A DNA stretch of 64,000 nucleotides from an uncultured cyanobacterium (lineage in GTDB: Bacteria > Cyanobacteriota > Cyanobacteriia > Cyanobacteriales > CAWCAG01). Both the position numbers and the translations under genes were made by a program. Shown here one piece after another: positions 1 through 64,000 of the stretch. Every line of letters starts with the position of its first letter. Position 1 is the stretch's first letter. A model generated the notes under the pieces. The model searched no databases. It had not been told where the DNA came from and saw only the letters and a program-made list of their open reading frames with translations. The DNA lies in the NCBI GenBank assembly GCA_963803805.1, contig CAWDOD010000002.1, positions 1,024,001-1,088,000 on the forward strand, given 5' to 3'.

Positions 1-653
1 AGCAGGGTAGCAGAAGTTATTTGGTGCAATGGGCGACAGGAGAACAGGTAGCCATCAAAGAAATTAACGTTGCTGGTTCTCAATATATGAATGTTACCCC
101 CGCAGCCCTTAACTCGCCAGGCGGTCAATTTACGGGACTTTTGGGTAATTTGGATGGCGATCCTGGTAACGATTTGCGGACTCGTAGTGGTAGCGTCATC
201 CCTTCTAAATCTACCTACGGAGACATCAAAAACTTGGTTAACCGTATTGTTCCCATTCCCGGTGCAATTGGTCAAATTGAAAACGTTGTTTTTGACCAAC
301 TCTACAAAGACTTTGGTAATAGCTGGCGAGTCTCTCAAGAAGAGTCCCTGTTTGACTATGCACCAGGACAAACCACAGCCACATTCACCGACACAAGCTT
401 CCCTAGTCAGTACCGTACTTTGAACGCCCTCTCACCGCAGCAGGTAGAGCAAGCGGAGGCAACGTGTTTAGAAGCAGGGGTAGAACCAGATTTACTAGAA
501 GGTTGCATCTTTGATGTTGGTTTTACCGGGGAAGCCAGTTTTGCTCAAGCTGCGGCGAATGCCTTTAGTGTTATTGAGCAATTCGACAGGTTAATTCCTG
601 GTGGTCTTCCTATTCCTAAACCACCTATTCGTATCCCTGGTTTGCCTTTCTAA
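1..653 (+). CDS. C-terminal part of a VWD-domain-like (von Willebrand type D) extracellular protein; probably begins upstream of the window
   Basis: Motifs GLLGNLDGDPGNDL, FGNSWRV..SLFDY and C...L..GCIFDV..TG..FA match the VWD C-terminal region and following Cys module. The ORF-track start at 21 is a TTG near the window edge. Confidence 0.6.
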   Translation, partial: QGSRSYLVQWATGEQVAIKEINVAGSQYMNVTPAALNSPGGQFTGLLGNLDGDPGNDLRTRSGSVIPSKSTYGDIKNLVNRIVPIPGAIGQIENVVFDQLYKDFGNSWRVSQEESLFDYAPGQTTATFTDTSFPSQYRTLNALSPQQVEQAEATCLEAGVEPDLLEGCIFDVGFTGEASFAQAAANAFSVIEQFDRLIPGGLPIPKPPIRIPGLPF

Positions 654-673
654 AAAAGTGTATCTACCGAAAT

Positions 674-704
674 AGTAGTAGCAACTAATTGAGTTGCTAC
701 TACT
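674..704 (+). terminator. 13-bp perfect inverted repeat, probable terminator or mRNA-stabilising hairpin
   Basis: AGTAGTAGCAACT-aattg-AGTTGCTACTACT just downstream of the stop at 653; no clear U-tract. Confidence 0.55.
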
Positions 705-748
705 GACTCCGATTAATTATTATTTCAACTTGTTTCAAAACTAGAAAA

Positions 749-1222
749 ATGAACAATCATAATCTTGCTTTTTTAGGTCTAGGTATTGGCGCTGTAACAA
801 TTGGTGGAATTGTATATGCCAATTTGAATGGTGAACTTAAAGATACTAAAGCTCAACTCGAAAGCGTAGAAAAGGAGAGAAATAGCCTTCTTAATCAAGT
901 AGAGGAAAAAGATAATGACATTGACAATCTTGATGAAATAATTAAAGGAAATAGTAAAGATTTAGAGACACAGCTAGAAGAAGTTAGACGTTGGAAACAA
1001 CAAACTGAAATAGTAGGAACTTGCTTACAAGGAGTCGCTGAAGCAATGAGTTATGTATCAGAAGATGATGCAGGCAGTTTTCTAATCACTCTTGGGCGAG
1101 TTGAGGATGAATGTAACCAAGCTGAAGAGATTTTAGAAGAAATGGAAAAAGAGCAAAGTAGTACTTTTTCTGAAGGAGCATCTTCTATCAGCACAACAGA
1201 GCCGCCTGCACAATTTTTTTGA
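749..1222 (+). CDS. Hypothetical membrane-anchored coiled-coil protein
   Basis: N-terminal hydrophobic helix (LAFLGLGIGAVTIGGIVY), then an E/K-rich heptad region and a Cys pair; 157 aa. Confidence 0.65.
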   Translation: MNNHNLAFLGLGIGAVTIGGIVYANLNGELKDTKAQLESVEKERNSLLNQVEEKDNDIDNLDEIIKGNSKDLETQLEEVRRWKQQTEIVGTCLQGVAEAMSYVSEDDAGSFLITLGRVEDECNQAEEILEEMEKEQSSTFSEGASSISTTEPPAQFF

Positions 1223-1291
1223 GAGTAAACCAAGACAAAAGTTTTTCTGATTTAATCTTCAGCTTTTTACAAATACCAAGGAGTAATAAAT

Positions 1292-1774
1292 ATGGACTAC
1301 GACGACTACCAAAGTTCGCCCGAAATATACCAAGAATATCTCTTTGAAAAAGCTATAGAAGATTTGCCAGAGAGGGAAAAAAGAGCTATGAAGGGTGCAA
1401 AGCTAGGAAAAGATATAGGAGAAATAATAACAGATGGTAGTCTTTGGGGGAGTGTAGTAGGAGCCGTATTAGGGTGGGGTGCTGCTGAGATTGTCAACGA
1501 AGCAATGAGTGATAATGATGGTGCAGGTTATGAAGAAACTCAGTCTGAAAGCCAAACACCAGACTCGGCAAGAGTTTGTGACACTTGCTTATGTGATGAT
1601 GAAGAGCTTGTATCTGATTGGAAAATAACTAAAAAAGGGAACTGGAAATGTAAGGAATGTGAGGAAAAGAATGATTTTGCTGAATGCAGTAAATGTGATT
1701 CTATTCACTTTAGGATTACTAAGAAAGGGAATTACAGATGTATAGCTTGTGATAAAAAACTGAAAACTGATTAG
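1292..1774 (+). CDS. Hypothetical glycine-zipper protein with tandem zinc-ribbon repeats
   Basis: AAGGAG RBS upstream; GAKLG..IG..GSVVGAVLGWG zipper; two CxxC...ITKKGNxxCxxC repeats. Confidence 0.65.
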   Translation: MDYDDYQSSPEIYQEYLFEKAIEDLPEREKRAMKGAKLGKDIGEIITDGSLWGSVVGAVLGWGAAEIVNEAMSDNDGAGYEETQSESQTPDSARVCDTCLCDDEELVSDWKITKKGNWKCKECEEKNDFAECSKCDSIHFRITKKGNYRCIACDKKLKTD

Positions 1775-1815
1775 AGTATGCCAGTTGTTTTACAAAAACT
1801 TATTTTGATTTAACT

Positions 1816-2508
1816 ATGTTGAAACTAAAACTAAGTGCAACTACGGTAGGCCTTGCCTGCGCCCTTGCTACAACCCTCTCTTCTGGGAATGCAATCGCTC
1901 AAAACGAATTCTGTCGCGGCAACGAAGTCCTAACAGCAAGCTATTGTGCTGGGGATGACTTAGAATCAGAAGAAGCTAAACTTTATGAACAAACAAGCAA
2001 TTCTCCCCAAGAAAACATTTTAATTGCTCAAAGTACTTATGATGCCGAACTCTTAGAACTAACTAATGCTCAGCGCACCCAGAATGGTATGCGAGCATTG
2101 CAATACTCTCCCCTTTTAGGACAAGCAGCCCAACTCCATGCCGAAGACATGGCCCGCAATGACTTCTTTGATCATACAGGTTCGGATGGTTCCAGCATTA
2201 GCCAACGGATCAGCCGTACTGGTTATAGTTTGATAGCCGTAGGAGAAAATATCTATTATCAAAATCCGCAAGGTAATCCTGTTGATGCAGTAGTCGGTTG
2301 GATGAATAGTCCTGGACATCGGCGTAACATTCTTGACTCTAGTTTCACTGAAGTAGGTTTTGGTTATGCAACCGACGGAAACAACCATTACTTTGTTCAA
2401 GTATTTGCTGCACCAGACAATAGACAAACACAACCCTCACAAAGCCAACAACCTCCTAGTAACCAACAGCTACCCCCTCGTTCTCATCCTATAGATTGGC
2501 TGTGGTAA
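1816..2508 (+). CDS. Secreted CAP (SCP/Tpx-1/Ag5/PR-1) domain protein
   Basis: Signal peptide; LELTNAQR, AAQLHAEDMA, FFDH, GENI, WMNSPGHRRNIL, EVGFG motifs. Confidence 0.9.
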   Translation: MLKLKLSATTVGLACALATTLSSGNAIAQNEFCRGNEVLTASYCAGDDLESEEAKLYEQTSNSPQENILIAQSTYDAELLELTNAQRTQNGMRALQYSPLLGQAAQLHAEDMARNDFFDHTGSDGSSISQRISRTGYSLIAVGENIYYQNPQGNPVDAVVGWMNSPGHRRNILDSSFTEVGFGYATDGNNHYFVQVFAAPDNRQTQPSQSQQPPSNQQLPPRSHPIDWLW

Positions 2509-2561
2509 GTATTACTAAGAGAACTCCAATAAATAAAATATCCTCACCAACTATAAGATTG

Positions 2562-2593
2562 TAGCAACTAGCAACTAGCAACTAGCAACTAGC
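2562..2593. repeat. Heptamer short tandem repeat (TAGCAAC)x4, cyanobacterial STRR-like
   Basis: Read directly; intergenic between convergent genes. Confidence 0.85.
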
Positions 2594-2663
2594 TTATCGC
2601 TTTTGGATAAGTCTTTTCTTGGCTCTCTCTAATTACCAATCTTTAACTTTTTAATTTTTAATT

Positions 2664-3788
2664 TCAACTTAACCAACCCCTCAGCCTACGGGCAACTTGA
2701 GGACGACGTAACTTACGCATGGCTTTACTTTGAATTTGACGTACCCTTTCCCTAGAAAGGTTAAACATACAACCTACTTCCTCTAAGGTATGAGGCTGGC
2801 TGGTAGATAAACCGTAGCGTAGGGAAATAACATCTTTCTCCCTTTCGGTGAGAATATCGCTCAAGACATCAGAAATTTCTTGGCGCATCATTGTCTCGCT
2901 CATTTGCTCTTCTGGCAGAGCCATGTCATTATCTTCGAGCAAATCCACAAGTTCGGTATCTTCTCCTTTACCAACCCGGTGGTTAAGGGAGAGAGATTGG
3001 CGACGCAATTGCATTAACTGGCGTAGCTGCGGTGGAGAGACTTCTAATTCTGCGGCTAATTCGTCTTCTGTGGGGTTACGCTGTAACCTTTGCTTGAGAT
3101 TGCGTTGAGCTTTTTTAAGTTTGTTAAGTTTTTCGACAATATGAATGGGTAAACGTATTGTCCGAGCATCATTAGCAATGGTGCGGGTGATAGCTTGGCG
3201 AATCCACCAATAAGCATAGGTGGAAAATTTGTATCCTTTGTTAGCATCAAACTTTTCGGCCGCCCGATTTAAACCGATGGCTCCTTCTTGAATTAAATCA
3301 AGAAAAGGCACTCCCCGATTTAAGTAGCGTTTGGCAATGGAAACTACTAATCTGAGGTTGGAGCGAATCATTTTGCGTTTTGCTACCCGCCCTTGATATA
3401 ACTGATATTCCAACTGACGTAGAGTTAAGCCTAAAGCCTCAGCTATTTCTGCTTTGGTGGGATTTCTTTCTAATTTTTCTTCTAGCTTAAATCTTTCTTC
3501 TTCTACTGCAACAACAAACTTAACACAATTAGAAAGCTGAACCTCTTCTTCGGGTTTCAGCAAGGGGTAGCGAGACATTTCTTTGAAGAATGCTCCTACT
3601 GTATCGTCTGAATCTGTTTTGCTGTATCCTGAAAAACGCTTGCTTCCTTGCTCCGATTCTGGACTGGAAAATTCGATATCAACTGTTTTCAAGTCCAACT
3701 CCAGATTTTCACCGTCAGCTTCATAGGGATTATTTGTACTAACCTGAGATGGGGAATTTTTATTAGGGTCGAGTTCAGCAATACTCAT
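2664..3788 (-). CDS. sigE: Group 2 RNA polymerase sigma factor, SigE type
   Basis: Sigma70 regions 1.2-4 (SNLRLVVSIAKRY, KFSTYAYWWIRQAITR, SRERVRQI). DTVGAFFKEM.RYPLL and SLNHRVGKGEDTEL are characteristic of cyanobacterial SigE. Confidence 0.85.
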   Translation of the reverse strand: MSIAELDPNKNSPSQVSTNNPYEADGENLELDLKTVDIEFSSPESEQGSKRFSGYSKTDSDDTVGAFFKEMSRYPLLKPEEEVQLSNCVKFVVAVEEERFKLEEKLERNPTKAEIAEALGLTLRQLEYQLYQGRVAKRKMIRSNLRLVVSIAKRYLNRGVPFLDLIQEGAIGLNRAAEKFDANKGYKFSTYAYWWIRQAITRTIANDARTIRLPIHIVEKLNKLKKAQRNLKQRLQRNPTEDELAAELEVSPPQLRQLMQLRRQSLSLNHRVGKGEDTELVDLLEDNDMALPEEQMSETMMRQEISDVLSDILTEREKDVISLRYGLSTSQPHTLEEVGCMFNLSRERVRQIQSKAMRKLRRPQVARRLRGWLS

Positions 3789-3881
3789 AACGTTTGACTT
3801 TAATAAAGAATAGGGGAGATTAATGTTTTGCTAAAAAGATGCAGGTTTATTAGTACTTAAAATATCTGGCGATTTTACTCT

Positions 3882-3924
3882 ATGGTACTCAGGCAAGAGG
3901 TGAAGATTTTGTTACGTTGACTAC
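3882..3924 (-). promoter_or_regulatory. Putative NtcA-activated promoter of sigE
   Basis: Minus strand GTA-GTCAACGT-AAC (3924-3911, one mismatch to GTA-N8-TAC), 23 nt, then -10 TACCAT (3887-3882). Same spacing as the urtA site. Confidence 0.55.
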
Positions 3925-4308
3925 CAGAATACTTTAATGATAACTTACCCAAAAAAACGGATAAACCTAATTTTTAGACCAAAGAAGAAAATTGCTGTTT
4001 AGCTTGAGGGACTAACACAGTTAATTAGCAAGCTGGTTGAAAATTGATTTCCCCCAAACTTAAATTAACTACATAAATCAAGCTAGCTTTTTTGAAGCAA
4101 GAGATTAGAAATATTTTTTTATCTCATGTTGATTGAGTCGCCGAAATAAGAAAGTGGGCTTAAAAACAGGATCTCACAAATAATTGAATTTCCTCTCTAT
4201 CAAGAGTGAGAAAAGCTAGGATTTTTTCCATTTAACCTCTAGTAAGAAGTTCTAAGCTGGGTTAATCAAGTTAATATAAAACTTATATCTTGCTGCTTAA
4301 TTTCTCCT

Positions 4309-6789
4309 ATGTCCATTTCCGTAGCAGAGCCTGGAGCTTTTTACCAAGGGCGCGATCGCTTCAAATCACAAAAGTTTATTGAAGTATTAGTAGATTGTCC
4401 TGGGGTACAAGAGTTATATACCTACAAGCTAGCTGATGATTTGGTAGTTAAACCAGGGGATATTTTAAGTGTTCCTTTCGGGGCGCAAACCATAGGAGGC
4501 ATAGCCATTCGCTCCTTCGATTATCCTCCCCCAGATATTGCTCTCCAGCGTATTCGTGAAGTAGAGGAGGTAATTAGCTCAGGATTTTTCCCTCCTTTTT
4601 ATTGGGAACTACTCCACCGCGTTGCTCAATATTACTGTACTCCTATAATTGAGGTAATTCGCGCAGCTTTGCCCCCTGGTTTACTCCGGAGTTCTCAAAG
4701 GCGCATTCGCTTACAAAAAGCGGCACTTCCTCCAGGATGGGAAGATTTTTGTAGCAACGCAGCACAAAAGATTCTGCAACTTCTCCAGTCTCAAACTAAG
4801 GGAGATTACAGCGCTTTATATCTATATCGCCAGGTTAGGGGATCACGTCAAGGGCTTAGGGAGTTAATTAAACGAGGTTGGGTAGAAAGTTATCTTGAAC
4901 CCCCCAAACCTCCTCGCCCGAAAGAACAAAAAGCAGTTACCTTAATAGCCAATTCCCTCCCCACCAAATTAACTACTAAACAAAGAGAAGTTTGGGAAAT
5001 ACTGCGGCGTAGAGGAGGAGAACTTTGGTTGCAGGAATTACTACAAATTTGCCATACCAGTTCTTCTGTGGTTGAGAATTTAGAACGTAAAGGCTGCGTT
5101 GTTATTCAAGCTAGGGAAAGATTACGTACCTTGCAAGAATTAGCTCCGGAAAGGGACAAAGAGAAAAACTTAACCCCAGAACAGTTCCTCGCTTTAACAG
5201 CCATTTCCAGCTTAGAAAATTATACCCAAATACTCCTCCACGGAGTCACAGGTTCCGGGAAAACAGAAGTATATTTGCAGGCGATCGCACCATTATTCAA
5301 AGCAGGTAAATCTGTTTTAGTTTTAGTGCCAGAAATCGGTTTAACTCCCCAATTAACAGATCGTTTTCGCGCTCGTTTTGGTAACAAAGTTTGGGTTTAT
5401 CATAGTGGGCTTAATTCAGGGGAACGCTATGACACCTGGCGTAGTTTAATTAACCAAGAAGCCCACATTGTTATTGGCACTCGTTCAGCTATTTTCGCAC
5501 CCCTAAGTAATTTGGGTTTAATTATCCTTGATGAAGAACATGATTCTAGTTATAAACAAGATAATTTTACGCCAACTTACCATGCCCGTACTGTGGCGAA
5601 ATGGCGGGCAGAATTGGCAGATTGTCCCTTAATTTTGGGTTCTGCAACTCCTTCGGTTACAACTTGGGTAGAAGTACACTCCCAGGAAGAGGAGAAAAAT
5701 TTGTACCTTTCCCTACCCAAGAGAGTGCAATCTCGCCCCTTACCCCCAGTGGAAATTGTCGATTTGCGGCGAGAACTTCACCAAGGCAACCGTTCTATTT
5801 TTAGTCGTTCCCTACAAAATGCCCTAGAAAGGTTGCAACCACGAGGAGAACAGGGCATACTCTTTATTCCTCGTCGTGGCTATAGCACCTTCGTTTCCTG
5901 TCGTAGCTGTGGTTATGTCATCGAATGTCCCCATTGTGATGTCTCCCTTTCCTATCACCACACCCACCAACAAGCGACAGAATTACTACGTTGCCATTAC
6001 TGCAACCATACCAAAGTGCAACCGAGAAGTTGTCCTGAATGCAATTCTCCTTATTTCAAACATTTTGGTACTGGTACACAAAAAGTTGCTCAAGAATTAA
6101 GTAAAAGTTTCCCTGAATTGCGTTTCATCCGCTTTGACAGCGATACAACCCGTACCAAAGGCGCACATCGCATTCTCTTAAACCGTTTTGCTAAAGGAGA
6201 AGCAGATTTATTAATTGGAACACAAATGCTTACCAAGGGCTTGGATTTAGCCCAAGTTACCTTAGTAGGAGTGGTTGCCGCAGATGGATTATTACACCAA
6301 GAAGATTACTGTGCCACCGAAAGGGCTTTCCAGAGTTTAACCCAAGTGGCAGGGAGGGCAGGCAGAGGAAGCGAACCGGGTAAAGTGATTATCCAAACCT
6401 ACTCTCCTCATCATCCGGTAATAGAAGCGGTTAAAAACCATGATTACCATAGTTTTATCACAGATGCCTTAGCCCAGCGCCAAGATTGTAATTATCCTCC
6501 CTACGGGCGTTTAATACTCCTCAAACTAAAAGGTTTGTCAGCTTCAGAGGTGGCTCAAACTGCGAATTTAATTGCTAATTCCTGTAAAGAACTTTTGACT
6601 TCAAACTACGAAATTCTTGGCCCCGCCCCAGCCAGAATTATGCGAGTTGCCCGCCGTCATCACTGGCAAATTCTCCTTAAGTTTCCTCCTGAAACAGATA
6701 TTGCTGTTTCTAAGTTGAGTCAGTTGCGTAATTTGTGTCCAAAAGGAGTTAGTTTGACGATTAATGTTGATCCTTTAAGTATGGAGTGA
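4309..6789 (+). CDS. priA: Primosomal protein N' (replication restart helicase)
   Basis: LLHGVTGSGKTEVY, DEEHD, GSATPS, CxxC zinc knuckles, QVAGRAGR, C-terminal NVDP. Confidence 0.97.
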   Translation: MSISVAEPGAFYQGRDRFKSQKFIEVLVDCPGVQELYTYKLADDLVVKPGDILSVPFGAQTIGGIAIRSFDYPPPDIALQRIREVEEVISSGFFPPFYWELLHRVAQYYCTPIIEVIRAALPPGLLRSSQRRIRLQKAALPPGWEDFCSNAAQKILQLLQSQTKGDYSALYLYRQVRGSRQGLRELIKRGWVESYLEPPKPPRPKEQKAVTLIANSLPTKLTTKQREVWEILRRRGGELWLQELLQICHTSSSVVENLERKGCVVIQARERLRTLQELAPERDKEKNLTPEQFLALTAISSLENYTQILLHGVTGSGKTEVYLQAIAPLFKAGKSVLVLVPEIGLTPQLTDRFRARFGNKVWVYHSGLNSGERYDTWRSLINQEAHIVIGTRSAIFAPLSNLGLIILDEEHDSSYKQDNFTPTYHARTVAKWRAELADCPLILGSATPSVTTWVEVHSQEEEKNLYLSLPKRVQSRPLPPVEIVDLRRELHQGNRSIFSRSLQNALERLQPRGEQGILFIPRRGYSTFVSCRSCGYVIECPHCDVSLSYHHTHQQATELLRCHYCNHTKVQPRSCPECNSPYFKHFGTGTQKVAQELSKSFPELRFIRFDSDTTRTKGAHRILLNRFAKGEADLLIGTQMLTKGLDLAQVTLVGVVAADGLLHQEDYCATERAFQSLTQVAGRAGRGSEPGKVIIQTYSPHHPVIEAVKNHDYHSFITDALAQRQDCNYPPYGRLILLKLKGLSASEVAQTANLIANSCKELLTSNYEILGPAPARIMRVARRHHWQILLKFPPETDIAVSKLSQLRNLCPKGVSLTINVDPLSME
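6759..6788 (+). repeat. 30-bp direct repeat, copy 1 (3' end of priA)
   Basis: GATTAATGTTGATCCTTTAAGTATGGAGTG, identical to 9435-9464. Confidence 0.95.
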
Positions 6790-6866
6790 TTGGTGATTGG
6801 TTATTTGCTAATGGCTAATAGCTAATGGCTACAATTCTGGACTTCAAGTAGTAAATGGATTAAATT

Positions 6867-7220
6867 ATGGACTATTTTCGAGAAGGCGTGAGAGCTTTTC
6901 AGGGTGGAGATTATCAAAAAGCCTTTCGGTTACTACAACCAATTGCAGAAACTGGCAATGCCGAAGCACAATGTGTCATCCCTAATATGTACGAGTTAGG
7001 AATGGGTAGAAATAGAGATATTGCTCAGGCAATTTATTGGTATAAAAAAGCTTCTGGAAATGGTTATGGAGTAGCTTCTAATAATTTAGGGGGAATTTTC
7101 TTGGCAGGTGACGAAGGAATTGAAGTAGATGCAGCAAAAGCCAAGCAATGGTACTCCCTCGCGAGGAAGCAAGGGTTTACTCACACACCAGCCTTAGACA
7201 AATTGTCTTCCCTTGTCTAA
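6867..7220 (+). CDS. Sel1-like repeat protein
   Basis: AETGNAEAQ..MY..G.G..RD..QA..WYKKA..G...A..NLG and KAKQWY..A.KQG Sel1 consensus. Confidence 0.88.
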   Translation: MDYFREGVRAFQGGDYQKAFRLLQPIAETGNAEAQCVIPNMYELGMGRNRDIAQAIYWYKKASGNGYGVASNNLGGIFLAGDEGIEVDAAKAKQWYSLARKQGFTHTPALDKLSSLV

Positions 7221-7389
7221 AAAATCTAACTACTAGCGACTAGCCGTTAGCAATTAGCTAATCGCTTTTAAATAAGCCTTTTCTCGGATCTTCGTTATTA
7301 GTTTTAATGGTAAAGTATTGGCAATCTCTCCAAGTTAAAATCCAAGTCAACATCTGTTCGATATTTTACTAACCATCTAAAGAGTAATC

Positions 7390-8370
7390 ATGGGAAGTTA
7401 TAAGCAGATCAAAAAGCCAACTTTTCAACCATTTCAAGTTTCACAGATTTCAAGTTTGCAAAGAAAGCATAACCTAGGACTGCCACAGCCAAAACCAAAA
7501 GGGCTAACCTTAGAAGAGATGGAAATTAGTAGGAAAAATGCCGAACGCCTGGGGGATTATATATTTGATTTTTCTTCAACCCCTCCTCCAGGAGTCCAAG
7601 CGAAGTTAAATGTAGGGGAAGTTGGGGATAAGTATGAACAAGAAGCGGATTCTGTCGCTGGTCAAGTAGTAGAAGAGATTAACTCTCCCCAAGGACAAGT
7701 TGAGCCAAATGTTATGCGCCAATGTGATGCTTGTGAGGGAGAAAAGGAGGAATCTTCAACTTCTTTGCAGCGTCAAGGAGAGATTGGGGAAGGTAAAGTT
7801 TCTGAGGGATTATTACATCACAATGAGAGGGTAGGACAAGACGGCTTTGTTTACCAAGGGGATTATGCACAAGGGTTGACCCCTATGGTGCAGCAACCTA
7901 GTAAGCAAGTACAACAAAAGCCAGCTAATAGCAAAAACTCCAAGCAAAGCGATGTAGCTCCTCACCCAGGAGGAGGGGGAGTTTTGATGATTTTCTACTT
8001 CTTCGGTGTCCTATTTAGCATTAGCCCTGCTGGCATGATTCTTGATCGTGTTTTGAGTAGTTCTCCTAAAGACAAGATTCCTAGAGTAAATGCTATATCT
8101 AGGTCTACTGCCTTCGAATGCAGTCCTAAACCACCTGATCCAAAAGCTATCAAAACCTTTAACGATCTAGTTAGTCTTCTAAGAGCAGGTAAATCAGACG
8201 CTATTCTTAACCTAATGCGTGGGCTTAGCCAAGTAGATGGGGGACAGGATGGTTTGCGAAAACTCCATGACATTTTAGGCTTTTTCACTACTTGTACGAC
8301 TATAGACGACAAACTACGAGCAGACGCAGATACTCTTTTAAATATGATAGGACCTTTTATAGGGCGTTAG
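7390..8370 (+). CDS. Putative eCIS-associated effector-like protein with degenerate DUF4157 region and unknown C-terminal domain
   Basis: VQAKLNVGEVGDKYEQEADSVA and MRQCDACE/LQRQ motifs are typical leaders of DUF4157 proteins. GQDGFVYQGDYAQGLTPMVQQ resembles a shortened G.DIFF.QG.Y...AHELTHVVQQ. Confidence 0.55.
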   Translation: MGSYKQIKKPTFQPFQVSQISSLQRKHNLGLPQPKPKGLTLEEMEISRKNAERLGDYIFDFSSTPPPGVQAKLNVGEVGDKYEQEADSVAGQVVEEINSPQGQVEPNVMRQCDACEGEKEESSTSLQRQGEIGEGKVSEGLLHHNERVGQDGFVYQGDYAQGLTPMVQQPSKQVQQKPANSKNSKQSDVAPHPGGGGVLMIFYFFGVLFSISPAGMILDRVLSSSPKDKIPRVNAISRSTAFECSPKPPDPKAIKTFNDLVSLLRAGKSDAILNLMRGLSQVDGGQDGLRKLHDILGFFTTCTTIDDKLRADADTLLNMIGPFIGR

Positions 8371-8389
8371 AAACTATAAAGTATTGAAA

Positions 8390-9367
8390 ATGAAAGACAA
8401 ACTTTTGAGTATTAGACAAAATGGAAAAAAGGGTTATATCGACACTACAGGAAACATAGTTATTCCTTGCCAGTTTGATGGAGGTTCAAGTTTCTCTGAA
8501 GGCTTGGCCGCAGTGAAGGTTGAGGGCAATTATGGTTACATCAACACAAAAGGAGAATGGGCTATTCCTGCCCAATTTGGAAAAACAGTAGGTTTTAGTG
8601 AAGGATTAGCTCTAGTTGCCGTTGGTGATAAATATGGCTACATCAACCAGCAAGGAGAGCTAGTTATACCACCACAATTTGCCTATGAAGATAGTGTACT
8701 CTCTGGCATAGAAGATAATAGATTTTGTCAAGGAAGAGCTTTAGTTAAAGTCAATGATAAGTATGGCTATATTGACTATGAAGGTAACTTAGCTATTCCA
8801 GCACAATTCGATGATGTCTCTTCTTTTTCTGAAAGTTTAGCTGCTGTTAGAAAAGGAGAAAAAGTTGGCTATATAGATAAAAGTGGGCAAGTGGTTATTC
8901 CTTACCAATTTGATAACCCTGGAGTTATCAGCACCATAATAGAACATATTGGTTATAGTTTTCATGAAGGATTGGCTAAGGTAGTCATTGACGGTAAGTC
9001 AGGCTATATCAACCCTCAAGGGGAAATAGTTATAGAACCACAATTTGATGGCTCTTTAGCCTTTTATGAAGGGTTAGCAGGAGTTCAAGTTAGAGATAAA
9101 TATGGTTTTATCGACAGAACAGGGAAAATAGTTATAGAACCAAAATTTGACTCAGTTGCCTATTTTTCAGAAGGATTAGCAGGTGTAAGTACAGGTAAGT
9201 ATAGACGTAAATGTAGTGGCTACATTGATAAAACAGGGGAGATGGTTATACCTGCAAAATTTGATATAGCAGTAGGCTTCAAGTCTGGAGTAGCATCGGT
9301 GTGGATTGATTCAAAGGATGGATATATTAACAAGAAAGGTGAATATATTTGGGAACCAACGAATTGA
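8390..9367 (+). CDS. WG (KWG) repeat protein
   Basis: About eight repeats of F.EGLA.V....K.GYI...G..VI..QFD. Confidence 0.92.
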   Translation: MKDKLLSIRQNGKKGYIDTTGNIVIPCQFDGGSSFSEGLAAVKVEGNYGYINTKGEWAIPAQFGKTVGFSEGLALVAVGDKYGYINQQGELVIPPQFAYEDSVLSGIEDNRFCQGRALVKVNDKYGYIDYEGNLAIPAQFDDVSSFSESLAAVRKGEKVGYIDKSGQVVIPYQFDNPGVISTIIEHIGYSFHEGLAKVVIDGKSGYINPQGEIVIEPQFDGSLAFYEGLAGVQVRDKYGFIDRTGKIVIEPKFDSVAYFSEGLAGVSTGKYRRKCSGYIDKTGEMVIPAKFDIAVGFKSGVASVWIDSKDGYINKKGEYIWEPTN

Positions 9368-9434
9368 AATAAGCTAAATGTTAAGCACATCAGCAATATT
9401 AGAAATCAAATTCGCTTCTGAACAAGTCTGAGAT

Positions 9435-9464
9435 GATTAATGTTGATCCTTTAAGTATGGAGTG
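9435..9464 (+). repeat. 30-bp direct repeat, copy 2 (overlaps the desulfurase stop codon)
   Basis: Identical to 6759-6788. Confidence 0.95.
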
Positions 9465-10638
9465 GTAACATTGGCGAGATTTGCTCCACTGCCTCAGAGA
9501 GAATTGCGGCTGATGTTGCTATTTCTTGTTCAGTAGTAAACTTTCCTAACCCTATTCTTAGGGAACCTTCAATTAAATCCTCTGCTAAATTCATTGCCCT
9601 GAGAACATGAGACGGGGCTACTAATCCAGAAGAACAAGCTGCACCAGTAGAAATAGCAATTTTGTCGCGAACTCTTGCAATGATAGCACTGTTGGGAATT
9701 TCAGGAATGGAAATATGGAGATTTCCGGCTAAGCGAGAATTAGTATCGCCATTAACAACTAAGTTAGGTATTTTTTCTTTTAACAACTGCTGTAATTTAT
9801 CTCGTAAAGTTGCGATCGCCGCTTCATCATCTTTCATTTCTAAGCCTCTTAACCGACAGGCTTCTCCTAAAGCAACAATACCAGGTACATTAAGAGTTCC
9901 TGCTCTTAAACCTTTTTGATGACCACCACCAAATATAATTGGTTCTAAATGGTTCCCTTTTTTGATAATTAATGCCCCTACTCCTTTCGGTGCATACAAT
10001 TTGTGACCAGAAATTGCTAGATAAGTAATTCCCCACCTTGCAAAATCAAGGGGGATTTTTCCTGCTGCTTGAGAGGCATCACAGAGGAAAGGAATGTTAT
10101 ATTCTTGGGCTATTTCAGCAATTTCTTGAACCGGGTAAATATTACCAATCTCATTATTGGCTGCCATGACGCATAACAGAGATAATCCTCCTTGGCAGGT
10201 TTGTTCAAGATGTTCTAAGTCTAATCTGCCTTGAGAGTCAACCTGGAGGCGAATAGTTTGAGCTAATCCTCTTTTTGCGAGGGCCTCGCAAGTGTCTAAA
10301 ACAGCTTTATGTTCCAGGGGAGACAAAGCAATGCGAGGTTTGTTCTTATCACTAAGACGTTTAAGAATAGTTCCTTGAATAGCTAAGTTAATACTCTCTG
10401 TTGCCCCAGAGGTGAAAACAACTTCTTTTGATGATGCCCCGACTAATTCAGCAACTTGGCAACGTGCCTCAGATACAGCCTTTGCTGCTTCGCCACCGTA
10501 AAGATGATCTATGCTGTTAGCATTACCAAATGCAGTAGTCATATAATATAGCATTCGGTCTGCCACTCTAGAGTCTACCGGAGTTGTAGAGTGATAATCA
10601 AGGTAGATTGGGGAATTTTCAGCAACGGTAGAAGTCAT
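9451..10638 (-). CDS. Cysteine desulfurase (IscS/DndA/SspA-like)
   Basis: YLDYHSTTP, FTSGATES.N, PLP-lysine SGHKLYAPKG, catalytic STGAACSSG; last gene of the island. Confidence 0.93.
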   Translation of the reverse strand: MTSTVAENSPIYLDYHSTTPVDSRVADRMLYYMTTAFGNANSIDHLYGGEAAKAVSEARCQVAELVGASSKEVVFTSGATESINLAIQGTILKRLSDKNKPRIALSPLEHKAVLDTCEALAKRGLAQTIRLQVDSQGRLDLEHLEQTCQGGLSLLCVMAANNEIGNIYPVQEIAEIAQEYNIPFLCDASQAAGKIPLDFARWGITYLAISGHKLYAPKGVGALIIKKGNHLEPIIFGGGHQKGLRAGTLNVPGIVALGEACRLRGLEMKDDEAAIATLRDKLQQLLKEKIPNLVVNGDTNSRLAGNLHISIPEIPNSAIIARVRDKIAISTGAACSSGLVAPSHVLRAMNLAEDLIEGSLRIGLGKFTTEQEIATSAAILSEAVEQISPMLPLHT

Positions 10639-10662
10639 AACTTGATTTATCCTAGCTTTGGA

Positions 10663-11625
10663 TTAGCGTCCTTCAGTTTTGATTCGATAGAAAACTTCTG
10701 AATAATTAGGTACAGATAAAGCATAGCGATTAGGAAGAAAATAGAGTAGCCAACGCATCAAAGTTTGCCAAGCTCTTTCAGCATTAAACTCAGGAATACT
10801 CGCACAAGGAAGTAATCTTAATAAATCTCTTACTGCGCCAAATCTCTGGGGAGTTTCAACCAATACATCTACCTTTTGGACAATGGGTTTCTGAAGTAAA
10901 AGAGTGGCGATATAAGCCTCAAAAACTTCTCTGGATAAAGCAGGAATAAGTGGTAGAGATCGCAAGTCTGTTAAGGCTGCTGTTTTAGAGGCTGTAGATA
11001 ATTTTTCTGTCAGTCCAGAATAAGCCAAATATAAGTCTTCGGGATTACGGAGTGTAGGCAACCAAGCATTAGCTGCTACCAAATTGTCAGTAGGTAAAAC
11101 ATTGTTTAAAATTTCTAATTCGCTATGACCTTTAGTTTTGAGTTTAGGATATTTTTCTACTAACAACTGAACCCTATCATAAACTTGTTCATAAATATTT
11201 TTATCAACCAAAAGGCAGTTTTTTAGTAACTCATTTTCAAAGTTCTTGATAGTTGTTTCTTGAGTTGATACAGTTACTAAAACCTCTAAGTTCGGTTGAT
11301 TTGAAATTCCTAAAGCTTTAGCTGTTAAATTAGCTGAACCCACTAAACATTGCTCATCTGCTCGATAATATTTAGCGTGTAAATCGTTTCTTAGCCATAA
11401 AGAGCCATAACGATAAGATTGAATTATCAACCATACTTCTAAATCACTAACTCCAGTTACAATTTCTTCCGGCAACCAACGAGTAACACATTTGATCGTA
11501 ATTTCTGGCTTGATGTCATTGAGAATATTTTTTAAGACCGGAGCTTTGATAAAAGGAGCAGCAAGAACAATTTCTGTTTGGGCAGTTTCGCATAGTTTTT
11601 TGATTTCTAGTCCTATTGAATTCAT
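10663..11625 (-). CDS. Phospholipase D-family (single HKD) nuclease-like protein with unknown C-terminal domain
   Basis: LAAPFIK and LHAKYYRAD...VGSANLT (HxK-x4-D-x5-GSxN). Confidence 0.8.
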   Translation of the reverse strand: MNSIGLEIKKLCETAQTEIVLAAPFIKAPVLKNILNDIKPEITIKCVTRWLPEEIVTGVSDLEVWLIIQSYRYGSLWLRNDLHAKYYRADEQCLVGSANLTAKALGISNQPNLEVLVTVSTQETTIKNFENELLKNCLLVDKNIYEQVYDRVQLLVEKYPKLKTKGHSELEILNNVLPTDNLVAANAWLPTLRNPEDLYLAYSGLTEKLSTASKTAALTDLRSLPLIPALSREVFEAYIATLLLQKPIVQKVDVLVETPQRFGAVRDLLRLLPCASIPEFNAERAWQTLMRWLLYFLPNRYALSVPNYSEVFYRIKTEGR

Positions 11626-11683
11626 TGGCTTATTTCAGGTAATTTTGAGTATTTTACAATCAATAATCAAAAATAGGAGCTAA

Positions 11684-13507
11684 CTATTCATTATCTAAAA
11701 ATCTCCTCGCAATTCTCCCCCAATCTATCCGAGCATCTTGAGCATCATTTTTACGCTTATTATCTGGTTGTTCATCTTCATATCTAGCCCATGCCATTAA
11801 TAATAATTTTAAGCCATCTAAAGAGTTAATTAAGCGAGAACGTAAAGTATCTATATCGCCTTTTTCTACATCTTCTTCCAAAATTTCAACTAAGTTTTTA
11901 TAAGCAGGGTGATCAGTATTTAAAGTAACGATGATTGCTCCTCCTCTAGGTTTAACGGAGAAGAAAGCCGGACTATCAAGAGGAGCCGCAGCAAAGCTAT
12001 ATTTCAAGCCATTTTCTACTATTGTCGCTGCCAATAATTCCGCTTCTTTCTCAGTAACTCCTTCTTCCTTTAAAGTTTGTTGAATTACCTGTTTTCGCTC
12101 TTCTTTCGGTAGTTCTTCATCTTGATCGCTTTTACCTTTGTAGCCTTGTGATTTGCGTTCTCTAGTAACACTGGTAGCTGTTTTGATAGGCTTGTAAGGG
12201 TCATGACGTTTCTCGCTGGTACGAGTACCTTGAGTTTGTGCTTTGAGTAAGCGGCGAATAATGCTTAGTTGACTATTAATTTTATGAGCAAGTTCTAACA
12301 GGGGAAGTTTAGGATCTTCATCTTGGAGCAAGTCTCCTTTAAGTTGAGCAACTGTTTTTCCTTCCTCTAATAAAGATTCAATATCCAGTTGTAAAATTTC
12401 TGCAAAATTACGGGCTGATTGCTTGTTATTCGTCACTCCAAAAATATCATCGAGTGATGGAGGAAACTCAATTTCAATTCCCCACCATCGTTCTGTAGGA
12501 TCATAATTATTAACTAAGTTTTGGTCTAATTCTAATTCTCTTCCGGCACGGACAACAGAAACTCCAATGTTTTTAGAAGCGTGTTGTCCATGAGGCATAC
12601 TTCCAGGATTTTTCCCTGATTCTACTTGACGTGCTTCTTCTTTAGCGTAAGAGAAACGAACTTTTACATCATGTTCTTTCTCTTTAAATTTAATAGTAAA
12701 AGTTGCTTCGTAAGATGTCTCGCCCTGCCAAGGTTGAAACATGGCTTGATTATTAAAAGGTGCAGGGCAAGAGGTATTTTGGATTAAATAACCGGGATCA
12801 TTAGGAAGAGCATTTTTTTCATTAATGACACTGTATAACGCCTCTACATCAAATGTCACCATGCGAATTTTGACCTCATCGCTATTCAGGAATTTGCGGT
12901 ACATTCTACCAATCACAAATTCAGAATTATCAATTATTGCTTTTCCAGTTCGCCAAATGCAACGGTCTATTTTTGACCAAATTACTAATGTGCCGCTATC
13001 ACCAAAATTCTGACTTACTCTTGTCCAAATAGTCGGAATTTGTTTAGTAATAGGTTCAGGAACTTCAGTCATCCGACGACTTTTAATTTCATCTAAGTCA
13101 AGGTAAGTATAAAGAGCCTTTTCTATTCCACTTTGCCATGACCACACATCTACTCTTTGACATTGGGAAATAGAAGAAGATGGTAAACCCATACCAAAAC
13201 GTCCTATTCCAGTATGTTTATTTTCATCTAAATAAGTACCATTGCCGAATTGCAACGCTAGACGCAAAACATCAGCATTCATTCCGCTACCGTTATCTAA
13301 AACTGCTATTTGATGAATGCGAGATCGCCTTTGTTGTCCTACTTGCTGTTTCTTCTCACCGCATAAAAGTTCAACTTGAGCAGCACCTGCTTGAATGGCA
13401 TTATCCATTAATTCGGCGATCGCATAAGCCGCATTTTTATAGCCGTTATCTCGCATGGCTTGAACTGCAAGATGAGCCGGAACGATATCATGGGGGTTGG
13501 TAGTCAT
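11684..13507 (-). CDS. GHKL/MORC-type ATPase (HATPase_c_3-like)
   Basis: GHKL motifs AELMDNAIQA, DNGSGM, GIGRFGMG, GTLV. The ATG at 13507 overlaps the helicase stop (ATGA). Confidence 0.85.
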   Translation of the reverse strand: MTTNPHDIVPAHLAVQAMRDNGYKNAAYAIAELMDNAIQAGAAQVELLCGEKKQQVGQQRRSRIHQIAVLDNGSGMNADVLRLALQFGNGTYLDENKHTGIGRFGMGLPSSSISQCQRVDVWSWQSGIEKALYTYLDLDEIKSRRMTEVPEPITKQIPTIWTRVSQNFGDSGTLVIWSKIDRCIWRTGKAIIDNSEFVIGRMYRKFLNSDEVKIRMVTFDVEALYSVINEKNALPNDPGYLIQNTSCPAPFNNQAMFQPWQGETSYEATFTIKFKEKEHDVKVRFSYAKEEARQVESGKNPGSMPHGQHASKNIGVSVVRAGRELELDQNLVNNYDPTERWWGIEIEFPPSLDDIFGVTNNKQSARNFAEILQLDIESLLEEGKTVAQLKGDLLQDEDPKLPLLELAHKINSQLSIIRRLLKAQTQGTRTSEKRHDPYKPIKTATSVTRERKSQGYKGKSDQDEELPKEERKQVIQQTLKEEGVTEKEAELLAATIVENGLKYSFAAAPLDSPAFFSVKPRGGAIIVTLNTDHPAYKNLVEILEEDVEKGDIDTLRSRLINSLDGLKLLLMAWARYEDEQPDNKRKNDAQDARIDWGRIARRFLDNE

Positions 13508-15141
13508 GGGTTTTTCCTCCAAACGTCTTCCCAATTGTGAAAAGCTGATGCTACTGAAGCAAAACCAGGGAGTTGATTGTCAACAACGGTAACAATTTCA
13601 GCAGTAGCATTTCCCCCAGCTTTAACTCCTCGAATAGCTCTTCCTACCATTTGGCTGTATAGTACGAGGGATTTAGTGGGGCGGGCAATAACTGCTGCAC
13701 TGATTTTTGGGGCATCGAATCCAGTGGTTAAAACGCCGTAGTTACATAAAACCTTGGTTTGAGAGCAATCACTTTTAAAGCTTTGAATCAGCCGTTCCCT
13801 TTCTGGTTTTGGAGTATCCCCGGTAATCGCCTCAGCATTCAAGCCCCTTAAACGCAAAATTGAGGCAATGAGTTGAGTATGGGCAACGGAAGTATTAAAA
13901 ACGATGATACGTTGATGATGATGGGCAAGTTTTTCTAGTTCGAGGATGATGCAGAGGTTTCGTTGTTCATCATCTGCTAGACGATTAAGAATAGATTGGG
14001 GAATGTCTAATTCGGTGTTAATCCGATTTAAGTCTTGGCTACTTAGTTCAATACCTGTTTCATAAAATAAGGAACGATAGTTAGCTTTAGCAAGGTATTG
14101 TTGATCAACTAAATAATCAATGGGGTTGTCATAACCTTCAATTTCTAAGGTAACTTTCTGTTGAGCGAAAAATTTAGCTAGTTGGGCATCGGTGTCAATA
14201 TCTGCCCAGGTGCGTCCTGGTGTGGCGGTTAATCCTAACAAAGCAGTATTTTCGTAGGGAACTACTAATGTATCTAATACCAGTTTATAAGTTTGGGCGA
14301 TCGCTTGATGAGCCTCGTCTATGATTACCAACGAACAACCTACACCTAATTGATTTATGAAGCGAATACTTTTTTTGGCAGCATTATAAACTTTCGCTAA
14401 TCCTGCTACTACTAAGCCATCTTGAGCCTGTTCTAAGTTTAAATCATGGCTACCCCAAAAGCGATAAGTTGAGATGGGGCGATTACCTAAATAATTCCAG
14501 GCTTTTTGAAATTCTGTAACGGCTTGTTCACAAAGTTCTTCGCTGTATGCTAACCAAATAACTAAAGTTGGTTCATTGTTTCTGAGGTGAGTTGCAATAA
14601 TATTCATTGCTGTGCGGGTTTTTCCTGCACCTGTAGGCATATGTAGTAAAACTCGCCGAGGTTCTTGTTGCAGATATTGTTCAACTTTTTTAGCTGCATG
14701 GCGTTGGTGAGTAAATAAAGAGTATTTAGGAGTATTTTCAATAGTTGAAGGAGTTTCAATTGTCTTTTTCTTTCTGGAAGGAAGGGGAGATTCAAAGAAG
14801 TTGAAAAGACATTTTCTAACTTCGTAATTGCCGCCAATTCTAATCTTTTTTAATGCTTGATAAGGGTCTCTATGTTCCGGTGCTTCTAATACAATAGTAA
14901 GGATTTTTGCTTGTTCTGGGGTGATTAAGTCAAATATTAAATTGCGTTTTTCTTTAGATAGTAATAGTTCTTCTGGTTTGTGGAGGCTTAAGAGAATTTC
15001 TCTGAGTTTACTAGGATGAATTAATTTAGGTTCCAAGAGTTTGAGCAATTGAAAGGTGGCACTACCTAATAATTGTTGTAGTGTTTTTTCATCTGCTTTT
15101 GATAGTAAGTCTTTGAAGTTCAAACTTAAAAATAATCCCAA
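13504..15141 (-). CDS. Superfamily 2 DEAH-box helicase (ResIII-like)
   Basis: LLHMPTGAGKT, IIDEAH, GLTATPGR, LTTGFDAP, QMVGRAIRG. Confidence 0.92.
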   Translation of the reverse strand: MGLFLSLNFKDLLSKADEKTLQQLLGSATFQLLKLLEPKLIHPSKLREILLSLHKPEELLLSKEKRNLIFDLITPEQAKILTIVLEAPEHRDPYQALKKIRIGGNYEVRKCLFNFFESPLPSRKKKTIETPSTIENTPKYSLFTHQRHAAKKVEQYLQQEPRRVLLHMPTGAGKTRTAMNIIATHLRNNEPTLVIWLAYSEELCEQAVTEFQKAWNYLGNRPISTYRFWGSHDLNLEQAQDGLVVAGLAKVYNAAKKSIRFINQLGVGCSLVIIDEAHQAIAQTYKLVLDTLVVPYENTALLGLTATPGRTWADIDTDAQLAKFFAQQKVTLEIEGYDNPIDYLVDQQYLAKANYRSLFYETGIELSSQDLNRINTELDIPQSILNRLADDEQRNLCIILELEKLAHHHQRIIVFNTSVAHTQLIASILRLRGLNAEAITGDTPKPERERLIQSFKSDCSQTKVLCNYGVLTTGFDAPKISAAVIARPTKSLVLYSQMVGRAIRGVKAGGNATAEIVTVVDNQLPGFASVASAFHNWEDVWRKNP

Positions 15142-15192
15142 TTAACCATGAATTAATGAACCTGGATTTCAAATTTATTGTATAAAGTGCCT

Positions 15193-16803
15193 CTAACCAG
15201 AGAGAAACTCTAGAATTTCAGCTATTGCTACATTTTGAATTCTTCTTGCTTTAACTTCTCCGATTCCAGAAATTTTGTTAATAATTTCCTGCTCAGGAAC
15301 ATTTAAAACATCTTTTATTAAGTTGAACCCGTTTTCTGTGAGTTTTCTTTTTTGCCAATCTGTTAAACTCAAATCATTAATGGACTTTTGAAGTAAACCA
15401 TTAATAATTTCTTGTATTTTTGAATCGGATTCTAAACTTATTGGATTTGGTAGATTGAGAAAAGCATTGTTATTACGACTATATTCAGTAAATAAATAAT
15501 TATCTAAGTAATCAATTATTTGATTAACAAATTCTTTGGATTTTTCAAGAGCTAAAATACATCCTAACTTGATCTCGTAGCGTGTGCCTATGTTAGATGC
15601 AGTTGCTTTTATTCTTTCTCCGTTTTTTCTGACAATGCCTGTGTATTCTAAAAGTCTTAAAGACTCTTTGACAACTTCAGGCACATCTCTATGAATCCAG
15701 AAATAACAGGTTGATTTTTTATCACTTCTTCTGCGATCGTTCTTGTTCCGAGTTTCAGGAATTACTTTTTCTTCGATAAAGTTTCTTCCCCAATCGACAA
15801 TTTCTCTATGTCCTGTGTATCTTTCACCTAAAGCTGAATGTTCCGACCAAATTTCTGCAATATAAAAGTCCTTAATGAATTTTGATATTGTCTCCCATTT
15901 CAAATTGCTACATTTTTCTAATGCTCTTAATAATATTCTAGGATTTCCACTAGCAGAATAAGCAAGAATTTTAAAATTGCCTTTTTGCTCTTCTATTTTT
16001 TTTATTTTTTCTTGACTCGCTTGTTTATAAACAATCTCCTGCATTATATCTAAATAATCATTGTCTTTATTATTTCTCTCAAGACTTATTAAATCTGCAT
16101 CATGAGATATCTCAAATGAATCACCGAACGAAGTTACCCCAGGATAAACTGCTGCATTGCAATCTATATAAGGGGTTCTGAGTTTTCTAAAGAGAGAAAA
16201 AAACTCTCTTTGTTGTTGTGGTCTAAACATATGAATAGCTTCATCAAAAAGAAAGCATATTCTTTGAATTTTATAAAATTTACATATTTCTTCAATGATT
16301 GACAAAAAGTCTTCAGTTTCAGGGATATCAGAGATTACAGAACTATCAATCTCTTTATCTGAGTTTCGATAAGATTTTTCATATTTTTGCATTATATTGT
16401 TGAATTTCAACTCAAGAGATTCAGTACTTAGATTACTACCAAAGAGTAATTTTGTAGTGGGGACATTTTCTACTAGTAGCCCTTTATATGCAAGCTGCCG
16501 GTAAAGTTCTTTGCAAATTTTAGCCATCATCCAATTCGTAAATTGATCTGGATCATTTGTTTGGATAAGTGTAGTCCTTGATAAACTTAGATATATAGGT
16601 AAAACTTTTTCTGTACTATAATTTTCATTTAACTCTATTTGGCACATTTTTAACAAAAAAGTTTTACCAGTTCCTCTGCTACCTTCCAGAACAGTAGGAT
16701 TTTGTGATTTCAAAGCATGAATAATTTTTTTTTCTAAATCAGTCGAGACAAAAATTCGCTTTATTTCTTCATCTCTAATACTTTCAGTTCTAAGATACAA
16801 CAT
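15193..16803 (-). CDS. P-loop ATPase (ORC/CDC6- or STAND-like) with C-terminal helix-hairpin-helix-like domain
   Basis: Walker A EGSRGTGKT, Walker B FLFDEA, SASGNPR; C-terminal KISGIGEVKARRI HhH-like motif. Confidence 0.75.
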   Translation of the reverse strand: MLYLRTESIRDEEIKRIFVSTDLEKKIIHALKSQNPTVLEGSRGTGKTFLLKMCQIELNENYSTEKVLPIYLSLSRTTLIQTNDPDQFTNWMMAKICKELYRQLAYKGLLVENVPTTKLLFGSNLSTESLELKFNNIMQKYEKSYRNSDKEIDSSVISDIPETEDFLSIIEEICKFYKIQRICFLFDEAIHMFRPQQQREFFSLFRKLRTPYIDCNAAVYPGVTSFGDSFEISHDADLISLERNNKDNDYLDIMQEIVYKQASQEKIKKIEEQKGNFKILAYSASGNPRILLRALEKCSNLKWETISKFIKDFYIAEIWSEHSALGERYTGHREIVDWGRNFIEEKVIPETRNKNDRRRSDKKSTCYFWIHRDVPEVVKESLRLLEYTGIVRKNGERIKATASNIGTRYEIKLGCILALEKSKEFVNQIIDYLDNYLFTEYSRNNNAFLNLPNPISLESDSKIQEIINGLLQKSINDLSLTDWQKRKLTENGFNLIKDVLNVPEQEIINKISGIGEVKARRIQNVAIAEILEFLSG

Positions 16804-16822
16804 GTATTTATATACTCATAAA

Positions 16823-17542
16823 CTATAAAGGTCTTCCTAGTACAACTCTAGTGACTTTTAGATCATCAATATTATTAATTAAACATTCTTCTACCTCTCT
16901 GAGATTCTCTGGAGACAAATCTTGAGAAAATCTAATTACCAGTGAATAAAGTATTATTCTCGAAGTGTTATCACACAACTGTTTCCATGAATTAAATTCA
17001 TCTTGGTTGAATTTTATATGGGATTGATGAGTTTCCCAAGTATAATTACCTCCATGAATATACCCTGACAACTTACGATACGTATCCCTAGCTAATTTGG
17101 CTATAGTTTCATTTTCTTTTTTGCCTTTTTCATCAGGTTCTAAATCTGAGAATGCTCTTAACCAAGTGTCAGAAAAGATACCAATATCTTGGTCTATTAT
17201 CCTTTTCCAGGATATGTCTGCTAAACCTTGTTTCCATTTACGGAAATAAAACTCATCCGAGGAAAACAATATTCCAGATAAAGCCAATTCTAATACTAAC
17301 CTTAGTGAAGCAAATGCTTGTCTATAAAGTCCAGATGATGCTAAAAAAGCTGAGAATTGTAGCTCATACGCTACATTCTCTAAAACTTTCATTCCATTTC
17401 TTTGTGTTTCTAAAATGTTAGACCAGGTTAACAAATCACTTGACAGAACATGATATTTACCTAAGTCTACTTGAGTATGTGAGTCATTAATAATTGAGTT
17501 CAAGTTTTTACAAATTTCAAGATGATAATTTTTTAAATCCAT
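16823..17542 (-). CDS. Hypothetical helical protein, possible HEPN-like RNase
   Basis: YRQAFASLRLVLE helix and YRKLSGYIH (Rx6H) motif; 239 aa; 19 bp upstream of the ATPase. Confidence 0.5.
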   Translation of the reverse strand: MDLKNYHLEICKNLNSIINDSHTQVDLGKYHVLSSDLLTWSNILETQRNGMKVLENVAYELQFSAFLASSGLYRQAFASLRLVLELALSGILFSSDEFYFRKWKQGLADISWKRIIDQDIGIFSDTWLRAFSDLEPDEKGKKENETIAKLARDTYRKLSGYIHGGNYTWETHQSHIKFNQDEFNSWKQLCDNTSRIILYSLVIRFSQDLSPENLREVEECLINNIDDLKVTRVVLGRPL

Positions 17543-17689
17543 AAATTATTTTAAACTAGACAAAAGAACTACCAAGATGTGTTTTACTTCAGGTTTATAG
17601 CTTTGAAATTCAACTTTTATTGAGTATCTGTAACACCCTTCTCTAATTGCTTCAAAATTACTACAACTTGATAAGCCTTATTCGGTAAA

Positions 17690-17840
17690 GGTAAGAGGCA
17701 AAAGAGGCGAGAAGTATTGTATTATGGTATTCCCTAGGAAATTAGCTTGAGAAAAAAGAACTCTCTCATTAGTTACCATAGTAAAGATAGGCCTTTCAGT
17801 ATCAGAGTTAGCCATTATCTAAGCTAAACTTGGCAGCCAT
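17690..17840 (-). pseudogene. Relic of a small cyanobacterial HsdR_N-like restriction-endonuclease-fold gene
   Basis: Minus strand reads IMANSDTERPIFTMVTN-(frameshift)-REFFFLKLIS*GIP*YNTSRLF, resembling the recalled family C-terminus MANP..ERP.FG.VTNG.EF.FLKL...G.PQY..SRLF. Confidence 0.5.
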
Positions 17841-17914
17841 TCAGAAAAAGAAATTAGCATCAGCAGTGCAAACCAAATGAAATTACCACTTTGAACATTT
17901 CAATTAGAAAGAAC

Positions 17915-18715
17915 TTACAAATGGCAAGCTAAACAAGGCAACTCCTCATCTTCTTCATCTAAAACCGACTCCAAAGCTTCAGATAAAGGCCGGTTAGGAG
18001 CAGCTTTTTTGTTCCTGCTCATTGCCTTTTCATGATTAGCAATAATCTCATCTTTGCGCTCCAAAAGTTGTAATAAAGTCTCTCCTTCTGTCCAAGTATA
18101 AGTTCTACCATCTTCATGATTTTGTTCATACTCAATAGCCTTAGCAAACAAATCTGGATGTTCTTGGGCTAGCATCACCCACTCATATTTACGCTGAAAA
18201 AAGCAAAAGAAACAGCCAGATCGGCTACGCCAGCGATAATAGTCTGGTAAGCCAATACCACTATCTTCTAAGATGTTAATAATATCTGCTTTAACCAATC
18301 CTCTTTCCTTAAAAGGAAACACAGGTTTAATATTCGGCTTAGTGGATAAATACCCTTCACGATTTTCATCGGCGCGAATGCCGACATAACTAATTGCTTG
18401 ATCATTGCCGACAAAATCTTCAAAAGGTTTGATTTTCATCTTCACCGTACACCAACGCATTTGAGGTGAAGGTAATAACCCATCATGGATCGTTAACCAA
18501 TGATCAAAACCCCTTTTTGCACTTAAATAGTGGATTTTAATACCTAAGCGGGCTTTAATACGCTCTAAGTATTCGTAAGTTTCTGGTAATTCCTTGTGGG
18601 TGTCACAAAAGAAATATTCCATCTCAGGGATTTCTCTATGTAACAAAATTGCTAAAGCTGTTGAATCTTTGCCCCCAGATAAACCCAGAATATGTCTAAC
18701 TTTTTTTGACAACAT
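17915..18715 (-). CDS. PAPS-reductase-family protein (SspD/DndC-like)
   Basis: PP-loop SGGKDS, RWCT, GIRADE, RSGCFFCFFQ, C-terminal CLACHL. Confidence 0.88.
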   Translation of the reverse strand: MLSKKVRHILGLSGGKDSTALAILLHREIPEMEYFFCDTHKELPETYEYLERIKARLGIKIHYLSAKRGFDHWLTIHDGLLPSPQMRWCTVKMKIKPFEDFVGNDQAISYVGIRADENREGYLSTKPNIKPVFPFKERGLVKADIINILEDSGIGLPDYYRWRSRSGCFFCFFQRKYEWVMLAQEHPDLFAKAIEYEQNHEDGRTYTWTEGETLLQLLERKDEIIANHEKAMSRNKKAAPNRPLSEALESVLDEEDEELPCLACHL

Positions 18716-18799
18716 TGCGGTTGATTTTTATTTCAGAGCTATTACTTATTTTAAAGGTTATTTGCTTGTTTTTTCCTCAATTTTCTTTATTAATGATAT

Positions 18800-18963
18800 T
18801 TTGTATAATAGAAGAACTTAAGGAAGACTATACTATTTATGAGATAGCAGATGAGATTCTACCAATTTTAGATAAATTAGAAAAAGATGATCCAGATAAG
18901 GAGATTCGTACCAAAGTATCTCAGCTTTTAGAAATAATAGAACCTGATGAATGCTGGCATGAC
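18800..18963 (+). pseudogene. Antisense gene fragment, HEAT-repeat-like C-terminus
   Basis: ILPILDKLEKDDPDKEIRTKVSQLL resembles a HEAT repeat; no credible start; lies opposite to the operon. Confidence 0.35.
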
Positions 18964-18978
18964 TAAAGATTTATAAAC

Positions 18979-21900
18979 TCATCCTTGGAGTTCTTTATCT
19001 ATTTTGAAATCACGCTTTGTTTCAAGGTGAACAATATTTTCATTTGAACTAGTAGAGCCATTTAAAATTCTTTCTGTGAGCTTAGTAATTACAGCTTGTT
19101 GCAATTGGGAGTTTTCAGGTAATACATCTAAAACCTTTTCGACTAGTTTATTAACCTGGTTTTCTTGTTCATTATCAACCCAAACTAAGCGATGGGTTTC
19201 TTGCCCATCAGCGTGAGTTACGGTAAGGCGACGGGCTTCAAACCCAACTCCATTAACCGTTGCTTCTTTTTGTAAGGCTTCAAGATTTTGAAACCGTCTT
19301 ACCAAATCTGCAAGCTTACTCTCAAACTGAGTTACGTCTTTATCTGTCCAAGATTCGGCGGGTTTATCGGCTACAATCATCACTAAAGCTTCTAACCACT
19401 CTTTATCTCCTGGCTTCTGATCAGCAGCAGCTTTAGTAAAACGCCGTAAAGTAGGTTCAAGACAATTTTCGACTAAATAATTAGCTCTAACTCGTAAATC
19501 TTCCCGTAGTTTTTGCTCACCTCGACGAACGCCAAAAGCATTGTATAGTAAACTTTGACAATCATTCAACAAACTATCATAAGCTGTGTGTAATTCACGG
19601 ATAACTTGCCCCAGTTTTGCCCGTAATTTTTTGGCAATTGTGCCATCATCAACCTTCTCTGTACTAATAGCAGGTAAACCACAAGCTTGAGGTAGACTAG
19701 TGAACAAGAGTTCATCTGGTTCTACAGTTTCCTGTAAAGCTTCTAAAACAGCTACGGCTTCTGGACTTAATTGTTGCTTAGTTTGTTTTGTGTATTTAGG
19801 AAGTTTACTGGCAAACTGATACAAAGGTGTAACTACCGTTAGTAGAGTAGCATTACGCAGCTTTCTAGATTTTTTAGCTTTGGGATTGCGTAAAATAGTT
19901 TCTAGTTCTTTAAATACTTGAGATCGCAATCCTACAACTTCAAAATATTTGACTGCAAAACGAGAAGGGTTCTTTAGTAGTAATTCAAAATGCTCTATTC
20001 CTAAAATAGGAACAAAAGTACCATCTTGATAAATCCCAACATCATCAAGATGATATAGCAAGATTGCAGCTAATAAAATAGGAATTACCCCCTGTTTTAC
20101 TCCGTAGGGAGGAGCAGCTAAAATTTCATAAAGTTGAGCTAGGTTTTGAGGTTTATCTTTGGCAGCTAAACAAAACTTTTCAATAGCTTGCCACAATGTT
20201 TCTACGCCTGACTGTTTGCTGGGTGGATAAAAATTCTCTTGTTTATGAATTCCTGTTTCAGCTAAAAGAGAATAATAAATGGTAACTTCGGGACCATATC
20301 CTACTAACCCTAATTTCTCTTGATTAGAACACTCTATCATTGCTTCAATGAGTTGTCGCCTCGCCTTTGCTCCTTGGGAAGTAAGCTCTCTACGATTAAT
20401 TAGCTCATTTTGAATAATGGGAGTCTTGTGATAAATGCGATCACAAAGTTGAGAAAGTTTGGCGTTAAATTCGGTAATGTTATTAATGCTTTCCTGTTGT
20501 CCTTCAAACCAACAAATATTACTTTTAGCTGTTAATTTAAAAGCATTTTGTAGGGTTTCATAAAGTAAGTTTTCTGCTCCTACTAAGCGATAACGTACTT
20601 CTCTTCTTGCCACACCATCAGTTTGCAATTCTGAAGCAGTATTCTGAATTTCTTGCAGTGCTGCATACTCTCTAGTTCGGATACGTAGCAAATCTAATTT
20701 AGCAGCAGACAAGATAACTAAGGGCTTGCTATCAGCAGTAAATTGAGGAACAGAAGTAGGTTGATTATCATCTAGCCAATAAACAATTAATCCGTCACTT
20801 TCAGTATTAGAACAGGATAAATCTTTCAAATTACTAGAACTATCTAAGTAACAACGCTCAAAATAACGTAGAGTTCCTATTTGATAACTATGGCGCTGGA
20901 CTACTAAAGGTTTTAAAGGTCTAATTGAAGATAATAAACTGAATAAAGATGAGGAATTTTTATCACGATATTGTGATAGTTTACTGTCTATATTAAAATC
21001 AGAACCTTGCCAAATACGTAGTTCATTTAACTGACGACGGTGGGTAATTAAACCTTTGTGTAGTAGGTTATCAATGATTTGCTCCCAATATTTACGACTG
21101 TCGCTATCATCTGGACTATCACACATTGCTAAAGTAACTACATTACGGCTTGCCCTAGTTACCCCAGTAATTGTAACTAGGTTTAAGATGCCGATAGTTT
21201 TAAGAACTTTGAGAATATCAGGTTCAAGGTATTTAGCATCAGCAATTAAATCCTGAATTTCCACCCATCTTTGTAGATTAGGACGAGATGCTAACCCTAT
21301 TCCTGCTGCTTCTATAAAATAGTCATAAACTCTATCTAATTTCAAAGAAGGTAGAGCATTTGATTCTACTGTAACTTCTTCTAAAAACTTCTTAAATGAG
21401 TAGGGTTCCGAGCTAGTTAAAAAGGTAAACAGAGAGCGATCATTTTGAGCATAGCGATGACAAAGCGTGGGCAAAACCAAGGCAGTAATAGGATGTAATG
21501 GGTAGACTTTCTCGATTATTTCCCTACTTAATTCTTCGCTAACAAGAAGATTGTTCAGGGTGAAACACCATTCTTGGGCTTGATTATTAATAGCACAAGA
21601 GAGAGCTTCTACGTTTTTCTGATTAATAGCTTGGCCAATTAATCGCATCATTTGTCCTGCTGATTCAGTAAAAGCAATATCCTCAAATCTACCCTGAATC
21701 TTTGCCCATTCGTTGAGTTGAATAGAAGCTAATCTTTGACTATAATCAGCAAAAGCTTGATGAAGTATTCCTAAAATATAAATAGGAGTTTGATGATCTT
21801 TTGGTAGTTCAGCAAGTTGCTGCAATAAATATAAGTCTTCTGCCCCTTGATTATAAGCTGCATATTCTAAGTTTTTACCTAACTCATCAATTATCAAAAA

Positions 21901-22488
21901 TATGCCTGTCTTAGAAACTTTCGCTAGTTCTTGTACTAAAGCAGAAACTTCTTTGCCATCAATCTTATTTCCCCTCTCAATTTCTGCTTCTAAGTCTTGA
22001 ATTCGTGAAACAACTGCTAATTTATCACGCTTTGTAGGAGTCCAATATGTTTCTACTCCTCGAACTAAAGCCCGAATAATTGTCTGACTAACTGGTTCCC
22101 TTTGGGCAACACCAACTGCCTGAATATAACCTTTCGTGGGGATATTTAAGCTTAAAGCAAGATATTCAGAACTTTCTTTACCTAAAGCCGTTGCAGAGAT
22201 TTCTAATGCTAGCGATCGCATCTTGCTTTTTGAAGCTGCACATAAAGAAGCTAGATATAGGGCAAAGGCAGATTTACCAGTGCCATAAACGCTAGTTAAA
22301 GTCCACGCATTACTAGCACCTTCTTCTTGTCCCAGCCCTGGTAAAATGCGTCTTAGAGCATCAACAGACCTTTCAGTAAGGATATATCCTGCTAAGGCAT
22401 CTAATTGTTCTAAATCTCGCTCTAAATTAACCGAACGAGAGTAGCGACGATTGAGGCTGAAATATTGAGAAAGTGCTTTATTAGCCAT
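18979..22488 (-). CDS. Large P-loop ATPase (SspC/BrxC-like)
   Basis: RSVNLERD N-terminus, Walker A SVYGTGKS, Walker B LIIDELGK, W.KIQGRF, YPLHP, AQNDRSLF, PPYGVK; directly follows the DUF4007 gene. Confidence 0.82.
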   Translation of the reverse strand: MANKALSQYFSLNRRYSRSVNLERDLEQLDALAGYILTERSVDALRRILPGLGQEEGASNAWTLTSVYGTGKSAFALYLASLCAASKSKMRSLALEISATALGKESSEYLALSLNIPTKGYIQAVGVAQREPVSQTIIRALVRGVETYWTPTKRDKLAVVSRIQDLEAEIERGNKIDGKEVSALVQELAKVSKTGIFLIIDELGKNLEYAAYNQGAEDLYLLQQLAELPKDHQTPIYILGILHQAFADYSQRLASIQLNEWAKIQGRFEDIAFTESAGQMMRLIGQAINQKNVEALSCAINNQAQEWCFTLNNLLVSEELSREIIEKVYPLHPITALVLPTLCHRYAQNDRSLFTFLTSSEPYSFKKFLEEVTVESNALPSLKLDRVYDYFIEAAGIGLASRPNLQRWVEIQDLIADAKYLEPDILKVLKTIGILNLVTITGVTRASRNVVTLAMCDSPDDSDSRKYWEQIIDNLLHKGLITHRRQLNELRIWQGSDFNIDSKLSQYRDKNSSSLFSLLSSIRPLKPLVVQRHSYQIGTLRYFERCYLDSSSNLKDLSCSNTESDGLIVYWLDDNQPTSVPQFTADSKPLVILSAAKLDLLRIRTREYAALQEIQNTASELQTDGVARREVRYRLVGAENLLYETLQNAFKLTAKSNICWFEGQQESINNITEFNAKLSQLCDRIYHKTPIIQNELINRRELTSQGAKARRQLIEAMIECSNQEKLGLVGYGPEVTIYYSLLAETGIHKQENFYPPSKQSGVETLWQAIEKFCLAAKDKPQNLAQLYEILAAPPYGVKQGVIPILLAAILLYHLDDVGIYQDGTFVPILGIEHFELLLKNPSRFAVKYFEVVGLRSQVFKELETILRNPKAKKSRKLRNATLLTVVTPLYQFASKLPKYTKQTKQQLSPEAVAVLEALQETVEPDELLFTSLPQACGLPAISTEKVDDGTIAKKLRAKLGQVIRELHTAYDSLLNDCQSLLYNAFGVRRGEQKLREDLRVRANYLVENCLEPTLRRFTKAAADQKPGDKEWLEALVMIVADKPAESWTDKDVTQFESKLADLVRRFQNLEALQKEATVNGVGFEARRLTVTHADGQETHRLVWVDNEQENQVNKLVEKVLDVLPENSQLQQAVITKLTERILNGSTSSNENIVHLETKRDFKIDKELQG

Positions 22489-22494
22489 TACGAT

Positions 22495-23430
22495 TTATAC
22501 CCACTGCCTCTGAAGACGATAATACTTATCTAGAATATCGTCTGCTAGTTGTTTTGGATTGCTTTTAAAAGAAAGTTGAATTAATCCTGCCGATTCAGAA
22601 ATATCAAGGAAATCATGAGACTGTGCTACTTTTTCTATAGCCTCACAGAGAACAGTTTCAGAAAGTTTGAATGCCAAACCGGGACTACCTATATCGTATA
22701 AGAGTCTCGATATTGCCACTTCTTCTGCACCTTTACTTGCCCAGCTAGCATATTCTAAGCAAGCCGCAACAATAATTTCGGGGGGTAAATTTGCTTTTGC
22801 CCCAGTTTTGAAACTATAACGTTTACTGCTTCGGGCATTTTGGATAATGCCTAATTGTTGAAAAGGACAATCAATAGAGTCTTCTTTAAAACTTGTTTTG
22901 CTCTCTTGTGAACTATACATCCGTAAAATACAAGAAATATCTTTTTTTAAAGAAGATTCAACTACGGTTTTACCTAAAGTGTTTTGCCATTCACTAATTT
23001 CTGTAAGTAACTCATCTGAAGTGAATTCGAGTTTCTTAGATATAAAAAAAGTAAAATACCAAGCAGCAGCTTCACAGGTTGGTTTAAGTAGATTCCAATG
23101 TAATAACCATAAAGAAGCCGGATCTTCAAGAAATGAATCCCAACCATGTTCACCAAAAAGCTGCTTGCCAAATTCAGTCGGGCGCTCTGCTTCTAAAACC
23201 TTAAAACTTCTGCACCAATAACGAATAGAACGTACCATGTTCTTACCCACTCCTAAACGAATAGGTGCATCTTCCCTTTGAAAGATATTTCCATCTTTTT
23301 CTGCCCAGTCAAATCCTTTTTTTAACCAACTAAAACGAGGATGAAAAGTTTCATGCCGAGCAAAGATAGGCTCTACTGGTGCAATTTCTAGAATATCACT
23401 ATCGGTTTGGGAAACAGTTGATGGGGGCAT
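22495..23430 (-). CDS. DUF4007-family protein (SspB-like)
   Basis: FARHETFHPRFSWLKKG, LGVGKNMVRSIRYW, D.FLED..SLWLLHW. Confidence 0.88.
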   Translation of the reverse strand: MPPSTVSQTDSDILEIAPVEPIFARHETFHPRFSWLKKGFDWAEKDGNIFQREDAPIRLGVGKNMVRSIRYWCRSFKVLEAERPTEFGKQLFGEHGWDSFLEDPASLWLLHWNLLKPTCEAAAWYFTFFISKKLEFTSDELLTEISEWQNTLGKTVVESSLKKDISCILRMYSSQESKTSFKEDSIDCPFQQLGIIQNARSSKRYSFKTGAKANLPPEIIVAACLEYASWASKGAEEVAISRLLYDIGSPGLAFKLSETVLCEAIEKVAQSHDFLDISESAGLIQLSFKSNPKQLADDILDKYYRLQRQWV

Positions 23431-23531
23431 TAAATTATAAGGCGTTCATAACTTAGTACTATGATACTAAATTCTCTCAAGCAAATATTTCTAATGCTTT
23501 CTTTCTTAATTAGAATTAATCTAAAATATTA

Positions 23532-24287
23532 CTACACAGCTAAAAAGCGATCAATTACTTCTTGACTCAACTCGCTTGTGGAACCAGAAGCGACAATTCC
23601 TCCTTTTTGCATCGCGTAATAATAGTCAGCTTGACGGACAAAATGTAAATGCTGTTCTACTAATAAAACCGAAATTCCGGTACTTTCAATAATACGACGT
23701 ACTGCCGCTTCAATTTCTAGGATAATGGAAGGTTGAATCCCTTCTGTAGGTTCATCCAAAACTAATAACTGAGGTTTCCCCATCAAAGCACGGGCGATCG
23801 CAAGTTGTTGTTGTTGCCCACCGCTTAAGTCTCCTCCTCGTCGAGAAAGCATGGTTTTAAGCACAGGAAACAAAGCAAAGATTTCTTCTGGTATTTCTTG
23901 CTTACCTTTCCTGCCTTGAGGGCGGGCTTCTAATCCTAATAATAAATTTTCTTCTACTGTCACGCGAGGAATTATTTCTCTACCTTGAGGTACGTAACCA
24001 ATACCCAATCTTGCTCTTTTATCAGTAGCAAGTTTGTCAATAGGTATGCCGGAAAAACTAATAGTTCCTATACGCTGTTTAAGTAAGCCAATAATTGTTT
24101 TTAATAAGGTTGTTTTTCCCACTCCATTACGGCCAATTAAACAAACCATTTGTCCTTTAGGAACACTTAAATCAACATTACGGAGAATATGACTTTCCCC
24201 ATAATAAACGTTCAATCCCGAAACTTGCAGCATCGGCGCCTGCGAAACTTCATCACTTACTGGAACATCAATATTAGTTTGAGTCAT
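23532..24287 (-). CDS. urtE: Urea ABC transporter ATP-binding protein
   Basis: GRNGVGKT, LSGGQQQQLAIAR, DEPTEGIQPSII; operon context. Confidence 0.95.
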   Translation of the reverse strand: MTQTNIDVPVSDEVSQAPMLQVSGLNVYYGESHILRNVDLSVPKGQMVCLIGRNGVGKTTLLKTIIGLLKQRIGTISFSGIPIDKLATDKRARLGIGYVPQGREIIPRVTVEENLLLGLEARPQGRKGKQEIPEEIFALFPVLKTMLSRRGGDLSGGQQQQLAIARALMGKPQLLVLDEPTEGIQPSIILEIEAAVRRIIESTGISVLLVEQHLHFVRQADYYYAMQKGGIVASGSTSELSQEVIDRFLAV

Positions 24288-24381
24288 TTTATTTGCTATT
24301 TGCTAGTTGCTAATTATTTTTTCCCTGAAGTAGCAAGAAATATACTCTTAAAGCTAATAGCTAATAGCTAACAGCTAATTG

Positions 24382-25128
24382 CTATGTTTCTTCCCCTAAA
24401 TAAACCTCAATTACACGAGGATCATTTTGTACCTCATCCATGTTGCCTTCACAAAGTACTGAACCTTGATGTAAAACGCTTACTTGACGAGCAATTTGTC
24501 GGACAAATTCCATATCATGTTCAATAACAATGATAGAATGACTTTCCGCTAATGCTAATAGTAGTTCCCCCACATTTTCTGTTTCTTCATCAGTCAAACC
24601 AGCAACAGGTTCATCTACTAATAATAAGTCGGGGGATTGAGCAACTAACATTCCTATTTCTAAGCGCTGTTTTTCACCATGGGAAAGTAAGTCTGCGAGT
24701 AAATCAGCTTTGGATGTTAAACCAATAGTTTCCATTAAGCCAGTAACATTACGTTGTTCACTAGCTGAAGGACGACCAAAAAGAGTGCCAAAAACGTTTT
24801 TTTTGCGGTTACAAACTAAATCCAAATTTTCCCTGACTGTTAAGTTTAAAAGCACTCGCGGAGTTTGAAATTTACGACCAATACCTAAGCGAGAAATCTT
24901 ATCTTCTGAAAGCCGTTTTAAGTTGCGCCCTTTAAATAAAACTTGTCCTTCTGTAGGTTGAACTTTTCCAGTAATGACATCTAAAAAAGTAGTTTTTCCC
25001 GCCCCATTAGGACCAATAACCACTCGCAATTCTCCAGTATTTAAAGCAAGATTCAAGTTGTTAAGGGCTTTAAAACCATCAAAGTTAACTGTAAGATTTT
25101 GTATTTCTAAGATTTTTTCATTAGCCAT
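24382..25128 (-). CDS. urtD: Urea ABC transporter ATP-binding protein (likely start MANEKILE)
   Basis: GPNGAGKT, LSHGEKQRLEIGM, DEPVAG. The upstream ORF extension is made of a heptamer repeat. Confidence 0.95.
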   Translation of the reverse strand: MANEKILEIQNLTVNFDGFKALNNLNLALNTGELRVVIGPNGAGKTTFLDVITGKVQPTEGQVLFKGRNLKRLSEDKISRLGIGRKFQTPRVLLNLTVRENLDLVCNRKKNVFGTLFGRPSASEQRNVTGLMETIGLTSKADLLADLLSHGEKQRLEIGMLVAQSPDLLLVDEPVAGLTDEETENVGELLLALAESHSIIVIEHDMEFVRQIARQVSVLHQGSVLCEGNMDEVQNDPRVIEVYLGEET

Positions 25129-25135
25129 TGGAAAT

Positions 25136-25177
25136 AATAAGTAATAAGTAATAAGTAATAAGTAATAAGTAATAGGT
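25136..25177. repeat. Heptamer tandem repeat (AATAAGT)x5 plus one variant
   Basis: Read directly. Related arrays at 26402-26429 (TTACCTA x4) and 27692-27712 (TAATAAG x3). Confidence 0.85.
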
Positions 25178-25238
25178 AACAACTGATAATTATTCATTGA
25201 TGCTTAACGGCAACGGCAAGCCGTACAATGATCATTTA

Positions 25239-26393
25239 TCATTTATCATTTATCATTGATTCCCGTTCTTTTACTACTTCTGGATCTTCTTCTAAACTAG
25301 GATAGGTAAAAGCTTGTTTGCGCCGGAAAAATAGCGATCGCAGCTTTTTAAATAAGCCGACTATACCATCCGGTAAGACGGTAACAACTATTAAAAATAA
25401 TGCCCCTTGGAAAAATAGCCAGATTTCAGGATATTTTTCGCTTAAAAATGTTCTTGCCCAGGTAACTAATAGAGTACCAATTATTGCTCCTACTAAAGTT
25501 CCTCTGCCTCCTACTGCTACCCAAATTACCATTTCAATGGAGAAGGCAACTTCCATGAAACTGGGGGTAATAATTCCTGATTGTACTGTGTATAAAGCCC
25601 CGGAAATTCCGGCGATCGCACCAGAAATAGCAAAGACTAACACCTTGAATCCAGTGGGGTTATAACCAGAAAAACGTACCCGATTTTCATCATCACGGAT
25701 AGCAATCAACATCCTACCAAAACGACCACTAGTTAACCACCGGCAAAATAAGTAAGTAAGCAGAAGTACGAAAATAGTAATTTCATAAAAAGCTATTTGG
25801 GCTGATTGGGAACTAATGACAGCACCAAAGAAAGTTGCTGTATCCGTTTTTAGTCCGTTAGTACCGTTAATTAGTTTTTGTTGACCGTTGAAAAAGTTGA
25901 AAAAGACCAGTAGTGCTGCTTGGGTTAAAATTGAAAAGTAAACCCCTTTAATTCTGTTACGAAATACCAAATAACCCAACAAACCTGCCACAATTGCGGG
26001 GATCAGGAAAATAGCAATTAAGGTGAAAGGAAAAGAGTAAAAAGGTTGCCAGAAAAAAGGCAGCTTATCAACGCCGTATAAACTAAAAAAGTCAGGTAAC
26101 TCTCCAGGGGGAATTTGTAGTTTGAGGTGCATCGCCAAAGCGTAGCCCCCAAGGGCAAAAAAGATGCCATGACCTAAACTAAGCAAGCCAGTATAGCCCC
26201 AAATTAAGTCGATTCCTAAAGCAACTATAGCTAAGGAGAGAAACCTTCCGAACAGTCTCAGGCGAAAATCTCCTAAAACTAAGGGCATTACTACAGCAAG
26301 CAAAAGAAGAGTCGCGACTAGAGCAGCAACTTCAATAGCGAGCCTACGCCGTTTTTTATGCTTAATGTTACGATTGACAAGAGATGTTTCCAC
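25239..26393 (-). CDS. urtC: Urea ABC transporter permease
   Basis: DLIWGYTGLLSLGH, GVYFSILTQA, AIRDDENRVRFSGY, WVAVGGRG. Confidence 0.95.
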   Translation of the reverse strand: METSLVNRNIKHKKRRRLAIEVAALVATLLLLAVVMPLVLGDFRLRLFGRFLSLAIVALGIDLIWGYTGLLSLGHGIFFALGGYALAMHLKLQIPPGELPDFFSLYGVDKLPFFWQPFYSFPFTLIAIFLIPAIVAGLLGYLVFRNRIKGVYFSILTQAALLVFFNFFNGQQKLINGTNGLKTDTATFFGAVISSQSAQIAFYEITIFVLLLTYLFCRWLTSGRFGRMLIAIRDDENRVRFSGYNPTGFKVLVFAISGAIAGISGALYTVQSGIITPSFMEVAFSIEMVIWVAVGGRGTLVGAIIGTLLVTWARTFLSEKYPEIWLFFQGALFLIVVTVLPDGIVGLFKKLRSLFFRRKQAFTYPSLEEDPEVVKERESMINDK

Positions 26394-26426
26394 TTTTCAA
26401 GTTACCTATTACCTATTACCTATTAC

Positions 26427-27596
26427 CTAATTCTCTACCGCACGTCCTTTTTGAGGAAAAATACCGGAAGGTTTTACTTGTAAAAAGGCAATAATTAAAG
26501 CAAAAATCATTACCTTTGCCATACTTGTAGTTGCAAAGAAAGTAAAAAAGTCAGCGATAGGTTTCAATGAATCAGTAGCAGGAAGAAGAAGGGCGATAGT
26601 TCCTGTACCAATCAAATAAGTAATGATACCAATTGCTAAAGCAGCCAAGATTGTTCCGAGTAAATTTCCTACACCACCAACTACCACCACCATGAAAGTA
26701 TCAACAATATAAAGCTGACCAACATTAGGCCCTACCGATCCCAGAAGAGTAATGGCACAACCCGCTATCCCGGCTAAACCAGAGCCTAAAGCAAAGGTGA
26801 TAGCATCTACTTGTTCGGTGGGAATTCCTAAGCAAGCACTCATGGTGCGATTTTGAGTAACAGACCTAATTTTTAGTCCCCAAGTAGTGCCATTCAAAAA
26901 CCAATAGATAGCAGCGACACAAATAATGGTTAGAACAATGATAAATAATCTTGTATAGGCAAATTGCAAACTACCTAAAGATAAGCCCTCTTGTAGCCAT
27001 TTTGGGGCGCTAACATCAACGTTTCTGGTATCAAACCAAGGCTTTGTCCAGGTTTGGCTATCGCTTTTGTTGATTAATATTCCCAGTGCGATCGCAATTC
27101 CCCCGGAGATAGTTAATAGCAAGGCGATCGCTTTATCCTTAATGCTTTGCCAATTACTACGGCGTTTGAGAATAGCAAGTCCCCCCAAAAAAAGTAAACA
27201 AAAGACTCCTAAACAAAGGGCTAACATTCCACTAACACTACGAACAAACTGTCGTAATATCAGGCTAACGCCCCAAGTCGCAAGTAATGTTTCTAATGGT
27301 CTGCCATAAAGGAAGCGGATCACACTTTTTTCTAAAAGTAGCCCTACTATTGCCGCCACGATAAAAGCACAGGGAATAGCAAAGAAAAAGTAGTAATTAT
27401 ATAAAGACTCCGGTAAGTAAGCTTTGAAGGTATTTTGGACTACAAAAGTTGTGTAAGCCCCCAACATCATTAACTCTCCATGGGCGAGGTTAATTACTCC
27501 CATGAGTCCAAAAACAATGGCTAGCCCTAGTGCAGCAAGCAACAGTACAGAACCAATACTGATGCCATCAAAAAGTCCTTGTATTAGTGGTAACAC
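26427..27596 (-). CDS. urtB: Urea ABC transporter permease
   Basis: FGLMGVINLAHGE, LYGRPLETLLATWG, FMVVVVGG, FPQKGR. Confidence 0.95.
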   Translation of the reverse strand: MLPLIQGLFDGISIGSVLLLAALGLAIVFGLMGVINLAHGELMMLGAYTTFVVQNTFKAYLPESLYNYYFFFAIPCAFIVAAIVGLLLEKSVIRFLYGRPLETLLATWGVSLILRQFVRSVSGMLALCLGVFCLLFLGGLAILKRRSNWQSIKDKAIALLLTISGGIAIALGILINKSDSQTWTKPWFDTRNVDVSAPKWLQEGLSLGSLQFAYTRLFIIVLTIICVAAIYWFLNGTTWGLKIRSVTQNRTMSACLGIPTEQVDAITFALGSGLAGIAGCAITLLGSVGPNVGQLYIVDTFMVVVVGGVGNLLGTILAALAIGIITYLIGTGTIALLLPATDSLKPIADFFTFFATTSMAKVMIFALIIAFLQVKPSGIFPQKGRAVEN

Positions 27597-27768
27597 TTCA
27601 GTTAAGGGATTTTAGTTTCAATTTTGGCTTAGATTGTAGAGTAGAATGTGGCTTCCCCTGAAACTGTTCGCAGTAAGCACTTTGGCAAAAGTAATAAGTA
27701 ATAAGTAATAAGTTTTGAATGTAATTTAGTCTGATTACCCATTACCTATTACCCATTACCTGATCCCT

Positions 27769-29091
27769 CTAAGAATCTTCTAACTTATATTTACCACCCT
27801 TTTCTGGATCACTCCAGTCACAACCAAAACCTTTGGTGTCAGGAACATATTGGTTCCAGGGTACAGGATCAACTGGACCTTCACTAGCCCAAACGATTTC
27901 AAATAGACCATCCTCACGTACTTCACCAATTCTTACAGTTTGAGAAATGTGATGATTGGCTTTCATTTCTACTGGTCCTTGAGGTGCGTCAAATGTTTGA
28001 CCAATAGCTGCTTCCCTTACCTTTTCAAGATCGGTAGTACCAGCTTTTTCTACAGCCTGACTCCAGAGATATACCATAATGTAAGCAGATTCCATGGGAT
28101 CGTTGGTTACTCGGTCTTCACCATACTCTTCCTTAAATGCTGCAACAAATTTTTCATTTTCTGGGCTTTCAACGGTTTGGTAATAGTTCCAGGCTGCGTA
28201 GTGACCTTCAAGAAAATCTGTACCGATGGTACGGACTTCTTCTTCGGCGATACTTACTGACATTACAGGATACTTATCTGCTGTAAGGCCGGCACTCTTC
28301 ATTTGTTTAAAGAAGGCTACGTTACTGTCCCCATTGAGGCTATTAAAGATTACGCCACCATCAGGTAAAGCTTGTTTGATTTTGGTAATAATTGGGGTAA
28401 CTTCGGTATTGCCTAAAGGTAAATAATCTTCCCCAACTGTTTCACCATCTTTCGCTTTAAGCTGTTCTTTAATAATTGTATTAGCAGTACGAGGGAAAAC
28501 GTAGTCAGAACCCACTAGGAAAAACTCTTTGCCCTTGTTTTCCAATAACCAATCTACCGCAGGTTCAATTTGTTGATTAGGTGCTGCCCCAGTGTAGAAG
28601 ATATTTTTAGAGCATTCTTGCCCTTCATACTGTACTGGATACCAAAGCATATGGTCTTTGGACTCAAAAACATCTAATACTGCTTTACGGCTAGCAGAAG
28701 TCCAACAACCAAACACCGTTACAACTTCATCTTGATCAATTAACTTAGTCGCTTTTTCTGCAAAGGTTGGCCAATCAGAAGCCCCATCTTCCTGGATGGC
28801 TTCAATTTGCTTACCTAAAACTCCCCCAGCTTCATTAATTTCTTTAATAGCTAGCATTTCCGCGTCTACTACAGTAGTTTCGCTAATAGCCATTGTGCCG
28901 CTAAGGGAGTGGAGAATACCAACTTTAATTGTCTCACCATCCCCGGCAGAAGTTGATGCTTCTGAACCTTCAGTTTCCTCAGTCCCTTCAGGTGCTTCTT
29001 CTGCGTCACCACAAGCTTTTAGCAATAAACTAGTTCCCAAAGCTGCGGAGCCATAAAACAAGAATTTCCGTCTTCCTAATCGTCCTACCAT
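27769..29091 (-). CDS. urtA: Urea ABC transporter substrate-binding protein
   Basis: Twin-Arg/lipobox leader; [40 protein letters not shown]. Confidence 0.96.
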
Positions 29092-29178
29092 AATCTATCT
29101 CTTGTGTAATTGTACTTGTAACCGACTACTTTTCTTGTGAGGAGGAAAATACAGGGTTAATAGGTGGTTAAGCTTTGT

Positions 29179-29222
29179 ATGTTAATGTTTGTTCTGGGAA
29201 GTGTTTTGTAGCCTCGGATACA
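29179..29222 (-). promoter_or_regulatory. NtcA-activated promoter of urtABCDE
   Basis: Perfect GTA-N8-TAC at 29208-29221 (tGTAgcctcggaTACa), 23 nt, then minus-strand -10 TAACAT (29184-29179). Confidence 0.85.
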
Positions 29223-29282
29223 AATTATCGCGTTTTTATTTGAGGTAAGTAATAAGTAATAAGTTAGGAATCTACTACTGTC

Positions 29283-29882
29283 TTAGCTAATTAAATGTAA
29301 TTTGATGAAATTTTCGATTTCGGTTAAACCTTGCTTCGTCTTCAAGTTAGTAAATACAAAAGGTTTTTCCCCTCGCATTTTCTTGGCATCCCTATCCATA
29401 ACAGTTAAATCTGCTCCTACTAAAGGGGCGAGATCGATTTTATTAATCACTAAAAGATCCGACTTGGTAATGCCTGGCCCCCCTTTACGGGGAATTTTAT
29501 CTCCTGCGGCGACATCAATAACATAAATAGTCAAATCCACAAGTTCAGGACTAAAAGTTGCCGCCAGGTTATCGCCGCCACTTTCGAGAAAAACTAGGTC
29601 TAAGTTTTTAAAAACTGTTTCTAGGTTTTCAATAGCACTCAAATTAAGAGAAGCATCTTCACGAATGGCTGTATGGGGACAACCTCCTGTTTCCACTCCT
29701 AGTATGCGATCGCTCTCTAAAGCTTGGGAACGTACTAAAAATTGGGCATCTTCTTGGGTATAAATATCATTAGTTACCACAGCAATTTGATAAGCCCCGC
29801 GCATTGCTTTACAAAGGGCATCTAACAAAGCTGTTTTACCTGATCCCACAGGACCAGCAATACCAATACGAAATGCTGTCAT
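29283..29882 (-). CDS. ureG: Urease accessory GTPase
   Basis: [32 protein letters not shown]. Confidence 0.97.
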
Positions 29883-29962
29883 GTATGGTTGTGATTAAAA
29901 TGATGTGTAGTTTGGGTTACTGGTTTTTGCTAATTGCTAATTGTCAAAATACCAGATGCTTT

Positions 29963-29991
29963 GCGTAGGCAAAGCCCGCCGAAGGCATCGC
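29963..29991 (+). mobile_element. 21-nt small dispersed repeat inserted in a HIP1 site (SDR5-type)
   Basis: GCG + TAGGCAAAGCCCGCCGAAGGC (29966-29986, 21 nt) + ATCGC; removing the 21 nt restores GCGATCGC. Confidence 0.7.
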
Positions 29992-30057
29992 AACTTATAA
30001 CCAAAACCTGCAATTTTTGATGAAAGGCCATAACAGAATTAATCTGTCTGAGCAATT

Positions 30058-30633
30058 ATGACATATATTGTAGAGCAACAAAAAGATCAACGGCTAATCC
30101 ACTCTGGAGTGAATTGGCATAGCTTCAAGTCAATTCAAGGAGGATTCGTAAACTCTCCAGGAATCCAACTTTTTTACTATAGGGGTGAGGTGGAAATCTT
30201 GGCTGTTTCCCAAGAGCATGAAGTTTTCAGTGGTGTTCTTGCACTTTTGTTAGGTACTTATTTTGTAGAAAAAGGAATTGAGTTCACCCCAACAGGTAGC
30301 TTTACCCAAGAGAAGGAGGCAGAGGTATCTGTACAAGCAGATCAATCTTACCTGATTGGTAAAACCTCTGGAGCGATCGCAGACCTTTCTATAGAAATTG
30401 TCTTTACCAGTGGCAACGAAAGTAAACTAAGGCGTTACCAAGCCTTAGAAGTGCCGGAAGTTTGGTTTTGGGAAGATGGTGTGTTTGCGCTGTATTATTT
30501 GCGAGGAGATGGTTACGAGAAAATTTCCCGAAGTGAAGTTTTGCCAGGTTTAGATATTAATTTGTTGTCTCGATGTCTGATGATGAGTTCTAAAGTTGAG
30601 GCAGTTAAGAAGTTTCGACGGGGTATTTCTTAG
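30058..30633 (+). CDS. Uma2-family (DUF820) endonuclease-fold protein
   Basis: QADQSY, DLSIEIVFTSG, Y..L.VPEVWFW. Confidence 0.88.
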   Translation: MTYIVEQQKDQRLIHSGVNWHSFKSIQGGFVNSPGIQLFYYRGEVEILAVSQEHEVFSGVLALLLGTYFVEKGIEFTPTGSFTQEKEAEVSVQADQSYLIGKTSGAIADLSIEIVFTSGNESKLRRYQALEVPEVWFWEDGVFALYYLRGDGYEKISRSEVLPGLDINLLSRCLMMSSKVEAVKKFRRGIS

Positions 30634-30675
30634 GCTGGGGAGTTGAACTAATAAAAGCTAGGAGGCAAACACATT

Positions 30676-31251
30676 ATGATTGCAGCAAAAGACAATTTAC
30701 CACAACTCACCCCAGAAGAGTACTTTGCTTGGGAAGAAAAGCAATTAGAAAAGCATGAGTATATTGATGGTGAAGTCTATGCCATGAGTGGCGGCAGCAA
30801 AAATCATAGTTTAATCTCCGTCAGATTCATTACTTTGCTTGCCAATCATCTAGAAGGAAGTAGCTGCGAAACTGGTAATTCAGACCTAAGAGTTAACATC
30901 GTTAAAACTAATGATTATACCTATCCAGATGTTAGCGTAACCTGTGATGAACGGGATAAGACAACGACTCAATACATAACCTATCCCTGTTTAATTGTTG
31001 AGGTTTTATCAAGTAGCACTGAAGCTTATGATAGAGGTGGTAAGTTTAGAATGTATCGTAAAAACCCCGTTTTAAAAGACTATTTATTAGTTAGCTCTAC
31101 CCGTAGGGAAATAGATTTATATCACAAAAATGATGCAGGTGAATGGGTGATTATAAATTACCAAGAAGGGGATACTATAGAACTCAAAAGTATTAACCTC
31201 AGTTTCCCTGTTGAGCAAGTTTATCGTGGTATTACTTTCACTCCAGAGTAG
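30676..31251 (+). CDS. Uma2-family endonuclease-fold protein
   Basis: HEYIDGEVYAMSGG, YPDVSVTC, PCLIVEVLS.STEAYDRG.KF..YR. Confidence 0.92.
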   Translation: MIAAKDNLPQLTPEEYFAWEEKQLEKHEYIDGEVYAMSGGSKNHSLISVRFITLLANHLEGSSCETGNSDLRVNIVKTNDYTYPDVSVTCDERDKTTTQYITYPCLIVEVLSSSTEAYDRGGKFRMYRKNPVLKDYLLVSSTRREIDLYHKNDAGEWVIINYQEGDTIELKSINLSFPVEQVYRGITFTPE

Positions 31252-31318
31252 GCAACAGGCAATAGACAAAAGGGAAAAAAGAAATTTGCCTCTCAATTTT
31301 AGTTTTCAATTGCATCAA

Positions 31319-31570
31319 TCATCCTAGCCTTCCTAATTCCCTTAAATTTTTCAAATCAAGTTCAAAGTCCTCAACATCATAAGAATAAAGAGGAATTTCG
31401 TGCTGTTTGAGAAGTTGACAAAAGTTCTTTGGTTGCATATGTGCCAACTGGCTAGCATAGCCTAAAGTTAACCGATTTGTTCGGAACAGATATAAGGCAA
31501 TTTCCTGGCAAAATTCCTTGGGTGTGAGTTGGGAAGCTTGTAGGATTTCGTCTGAAATAACGATACTCAT
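31319..31570 (-). CDS. UPF0175-family protein (putative antitoxin)
   Basis: EIALYLF....LTLG.A..LA.M....F..LL....IP..YD.EDF..DL..L. Confidence 0.8.
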   Translation of the reverse strand: MSIVISDEILQASQLTPKEFCQEIALYLFRTNRLTLGYASQLAHMQPKNFCQLLKQHEIPLYSYDVEDFELDLKNLRELGRLG

Positions 31571-31666
31571 AAACAGGGGTTGTTTTATCAATTTTTCTTT
31601 AGCTTATCTCATCCTATCCCCGCGAAACTGACAGTTATGCCAGAGGTTTATGGCTTCAGATGAGTT

Positions 31667-31838
31667 TTAATTTTCGATTGCATCAATTTCCATCTGGGCA
31701 AAGTGTTCCATTAACATCCGATGCATGAAGATGTAGCAACCTCCTACTGTTAACCAAGCCAACTGTGTGTCGTTGCTAAGGCAGTGTAGAATCTTATTTT
31801 ATAACTTTAAGGTATTTTGATCAGGAGAACGAATCTCA
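31667..31838 (-). pseudogene. Chimeric relic: Uma2 fragment joined to a NACHT-protein C-terminal tail
   Basis: Minus strand reads EIRSPDQNTLKL*NKILHCLSNDTQLAWL (Uma2-like), running into TVGGCYIFMHRMLMEHFAQMEIDAIEN* (like VGGGYIF.HRML.EHFA of cyanobacterial NACHT proteins). Confidence 0.55.
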
Positions 31839-31848
31839 CTCAATTAAC

Positions 31849-33666
31849 CTATTTAGTATTCCAACGATTGAAAAGTTCTTTATATTGCTTAGGCTTTATC
31901 TCATCAACGCTTGAACCTATGCGTTGATAAAATTTGTCATCATATGTGATTGGTTCTTCTTTAGCACTTAAACTAAACAACACCACAGTTTTATTTAAAT
32001 AATTAATTATTTTGATATTTCTACCAATATTATCTTTAGTGCTTTTTTCAATTTTTTGAGAGCTAAGTTTTTGAATTAGCCAACGAACAAATTCATCAAT
32101 ACTTCCCTTTAATTTTTCAGCTTCATGTTCTATGCCTGTGATTTTAAAGCCCTTGTATTTTACAGGTTCAACTTTATAAAACTGTTCAATTCTCTTCGCT
32201 GTTTTTTCATTATCTGCTACTCCAACACAAACATAGCCAGTTGCATTGGGTGAATGATTAGCCATTGCTGTAAGAGTTTTGATTATTTTATCAAAATTAC
32301 CTTGATCAAATTCTCTTTCTCCATCTATTTTTGTAAAACCTTGCTTGAAATCATATAAAGTCTGTTCAGTTTTGGATTTGGTGAGTAAAGTTTCAAACTC
32401 TGTTATCCAGCAATCATAAGCAGGATCTTCAGTATTTCTCTTTTTGAAAAACTCTCTAACGATACCTTTTATTTTCTTGATATTGCGTATTTTATTTTGA
32501 TAAGACCAAGTAGGACCACTAGGCGTATCTATATCTTTCTTTATATTTTTCAAAGAGTCTATTAAACCATCACAGTCAGATATTTCCATCTTTTCTTCAA
32601 CAATTAAATCATAGAAAGCTAGAAAAACTATTTGAAAAGGACGTGGTATGTATTTTAAATTACTTCTGCATATAAGATTATTGAAAGTTTTGTTAGACTC
32701 CCTTAATATCTTACGAAGATTATCGTAGATTAAAATAAATTGTTGTTTAATTAAGTCAGGCTCTTTTAACTTCAAAGCAGCTTCTATTTTCTTCTCTTCT
32801 TCTATTATTTCCTTTGTATTACCTTTTCTAAATCCATAATAGCCATCTAAAACTGAGGCATTGCTTCTTGGAGTTTCAGATAGTAGCATATAAGCAAGAA
32901 TATCAGCTACAATTTCTTCATCTTTTGATTCTCTCAGCATTTCTTTTGTTAATATTTTATTCTTTACCCAAAAGATGTCGTCTACTCTAATACCATATGG
33001 AAGCTTTTTATTAGTTATACTAATCTCTTTCATATTGTTAAGAAGAAGAATATCAGAATCTGATGTGTCAGTTCTTATTTGGGTAGAAATTAGTCTAACT
33101 AAGTTGGCAAATCTAGAAGTTGCACCGGCCGATCTTAGCTCTTGCTTAGATAGATGCTTACCATTAGAGTTAATTCTTCTAAATACTTCGTCAACTTTTT
33201 TGTTATCATCAAATGAATAGACAGAAAGTGGAATAACATAGCTTGCTATTAACTCACAAGACTTTCTTTCAAGAATAGGATGGTTTTGTTCTAAGTTTCC
33301 TTCATCCAAGCAAGATTTAGATTCTACCATGGTTTGTAAATCAAAATACTTACCATTTATATCAAATTCTCCTTCAATAAAAGATACAATAGCGTTTAGT
33401 CTTTGCATCCCATCTATAATCTCAAATATAGGGATATTTTCTTTTTTAGTTTCAGCAAGTAGAATTATAGGTACAGGAAATCCTTGAAGAATTGAATCAA
33501 TGAAAGCCGTTTTCTCTTCAATATTCCAAACCAGCTTCCTCTGATATCTCCTATTAACGAAAAAAACGTTATTTATATAAAAGTTATATATTCTCTGAAC
33601 AGGTTCGCTTCTGATAGAAAGTTCTTTTTGATGACTAGAAGATAAAGATATATTCGGTTTAGACAT
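31849..33666 (-). CDS. DUF262 (GmrS/ParB-like) plus C-terminal AlbA_2/Schlafen-like domain protein
   Basis: N-terminal YQRKLVW, FIDSILQGFPVP, IIDGMQRL, FRRINSNG; C-terminal DFKQ..., KTLTAMAN..GYVCVGVADN, ITGI, FYQRIGSS. Confidence 0.78.
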   Translation of the reverse strand: MSKPNISLSSSHQKELSIRSEPVQRIYNFYINNVFFVNRRYQRKLVWNIEEKTAFIDSILQGFPVPIILLAETKKENIPIFEIIDGMQRLNAIVSFIEGEFDINGKYFDLQTMVESKSCLDEGNLEQNHPILERKSCELIASYVIPLSVYSFDDNKKVDEVFRRINSNGKHLSKQELRSAGATSRFANLVRLISTQIRTDTSDSDILLLNNMKEISITNKKLPYGIRVDDIFWVKNKILTKEMLRESKDEEIVADILAYMLLSETPRSNASVLDGYYGFRKGNTKEIIEEEKKIEAALKLKEPDLIKQQFILIYDNLRKILRESNKTFNNLICRSNLKYIPRPFQIVFLAFYDLIVEEKMEISDCDGLIDSLKNIKKDIDTPSGPTWSYQNKIRNIKKIKGIVREFFKKRNTEDPAYDCWITEFETLLTKSKTEQTLYDFKQGFTKIDGEREFDQGNFDKIIKTLTAMANHSPNATGYVCVGVADNEKTAKRIEQFYKVEPVKYKGFKITGIEHEAEKLKGSIDEFVRWLIQKLSSQKIEKSTKDNIGRNIKIINYLNKTVVLFSLSAKEEPITYDDKFYQRIGSSVDEIKPKQYKELFNRWNTK

Positions 33667-33732
33667 AAATCATTTCCTTAACAAGCAAAAGAAAAACCAC
33701 ATAATACTATAACGAACCTATAAACTTGATGC

Positions 33733-34521
33733 CTAAAGAGAAACTTCTTCAATCTCTGCGATAGAAGTTAACCAATCTTCTTTGCTTAAAGATAATTTAG
33801 TTTCTGAAGTACGGTTACACCGTGCTGCAAAATGACAGTATTGGCATTCTCCTTTAGATTCTGGCACTTGAGGAAAAGGAATTCCTTTACTGAGATAATT
33901 ATTTAACCAAACATCAAGTTGAGTAAGTAAAGTAATTAAATCTTGTTCCGTTTGTTCGTGCTGTGCTTGACTATATTGAAAGGTCAGAGATTGAGGTTTT
34001 CTCGGTAATTTCACAAACCAGTAAGTTAAAGAAACTTGTTCTGGTAAATAATCAGAAGTTTCCACTAACAAATATAAATATAAGCGGGTTTGCCAATTTT
34101 TTCTTAATACTTCTTGGTTTTCTGGTTGTAAATACGTCTTCCAATCAAGAATTTGTCCTCGATCTGTTTCGGCAATTAGTAAGTCATAAATAACACTTAA
34201 TAAATACCCTTGAAAGTTCAAAGTACGATAATGTTCTGCTTCTCGCCAAACTTGAGAATTAAGAGCAAAAATTTCTGGGGCAGCTTCGATTAACGCATGG
34301 ATAGAGGACTTAAGTTGTTGATCTTCTGTAAACAAAGCTTCAATGGGTAAGCCTAACTCCCTTTGCTGCATTAAGGTATGAAAACGATTTCCCCAAGTAA
34401 CTTTGTCTTGTTGCTCTGGACTCAAAGGAAAATTTAACCCGTCGAAATAAGTGTGTTGAAATTTACGAGGACAGGTATTTAGTAAGTTGAGTTGCCCTTG
34501 GGAAAGACGAGTTAATATCAT
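33733..34521 (-). CDS. PD-(D/E)XK nuclease family protein (PDDEXK_1, RecB/Cas4-like)
   Basis: LSQ..LN....CPR, G..FH, YDLL...ILDWKT, Q..LY, C-terminal CQYCHF..RC. Confidence 0.85.
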   Translation of the reverse strand: MILTRLSQGQLNLLNTCPRKFQHTYFDGLNFPLSPEQQDKVTWGNRFHTLMQQRELGLPIEALFTEDQQLKSSIHALIEAAPEIFALNSQVWREAEHYRTLNFQGYLLSVIYDLLIAETDRGQILDWKTYLQPENQEVLRKNWQTRLYLYLLVETSDYLPEQVSLTYWFVKLPRKPQSLTFQYSQAQHEQTEQDLITLLTQLDVWLNNYLSKGIPFPQVPESKGECQYCHFAARCNRTSETKLSLSKEDWLTSIAEIEEVSL

Positions 34522-34844
34522 TGAGCATTAAATTGAGCATTAAATGGAATAGGGAATAGTCACTCTTTCAACAGAAAATAGAGGTTTTGAGAAATTCCCT
34601 AGGTAACTTCCAATTTGTTAAATCGCCTTCTAGCGATGAAAGAGCAAGTATATATATACTAATTTTATAGCTTCTCTTTTAGGCATTTCAATTATGATGG
34701 TTCCAAGACATTCCTAAGTAAAAAAAATATCGAGTACTTTTACTTAAAACCCTAATTACAATGTAGTTTAAGATACTAAAAATCTCTCTAATTTGCCAAT
34801 TTAGAAATTTCTATAAATATTGGCTATTTGTTAGTAATTTATTA

Positions 34845-35432
34845 TTATTTCTCTTTCGTTAGGACGAAGACACTCCCCTCATTTCCTCTGCCTACACGCA
34901 GATCCTCATCAAGATAAGTAATATCCAACCAACCCTGTTGTTCACGGCTTTTGATACTAAAGTCAAGAGGAGAGAACTTTTGTCCAGTCTCAATTTGCTC
35001 AATAAACTCGTTGACTGATTGATAGTTAAGTAAGCGCTGTAGCCCAATTATAGAGCGTTCAAACCTAACATTTACCCGATACTCAGAGACTGGTGTGAAA
35101 CCCGCTACTACAGAAACTAATCCTTCTAAAAAGGGTATTCCCATCACCTCAGCAATATTGTAAACTCTAGCTCTAGAGGTGCGGATACATTGATAAATCT
35201 GACCAAGTTGCAGTAAGGGGAAGCGATCTAAACCCAATAGACTGTTACTGGTGGTATAAAGTAGCCTCCAGTTCCCTTCTAAGAGTTCGCTAGCCTCTAT
35301 AGGGTTGGGAGTAGGATTAGTATCCTCTAGCTGAGATACTGCTGAAAGAATAGCCGCTTTGTCTATTTCGGTAGCCAGTAAGCCACGGTTTTTGCCAGCG
35401 ATCGCCCCTAGTAACTCAGCTTTTTTGCTCAC
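34845..35432 (-). CDS. PAP/fibrillin family protein
   Basis: NRGL, LE..NPTP.P, L.GNWRLLYT, WLDITYLDEDLRVGRGN.GSVF.L. Confidence 0.92.
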   Translation of the reverse strand: MSKKAELLGAIAGKNRGLLATEIDKAAILSAVSQLEDTNPTPNPIEASELLEGNWRLLYTTSNSLLGLDRFPLLQLGQIYQCIRTSRARVYNIAEVMGIPFLEGLVSVVAGFTPVSEYRVNVRFERSIIGLQRLLNYQSVNEFIEQIETGQKFSPLDFSIKSREQQGWLDITYLDEDLRVGRGNEGSVFVLTKEK

Positions 35433-35712
35433 TGTTTTTTCTCAGAAATGGAATACCCGATAAGCCTTCTTTAGCAATCTACTTTTGGGTAGTTTAAGCT
35501 ATAGTGCTGCTCATTATCTTCTATCTATCGGAGCTAATTTGCAACGATACTTTAAGTTTTATCCCAAAGATAAACTTTTTTCCCCGATTTCTCTAACACA
35601 ACTATGTAGATGAGAATCATATGGTACATCGGGGTTGCTCTAAGGGAGTTTAATGGTAAACTCTACTGTATTTAACTGTTACGATTCTTAAATTAGTAAA
35701 CCTAACTACCTG

Positions 35713-35949
35713 ATGCACAATCCTTCTTTAACTCAAGAAACTCGTTACGAACCAGCGAAAGTTATTCCCCTCAAGCAAGAATTTTCTTTATTAGATTGGT
35801 TGGAAGCCAACGGGCGTTTAATAGCGAGGGACGATAATGCTGGGAAAGTTTTACCAGATAGCGATGAAGAAATATCGGATCTTATGGAGAACGATGACCC
35901 TGACTTTGACGATGACGATGATGATGATGAAGAAGATTTGGAAGATTAA
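35713..35949 (+). CDS. Small acidic conserved cyanobacterial protein (DUF3134-like)
   Basis: NPSL..E.R..PA.VIP......LLDWLE..GRL..R with an acidic tail; upstream of mraY. Confidence 0.7.
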   Translation: MHNPSLTQETRYEPAKVIPLKQEFSLLDWLEANGRLIARDDNAGKVLPDSDEEISDLMENDDPDFDDDDDDDEEDLED

Positions 35950-36070
35950 GCTACATCCTTAGTTGATGGTAGTTTAATCAATTTTGTTCCAGAATTTTAC
36001 TGGGCATCATAACCATGGTGTAGTTCAAGCAAAAAGTATTGAGATTTATTGGTGTTGAGTGAGTTGAGTT

Positions 36071-37164
36071 GTGGACGCTAAATTTTTTACAAGATCACCT
36101 TTAAGGATATCCGGAGCAACCCTGTTAGCTTTATTAGCCTTTTTGTTAACCCTGTTTGCAATTATCTTTGATTGGGCTGTTGCTCCTTACCTAGATGCTA
36201 GGATGTCGATGTTTGTGCCTTTAGGAATTTGCGCTTTAGTCAGTGCTGCTTTAGGTTATTGGGCAGTGCCTCTGTTACAGGATTTGAAAACAGGGCAGAT
36301 TATTCGTGAAGATGGGCCTCAAGCTCATTTAAAGAAGGCAGGAACCCCAACAATGGGAGGAGCCTTTTTTATTCCTGTGGCAGTGTTGTTTGCCTTGATT
36401 TTGTCTAGCTTTAACCCAGATGTAATTGCCGTTTCAGTAGTTACCTTGGCTTATGCAGCTATTGGTTGGGTAGATGATTGGCAAGTACTAAAACACAAGT
36501 CTAATAAAGGTATATCCCCGAAGATGAAACTGGCACTGCAAATTGCTTGTGCTATAATCTTTTGCCTTTGGCTGTCGGTCACAAAGTCCCCTGAATTTAC
36601 TGATTTGAGACTACCTTTAGGTATAATCATTCCCCTCGGAGCAATGTTTTGGCCTCTAGCAGGATTTGTGATGGTTGCTGAGAGTAATGCTACAAACTTA
36701 ACTGACGGAGTAGACGGACTAGCCGCAGGGACAGGAGCGATCGCTTGTCTAGGGTTAGGAGCAATGGTAGCTTCTAACTCTCCTGGTTTAGCAATTTTCT
36801 GTGTTTGCTTGAGCGGCGCTTGTCTAGGCTTTGTGGTACATAATCGCAACCCTGCAACGGTTTTTATGGGAGATACTGGCTCTTTAGCTTTAGGTGGTGC
36901 TTTGGCTGCTGTGGGAATCATTAGCCAAAACATCTGGGGTTTATTTATTATCAGTGGAATTTTCTTCATTGAATCGTTATCAGTAATCGCCCAAGTAGGT
37001 TACTACAAAGCAACTAAAGGCCCGGATGGCAAAGGAAAGCGCTTGTTGAGAATGGCTCCTTTGCACCATCATTTAGAATTGGGGGGTTCGCTGAAACTAA
37101 TATTGTTGGTGTATTTTACTTGATTAGTTCTGGATTGGTTATTTTACCTCTTATATTCTTTTAA
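36071..37164 (+). CDS. mraY: Phospho-N-acetylmuramoyl-pentapeptide transferase; frameshift in a G-run near the 3' end
   Basis: KAGTPTMGG, NLTDGVDGL, FMGDTGS, MAPLHHHLE. One extra G at 37081-37086 restores LGGFAETNIVGVFY... ending at 37164. Confidence 0.93.
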
Positions 37165-37197
37165 AGTTATTAGATTGCGTCTGCATTAATTTACGAG

Positions 37198-37228
37198 GAG
37201 GGAATTGGATTAATCCAGTTCCCTCTTT
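37198..37228 (+). terminator. Probable intrinsic terminator after mraY
   Basis: GAGGGAATTGGAT-ta-ATCCAGTTCCCTC hairpin followed by TTT. Confidence 0.65.
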
Positions 37229-37561
37229 AGTTATTAATATTGGTATCTGTTGCAAGAATTACTACAATAGATTTGATTGGAAATAGTGGAGAAAACTTCA
37301 AGAAATAGCCCTATTTCTATCATGTCTATCTATGCCTTGTTACAGATTTGTCTTTCCATATCCCTATTCCTTTCGACTTAAATTAGTAGCTAAAAGGTTT
37401 AGGAAAGTTTCTATTGAAAAAATCTAAGTTAGACTACCATAGTTGATGGTTTGAGGAACAAAATAATCTGCCCATGACTCTTAGTTGTTAAAGAAAAAAA
37501 GCAGTTTGAAATTTATTTTTGAACCATTTAATCGCCCGGTTAGTGAGTAGATGCACGTAAT

Positions 37562-38560
37562 ATGCCCATAGATGTAACTATAGCCATTTGTACTTATAAC
37601 GGTGCTAAAAGGTTCCCTCAAGTCTTAGAAAAGCTGAAGCTTCAAAAGGGCATAGAGGGGATTAACTGGGAAATTCTTGTAGTTGATAACAACAGTAGTG
37701 ATGATACTCTCAAGATAGTCAAAAACCACCAAGAAAATTGGTCACAGAAATGTCATCTAAGATACCTTTTTGTTCCTCAACAAGGATTAGCAATCGCTAG
37801 GCAAAAAGCTGTAGAAGAAGCAAAGGGAGAATTAATAGGTTTTCTTGATGATGATAATTTACCCCATCTCCATTGGGTAGCAGCAGCCTATAGCTTTGGT
37901 CGCAATTATCCTCAAGCAGGAGCCTATGGTAGTCGGATTTATGGAGAATTTGAAACTTCTCCTCCAGATAATTTCCAGCGTATTGCTGCCTTCCTTGCTC
38001 TTACGGATTGAGGTTCACAGGTAAGGCTTTACTACCCTGAAAAAAAAGTTTTGCCTCCAGGAGCAGGTTTAGTAGTGCGTAAACAAGCTTGGCTAGCAAG
38101 CGTACCCAAAAATTGTTTTTTACAGGGGAGAGTGGCTGGTTGTCAGCTACCAGGAGAAGATTTAGAAGCCTTACTGCATATTCAAAAAGCCGATTGGGAA
38201 ATCTGGTATAACCCCAAAATGCAAGTTGATCATCAAATTCCTCAACATCGTTTAGAAAAAGAGCAATTACTTAATCTCTGTCGGGGAGTCGGTCTTAGTC
38301 GCTATCATACCCGAATGCTGAGTTTTTCAAGTTGGCAGTGGCCTTTTGTTTTTCCTCTTTATGTAATCAACGATCTGCGTAAGCTAATAGCTCATTTTTT
38401 CAAGTATGGCAAACAAATTAAAAGCGATACCGTAACAGCTTGCGAAATGGAGTTAATTGTCGGCAGCTTGATAAGTCCTTTTTACCTTGGTAAACAGTAT
38501 TTAAAACAAAACTTAGTAAATGGTGGTTTTGGAAGGGGAAATCTATGGATTTTACGGTGA
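37562..38560 (+). pseudogene. GT2 glycosyltransferase (HpsE-like) interrupted by an in-frame TGA at 38009-38011
   Basis: ORFs 37562-38011 and 38051-38560 are in the same frame. Read-through gives ALTD*GSQVRLYYPEKKVLPPGAGL, collinear with the paralog at 38545 (YNRGPKAF). Confidence 0.8.
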
Positions 38561-39522
38561 CAATTTGTACCTATAACGGAGCAAAACGTATCCCAGCGGT
38601 TTTAGAACATTTACAGAATCAGGTTGGTACAGAAAAGTTGCAGTGGGAAGTTATTGTGGTTGATAATAACAGCCAAGATAACACTGCTGGAATAGTGACA
38701 GAATATCAAAAGCAATGGCGAGAAGATTGTCAATTAAGGTATATTTTTGAGGGGCAACAAGGAGTTTCTTTTGCCCGAAATCGCGCCGTCAAAGAAGCGA
38801 AAAGTCATAGTTTGATTGGTTTTTTGGATGATGATAACCTTCCTGACCGTAATTGGGTAGCCCAAGCTTATTATTTTGGTCAAGAACATCCTCAAGCGGG
38901 AGCCTATGGTGGTATTATTCATGCCAAGCTAGACGAAACTCCACCCCCTTATTTCTCTCAAATAAAACTATTTTTCGCTATTTATAATCGTGGACCTAAA
39001 GCTTTTCAATACAAACGTAATGCTAAACCTCGACGCATCCCCGCAGCCCCAGGTTCAGTAATTAGGAAGCAAGCTTGGCAAGAATGTGTAGCCGACAAAC
39101 TCTTTTTGATGGGTAGAGACGAAGCGAAAAAAACTTTGCTTGGTGCTTGCGAAGATTTAGAAGTTATGTACCGTATTCAAAACAGTAACTGGGAAGTGTG
39201 GCATAACCCGAAGATGGAGATTTGGCATCACATTCCCAGCAGAAGGTTAGAAGCAGGATATTTACAAAAGGTAGCTTATACTTCCGGACTTTCTAATCAT
39301 TTATTACGCTTAGTTAGATTGCAGCCTTGGCAAAAACCTTTGATGATCTTTTTGCTACCTTTATACTTAGCTTCAGATGCTTATAAAGTTGGTTCTTACT
39401 ATTTGAAGCATAGAGATTTACTAGCAGAAGATATTAGTAAAGCTTGTGAGTTGCAATCTAGATTGGGCAAACTCTTAAGCCCTTTTGTTAGCTTGATCTT
39501 TATTGCTAGTGTTTTGAACTAA
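38545..39522 (+). CDS. GT2 glycosyltransferase (HpsE-like)
   Basis: ICTYNGA, VVDNNS.D, GFLDDDN, EDLE. Confidence 0.9.
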   Translation: MDFTVTICTYNGAKRIPAVLEHLQNQVGTEKLQWEVIVVDNNSQDNTAGIVTEYQKQWREDCQLRYIFEGQQGVSFARNRAVKEAKSHSLIGFLDDDNLPDRNWVAQAYYFGQEHPQAGAYGGIIHAKLDETPPPYFSQIKLFFAIYNRGPKAFQYKRNAKPRRIPAAPGSVIRKQAWQECVADKLFLMGRDEAKKTLLGACEDLEVMYRIQNSNWEVWHNPKMEIWHHIPSRRLEAGYLQKVAYTSGLSNHLLRLVRLQPWQKPLMIFLLPLYLASDAYKVGSYYLKHRDLLAEDISKACELQSRLGKLLSPFVSLIFIASVLN

Positions 39523-39525
39523 GAA

Positions 39526-40701
39526 ATGAAAATAGCTTATCTTAGTGAGTTTAATATTTTAGATCCTATGGCTCGAAGTGACCATCATCCCAAAGCAGTA
39601 GGGCAAAGGGAAAGATGCTATCAAGCCAGTAAAGCTTTACAGCGTAGTTCTACAACTGTTAATTATATTACTTCCTTAGAAACAAAAGAAGCCATAGTAC
39701 CCAAACTAAAGTGGCGATTTTATCAAAAATTTTTGCGAAAAAACTATCTCTCTTGGGCAGATCCTCAAGTGGGCGAATACTACGCAGCCCAGATTAAAAC
39801 CAAGTTAAATCACCTAGGAGATACAGACATTATTGTCGCCCCAGATATTAATCTGATTGCTTATTTAGATTACCCTCTGCCGATTGTTTTATGGACAGAT
39901 TCTCTCTATACCGGGTTAATTGATGCTTATTCAGATTACAGTAATTTGTGTAGAGAAAGTTTCAATCATTTAACAATGATGGATAGGCAGGCTTTAAGTC
40001 GTTGTCAGCTAGCTATTTTTTCCTCTGGTTGGGCAGCTAATTTAGCCCAAAAACATTATCAACTTCGGGATCATCAAGTTGAAGTTGTTCCTACAGGAAC
40101 TAATTTAGAACTTAATCATACAGTAGATAATATTAATAAAATTATTGAGGCGCGCTCTTCCCAAGTCTGCAAGTTACTATTTGTTGGTGCAGATTGGGAA
40201 AGGAAAGGGGGAGATGTGGCTATACGAGTTGTTAAAAAGCTCAATCATTTAGGAGTTAACTCAGAATTAACAATTGTGGGATGTAAACCACCAGATCATA
40301 AATCCTTACCGGAGTTTATTAAAGTAGCTGGTTTTATCAAAAAATCCGTCCCTTCTGGTCAAGAAAAATTAGCTCAGTTCTATCGAGAAGCCCATTTTCT
40401 GATTCTACCGACTAAAGCCGATTGTACTCCAGCTACCATCAGAGAAGCAAGCTTTTTTGGCTTACCTAGTCTTTCAACTAAAGTAGGGGGCATTCCTACG
40501 TTAATTAAAGATGATTACAATGGCAAAACCTTTTCCCTAGAAGCAGACATTGCTGAATACTGTGATTATGTTCGTGACGTTTTTGCTAATTACCCTCAAT
40601 ATAAAGAACTTGCCCGTTGCTCCTTTAAGGAATATCAATCAAAATTGAGTTGGAATGTAGCGGGAGAAAAGGTGGTTAGACTTTTACAAACTTGCTTATA
40701 A
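39526..40701 (+). CDS. GT4 (GT-B) glycosyltransferase
   Basis: LLFVG..WERKGG, PTKADC...EA..FGLP...T.VGGIP. Confidence 0.88.
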   Translation: MKIAYLSEFNILDPMARSDHHPKAVGQRERCYQASKALQRSSTTVNYITSLETKEAIVPKLKWRFYQKFLRKNYLSWADPQVGEYYAAQIKTKLNHLGDTDIIVAPDINLIAYLDYPLPIVLWTDSLYTGLIDAYSDYSNLCRESFNHLTMMDRQALSRCQLAIFSSGWAANLAQKHYQLRDHQVEVVPTGTNLELNHTVDNINKIIEARSSQVCKLLFVGADWERKGGDVAIRVVKKLNHLGVNSELTIVGCKPPDHKSLPEFIKVAGFIKKSVPSGQEKLAQFYREAHFLILPTKADCTPATIREASFFGLPSLSTKVGGIPTLIKDDYNGKTFSLEADIAEYCDYVRDVFANYPQYKELARCSFKEYQSKLSWNVAGEKVVRLLQTCL

Positions 40702-40704
40702 ATC

Positions 40705-42500
40705 TCAAATAGATTCAGCAGCTTTGAGAAGACAATCTGCTTCTAAAAGAATCAATTCTTTTTCCCGCCAAATTGTACACTCTCTTATAATACTAACTAA
40801 AGCAGGAGTATTGCCTAACTTGATATTTTCCCTTGCTTCTTTAACAAAATTAGGAAGTTGATCATCCTCGAATCCTGGTTGCAAAAATTGTTTTAGCAAA
40901 CGTGAGTCTCGGAAATACTGACTCGTAAAAGCCGACTCATCAAGTAACCAGAAATCCACATCATACTTTTTAATAAACCTAGCTACTGTGCTAATATCCT
41001 GGCTATATTGTGCCTGAATTAAATCCCCCATACGCTGGCGAAACTGTTGGTAATAACCAGATTGATAAGGATTAGAATATTCTCCAGCAATGAGGACTGA
41101 TCTAAGGGCATAGGTTGGTATATTGTTAGCTTCTTTTGCTAGAGAGGCCACCATAATGTCTTTGGGCTGCTGATTTAATAACTGATAGAGTGAGGGAACT
41201 TCCCCAACGTGGTAATTGTTATTTGTTAATGAGTTATAGTTCTTGACTTTAATGATTACTGGATAAGTAACAAGCAAAGCCACAACAACTAATACAGCTA
41301 TAACACTAGCCCCTTGAGGTAATCCAACTTTTCTCTGGCATAACTGTAAGACTTTATCTAATAATATGAGCAGTACAAAACTGGCGAGAATTGGAGTGAT
41401 AATCCTCAGACTATGTTGGGTAAAGCGGCTTGGTAAATATAACTTGAATAGTAAAGTGTGGGCGGCGAAATACCAAAAAAGGGAAACAATAACTAGTTGA
41501 GGAATGAGAAGGATTTTTGGGGTAAACTTTTTAGTTAGAGGAAAAAAAGCAGAGAAAGCAAATAAGATAGGCAGAAATAAACTAAGTAAGAAAACCAAGA
41601 AAAAGTATTTGTTAGGCCATAGATACCATTCTGACGGTAATATGCCACTGCGAAGCCCCCAAATCCAGAATTGTTGCGGGGTATCTAAGAAAAAGGCTTT
41701 CCTGCCCTGGGGCCTAATTCTGGTAGTTGTTGAGCCTCTGCTAGGGTTAAGGTTGGTCCAAATTCTGAAGTTCCTAATAGGTAAGGTAACAGCATAGCTA
41801 CGGTTACCCCAATACCTAAAGCGACGAGGATGTAAGTACGACGGTCATGAGAAAACTTAGGGGGCCAACTACGCCAATTAACTAGTTGTAGTAATAACAT
41901 CCCCGCTACTATTAACATCGGAGGAGGGTAAAACAAACCTAGCAAAATAATAGAAGCAGTTAGAGGAATTAAAGAACGACGGAGTAAATAATAAAGAAAG
42001 GCCAGAAGAAAGGGATATAAAAAAGCCCTGGGAGTGCCAGAGATAATATCCTCATGTCCCCACAGATTTTGATTCATAAGCACAGTTGCTACGAATCCTG
42101 CTACGGGAATAGGTAGCATTTCTAGGCAAATACCAAAACAATATGCTGTAGTTGCTATTCCCAATAAAATAGGGATAAACTGATTAAATAACAATGGCTT
42201 AATCCCTAGCCATGCTACCAAACGGTAGAGAGATTTGAAGCCAAGTGGTACAGCAGTTTGATGATAATCAGCAATAAGATCATTAGGAAAAAGTTCTGGA
42301 TCAAGGAATCGTTGCATCCAGAAAATATGCTGCCTGGTATCATCATGAACGATATATTGATAATCAAAAGTCTGTTGTACAGCAGCGAAACTAATGATAG
42401 TACCAATAACTAAACTTAAGCAGAACCAGAAAATCACTGAGGAATTAGCTAAATTAAGTTTAGGAGTTATTAGTTTTGCTTGTATATATCGAGGCAACAT
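40705..42500 (-). pseudogene. Polytopic membrane protein (GT-C-like), split by a 1-nt frameshift; paralog of 42652-44418
   Basis: HDDTRQHIFWMQRF.DP.LFPNDLIADY in the N-half and LFKLYLPSRF in the C-half. One extra G at 41709-41712 joins the halves (LGPQGRKAFFLDTPQQFW). Confidence 0.75.
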
Positions 42501-42651
42501 AAAAACAATTAAATTATGATGATTAAGTTATTTTTGGTGTTTGGTAAACTCCCAAAATTCAAGATAGCAACTATATTAATTTGAAAATCAACCAAAAAGA
42601 TAGAACTTTAGTAATATATTTTCAATTTCTCAAAAAAAAATATAATATCTT

Positions 42652-44418
42652 ATGCTTACTTCTAAAAGTTTAATGCCGTTAGCCAAAGTTTCAACTCAAG
42701 CTCAATTATTTTGGTTGAGTTTAAGTCTCATAATCAGCCTTTTTTTTGGTGCTATATCTTTAAAAGAAGCGTTTAGAGGAGAGTTTATCATCCAAGATGA
42801 TGCCCAACAACACGTATTCTGGTTTTGGCGCTTTGTTGACTCAGAACTTTTTCCTAATGATCTTATTGCTGATTATTATCAATCAATAGCACAACCTGGA
42901 TATATATTCATCTATAAGTTTGCTGCTTTTTTAGGAATTGAACCTATTTTCTTCAGTAAACTTATTCCCCCCCTTCTAGCTTTAATAACTACAGCTTACT
43001 GCTTTTATATAGTTCTACAAATATTTCCTGTACCTGTTGCTGGTTTCGTCTCAACTGTTTTACTCAATCAAAATATTTGGTTGAAAGATGATTTAGCATC
43101 CGCTACAGCAAGGGCTTTTCTTTACCCTCTGCTTTTCGCTTTTCTTTATTATTTACTTAAAAAGAGCTTGTTTCCCTGTTTAGCATCATTACTTCTTTTA
43201 GGTTTAATTTATCCTATTCCTTTACTCATTTGCGCCGGTATTTTACTGTTACGCTTAATTAAATATCAAAACCGTAAACTCAGTTTTTCTCGTCACAAAA
43301 AAGATTATCTTTTGAGCTTGTCGGGGTTAGGAGTTATCTTTCTGGTCTTACTACCTATTTTACTAGAAACGTCTACCTATGGCCCTACGGTTACAGCAGA
43401 TGTAGCGAGAAACATGATTGAGTTTTCTGAAGAGGGGCGAACCAGACTTTTTATCAATGATCCAATTGAATTTTGGTTGTATGGAGGACGAACAGGATTT
43501 TTCCCTGTGGAATGGGAAGATTTACCTGCTTTTTATTTCCCTATTTTGGCAGCTATCGGTTTTAGTTTACCTCTACTTAAAAAATACCCTAACTATTTTC
43601 CTTTAGTTCAACGTGTTAATAGTAATGTATTTGTTTTACCCCAGCTTTTATTGGTATCAACAGTTCTCTTTTTAGCTGCTCATGCTGTTCTGTTTAAGCT
43701 ATATCTACCTAGTCGCTATAGCCAATATAGCTTGCGCATTTTTATGGCTATTGCAGCAGGCATCGTTTTAACAGTTGTGTTCGATAAAATCTTTAAAATC
43801 CTCTTAGCAACAACTCAACAAAAACGTCTAGCTGTTGCCATTAGCTTACTTGCTCTTTTTATTACTTATCCTCTAATTTTAAGAAGTCAGGATATAGGAT
43901 TAGCAGATCCACTTTCCTATAAATCAGGTTATCCCACAGGACTATATAGCTTGTTACGAAGACAACCTAAAGATATTTTAATTGCCTCTACTTCTTCTCA
44001 AGTTAATCGTATTCCTGCCCTTGCTAAGCGCTCAATTTTAGTTGGTCAAGAACATAGTATTCCTTATCATGAAAAATACTATAGTCAGATCAAAAAAAGG
44101 CTTCTTGATTTAATTGAAGCTCAATATAGTCCTGAACGGGATACTTTAATCAGTTTTATTCAAAAATATGGTGTGGATTTATGGCTTTTGGATAAAGACT
44201 ATTTAATCTCTCCCTATGGAGATGAGGATATAGCCGAAGAAGATTTAAGGTCGATAGATGTTTGGTTAAGGCAATTTCCTGAGTCTAAAGCTGCTGATCT
44301 TAGGGCAAAACAAGGTATTAAACCAGAGTTGCTTAAGTTTGTACCAAACTGTAGTATTTTTGAAAACGAAGACCTAATTCTTTTAAAAGCTGAATGTATT
44401 TTAACCCAAAGTAAGTAA
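42652..44418 (+). CDS. Polytopic membrane protein, putative GT-C-type glycosyltransferase
   Basis: Many TM segments; first-loop QDDAQQH acidic motif; soluble C-terminal domain; adjacent to a DPM-like GT2. Confidence 0.65.
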   Translation: MLTSKSLMPLAKVSTQAQLFWLSLSLIISLFFGAISLKEAFRGEFIIQDDAQQHVFWFWRFVDSELFPNDLIADYYQSIAQPGYIFIYKFAAFLGIEPIFFSKLIPPLLALITTAYCFYIVLQIFPVPVAGFVSTVLLNQNIWLKDDLASATARAFLYPLLFAFLYYLLKKSLFPCLASLLLLGLIYPIPLLICAGILLLRLIKYQNRKLSFSRHKKDYLLSLSGLGVIFLVLLPILLETSTYGPTVTADVARNMIEFSEEGRTRLFINDPIEFWLYGGRTGFFPVEWEDLPAFYFPILAAIGFSLPLLKKYPNYFPLVQRVNSNVFVLPQLLLVSTVLFLAAHAVLFKLYLPSRYSQYSLRIFMAIAAGIVLTVVFDKIFKILLATTQQKRLAVAISLLALFITYPLILRSQDIGLADPLSYKSGYPTGLYSLLRRQPKDILIASTSSQVNRIPALAKRSILVGQEHSIPYHEKYYSQIKKRLLDLIEAQYSPERDTLISFIQKYGVDLWLLDKDYLISPYGDEDIAEEDLRSIDVWLRQFPESKAADLRAKQGIKPELLKFVPNCSIFENEDLILLKAECILTQSK

Positions 44419-44506
44419 TCTATCTTAAGTTAGATTATCTAATAGAAATTTAGCCAATTTTTACCATAGTTTGTAAGCTTTTGAAGTAACCTGAAGTGAA
44501 AAAATA

Positions 44507-45406
44507 ATGAATGAAAGCCAAGTGCCAAGTATTAGAAAAGACGAGTATATTTGTCCACCTTTTTCTCTTATTCTTCCTACCTACAACGAAGAAAGAGGCA
44601 TTTTGCCAACCCTTGATCATCTCCAGAATAGCCTCAAAGATTCTAGCTGTGAATATGAGATTATAGCAGTTAATGATGGTTCTATAGACGGTACAGCAGA
44701 ACTTTTACAAACTCGCGACGACATCCGAGTAATTGAACACCGTGTTAATAGAGGATATGGTGCAGCTTTGAAAACAGGGATTCGCAATGCTAAATATGAC
44801 TGGATTGTCATTACCGATGCTGATGGCACTTATCCCAATGAGAGGATACCACAACTGGTCGCGTTAACCCAAAAGGCTGATATGGTTGTAGGTTCTCGTA
44901 CCGGGGCTAATGTCAACTATTCTAATTTGAGGAAAATTCCTAAGTGGTTTTTAGTCCGTTTTGCTCAATGGATTACTGATACTAAAATACCTGATCTCAA
45001 TAGCGGATTACGGGTTTTTAGTAAAAGTGTAGTGCAGGAATTTATTAAAATTTTACCTGATACTTTTAGCTTTACTACAACTATTACCGTGGCAATGCTA
45101 ACTAATGGTTATGTGGTACATTACGAACCCGTTGATTTTCACCATCGCAAGGGTAAAAGCAAGATTAAACCGATTCGAGATACTTTACGCTTTGTACAAT
45201 TGATTATGCGAACAGGATTATATTTTGCTCCTCTGAGGGTGTTTTTACCCATTGCCGCTTTCTTTTTCCTGGCTTTTATATTTACTTTTATACAAGATAT
45301 TGTTGTTAGGGAAAACCTAACAGAAAGAACTTTAATTCTTTTGATTGCTGCAACTCAAATGTCTATGTTTGCTCTTTTAGCAGATATGTTAGATAAGCGG
45401 ACTTAA
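44507..45406 (+). CDS. GT2 polyprenyl-phosphate glycosyltransferase (DPM1-like)
   Basis: LPTYNEE, VNDGS.D, NRGYGAALKTG, TDADG, DLNSGLR, two C-terminal TM helices. Confidence 0.88.
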   Translation: MNESQVPSIRKDEYICPPFSLILPTYNEERGILPTLDHLQNSLKDSSCEYEIIAVNDGSIDGTAELLQTRDDIRVIEHRVNRGYGAALKTGIRNAKYDWIVITDADGTYPNERIPQLVALTQKADMVVGSRTGANVNYSNLRKIPKWFLVRFAQWITDTKIPDLNSGLRVFSKSVVQEFIKILPDTFSFTTTITVAMLTNGYVVHYEPVDFHHRKGKSKIKPIRDTLRFVQLIMRTGLYFAPLRVFLPIAAFFFLAFIFTFIQDIVVRENLTERTLILLIAATQMSMFALLADMLDKRT

Positions 45407-45423
45407 AAAATTAGCCATTGGTA

Positions 45424-45990
45424 ATGAAAAAGATCGCTCTTTTTGGTACTAGCGCAGATCCTCCCACCGCAGGACATAATGCCATATTAAAATGGCTATC
45501 CCAACGTTACGATCTAGTTGCTGTTTGGGCTTCAGATAATCCTTTTAAATCTCATCAAACCAACCTACAACATCGAGTCGAGATGTTGAAGGTACTGATT
45601 GATTCGTTGGAACCTGATTATTATAACGTTAACCTGCATCAAAATTTTAGCAGCCGCAGAACCCTAGAAACAGTCAAACAAGCAAGACAGGTTTGGGGTG
45701 AATCACCTGAATTCACCCTAGTAATTGGTTCCGACTTGCCTCCACAAATGCCTAATTGGTATCGTATCGAAGAATTATTACAACAAGTCGTACTTTTAGT
45801 TATTCCTCGCCCAGGCTATTCTATAAAAGAAAAAGACTTAGTTAGCTTACGGAATTTAGGAGGAAAATGCGCCATCGCCGATTTCCATCCCCCCTCAGTT
45901 TCTTCTACTGCTTATCGCGAACATCAAGACCCAGAGGCAATAATACCATCTGTTCAAGACTATATTCAGCGAGAGCAACTATACATATAG
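45424..45990 (+). CDS. nadD: Nicotinate-nucleotide adenylyltransferase
   Basis: LFGTSADPPT.GH, VIGSDL, SSTAYR, YI....LY. Confidence 0.9.
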   Translation: MKKIALFGTSADPPTAGHNAILKWLSQRYDLVAVWASDNPFKSHQTNLQHRVEMLKVLIDSLEPDYYNVNLHQNFSSRRTLETVKQARQVWGESPEFTLVIGSDLPPQMPNWYRIEELLQQVVLLVIPRPGYSIKEKDLVSLRNLGGKCAIADFHPPSVSSTAYREHQDPEAIIPSVQDYIQREQLYI

Positions 45991-46101
45991 CTAATTGCTA
46001 ATTGCTAGTTGCTTATTACTAATTGAGATGTACCTAGATAGAGTATTCAATATGAAGAAAAAACATCACTTATCAATCCCTTTTGACTTTTGAATTGCTA
46101 T

Positions 46102-46833
46102 ATGTCAGTACAGGTAGACCCCGTGACGAAAAAGAATCTTGCTGATTTTAAGGTAGGAGTTGATAATGTGATTTTTTCGGTAGATGACAAGAAAAATCGC
46201 TTGTTAGTGCTATTAATTAAACGTCCTGATCAACCTTTTCAAAGTCAGTGGAGTTTACCAGGAACATTAGTTCGCCAAGGAGAATCCTTAGAAAAAGCAG
46301 CACATCGCATTTTAGCTGAGAAAATTTGGGTTAATAACCTTTATTTAGAACAACTTTATACATTTGGTGGTCCGGAAAGAGATCCCAGAGAATCTCCAAC
46401 TAGTTTTGGAGTACGTTATCTATCAGTTAGTTACTTTGCTTTAGTGCGTTTTGCTGAAGCAGAATTGATTAGTGATAATAGTTATAGTACAACTTGGTAT
46501 TCTTTAAAAGAAATTCCTCAATTAGCTTTTGATCATAACCAGATTCTTACCTACGGTTATGGGCGTTTACGGAACAAGTTAGAGTATAGCCCTATCGCTT
46601 TTGATGTCTTACCAGAAGTGTTTACTTTAAATGATGTTTATCAGCTTTATTGTACAGTTTTGGGAGAAAACTTTTCTGATTATTCCAATTTCCGTTCCCG
46701 TTTATTAAAACTAGGTTTTTTATCAGATACGGGAATAAAAGTTTCTAGGGGAGCAGGTCGTCCTGCTAGTTTATATAGTTTTGATGCTAAAGCTTTTGCA
46801 CCTTTAAAAGATAAGCCTTTAGTATTTATTTAA
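46102..46833 (+). CDS. nrtR: Nudix-related transcriptional regulator
   Basis: Nudix-like N-domain (WSLPG..V..GESLE.AA.R, LEQLYTFG...RDPR, LAFDH) plus wHTH (FTL..V, NFR, GRPA.LY); sits between NAD genes. Confidence 0.85.
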   Translation: MSVQVDPVTKKNLADFKVGVDNVIFSVDDKKNRLLVLLIKRPDQPFQSQWSLPGTLVRQGESLEKAAHRILAEKIWVNNLYLEQLYTFGGPERDPRESPTSFGVRYLSVSYFALVRFAEAELISDNSYSTTWYSLKEIPQLAFDHNQILTYGYGRLRNKLEYSPIAFDVLPEVFTLNDVYQLYCTVLGENFSDYSNFRSRLLKLGFLSDTGIKVSRGAGRPASLYSFDAKAFAPLKDKPLVFI

Positions 46834-46887
46834 TTGCTAATTGCTAATTGCTAATCGCTAGTTGCTAGTTGCTAGTTGCTAGTTGCT
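46832..46887. repeat. Heptamer tandem repeat (TTGCTAR)n
   Basis: About eight TTGCTAA/TTGCTAG units after the nrtR stop. Confidence 0.85.
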
Positions 46888-46960
46888 GATTTTCAGCATT
46901 TATTATTGCTTCTTACCTTATTCAAAGTATTAGCTATCTTAAACAATCTAATTTTAAAAT

Positions 46961-47284
46961 ATGAGCATAATTTACGAAGACGAATACCTTACTTGTGATG
47001 ATCTTGGTATGACTATCAAGTGGTACTACTTTCCTATTGGAGAGAAAAAGATTCTCTACGCTTCTATAGTTAATGTAACAGAAAGAAATATGGAGTTATT
47101 CTCAGGTAAAGGTCGTATCTGGGGTATGGATTTAAGTCCAGAATGGTTTCACTTAGACCCTAAACGTCCTTTCAAAGATAAATGTATAGTTTTAGATATT
47201 GGAGAATGGATTAAACCAGTTATTACTCCAGAAAATCACTTTAGAGTTTGGCAAATACTACAAGAGAAAGTTGACTCGCATTAA
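46961..47284 (+). CDS. Small conserved hypothetical protein (possibly PH-like beta fold)
   Basis: 107 aa; YYFP.G.K.I.Y, GRIWG...WF.LD..R, P.ITP pattern. Confidence 0.6.
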   Translation: MSIIYEDEYLTCDDLGMTIKWYYFPIGEKKILYASIVNVTERNMELFSGKGRIWGMDLSPEWFHLDPKRPFKDKCIVLDIGEWIKPVITPENHFRVWQILQEKVDSH

Positions 47285-47449
47285 TTTGAGTTGTTCTAAA
47301 ATACTCAAATGTTGATTAAAGATGTTGAGGCTGGATGTTGAGGCTGGATGTTGAGAGATTTTTAACGCTTTAATAGACGTTGCTACTTGAAAATAGCCTT
47401 ACGCTATTCTCTAATTTTATACAAGCTTTAGAAACTTTTGTAATTACTA

Positions 47450-47785
47450 TTAACTTACTGCAAACTCTGTATATTGACGAACATCAGGAGGATGAAAAGC
47501 AAGAACAATATTTTTTTTAGCAATACCGGCTTCTAAAAGTTCGATGGTAATTCCGTCTTCAATACCATCACGATGTAGCCAAATTTTCTCACCACGAATT
47601 TCTGCATGAACGATAACCCCATAAACTCGTAAGCCATCTTGCCAACCTTCATCCATTAGTAAAAAGTGTTTGTCATTCCTACTAACAACCACAAAGGTAT
47701 TAACATCTCCATAACGATAGGGAATAGCTGCGTGTTCTTGTAAAATACCTTCTATAATTTCGCCGTACCGATTTGAGGTATCCAT
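47450..47785 (-). CDS. xisI: XisI-family protein
   Basis: HFLLM..GW....RVYG..VH..I...KIW..RDG.E.GI..EL...GI.K..IVLAFHPP..R.YT.FAV. Confidence 0.9.
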   Translation of the reverse strand: MDTSNRYGEIIEGILQEHAAIPYRYGDVNTFVVVSRNDKHFLLMDEGWQDGLRVYGVIVHAEIRGEKIWLHRDGIEDGITIELLEAGIAKKNIVLAFHPPDVRQYTEFAVS

Positions 47786-47862
47786 TGCAAAATCTCCTTA
47801 TTTGTAGCATCAAAAACAATCAAACGTAGCTCAGTTGTTTCTAAAATAAGCTGACCAATCTC
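47752..47862 (-). pseudogene. xisH: 3' remnant of xisH
   Basis: Minus strand EIGQLILETTELRLIVFDATNKEILQWIP matches the XisH C-terminus and overlaps the xisI start; the 5' part is missing. Confidence 0.7.
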
Positions 47863-47965
47863 TCATAGGAATTGGAATAATTAGTTTAAGAGTAGAAAAA
47901 TCATAGGCTATCATCAGTTTAAAACAATGTAACTCTTTCCTACTCAACGCTCCCTAATATAAGTT

Positions 47966-49621
47966 ATGAAAATAGCGATCGCCCAAATAAACCCCCTCAT
48001 TGGTGACATCTCAGGTAATAGGCAAAAAATTCTCACCTCTGCCCAAGAAGCTTCTAACCTCGGCGTTGAACTACTTTTAACTCCGGAACTTTCTCTTTGT
48101 GGCTATCCTCCGAGAGATTTACTTTTAATTAAAGATTTTGTTGAGGAAATGGTAGCTAACTTAGATATCTTGGCACAACAGCTACCTCCCCAAATAACTG
48201 TATTAGTAGGAACTGTTGCTATAAATATTGATGCAGAAATACAAGGAGAAAAACCTCTTTTTAATAGCACAGCGTTATTAACAAAAGGTCAAGTAAAACA
48301 TATCTTTCATAAGCGTCTTTTACCCACTTACGATGTTTTTGATGAAGAACGTTATTTTGAACCAGGAAAAGAAGCGAATATTTTCACCCTTAATAATCTT
48401 AAAATTGGTGTCACTATTTGCGAAGACTTATGGAATGATCCTGACTTTTGGGGCAAACGCAACTATGAAACTAATCCTATTGAAGATTTAGCTAAAGCAG
48501 GGGTAGACTTCCTCGTTAATCTTTCTGCTTCTCCCTACACGGTGGGTAAGCAAAAATTAAGGGAAGCAATGTTGAGTCATAGTGCCAAACAACATCAACA
48601 GCCGCTCCTTTATGCTAACCAAGTTGGAGGTAATGATGACCTACTTTTTGATGGTAACAGTGTCGCTTTTAATCGTCATGGCCAAGTAGTTGGTCGTGGG
48701 GCTACTTTTGAGAGTGATTTATTAGTTTTGGAATTTGATGAGGAAACAAAAGATTTACTGCCAGGAAAGATTACTCCTGTACCAGAATGCGAAGAAGCAG
48801 AAATTTGGTCAGCATTAGTTAGGGGAGTAAAAGATTATGCCCACAAATGTGGTTTTTCCCAAGCAGTCTTAGGTTTAAGCGGTGGCATCGACTCGGCTTT
48901 GGTTGCTGCGATCGCAGCAGCGGCTTTAGGCAAAGAAAACGTACTTGGAGTTTTAATGCCTTCTCCCTATAGTTCTGACCATTCTATTCAAGATGCAGAA
49001 CAATTAGTTACTAACTTAGGCATCAAAAGCCAACAGCTACCCATTAAAAAAGCCATGACTGCCTATGATGAAATTCTCTTGGATTTATTCACAGGAACTT
49101 CCTTTGGAGTCGCAGAAGAAAATCTTCAATCTCGCATTCGCGGTAACTTATTAATGGCGATCGCTAACAAATTCGGCCACCTCCTCCTCTCCACAGGTAA
49201 CAAATCAGAAATGTCCGTCGGTTATTGCACTCTCTACGGCGATATGAACGGTGGTTTAGCCGTAATAGCAGATGTCCCTAAAACTAAAGTTTTCGCCCTT
49301 TGTCGCTGGCTTAATCGCCATCAGGAGATCATTCCTAACCACATCATCACCAAACCACCTAGTGCAGAACTAAAACCCGGTCAAGTAGACCAAGATTCTT
49401 TGCCTCCCTACGAAATTCTTGATGATATTCTCCACCGCTTAATTAATAACCATCAATCTTCACAACAAATTATTGCTGCTGGTTATGAAGCAGAAGTAGT
49501 CAATAAAGTAATCAAGCTAGTCACTCGCGCCGAATTTAAACGCCGACAAGCCCCCCCAGGACTAAAAATTGCTGATCGCGCTTTTGGTACAGGTTGGAGA
49601 ATGCCCATTGCTAGGGGGTGA
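47966..49621 (+). CDS. nadE: Glutamine-dependent NAD+ synthetase
   Basis: Nitrilase domain (PELSL.GYPP.D, ICEDLW) plus synthetase domain (GLSGGIDS, ENLQSRIRG, TGNKSE, KPPSAEL). Confidence 0.96.
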   Translation: MKIAIAQINPLIGDISGNRQKILTSAQEASNLGVELLLTPELSLCGYPPRDLLLIKDFVEEMVANLDILAQQLPPQITVLVGTVAINIDAEIQGEKPLFNSTALLTKGQVKHIFHKRLLPTYDVFDEERYFEPGKEANIFTLNNLKIGVTICEDLWNDPDFWGKRNYETNPIEDLAKAGVDFLVNLSASPYTVGKQKLREAMLSHSAKQHQQPLLYANQVGGNDDLLFDGNSVAFNRHGQVVGRGATFESDLLVLEFDEETKDLLPGKITPVPECEEAEIWSALVRGVKDYAHKCGFSQAVLGLSGGIDSALVAAIAAAALGKENVLGVLMPSPYSSDHSIQDAEQLVTNLGIKSQQLPIKKAMTAYDEILLDLFTGTSFGVAEENLQSRIRGNLLMAIANKFGHLLLSTGNKSEMSVGYCTLYGDMNGGLAVIADVPKTKVFALCRWLNRHQEIIPNHIITKPPSAELKPGQVDQDSLPPYEILDDILHRLINNHQSSQQIIAAGYEAEVVNKVIKLVTRAEFKRRQAPPGLKIADRAFGTGWRMPIARG

Positions 49622-49675
49622 AGTCAACTGAATAATTGAGGAGGGCAAAAGTTTTATCCTCATGCCCTCACCTTC

Positions 49676-50287
49676 TCATCTTTCTTTTTGGGCATCCACT
49701 TGGGCAAAGGCATATTGAGCGATCGCTAAACTTAAACGGGCTTTTTCTACTGGGGAAACATCTTCCCAGTTAGTGTTTTCTAGCTTACTAAGTACAGTAT
49801 CAGCTTTATTTTTTTGGCTACTACGCATAGCATAAACTAGAGGACGAGCGAACACCTGTAAGTCTTCTTCAGTCCAATTGAGTAGTAGAGGCTTCATAGA
49901 CTCAACTAATCTTTCCATTTTAGAAAGATTACTATCAACCATTTTTTTCGCTTCTTGGGCGATCGCCTCTAACCAGGAACTAGGTACGGCACTGCCAAAT
50001 TTCGCATCTAAGACTTCTTGAATAGAAAAAGACGATTGGGTAGGCCAGCAACTATTGAGACTGGTAAAAAGACTTTCTGTCCGTTCCTCAATTTCAATAG
50101 CTGACCAATCTTCAAGAGAAAAATTCTCTTCGGTTGCTTCAAAATAGTCTTGGGCTTCAACTTCTGCTGGATTCCACGGATAAGGTTTTTCCTGTTCTAG
50201 CAAATAATCTAGCAGTTGCTTTTCCAAGTTTTCCAGTCCGCTTAGGGTTTCTTTTTTAACTTGGTAATCTGTCTGTTGGTCTTTCAT
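49676..50287 (-). CDS. Conserved hypothetical cyanobacterial protein
   Basis: 203 aa with GAGGAG RBS; YPWNP, DLQVFARP..YAMR, ARLSLAIA.YA motifs. Confidence 0.7.
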   Translation of the reverse strand: MKDQQTDYQVKKETLSGLENLEKQLLDYLLEQEKPYPWNPAEVEAQDYFEATEENFSLEDWSAIEIEERTESLFTSLNSCWPTQSSFSIQEVLDAKFGSAVPSSWLEAIAQEAKKMVDSNLSKMERLVESMKPLLLNWTEEDLQVFARPLVYAMRSSQKNKADTVLSKLENTNWEDVSPVEKARLSLAIAQYAFAQVDAQKER

Positions 50288-50472
50288 ATTACTCCTCGAT
50301 GGTCGGTGCTTGTTACTCCAAGCATGGGTATCTACACTGGAGTTTGACTAATTTCCAAATAAATCGGAAATTTTTACTATTGCTATTTTAAAGAAGCAAA
50401 TTAATTGGCTTTCTTCTTCAATTATTCTGAGCTAAACCCATAAATAGAGGTTGTCCCAAGAATAATTAAGGC

Positions 50473-51810
50473 TTAACCATTTATATTTTTAGGTAAAGTA
50501 ACAATAAATTCAGTGTAAATATTTGCTTTTGTCTCTACTCGCAAGTTACCTTTATGTTGATTGATGATAATGTCATGAGCCATACTTAAACCTAAGCCCG
50601 TTCCTTCTGTGGCAGGTTTGGTAGAGTAAAAAGCTTCAAAAATCTTCGTAGTTATTTCTGGTGGGATGCCTATGCCATTATCGCGAATGCGAATTTCTAC
50701 ACTATCCTGAAGATCAATACTTTTTACTAACACTTCAGGAACAAAGTTCACCTCTTGACAATTTTGATGTTTAGCTAGGACGGCATAGCAAGCATTATCA
50801 AGTAAGTTAATCAAAGCACGGCTGAGGTCTGAAGGAATCAATTTAATGTGACCAATAGATTGATCGAAGCTAGTAGAGAACTTGATATGGCAGCTTTCTT
50901 GAGATGCTCGTTTACCCCACTTAGTAAATTCCACTGCTTCTGCTAAGATTGTATTGAGATCAGTTAATTGAGATAAATTATTGTTGGTCTTAGTATGCTG
51001 CATCATACTATTAATGATGTCAGCGGCCCTGTGACCATGGTTGCCAATGGAAGAGGCATTATCTTTAAGGTCTTGCACTATTTCTTGAAGATCTTGCCAC
51101 TCTTGGGGAGCTAATTGGGTTGGCTTTTTGTGTAGTTGAAGAAGTACTTCTTGGGCCAATTCCTCTGAACCTTCAGCATAGTTATTAATAAAATTAAGAG
51201 GATTGCGTAATTCATGGGCAATGCCAGCGCTTAAGGTAGCGATAGAAGCTAGTTTTTCTTGGGCAATAAGCTGTTTTTGCGCTGCTTGAAGCTTTTCTAA
51301 AGTTTGATTTAAAACCTTCTCTGCTTCTGTACGTTGTTTAATTTCTTCTTGAAGTAGGAGGTTTTGTTGTTTAATAGTTTGATTTTGCAGGTGAAGAGAT
51401 TGATTTAAAGAATTTAATTGTAGATGAACTTTAATTCTGGCTAAAACTTCTTCTGGCTGAATAGGTTTAATAATATAATCTACTCCTCCAGCTTCCAAAC
51501 CCTTAACTTTATCCTCTGTACCGGAAAGGGCCGTCATAAAAATTACTGGAATAGCCTCGGTTTGAGAATTTGCCTTCAAACGACAACAGGTTTCAAAGCC
51601 ATCTATTCCTGGGGGCATCATCACATCTAACAAAATCAAATCCGGGCAAGCATACTCAGCCCTTTCCAGGCAACTTTCACCACTGCGAGATGTGAGAATT
51701 TCTACACCATATTCATCTAAAAAATCTACCACTACCCCCAGGTTAGTAGGATTGTCGTCTACGACCAAGATAGTATGGTTTTTGAAGTTAAAGTCACTGA
51801 TGTTGCTCAT
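50473..51810 (-). CDS. Hybrid response regulator / histidine kinase
   Basis: Receiver (VVDDNP, LLDVMMP, K-P), HisKA (AHELRNP) and HATPase (NLLDNA, DNGIG, GTGLGL). Confidence 0.93.
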   Translation of the reverse strand: MSNISDFNFKNHTILVVDDNPTNLGVVVDFLDEYGVEILTSRSGESCLERAEYACPDLILLDVMMPPGIDGFETCCRLKANSQTEAIPVIFMTALSGTEDKVKGLEAGGVDYIIKPIQPEEVLARIKVHLQLNSLNQSLHLQNQTIKQQNLLLQEEIKQRTEAEKVLNQTLEKLQAAQKQLIAQEKLASIATLSAGIAHELRNPLNFINNYAEGSEELAQEVLLQLHKKPTQLAPQEWQDLQEIVQDLKDNASSIGNHGHRAADIINSMMQHTKTNNNLSQLTDLNTILAEAVEFTKWGKRASQESCHIKFSTSFDQSIGHIKLIPSDLSRALINLLDNACYAVLAKHQNCQEVNFVPEVLVKSIDLQDSVEIRIRDNGIGIPPEITTKIFEAFYSTKPATEGTGLGLSMAHDIIINQHKGNLRVETKANIYTEFIVTLPKNING

Positions 51811-51826
51811 TAGTAATTTAATTTAG

Positions 51827-53233
51827 TTATTTGCATAGATCAATTGGTAGTTGTACGAAAAAGCGAGTATCTCCTGGCTGAGAAACAACGCGAATACTCC
51901 CTTTATGCTGTCCTTCGACGATACGACGGACAATATCTAAGCCTAAACCTGTCCCTTTACCTACTTCTTTGGTAGTGAAAAATTGTTCAAAAACTCGCCT
52001 TTCAATATCTGAGGGAATACCTACCCCATCATCGGCAATTTCTACTAAGATGCGATCCCCTTCAGGGCGGGTGCGTATCCAAATAGTTCCTTGACCACCT
52101 GTAGCATCGATAGCATTATCAATCAAGTTCGTCCACACCTGGTTTAATTGGGGAGCATAGGCAAAAATAGGTGGTAAATCGCCATATTCTCGCTTAACTG
52201 TCATACCATATTTAAGTTTATGCTTCAGAATAGTCAAAGTGGTTTCAATTCCTTGATGAATATCTATCTTTTGTAAAGGCGCTTGATCTCTATAGGAATA
52301 ATCCTTCATCGCCTTAATCAATTCAGATATTTTCTCTGTACTCTGTTGAATCTCCTCCAACAAACACATTCCACTCAGGGTTGCTTCTAACCAAGTTAAA
52401 AGATTGCCTAAGCATTTTGAATCAACTTGAGTAGAAATCTCTTCTAGTTTTCCCTTATCTAGTCCTGCATTCACTAAGGTAGGAGCCAATTGCCAACTAT
52501 TTTCTATATTTTGTGTTTCTAACCAGTCTGTTAAAGTATCCTCTGCTTCACTTTTAGCTAAAGGGTCAAGTTGAGGGAGCTTTTTCCCTTCTTCAGTAGC
52601 TTGTTGATACAAGTTAGATAAAAAAGTCAATTGTTCTTTTTCGATGGATTGTTCATGGAGTTTTAATGCCAAAGTTGGTAACTTTTTCAATACTTCCCCT
52701 AAACTACATACACCCCTCGCTATAGCCGCAGCAGGATTATTCAATTCGTGAGCCAAACCAGCAGATAATGTACCAAGGGATATAAGTTTAGCTTGCTGTT
52801 GAGTTACCGATTCGTGAATCTGCGATCGCTCAGTAGATATTTTCAGAAGGCCTCGCAATACCGAAGGACAGAGGGTTAACATTTGCCAAAAAGCATCAGG
52901 TTCAAGTTTATAAAGACAAACCTCCGTAATCGCTTTCCCTGTAGTAGGATAAGGTTCGTCTAATAGGAGAATAAGTTCACCGAAAACCTCTCCTCCTTGA
53001 AGAGTCACAGCATGAACCTCTTGACCTTCAACAGTCCTTGTCCACTCCGTTTCACCTTCTAAAATTATATAAAAACCATCAGAAGAATCTCCTTGTCTAG
53101 CAATATATGCTCCTGGTTGAAGCTTAATTTCTTGACCTTCTTGACTAATGCACTTTAATTGTTCATTATTAAGAGTCTTAAAGATTGGTACTTGGCGCAA
53201 ACTGTCGATTAAATCCATAATATATGGCCTCAA
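51827..53233 (-). CDS. cNMP-binding-domain sensor histidine kinase
   Basis: cNMP fold (QGD..DGFYIILEG, FGE) plus AHELNNP, NLIDNA, DDGVG, GTGLGL. Confidence 0.9.
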   Translation of the reverse strand: MRPYIMDLIDSLRQVPIFKTLNNEQLKCISQEGQEIKLQPGAYIARQGDSSDGFYIILEGETEWTRTVEGQEVHAVTLQGGEVFGELILLLDEPYPTTGKAITEVCLYKLEPDAFWQMLTLCPSVLRGLLKISTERSQIHESVTQQQAKLISLGTLSAGLAHELNNPAAAIARGVCSLGEVLKKLPTLALKLHEQSIEKEQLTFLSNLYQQATEEGKKLPQLDPLAKSEAEDTLTDWLETQNIENSWQLAPTLVNAGLDKGKLEEISTQVDSKCLGNLLTWLEATLSGMCLLEEIQQSTEKISELIKAMKDYSYRDQAPLQKIDIHQGIETTLTILKHKLKYGMTVKREYGDLPPIFAYAPQLNQVWTNLIDNAIDATGGQGTIWIRTRPEGDRILVEIADDGVGIPSDIERRVFEQFFTTKEVGKGTGLGLDIVRRIVEGQHKGSIRVVSQPGDTRFFVQLPIDLCK

Positions 53234-53252
53234 GCTGTACCAAGGAATATAA

Positions 53253-54362
53253 CTAAAAAGTAATCACACTGCGAATAGACTCTCCTTTGTGCATCAAATC
53301 AAAAGCCTGATTAATTTCTTCTAAAGGCATAACATGGGTGATGAGGTCGTCAATATTAATTTTTCCTTCCATATACCAATCAACTATCTTTGGTACATCT
53401 GTCCGCCCCCTAGCACCCCCAAAAGCTGTTCCCTGCCAGACTCTCCCTGTTACTAATTGAAAGGGACGAGTGCTAATTTCCTCTCCGGCCCCAGCTACAC
53501 CAATAATGGTAGAAACCCCCCATCCTTTGTGACAAGCTTCTAAGGCTTGGCGCATCACTTTGACATTACCAATACACTCAAAAGTATAGTCTGCACCCCC
53601 TTTAGTTAAATCAATGAGATAGGGAACTAAATCTCCTGCCACTTCTTGGGGGTTAACAAAGTGAGTCATACCAAACTTCTCTGCCAAAGGTTGTTTATCA
53701 GGATTAAGATCCACACCAATAATCATATCGGCCCCCACTAACTTAGCCCCTTGGATCACATTCAGACCAATACCCCCTAAGCCAAAGACAATAACCTTAG
53801 CCCCTGGTTCCACCTTGGCTGTATTAATAACAGCACCGATGCCAGTGGTCACACCGCAGCCAATATAACAAACCTTTTCAAAAGGAGCATCTTCCCTAAT
53901 CTTTGCTAGGGAGATTTCTGGTAAAACCGTATAGTTAGCAAAAGTAGAAGTCCCCATGTAATGGTGAATTTTCTCTCCATTTAACGAAAATCTACTTGTA
54001 CCATCAGGCATAACTCCTTTTCCTTGGGTAGCCCGTACAGCCTGACAGAGATTAGTTTTAAAGCTTAAACAATATTCGCATTGGCGACACTCAGGAATGT
54101 AGAGAGGGATAACGTGATCCCCTGGTTTAAGACTAGTTACATTTGGGCCAACTTCCACCACAACCCCCGCCCCTTCATGACCTAAAATTGCGGGAAATAA
54201 ACCTTCTGGATCTGCTCCTGATAGAGTATAAGCATCTGTATGGCAAACTCCAGTAGCTTTAATTTCTACTAATACTTCCCCTTCTTGAGGCGTTGCCAAT
54301 TGAACTTTCTCAATGCTCAATGGTTGTCCTGCCCCAAAAGCTACTGCTGCTTTGACTTCCAT
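53253..54362 (-). CDS. frmA: S-(hydroxymethyl)glutathione dehydrogenase / class III alcohol dehydrogenase
   Basis: [38 protein letters not shown]. Confidence 0.95.
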
Positions 54363-54633
54363 ACAATCGTACCTCTTATCAATTATCAGTTATCAATTAT
54401 CAGTGATCGAGGAAACTTCAGGCTTTAAAACATCTTTTCTGTTTGCCGGCCACTAAGGTTTTAACAACCCATGCAACAAATATCACTATAATTCTTCTTC
54501 TAGCTCAAGAATAGTTCTGGAGTTGAGCCACATTCTCAAACCATACCATAATCGTTTGTGTAGCACCTTCGTAAGGAGAAGACATTATTGACAACTAATC
54601 ATTAAAATATGTAAAACTTTTGGTGTAAAGCGA

Positions 54634-55767
54634 GTGAAAAATATTCCCCCTCTTGATCTGACACGACAGTACGCAACAATTGAAGATGAAGTTAGTGCTG
54701 TCGTTTTTGAAGTACTCAAATCTGGCCGTTATATTGGCGGTACTAATGTCACAGAATTTGAACAAAACTTTGCTGATTATATTGGTGTAACCGAATGTGT
54801 AAGTTGCAATTCCGGTACAGATGCGCTTTATCTTACTTTACAGGCTCTAGGTATTGGTAAAGGGGATGAAGTTATTACAACTCCTTTCACCTTCATTGCT
54901 ACCTCAGAAGTGGTTGCTAACGTAGGAGCAACTCCAGTATTTGTAGATATTGACCCTGTTACCTTTAACCTTAATCTTAATCAGATCGAAGCAGCTATTA
55001 CCAATAAAACTAAAGCCATTATTCCTGTCCACCTTTTTGGACAACCTGTAGATATGGGACAATTAGTAGCTATAGCCGAAGCCCATAATCTCGTGGTTAT
55101 TGAAGATTGCGCCCAAGCTACTGGGGCTGAATGGGATGGGCAGAAAGTTGGTAGCATCGGTCATGTCGGTTGTTTTAGCTTTTTTCCTACAAAAAATTTA
55201 GGTGGTTGCGGCGATGGAGGTGCAATCACAACCAATAATCCTCAACTGGCTGCCGATCTCAAAATGCTCAAAGAACATGGTAGCAGAGTCCGCTACTATC
55301 ACGAAGTTGATGGTGTTAATAGTCGTCTTGATGCTTTGCAGGCAGCTATTTTAAAAATCAAACTCTGTTATCTCGATACTTGGAATCAACAACGTCGTCA
55401 GGTAGCCCAACATTATCATGACTTGCTCAGGAATATACCCAGAATTAAGCCTCCTCAGCAATTACCGGGAGGAAAAGCTGTTTGCAACCAATATACAATT
55501 AGGGTTGTAGGTGAAGAATCACCTCAAGATTCTTCAAAACGTGATCACCTACGTCAAAGTCTTCAAGAACAGGGAATTAGTTCAATGATTTACTATCCTA
55601 TTCCCTTGCACCTCCAACCGGTTTATAAGCATCTTGGCTATCAACCAGGGCGATTTCCAGAAGCTGAACTGGCAGCCAAGGAAGTTCTGTCCTTGCCAAT
55701 GTTCCCTGAACTTACCCTTACTGAACAAAAACAGGTAGTTAACAGCTTAGAAGTTTCCCTTGCATAG
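54634..55767 (+). CDS. DegT/DnrJ/EryC1/StrS aminotransferase
   Basis: NSGTDAL, PVHLFGQ, EDCAQA, SFFPTKNLG..GDGG, NSRLD, SLPMFP. Confidence 0.93.
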   Translation: MKNIPPLDLTRQYATIEDEVSAVVFEVLKSGRYIGGTNVTEFEQNFADYIGVTECVSCNSGTDALYLTLQALGIGKGDEVITTPFTFIATSEVVANVGATPVFVDIDPVTFNLNLNQIEAAITNKTKAIIPVHLFGQPVDMGQLVAIAEAHNLVVIEDCAQATGAEWDGQKVGSIGHVGCFSFFPTKNLGGCGDGGAITTNNPQLAADLKMLKEHGSRVRYYHEVDGVNSRLDALQAAILKIKLCYLDTWNQQRRQVAQHYHDLLRNIPRIKPPQQLPGGKAVCNQYTIRVVGEESPQDSSKRDHLRQSLQEQGISSMIYYPIPLHLQPVYKHLGYQPGRFPEAELAAKEVLSLPMFPELTLTEQKQVVNSLEVSLA

Positions 55768-55819
55768 AACCTTTTACACTATTTGCAAGTCTAAACTAGA
55801 GACAACTAACTGGTGAGGA

Positions 55820-56410
55820 ATGCTTGTGCCTGTGTTAGCAGACGACCTGGCTACTGCTACGGATAGTGAGTTGGTGCTACGGTGTCAAAGGGGCGATCGC
55901 CATAGTTTCCAAATTTTGTACCGACGCTATCACAAGCGAGTTAGGTCAACGCTTTATCAACTTTGTGGAGCTAGTATTCTTGATGATTTAATGCAAGAGG
56001 TTTTTCTGCGAGTTTGGAAGAGTTTGCCTCAATTGCGACAAGCATCTAACTTTTCTACTTGGCTGTATCGTATTAGCTGGAATGTAGCTTCTGATCAAAG
56101 GCGTAAGTTTGCCCGCACCAAGCAAGAACAATTATGTTCAGAAGACCAGGAAAAAATTATTAGCAGTACTTCTGCCCAAGAAAATACTCCAGATTTAATG
56201 CAGCTATACTACCAAGATTTGGTGCAGCAAGGACTGCAAGCTCTTAAATTCGATCAACGGGTAGTTTTGGTTTTACATGACTTAGAAGATGTTCCCCAAA
56301 AGGAGGTAGCAAAAATTTTAGGCATACCAGTTGGTACAGTTAAATCTCGTCTTTTTCATGCTAGAACTGCTCTGCGGAAATTTCTCCAACAACAAGGAGA
56401 ACAACTATGA
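55820..56410 (+). CDS. ECF sigma-70 factor (SigH-like)
   Basis: DLMQEVFLRVW, FSTWLYRI, GTVKSRL..AR; ATGA-coupled to the next gene. Confidence 0.9.
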   Translation: MLVPVLADDLATATDSELVLRCQRGDRHSFQILYRRYHKRVRSTLYQLCGASILDDLMQEVFLRVWKSLPQLRQASNFSTWLYRISWNVASDQRRKFARTKQEQLCSEDQEKIISSTSAQENTPDLMQLYYQDLVQQGLQALKFDQRVVLVLHDLEDVPQKEVAKILGIPVGTVKSRLFHARTALRKFLQQQGEQL

Positions 56411-56883
56411 GAAAATTCCCCCAAGATAATGACCAGGGCTTAGTGGCATTTTTGCGACAAAATCGTCCTGTTCCTCCGACCGAGTCTTGTGACTTTGAAG
56501 ACAAGTTAATGCAACTAGTAGAGGAAGAAACTAATTCTTCTGATTATGGCCAGACTTCTTCTTTACCTTCAGCAAATTCTCGCTATTATTGGGCTTTTCC
56601 TGGGGTAGTTGCAGCTAGTCTTTTATTTGTTTGGAGCAACTTGCAGACATTAAGTCCTCCTAAAACTGCTGTAGTTGAGGTTGTAGAATTAGAAAGTTTT
56701 TTGGTTAACAGTTGGAATGGTGTGATTGGTGAGGTTGAGCCTCAAAAGGTTAATTATTCTGGAGAAAATAGTTGGCTGCTACTCTCTAACTTAACTGCGG
56801 ATTCTCAACCTTTACCTCAAGTTTATAATTTCCCCCCTAGCCACCCTCAACCCAAATTACATAATGTTCAATATCAAAACTAG
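56407..56883 (+). CDS. Putative single-TM anti-sigma factor
   Basis: L..FLRQ.RP.PP....E..LM, one TM segment, LESFL..SW; coupled to the ECF sigma. Confidence 0.7.
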   Translation: MRKFPQDNDQGLVAFLRQNRPVPPTESCDFEDKLMQLVEEETNSSDYGQTSSLPSANSRYYWAFPGVVAASLLFVWSNLQTLSPPKTAVVEVVELESFLVNSWNGVIGEVEPQKVNYSGENSWLLLSNLTADSQPLPQVYNFPPSHPQPKLHNVQYQN

Positions 56884-56892
56884 GTAAAAGAT

Positions 56893-57393
56893 ATGTCCTG
56901 GCATCGTATTTCTGTGGCAGCAATTTGTTTATTGGCTGTGGGGGGAACTATCGCTTTAGCCGATTCCCTACCGAAAAATCGTTCTTCCCAAATCCTCGCT
57001 CAAAATTCAGAACAACCCCTCGGTCTAGGGCAAGAAAAATCCGAGTTTCTAGAAGAACTTGGTCTTTCAACACAGCAAAAGCAACAGTTGCAAAGAATTC
57101 GTACTGAAGAGCGAGAAGAGATGAGGCGACTGCGGGAATCTTTATATCAAGAAAAGCAAACTTTGGAAAGGATGGCTGTTGGTACTGCATCTGCTGTAGA
57201 AGTTCGGGAGCAATACCAAAAAGTTAGAAATTTACAAATACAAATAGGAGACTTGCATTTTGAAAATATACTGGGTATGCGAGAAGTATTAACTCCCCAA
57301 CAGCGACAAAAGTTTGCAGAGTTAATGGCACAACGCCGCCCAAAGTCCCGTGAGGGTCAAGAAAATCGCCGCTTTTCCCCTAATAGACCTTGA
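56893..57393 (+). CDS. Spy/CpxP family periplasmic chaperone
   Basis: Signal peptide; LGLSTQQ and VLTPQQR (LTxxQ) motifs. Confidence 0.88.
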   Translation: MSWHRISVAAICLLAVGGTIALADSLPKNRSSQILAQNSEQPLGLGQEKSEFLEELGLSTQQKQQLQRIRTEEREEMRRLRESLYQEKQTLERMAVGTASAVEVREQYQKVRNLQIQIGDLHFENILGMREVLTPQQRQKFAELMAQRRPKSREGQENRRFSPNRP

Positions 57394-57418
57394 AGCTTGT
57401 ATAAATTCAACAACAAAA

Positions 57419-57460
57419 GAGTGTAAGCAATTAGCTTTACTACTCAACTTGCTTACACTC
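57419..57460. terminator. 12-bp inverted repeat between convergent genes (probable bidirectional terminator)
   Basis: GAGTGTAAGCAA (57419-57430) ... TTGCTTACACTC (57449-57460). Confidence 0.6.
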
Positions 57461-57483
57461 CAATATTTTGCTTAAGTAAGCTA

Positions 57484-58782
57484 TTATCTAACTCCTGCTT
57501 CTATATTCTCCCCTGACCATTCACCTTTGCTGAGGCGATCGCTGAGTTGCTTTAAAGCTTCAGCAAATTGCGGATCTTCTTTCGTACCTATTCTCGCACG
57601 ATCGCCTTGCAGTTCTTTACGCTGTTCCTCGCTTAACTCAAAAGTGATATCCGGCTCGATGCCCATTTTATTGATATCTCGACCACTAGGGGTTAAGTAC
57701 TTAGCGATAGTTACAGCTAAACCAGAACCATCTCCTAAACCCCGCACGGACTGTACTAAGCCCTTACCAAAGGTTTTTGTTCCAACCAAAATTGCTCGGT
57801 CATTATCTTGTAAGGCTCCGGAGAGGATTTCGCTAGCACTAGCTGAACCTCCGTCTACCAATACAACCAATGGTTTATCTGTTAAAGGACGGTTGGTGGC
57901 TGTCTTACGGTCTACTTCCCCTTGTCTATCAACAGTAGAAACAATAGTTCCTTCTTCTAGCCACATACGAGCAATTTCTATACTTGAGTAGAGCAAACCA
58001 CCAGGATTAGAACGCAAATCAAGGACATACCCTTCTACGTTTTTATTTTCTAAATCCTTAATCGCATCACGCATTTCTTTAGTAGCATTGGCACTAAATT
58101 GAGTAAGACGAATATAGCCAATCTCTCCCACAGGAGACTGTTCAGTTCTCGCTCGCACCGGGTGAATTTCGATTCTAGCCCTAGTTATAGGGTAGTCTTT
58201 GTCTTCTGTCCCTCTTTGAATAGTTAAAACAACTTCAGTTCCGGGCTTGCCACGAATAAGCTTAACAGCTTCGTTGACATCCATCCCTTTAGTATCTTGA
58301 CCATCAATTTCTTTAATAATATCTTTAGCGATAATTCCTGCTTCAAAAGCTGGAGTATCTTCAATAGGAGAAATCACGATCAGCCTATCTGTATCTTCAT
58401 CTTTGGCTATTTGTATGCCTACCCCTGTTAATTCTCCAGAGGTATCAATTTGCATATTCTGAAATTCTTCGGGGTCCATGAAGCGAGTATAGGGATCACC
58501 GAGCTTTTCTAGCATCTCACGGATCGCTTCGTAGGCTTTTTCTTTGCTACTATAATCTTTGTTCAAATACTCGGTGCGGACTTGACGCCAGTCTTCTTGG
58601 TTAAAAGTTGCATCGACGTAATCCCGGTCAATTATTTGCCAAACCTCATCTACTAGATTTTTGGGACTCTCTTGGAAAAAGGCTTGACTTTGAGATAGAT
58701 GAATCCCTGCTCCTGTTACAGCCATAGTCGTCAGCACGACTGCAGTTGCACCGAGAGCTAGACCGCGTTGTGTAATTACCAT
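57484..58782 (-). CDS. ctpC: Carboxyl-terminal processing protease (S41), CtpC type
   Basis: DPYTRF, PDZ GVGIQ, DLRSNPGG, SASASEI, TFGKG.VQ; N-terminus typical of cyanobacterial CtpC. Confidence 0.85.
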   Translation of the reverse strand: MVITQRGLALGATAVVLTTMAVTGAGIHLSQSQAFFQESPKNLVDEVWQIIDRDYVDATFNQEDWRQVRTEYLNKDYSSKEKAYEAIREMLEKLGDPYTRFMDPEEFQNMQIDTSGELTGVGIQIAKDEDTDRLIVISPIEDTPAFEAGIIAKDIIKEIDGQDTKGMDVNEAVKLIRGKPGTEVVLTIQRGTEDKDYPITRARIEIHPVRARTEQSPVGEIGYIRLTQFSANATKEMRDAIKDLENKNVEGYVLDLRSNPGGLLYSSIEIARMWLEEGTIVSTVDRQGEVDRKTATNRPLTDKPLVVLVDGGSASASEILSGALQDNDRAILVGTKTFGKGLVQSVRGLGDGSGLAVTIAKYLTPSGRDINKMGIEPDITFELSEEQRKELQGDRARIGTKEDPQFAEALKQLSDRLSKGEWSGENIEAGVR

Positions 58783-58920
58783 AAGCCTTCGTTTGAGCTG
58801 GGAATCTTTATTAGGTCAGTATTTAGCTCACTCTAGCACAGGAAACAGAATTTATGCACCCTAAGACTATGCCAGTTTAAGGATCTTCACCCTGACGAAA
58901 ATTGTTGCTTAATTCAGGAA

Positions 58921-61900
58921 CTATTGGCATAAATTTCTGTCACTGTCTCTTACTTGAGGATTGTTTTGCAAATAATTTTTTAACCAATCGCAGCTCAAAT
59001 CCGTCAATGCTTCTATATCTAAGTTCCAGATAATAATTGTGTGGTCTGAAGAACCTGTCGCGATCGCCTTACCATCTTTACTCCAACTCACACTAGTAAC
59101 ACGGTCTTGGTGACCTTCCAAACTGTGTAAGAGAGTATCATCTAGTCGCCAAAGTTGAATTGTTTTATCCCAAGTTGTTGTCGCGATAATTTCCCCTGTA
59201 GGATTAAAACTCAAACGAGCTACGCTATCAGTATGCCCTTTTAGGGTTTTCAGTTTTTCTCCTTCTAGATTCCACAATCTTACAGTATTGTCGTAACCAG
59301 CCGTAGCCAGAATTTGATTTGATTGAGATTCTGGTTTGGTTTGAAATAATTGAGGGGATTGAAACGGGAAATCACCTCGTTGGGCAGGAATCAATTTAAA
59401 GTTGTTAGGGGGAGAAAAACTAGTATCTAAAACCCAACTGTTATTACCTGATAAAGTTTTGACTCTCTGATTAGAAAACTCACCTTCTTGACCAGCTATC
59501 CACAATTTTAGGGTTTTATCATCGCTTCCTGAAGCTAATATTTGGTCATTTGCACTAAAACTGAGACTATTAACTCTTTCTGCGTGTCCTGTTAAAGTAT
59601 TTTGTAACACACCGCTTTGAGCATTCCAGATTTTAATTGTTTTGTCGCGGCCAGCAGAAGCAAGTAGTTGACTATCATTGCTCCAAGCTATGTCTAAAAC
59701 CCAGTCTTCATGTCCTGATAATGTTTTCAATAACTCTCCACTACGGCTCCAGAGTTTAACTGTTTTATCGTGGCTAGCTGATGCAATCAACTCCCCATCT
59801 GGAGAGAAACTAACACTAGAAACAGGTTCTGTATGATCTTCTAGAGTTGCTAATAACTGACCTTCTCTAGTCCATAATTTAACTGTATGATCTTTTCCTG
59901 CAGAAACAATTAACTCCCCATCTGGAGAGAAACTGACATCTTTAACCTCATCAGTATGTCCTCTCAAGATCTGGCGATTGAGTTTACTCCGTCCCCATAG
60001 CTTAATAGTTTTATCATAGCTAGTTGAGGCTAGGGTTTGACCGTCTGGAGAAAAACCAACTCCGGTAACGCCATCGCCATGGCCTTTGAGAGTTTGTAGT
60101 AATTGGCCTTCACGACTCCAAAGCTTTATTTGACTGTCATCACTAGCTGAAGCAACTAACTGGCCATCTGGAGAGAAACTAACAGAAAACACCCAACCTT
60201 CGTGACCCTGCAAAGTATTAATTAATTGGCCATCAATATTCCAAAGTTTGACCGTTTTATCATCACTAACAGAAGCAATTGTCTTACTATCTGGGCTAAA
60301 AGTTAAATGGTTAACTTTCCCAGTATGACCTTGAAGATTTTTTAGTAATTTTCCTTCAATACTCCAGAGTTTAACTAACTGATCTTCCCCAGCCGAAGCA
60401 ATAAACTTACCATCAGGGCTAAAGCTAGCCCAGTTAACAGCACCTACGTGGCCAGAGATGGTTTTTAAAAGTTTACCTTGTAAGTTCCAAAGCTTGATCA
60501 GTCCATCTCCCCCAGCAGTAATTAAATATTGACCATCGTTGCTAAAATCAACACTGTAAACATTATTGCTATGAACAGGAATAGTTAATATTTCTTCGCC
60601 ATCAGGCTGCCAAAGTTTGACTGTTCCATCCCAACTACTAGAAGCCAGCAAACTACCATCGGGGTTAAATACAACGCTAGTTACGCTATCATCATGTCCC
60701 TTGAGAGTTTGCAGTAAACTACCATCAGGATGCCAAATTTTAATCGTCTTATCGCGGCTAGCTGTAGCAATGGTTTGCCCGTCACTATTAAAACTAATGT
60801 CCCAGACTACATCATCATGGCCTTCAAGGCGATTGCTCTCAATTACGCCATAAACTGCTTGCTCTAAAGCCGTTATGACTTTCAATTTAGTATCAGATTT
60901 GATTGTTACCCCTTTTTCTTTGTTTTTGAGGCGATGAGCTGCTCTTAAGCCTTCTAAAAGGGCATCAAAGGGTTTACTGGAAACAAATAATGTTTCTGAA
61001 GAAGCGCTCAAAGCATTTAATTCCGCATTAAAAGAGAGATTATAAGCTACTTTTCTTTCTACCTCAGCTCGCCACCCAAAAGCTCCTGCAGCTATTGCTA
61101 AGATGGCCATTGTTGCGCCAATAGCAATAGCTTGTAGTCGCTGTTGTCGCACACGGGATATTTCTAATTGATTCCTTTTCAGGCGTGCTTCAATAACCTG
61201 CTGTACTCGTCGTTTATACTTGTTGCGAATAGTGGGAACAAGATAGTCATGAACAATTTGGTAACGGTCTTCTGGCTCTTCTCTAACCCGAAATACTAAT
61301 CCAGAATCAACAAGAATATTTAAAATTAAATTAAGCTGACTGCCAGTCACTAGCTCTTTATCTTTACTACGCCGTCTCTTTTCACTTAGTCCTGATTCTG
61401 GTGAGTTGACCAGTTCTGCTTTTGTTTTGAGAGGTCTAGTTCCTCTTTCATTGGTTAAAGAAAACAAAATCTGCCAGACAGCATCTTCATTTTGTTGACC
61501 ACAATCGCTAATTACTGCTTGTAGAGAATGTCCTACCAAAATTGTTTTGGGATTAGGGCCCAACTGGCGATATTTTTGTAGAGTAGCAATTTTTTCTGCT
61601 TGTAGTTGCGCTCCCACTACTTGTAGCTCTACTGGACGCACTGTTCCCCTAGCAAGGGCTAGATCCTGAGCTAAAACTTTAATTAAAGAATCCTCTAACT
61701 GAAACTGGGACTGAGCAGTAAGAGTTTTAATCATGTTTAGGGCTTCTTCATGGCTTAACTCTCCTAAGTGGTAACGAGTTTGCCGAGTCAGAATATTATT
61801 ATCAATAACATCTAAATCTCCTAAACGTTCCCAATGCAAAAGATGATGTAAGTAATCTTCCCTTAAAGAAAGGACAACTTTGACATAAGGAATATTCAGA

Positions 61901-63837
61901 CAATCTTTGAGGAAACGATAGAATTTAAAGCGTTCAGTTATTTCTGTGCAGAGAAAAAATAGCTCTTCAAACTGATCAAAGATCAGAACTGTCAAAAAGT
62001 TTCCCTCTGCATTTTGTTGTAACTGTTTGAGTATGGTGGCGGCAGTTGCAGGTTGCTCTTGTTGGGCTTTTAATTCCCAATTGGGATGAAGTTCCTTTAT
62101 TGCTCTAGCTAATTCTTGGGTTAAATCTTTTTCCCAATCCCACCTTACAGTTTGAACTATAGGTAGAACCTCTCGCGCTCCAATGATCTCTCCCCATAAA
62201 GAGGGAACTAAGCCGGTTTTAATTAAATAGCTTTTTCCTACTCCAGAAGAACCATGAATTACCGTGAGTTTATGATGGCTACTACTCAGGCGTTCTATCA
62301 AATTATTGATATCTCTTTGTCGTCCTGAAGCAGCAATAATACGAGATATATCTAAGTGAGATAAAGGCCCTGAAGGTGAATGACTTGTACCTAAAAAAGC
62401 TCGCAATCCACATTGTTGTTCAATAGATTGCTTTTCTTTTTTTAGCTTGAAAGCAGAGAAATAGTCTTGTTGAGAAAAATAAAGTGATCGCAGTTCTGTT
62501 AAAATTTGTAGATAAAGTTGGGGATTTTCCCTAAGATTAGGTTTTAATCTCTCTACTTTCTTAGCTCGTTCTAAATTTTTGAGAGCTGTTTGTATTTCTC
62601 CCAATTGACCTTGGGCTTGGGCTAAAAGAAATAAATATAAAGCTTGTTGGTTATTGATTTCTGAAGAGGAAACACTTTGAACTTCTAGAGCATTTTCTGC
62701 TAGGGATTTAGCTTCAGTGTAGTCTGAGTTTGCTAACGCCACTTGAGCAAGAAAACCGTAAGCTCTGCCTAAGCGTTGAGTCGAATTATAGGTAGCAGAT
62801 TGCTTGAGAGAAAGCAAAGTTACAGCTTGCAACTCTTCCCAATGGCGAGTTTGTTGTAAGACTTCACTGAGTTTAATGGTCAACTCTGCAACCCACTCCA
62901 AATGGTTTTCTACAGCAAAAAGTTCTATGCAGAGTTGAAAACAGTTCTTAGCCTGCCTCCATTTGGGATGAGAAGGTGAATTGCTTTTCCTGGCTTGATG
63001 ACAATGACACAGAGCCATATGAAACAGTAACAGACCATATATTTCATTAGTCTGGGATTGTTGTTTGCCATCAGGGATTGCTAGTTGTAAAGAATTCCAA
63101 CTTTGTTCATAAAGGTACAAAGCTTTATCTATTTGCTTGTCTTCATAAGCATCTCTACCTAAAATAAAAGACCAAATTGCTTCCAGGATTGGTTCTAAAT
63201 CTATTTGAGCAGCCCTCAAATCTGACTTTGCAAATTCAAGAGCTTGGCGGCGATGACCGACTGGAGAGAGATCGAGGGCTTGGTTAGGTAAGAACTTTGT
63301 GGCACCAGATTCTAATAATTGATTAATGGAATTACTTATGGTTTGTTGCCAAAGTTTGATTAATTCCTGTGTTGGTAATTCAAATTTAATGGAAGTTGAA
63401 GCCCAACTTTTAAAATCTGGAGCAAAGCGAGTTAGTTTTTGGAGAATGTCATCGGTTATCCAAATTACTAAAGGCACAGAGAAATGTTTACGAAATTCAT
63501 CTCTGACTTGATTGGTGGCCACCAATAAAGTCTCTATAGCTTCAACTGATTCTAAACCAAATACTATTAATGCTGAAAAAGAACCAGAATTAATTTCTGG
63601 TTCTAAATTACTAAATAAAGTAGTAACTGAAGTTGGTAAACAAACTTTTTTTAGAGGTGAAGGTAAACCTTCTAAGCTTTCTATTTTTTGAGTGATTTTT
63701 TCCTGGAGAGCAATATAGTTACAACGAACTAGTATTAAGGAAAATTGCCCTAAAGACATTTCTATCGCTCTTTTCAAAGTAGATAGAGAACGCTGATTGA
63801 CATCAACTATTAATTTAGATTGTTTTAATTTACTCAT
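58921..63837 (-). CDS. TPR - STAND NTPase (nSTAND1-like) - TM - WD40 repeat protein
   Basis: TPR-like helices; HGSSGVGKS, DQFEE, SLREDY, HDYLV; one TM segment; about 14 GH...V.FSPDG..LAS.S.D.T.KLW repeats. Confidence 0.9.
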   Translation of the reverse strand: MSKLKQSKLIVDVNQRSLSTLKRAIEMSLGQFSLILVRCNYIALQEKITQKIESLEGLPSPLKKVCLPTSVTTLFSNLEPEINSGSFSALIVFGLESVEAIETLLVATNQVRDEFRKHFSVPLVIWITDDILQKLTRFAPDFKSWASTSIKFELPTQELIKLWQQTISNSINQLLESGATKFLPNQALDLSPVGHRRQALEFAKSDLRAAQIDLEPILEAIWSFILGRDAYEDKQIDKALYLYEQSWNSLQLAIPDGKQQSQTNEIYGLLLFHMALCHCHQARKSNSPSHPKWRQAKNCFQLCIELFAVENHLEWVAELTIKLSEVLQQTRHWEELQAVTLLSLKQSATYNSTQRLGRAYGFLAQVALANSDYTEAKSLAENALEVQSVSSSEINNQQALYLFLLAQAQGQLGEIQTALKNLERAKKVERLKPNLRENPQLYLQILTELRSLYFSQQDYFSAFKLKKEKQSIEQQCGLRAFLGTSHSPSGPLSHLDISRIIAASGRQRDINNLIERLSSSHHKLTVIHGSSGVGKSYLIKTGLVPSLWGEIIGAREVLPIVQTVRWDWEKDLTQELARAIKELHPNWELKAQQEQPATAATILKQLQQNAEGNFLTVLIFDQFEELFFLCTEITERFKFYRFLKDCLNIPYVKVVLSLREDYLHHLLHWERLGDLDVIDNNILTRQTRYHLGELSHEEALNMIKTLTAQSQFQLEDSLIKVLAQDLALARGTVRPVELQVVGAQLQAEKIATLQKYRQLGPNPKTILVGHSLQAVISDCGQQNEDAVWQILFSLTNERGTRPLKTKAELVNSPESGLSEKRRRSKDKELVTGSQLNLILNILVDSGLVFRVREEPEDRYQIVHDYLVPTIRNKYKRRVQQVIEARLKRNQLEISRVRQQRLQAIAIGATMAILAIAAGAFGWRAEVERKVAYNLSFNAELNALSASSETLFVSSKPFDALLEGLRAAHRLKNKEKGVTIKSDTKLKVITALEQAVYGVIESNRLEGHDDVVWDISFNSDGQTIATASRDKTIKIWHPDGSLLQTLKGHDDSVTSVVFNPDGSLLASSSWDGTVKLWQPDGEEILTIPVHSNNVYSVDFSNDGQYLITAGGDGLIKLWNLQGKLLKTISGHVGAVNWASFSPDGKFIASAGEDQLVKLWSIEGKLLKNLQGHTGKVNHLTFSPDSKTIASVSDDKTVKLWNIDGQLINTLQGHEGWVFSVSFSPDGQLVASASDDSQIKLWSREGQLLQTLKGHGDGVTGVGFSPDGQTLASTSYDKTIKLWGRSKLNRQILRGHTDEVKDVSFSPDGELIVSAGKDHTVKLWTREGQLLATLEDHTEPVSSVSFSPDGELIASASHDKTVKLWSRSGELLKTLSGHEDWVLDIAWSNDSQLLASAGRDKTIKIWNAQSGVLQNTLTGHAERVNSLSFSANDQILASGSDDKTLKLWIAGQEGEFSNQRVKTLSGNNSWVLDTSFSPPNNFKLIPAQRGDFPFQSPQLFQTKPESQSNQILATAGYDNTVRLWNLEGEKLKTLKGHTDSVARLSFNPTGEIIATTTWDKTIQLWRLDDTLLHSLEGHQDRVTSVSWSKDGKAIATGSSDHTIIIWNLDIEALTDLSCDWLKNYLQNNPQVRDSDRNLCQ

Positions 63838-64000
63838 GAGAGTTTTTTAATAGCTCTCTTTCAAAAGAATTATTATCAATTTATAATTAAAAATTGGAAA
63901 ATTTGAAATTGAGATTTATCGATGAGATATCAACTAGCTGAAGCTAATAAAGATTGAAATTTAACTGTCTCGGATAAAGCTGGATTAATACCAAACCAAC

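Follow-up and report, generated by a model that had tools for sequence, protein, structure and literature searches.

Which genes serve as the restriction partner of a phosphorothioate (PT) modification module when the described partners are missing? The paper on SspFGH reports that 83.9% of 2,678 sspBCD modules have neither sspE nor sspFGH nearby and asks about other restriction partners (PMC8092258). We investigated this question at a locus of an uncultured cyanobacterium, using a window of 64,000 nucleotides, i.e., the whole stretch of contig CAWDOD010000002.1 that was analyzed. The island at positions 9451–23430 contains nine genes, all on the minus strand and co-directional. An ORF check found all nine, and the ORFs and family matches agree with the gene order of the original prediction: sspB, sspC, sspD, a two-gene cassette, an SF2 helicase gene, a MORC-type ATPase gene, an HKD nuclease gene, and sspA. 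The genes are closely packed; the predicted gap of 6 nt between sspB and sspC and the ATGA overlap of the helicase and MORC genes are both seen in the coordinates and the sequence. The MORC ORF spans 11684–13534, and the overlap with the helicase stop codon places its start at 13507, giving 607 residues. The island had been located between priA and urtE. The urt-type ABC genes indeed begin at 23532 on one flank, but three plus-strand genes separate the island from priA (4309–6789) on the other. HIP1 octamers are present at 9812, 13416, 14297, and 22212, as predicted, and the window contains 24 of them (0.16 expected). An Rfam search of 9000–24000 gave no match, and a promoter and terminator scan gave results at the shuffled expectation (40 versus 42.6 expected and 8 versus 9.9 expected, respectively).

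Four of the proteins were named SspA, SspB, SspC, and SspD by PADLOC, all at E < 1e-115, as had been claimed for the desulfurase, DUF4007, ATPase, and PAPS-reductase genes. SspB (22495–23430, minus strand, 311 residues), the DNA-binding and nicking subunit, matches Pfam DUF4007 (6.7e-100) and PADLOC SspB (2.9e-121). SspC (18979–22488, minus strand, 1169 residues) is the large, BrxC-related ATPase; it has no match in a Pfam search, and its PADLOC SspC alignment (E = 0, 1535.9 bits) covers 1104 of the 1104 profile positions. SspD (17915–18715, minus strand, 266 residues), a sulfur-transfer enzyme of the PAPS-reductase family, matches Pfam PAPS_reduct (8.4e-14) and PADLOC SspD (1.2e-115). SspA (9451–10638, minus strand, 395 residues), a cysteine desulfurase encoded by the last gene of the operon, matches Aminotran_5 (5e-72) and the PADLOC models DndA (3.8e-138) and SspA (2.4e-137). 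These four genes all lie within one co-directional cluster and are therefore assigned to an Ssp module.

The original prediction had left the module as Ssp-like or BREX type 4-like, and only the former part held. The Ssp models fit SspC and SspD far better than BrxC (470.6 bits, 2.2e-141) and BrxP (1.8e-15) do, and neither PglZ nor BrxL was found among the nine island proteins. Profile searches with Pfam, PADLOC, and NCBIfam also found no SspE and no methyltransferase in the island, in agreement with the prediction. No island protein matched SspE in PADLOC or combined DUF262 with an HNH/DUF1524 domain. The SspE search recovered a true SspE at a related locus (L019; E = 0, 1203.6 bits), which served as a positive control. 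Elsewhere in the same window, a DUF262 protein at 31849–33666 matches NsnA and not SspE.

Three genes enclosed by this operon are candidates for the restriction partner. The SF2 DEAH helicase (13504–15141, minus strand, 545 residues) matches ResIII (1.8e-24), Helicase_C (4.1e-15), and also DEAD, and its GAGKT and DEAH motifs are directly readable. It is RadD/Rad25-like: RadD is matched in NCBIfam at 4.9e-41, below the cut-off, and the PDB matches are RadD (2.7e-22), SauUSI (3.8e-9), and also XPB. Among its PADLOC matches (best 25 of 40 families seen) is the core of PbeA (1.1e-29), with residues 124–517 aligned on profile positions 235–627 of 672, the helicase core only. Residues 1–123 lie outside this alignment, and an Atlas search with residues 1–135 gave scores of at most 0.77. 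The MORC/paraMORC-type GHKL ATPase (11684–13507, minus strand) matches HATPase_c_3 (3e-21). When its profile was compared with the PDB sequences, only human MORC2 chains matched (best 1.5e-4), over MORC residues 29–130 alone. The GHKL residues E32, N36, D71, G73, G75, G102, G105, and G107 are invariant in 12 sequences. A GHKL ATPase with intact ATP-binding motifs is thus found beside the SF2 helicase and HKD nuclease genes.

The third protein (10663–11625, minus strand, 320 residues) is a putative single-HKD nuclease with a C-terminal winged-helix DNA-binding module. The motif HAKYYRAD...GSANLT is directly readable, while the PLDc_2 match (3.5e-5) sits below the Pfam cut-off. H83, K85, S97, N99, N112, and E114 are invariant in 31 HKD sequences, and D90 of the motif varies in distant homologues. 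In the predicted model (pLDDT 91.4), residues 1–150 resemble SauUSI (Z 15.4), NucT (15.0), Nuc (14.7), BfiI (13.8), and the NgoAVII R protein (11.9). Residues ~180–320 resemble an ArsR-type winged helix-turn-helix (Z ~8), N.BspD6I (7.3), BrxA (6.4), and FokI (6.4); these winged-helix matches are middling (Z 6.4–8.1). From the motif and the modeled phospholipase D fold, the protein is assigned to the HKD nuclease superfamily. Placement of the island in DISARM or Mza was rejected: DISARM DrmC gave 24.7 bits against a curated NCBIfam cut-off of 133, and Mza MzaB gave 76.9 bits against 850. Borrowing of the DNA-binding module from SspB found no sequence support, as hhalign of the HKD and SspB families gave a probability of 0.3%. 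A complex prediction for the MORC and HKD proteins (score 0.00, mark 0.32) speaks neither for nor against their association. Domain searches of the trio with Pfam and PADLOC found no DUF262-type sensing domain, and no PT-reading domain was identified in it.

The association of the trio with sspBCD far exceeds chance and extends outside cyanobacteria. A survey of this linkage had been set as a check on the original prediction, and the linkage to the DUF4007 and PAPS-reductase genes proved to be conserved. SspB, SspC, or SspD is present at 36 of 46 full-flank loci, meaning related MORC loci flanked on each side by 8 kb or more, and the Ssp-linked loci spread over eight phyla. A strong SspA homologue is kept at 24 of these 46 loci, and sspA, where mapped, is mostly downstream of MORC. 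In 67 of the 74 loci with sufficient upstream DNA, the helicase gene immediately precedes MORC. Two gene orders, collinear and convergent, occur among the Ssp-linked loci; therefore, the linkage has survived rearrangement. Of six inspected plasmids with MORC, five have SspBCD next to it, even where MORC identity falls to 41%. Plasmid A of Trichormus (Anabaena) variabilis ATCC 29413 carries the whole system, as do small plasmids from Planktothrix, Hymenobacter, Roseobacter, and Mesorhizobium. In a neutral sample of 401 cyanobacterial genomes, a full-length MORC gene occurs in 11, nine of which carry SspB on the same contig no more than 20 kb away; one more (G218) has SspB on an adjoining contig, and one lacks it. 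Pairwise distances correlate across the modules (MORC–SspC, r = 0.68; helicase–SspC, 0.80) about as well as within them (MORC–helicase, 0.79; SspC–SspD, 0.82), and 0 of 1000 permutations reached any of these values. Related genomes are not independent, so these Mantel values and a Fisher p of 0.0036 are overstated, and shared host descent could account for part of the co-variation.

The same sample bears on whether the trio restricts at all, or instead assists the modification reaction or its maintenance; it could, for instance, process or repair the nicks made by SspB, or scan DNA on behalf of SspBCD. The closest named helicase relative is the repair helicase RadD, MutL is among the relatives of MORC, and the trio sits inside the modification operon, all of which would suit such a role. 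However, near-full SspB occurs in 28 of the 401 genomes, and the MORC gene is present in 10 of them and absent from 18. The HKD domain is closest to the restriction nucleases SauUSI, BfiI, and NgoAVII, and characterized Ssp systems, as the available text describes them, modify DNA with SspABCD or IscS-SspBCD alone (PMC8092258). We regard a pure upkeep role as very improbable.

Some helicase–MORC pairs occur apart from the Ssp genes. Pairs with neither Ssp nor HKD genes are found in a Microcoleus clade (six full-flank loci) and at three further loci (L026, L048, and L072), and these Ssp-less pairs keep open, full-length reading frames. One genome (G396) has MORC and no SspB match anywhere, and an Agrobacterium plasmid carries the pair with an FtsK-like protein in place of Ssp. 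Therefore, the helicase and MORC are not strictly tied to PT, which favors a reading of the trio as an autonomous, modification-independent defense system lodged in Ssp loci. Defense genes are frequently nested within one another, and these loci house other such cassettes (HEPN with ORC, SspE, and GIY-YIG with GHKL). Against this, sspD and sspA enclose the trio within one operon, the linkage is retained across the phyla and gene orders described above, and the trio matches SspD in how well it co-varies with SspC. Moreover, the HKD gene is present at 18 of the 36 Ssp-linked full-flank loci but at none of the 10 Ssp-less ones; co-loss of this kind would follow if the nuclease were harmful in the absence of the mark. 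Autonomy of the trio thus appears rather unlikely.

The segment between sspD and the helicase gene is a variable slot, filled in this genome by a HEPN-like protein (16823–17542, minus strand, 239 residues; no Pfam, PADLOC, or NCBIfam match) followed by an ORC/Cdc6-like AAA+ ATPase with a C-terminal helix-hairpin-helix (15193–16803, minus strand, 536 residues; Pfam ORC-CDC6-like 1.7e-14). The ATPase has readable Walker A (GTGKT) and Walker B (FLFDEA) motifs and a weak RAD51 N-terminal match, and the G+C content is 0.30–0.31 at its gene versus 0.35–0.42 around it. The HEPN-like protein has an R156-x6-H163 motif that is conserved without exception in 17 sequences. Named HEPN domains make up five of the six best VIA matches of its model (pLDDT 81), at Z 8.4–9.7, a range that helical bundles attain by chance; the second-ranked match is an uncharacterized protein. 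Foldseek with this model returned no match with E ≤ 0.001, and an Atlas search gave unnamed clusters with DUF5677/DUF6988 on 11–22% of members, which is a lead only. The original prediction treated these two genes as an insert. They instead form a recurrent cassette: the HEPN-like protein occupies the same slot in G218 and on Planktothrix plasmid p2. No boundary repeats were found around the pair. The pair also occurs by itself in G122, next to genes for ribosomal proteins, where the homologue of the ATPase matches RNA_pol_A_CTD, as would suit nested autonomous units. Nine collinear loci have nothing else between sspD and the helicase gene, which fits poorly with the trio being one more such unit. 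The pair may be an autonomous back-up module consisting of an ATPase and a putative RNase.

At sister loci, the slot holds a true SspE, DndB-like proteins, or a second GHKL protein with GIY-YIG. The true SspE lies in one operon with the trio at six of 38 collinear loci, which raises the possibility that the trio is coupled to PT in the manner of SspE: PT on host DNA would stimulate the ATPases and, acting in trans, permit the nicking of incoming DNA, and the trio would be inert without PT. SspE operates in this way according to the available text (PMC8092258), both modes may coexist, and the persistence of intact helicase–MORC pairs without Ssp genes fits a non-toxic arm. However, the confinement of the HKD gene to Ssp-linked full-flank loci better fits a dangerous nuclease, and the trio has no DUF262-type sensing domain. 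We consider such coupling unlikely, though less so than a role in upkeep.

There is, in our judgment, an even chance that the island is one PT-based defense system of the restriction-modification type, with the helicase, MORC ATPase, and HKD nuclease as the restriction arm; gene context and analogy suggest this arrangement. The trio probably adds a new variant of restriction arm to the Ssp system, and it would depend on PT. SspA, SspB, SspC, and SspD would place single-strand PT marks on host DNA, as their homologues do in published work. The trio would form an ATP-dependent complex in which the RadD/Rad25-like helicase translocates or unwinds from an entry site and the nuclease contacts DNA through its winged-helix module. 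Nuc and BfiI dimerize to build one HKD active site, and the nuclease probably does likewise. MutL acts between recognition and nicking; the MORC dimer may be a similar ATP-driven clamp or matchmaker. From the gene context, sulfur would mark self DNA, and DNA without PT would be cut while marked host DNA is spared. Intact catalytic motifs, the tight operon, and a precedent from 2008 in its available text (PMC2292703) count for a restriction arm, as does a 149-residue HNH nuclease that occupies the HKD position in Nostoc loci without the HKD gene; the 18 of 36 Ssp-linked full-flank loci that lack the HKD gene count against it. A broader proposal, to which we give slightly less than even odds, joins a widespread, unnamed Ssp restriction arm, MutL-like PT reading, and an effector-swapping slot into a modular, multi-layered PT immune island. 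The winged-helix nuclease would read PT status, the MORC clamp would couple it to the RadD-like motor so that unmarked DNA is cut, and the slot would swap second-line effectors (SspE, DndB-like, GHKL with GIY-YIG, or the ORC-like ATPase with the HEPN RNase).

The module, found in about a third of the sampled cyanobacterial Ssp genomes (10 of 28) and in at least eight phyla, is a candidate for part of the gap in sspBCD partners. If the modular island is real, it would account for some of the "orphan" sspBCD loci. Within the literature searched and as far as its available text goes, the module would also be the first in bacteria to link a MORC-type ATPase to a backbone mark on DNA. Such a tie would bear on how MORC ATPases read epigenetic state, and the plasmid-borne whole systems make the proposal testable.

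The original prediction proposed the island as a candidate undescribed defense system. No published name was found for the three genes, but a MORC, SF2 helicase, and nuclease module as such was predicted in 2008. As far as the available text of that study shows, neighborhoods of MORC, SF2 helicase, and nuclease genes were proposed to be laterally mobile restriction-modification systems with methylases, with DNA looping or clamping between recognition and cleavage (Iyer, Abhiman, and Aravind; PMC2292703). The present island shares the GHKL/MORC ATPase beside a Rad25-like SF2 helicase and an HKD nuclease. It differs in that the partner there is a cytosine or adenine methylase, whereas here it is SspABCD, with no methylase domain in the island, and in that the HKD domain, instead of being fused to the helicase, is encoded by its own gene together with a winged-helix module. 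Neither PAPS nor Dnd is mentioned in the main text of that paper. In the text available from a 2025 review, the restriction branches listed are only dndFGH/sspFGH, sspE, and pbeABCD. We found no description of an Ssp–MORC pairing in the full-text literature, although the supplementary tables of PMC10853773, PMC12839542, and PMC8092258 (Table S2) may list such genes.

In the comparison with PbeABCD, only the helicase core of PbeA aligned. PbeABCD, which is Dnd-linked, is likewise associated with PT genes, but PbeA is described in the available text as an HKD–helicase fusion whose partners are a CxC ABC ATPase, a cognate of DndE, and a small protein (PMC10853773). The helicase here has no N-terminal HKD, the nuclease and MORC match no PbeB, PbeC, or PbeD model, and no ABC ATPase or DndE match was found in the island; PbeABCD was therefore rejected.

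CglI/NgoAVII and SauUSI similarly combine a PLD-fold HKD nuclease with an SF2 helicase-like motor, and the modeled nuclease matches SauUSI and the NgoAVII R protein (Z 15.4 and 11.9). The NgoAVII R protein also has its own DNA-binding domain, which is B3-like and not a winged helix as predicted here. The present trio has a third subunit, MORC, and no detected Z1 domain, and the paired modification would be PT, judging from the Ssp genes, instead of base methylation.

A PADLOC search up to E = 10 gave no match to SspF, SspG, or SspH, models of which the database presumably contains, for the nuclease, MORC, ORC-like, or HEPN-like protein, and no FtsK-type Pfam domain was found in the island. According to the available text, SspF is a Walker A protein and SspH resembles FtsK (PMC8092258), in contrast to the RadD-like helicase, GHKL ATPase, and HKD nuclease of this island. 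SspABCD-SspE and SspABCD-SspFGH nevertheless share with it the modification module and the principle of one module that serves exchangeable or stacked restriction partners. The new element is the pairing of a MORC–helicase–nuclease module with phosphorothioation.

The island consists of nine co-directional ORFs on the minus strand (window 9451-23430). In the reading direction, sspB (22495-23430) is followed by sspC (18979-22488) after a 6-nt gap, by sspD (17915-18715) after 263 nt, and by a 239-aa gene (16823-17542) after another 372 nt. A 536-aa gene (15193-16803) then precedes a trio encoding an SF2 helicase (13504-15141), a GHKL ATPase (11684-13507) and a 320-aa HKD protein (10663-11625), and sspA (9451-10638) comes last. 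The ATPase gene starts in an ATGA overlap with the helicase stop; therefore, the ATPase has 607 residues, which agrees with its homologues. The flanks described in the original prediction, priA (4309-6789) and the urt-type ABC transporter genes (from 23532 onwards), are real, but three plus-strand genes intervene on the priA side. The four HIP1 octamers assigned to the island are all present. The window contains 24 copies against 0.16 expected, and the density in the island (4 per 14 kb) is close to the window average. Directly adjoining sspA, the opposite strand (8384-9367) encodes a 327-aa protein with eight WG-containing beta repeats (Pfam WG_beta_rep, 3.4e-87). About 8 kb past the island, there is another cluster that resembles a defence locus (29283-34521). 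It includes two Uma2-family genes (30058-31251; PADLOC PDC-S17, 1e-64, and PDC-S03, 1.7e-32), a 605-aa protein with DUF262 (GmrSD_N) and Schlafen AlbA_2 domains (31849-33666) that matches PADLOC NsnA (2.8e-24) and not SspE, and a PD-(D/E)XK nuclease (33733-34521).

The modification genes are those of an Ssp system. SspA (2.4e-137), SspB (2.9e-121) and SspD (1.2e-115) matched their PADLOC models, and SspC covered its whole profile (E=0, 1535.9 bits). The BREX counterparts were far weaker (BrxC, 2.2e-141; BrxP, 1.8e-15), so the earlier label "BREX-4-like" is withdrawn. PglZ and BrxL, correctly reported as absent from the island, gave no matches, and together with the low BrxC and BrxP scores this rules out BREX type 4. 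The same genome carries a second, lone DUF4007 gene (L085, G000:C1:100000-119999, gene 8424-9386) with 33% identity to sspB (Pfam, 2e-33). Its neighbours encode a sigma-70 factor, an m5C DNA methylase and unknown proteins of 725 and 225 residues; SspC and SspD were not found nearby.

The helicase contains the Pfam domains ResIII, DEAD and Helicase_C and the motifs GAGKT and DEAH. Its nearest relative is RadD (NCBIfam 4.9e-41, below the cut-off; PDB 2.7e-22), followed by the SauUSI helicase and XPB/Rad25, and its likeness to PbeA in PADLOC is confined to the helicase core of PbeA. An Atlas search with residues 1-135 scored 0.77 at best, and the first 123 residues are without a family assignment. 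The GHKL ATPase matches HATPase_c_3 (3e-21), and its GHKL motif residues are all invariant across 12 homologues. In a sequence search of the PDB, its profile found human MORC2 chains as the sole solved relatives (best, 1.5e-4). The HKD protein carries a single HKD motif; His83, Lys85, Ser97, Asn99, Asn112 and Glu114 are invariant in 31 sequences. In a confident structure model of it (pLDDT 91.4), residues 1-150 have the PLD nuclease fold (Z scores: SauUSI, 15.4; NucT, 15.0; Nuc, 14.7; BfiI, 13.8; NgoAVII R, 11.9). Residues ~180-320 align with winged-helix DNA-binding modules (ArsR type, ~8; N.BspD6I, 7.3; BrxA, 6.4; FokI, 6.4), middling scores that indicate no more than a fold class.

No model of NCBIfam (June 2026) or PADLOC-DB 2.0 claims the three trio proteins, for which RefSeq has only the labels "DEAD/DEAH box helicase", "ATP-binding protein" and "phospholipase D family protein". 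None of the trio genes matched the DndF-H models. PADLOC-DB, which we take to contain SspF/G/H models, gave no match of the nuclease or the MORC protein to SspF/G/H or PbeB-D at E values up to 10, and none of the helicase among the best 25 of 40 families. DrmC (DISARM) and MzaB (Mza) were rejected as identities, the matches lying far under the curated cut-offs.

To survey linkage, 12 MORC homologues were aligned, 80 loci were fetched from one-genome-per-species contigs, and all nine island proteins were mapped on them. Where the sequence extends far enough upstream to tell, the helicase immediately precedes MORC (67 of 74 loci). Full-flank loci, defined by at least 8 kb to either side of the MORC gene, number 46; SspB, C or D is present in 36 of them, all three in 25 and none in 10. 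The helicase-MORC linkage to Ssp is thus kept, as the original prediction needed, and extends beyond cyanobacteria. SspB-SspC-SspD-(slot)-helicase-MORC-nuclease-SspA is the commonest order, the slot being the interval from sspD to the helicase; a convergent order, with the Ssp genes facing the trio, occurs in Bacteroidota, Ignavibacteriota and several Pseudomonadota. On a quick MORC tree, with a midpoint root for drawing only, Ssp-linked rows come from Cyanobacteriota, Chloroflexota, Acidobacteriota, Rhodothermota, Pseudomonadota, Armatimonadota, Ignavibacteriota and Bacteroidota. Full-flank rows without Ssp genes comprise one Microcoleus clade and three singletons nested among linked rows; the tenth such locus (L061), whose MORC is broken, was left off.

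Across 401 evenly sampled cyanobacterial genomes, SspB matches occurred in 36 (near full length in 28) and MORC matches in 13 (full length in 11). SspB lies within 20 kb of MORC on the same contig in nine of these 11 genomes, and in another (G218) on a contig abutting that of MORC. Five of the six MORC-bearing plasmids opened have SspBCD beside helicase-MORC-PLD: Planktothrix agardhii p2, Trichormus variabilis ATCC 29413 plasmid A, a Hymenobacter plasmid, Roseobacter pROLI83 and Mesorhizobium pOM4. In comparisons of distance matrices, MORC and the helicase each co-varied with SspC and with SspD (r, 0.60-0.80) about as closely as partners inside one module (0.79 and 0.82); none of 1000 permutations equalled the observed value in any comparison, and kinship inflates these figures. 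On the Trichormus plasmid the system is complete, with a DndB-like protein in the slot, and its opposite-strand neighbour is annotated [quoted passage not shown]. The Planktothrix locus (L086) is window-like except for a DUF2779 protein between MORC and the PLD gene (15938-17401).

The nuclease tracks the modification genes. An HKD gene is present in 18/36 Ssp-linked and 0/10 Ssp-less full-flank loci (Fisher p 0.0036), six of the ten being one clade. Six loci have an HKD gene and no visible Ssp gene, all with <4.3 kb of upstream DNA, where Ssp status is not readable. Nostoc loci lacking the HKD gene encode a 149-aa HNH endonuclease between MORC and sspA (clustering, Pfam), and some other HKD-less loci have SspE or an HNH_4 protein. 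A restriction arm would be consistent with both patterns: mark and nuclease are lost together, and one nuclease takes the position of another. That the trio acts in modification or repair, with RadD as the nearest helicase relative, is very improbable. In several Nostocaceae loci (L001, L002, L006, L007, L010, L012 and others), the helicase match begins only at residue ~182-200; thus the Walker A region is missing. There, a 463-aa HTH_3 and HNH_4 ORF ends exactly at the start of the helicase fragment, just upstream of MORC; it may represent insertion of an endonuclease gene into the helicase, or a fusion of the two.

Two genes do lie between sspD and the helicase, as first described, but they are not a mere insert: the slot has variable content, and the window's pair recurs there. 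Among 38 collinear loci, it was empty in nine and held a 463-aa HTH and HNH_4 protein in seven, DndB-like proteins in six, a second GHKL ATPase, usually accompanied by a GIY-YIG protein, in five, another HATPase in two, and an HKD gene, a diadenylate cyclase or small unknown proteins in one each. True SspE (PADLOC E=0 for L019) filled it in the remaining six. The island itself contains no SspE, as first noted, and its trio genes had no match to SspE models. A rival reading, an SspE-like mode in which the phosphorothioate (PT) would stimulate the trio, is quite unlikely. In Xenococcus sp. PCC 7305 (L040), a diadenylate cyclase with a DACNK sensor domain (8821-9981; 1.3e-50) occupies both the slot and the helicase position, and a LAGLIDADG endonuclease gene splits the sspC-sspD region.

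The 536-aa protein belongs to the ORC/Cdc6-like AAA+ ATPases (Pfam, 1.7e-14) and has intact Walker motifs. The 239-aa protein has no family match, and an R-x6-H pair is invariant in its homologues, which are named from Nostoc sp. PCC 7524, Nodularia, Okeania and Planktothrix. Foldseek found nothing with its model (pLDDT 81); named HEPN domains take five of the first six places among its VIA matches (Z 8.4-9.7, a range not decisive for helical bundles), the second place going to a protein of unknown function. The slot of G218 holds the pair at 33% and 49% identity, with an SspD 85% identical; that of Planktothrix p2 also holds it, and in G122 the pair stands alone, adjoining ribosomal protein genes. 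We infer that the pair forms an autonomous cassette of an ATPase and an RNase that has come to lie in the slot.

The best-supported model, with about an even chance of being right, is a PT-based restriction-modification system. SspABCD would place the mark on host DNA, and the HKD-winged-helix protein, a MORC clamp and a RadD-like motor would restrict DNA without it. The model is chiefly challenged by helicase-MORC pairs that are open and full-length yet occur without Ssp genes. Six Microcoleus loci (L036, L039, L042, L043, L045 and L052) have such a pair at 63-67% identity, with no Ssp or HKD genes found within 20 kb; the same holds for G396, which has a full-length MORC, yet no SspB match in the whole genome. 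A trio that is autonomous and merely nests in Ssp loci would account for these pairs; with Ssp genes in 36 full-flank loci, we consider it unlikely. In L042, a class V aminotransferase is directly upstream of the pair. The sixth plasmid, Agrobacterium tumefaciens pAtCFBP7129b (L088), pairs helicase-MORC with an FtsK/SpoIIIE protein: a 41% identical MORC and a helicase-related protein precede three hypothetical proteins and the 1836-aa FtsK/SpoIIIE-domain protein. There are no Ssp genes in this locus, which may represent a different MORC-based system.

SauUSI and NgoAVII/CglI are NTP-dependent HKD enzymes, and MutL has a matchmaker role. The restriction-modification model borrows from all of them because of the structural matches and of the MORC restriction-modification neighbourhoods described previously, in a paper whose main text mentions neither PAPS nor Dnd (PMC2292703). 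SspFGH has been defined, with 83.9% of sspBCD loci lacking a known partner (PMC8092258), and a 2025 review, as far as consulted, names only dndFGH/sspFGH, sspE and pbeABCD (PMC12707154). In the portions covered, MORC, GHKL and PLD are absent from the main text of PMC10853773, MORC and GHKL from PMC12839542, and helicase and HATPase from PMC12914056; MORC appears in reference lists only in PMC3632139 and PMC3506569, and GHKL-Shedu is unrelated (PMC12137116). Full-text searches found no paper that connects a MORC or GHKL ATPase with Ssp or PT, although supplementary neighbourhood tables could hold such cases. The view that the trio is not an already named effector set thus stands to this extent, with neither a published Ssp-MORC pairing nor a claiming database model. 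The Ssp-trio pairing and the slot architecture are apparently undescribed so far; the modification module is already known, and the class of restriction module had already been predicted.
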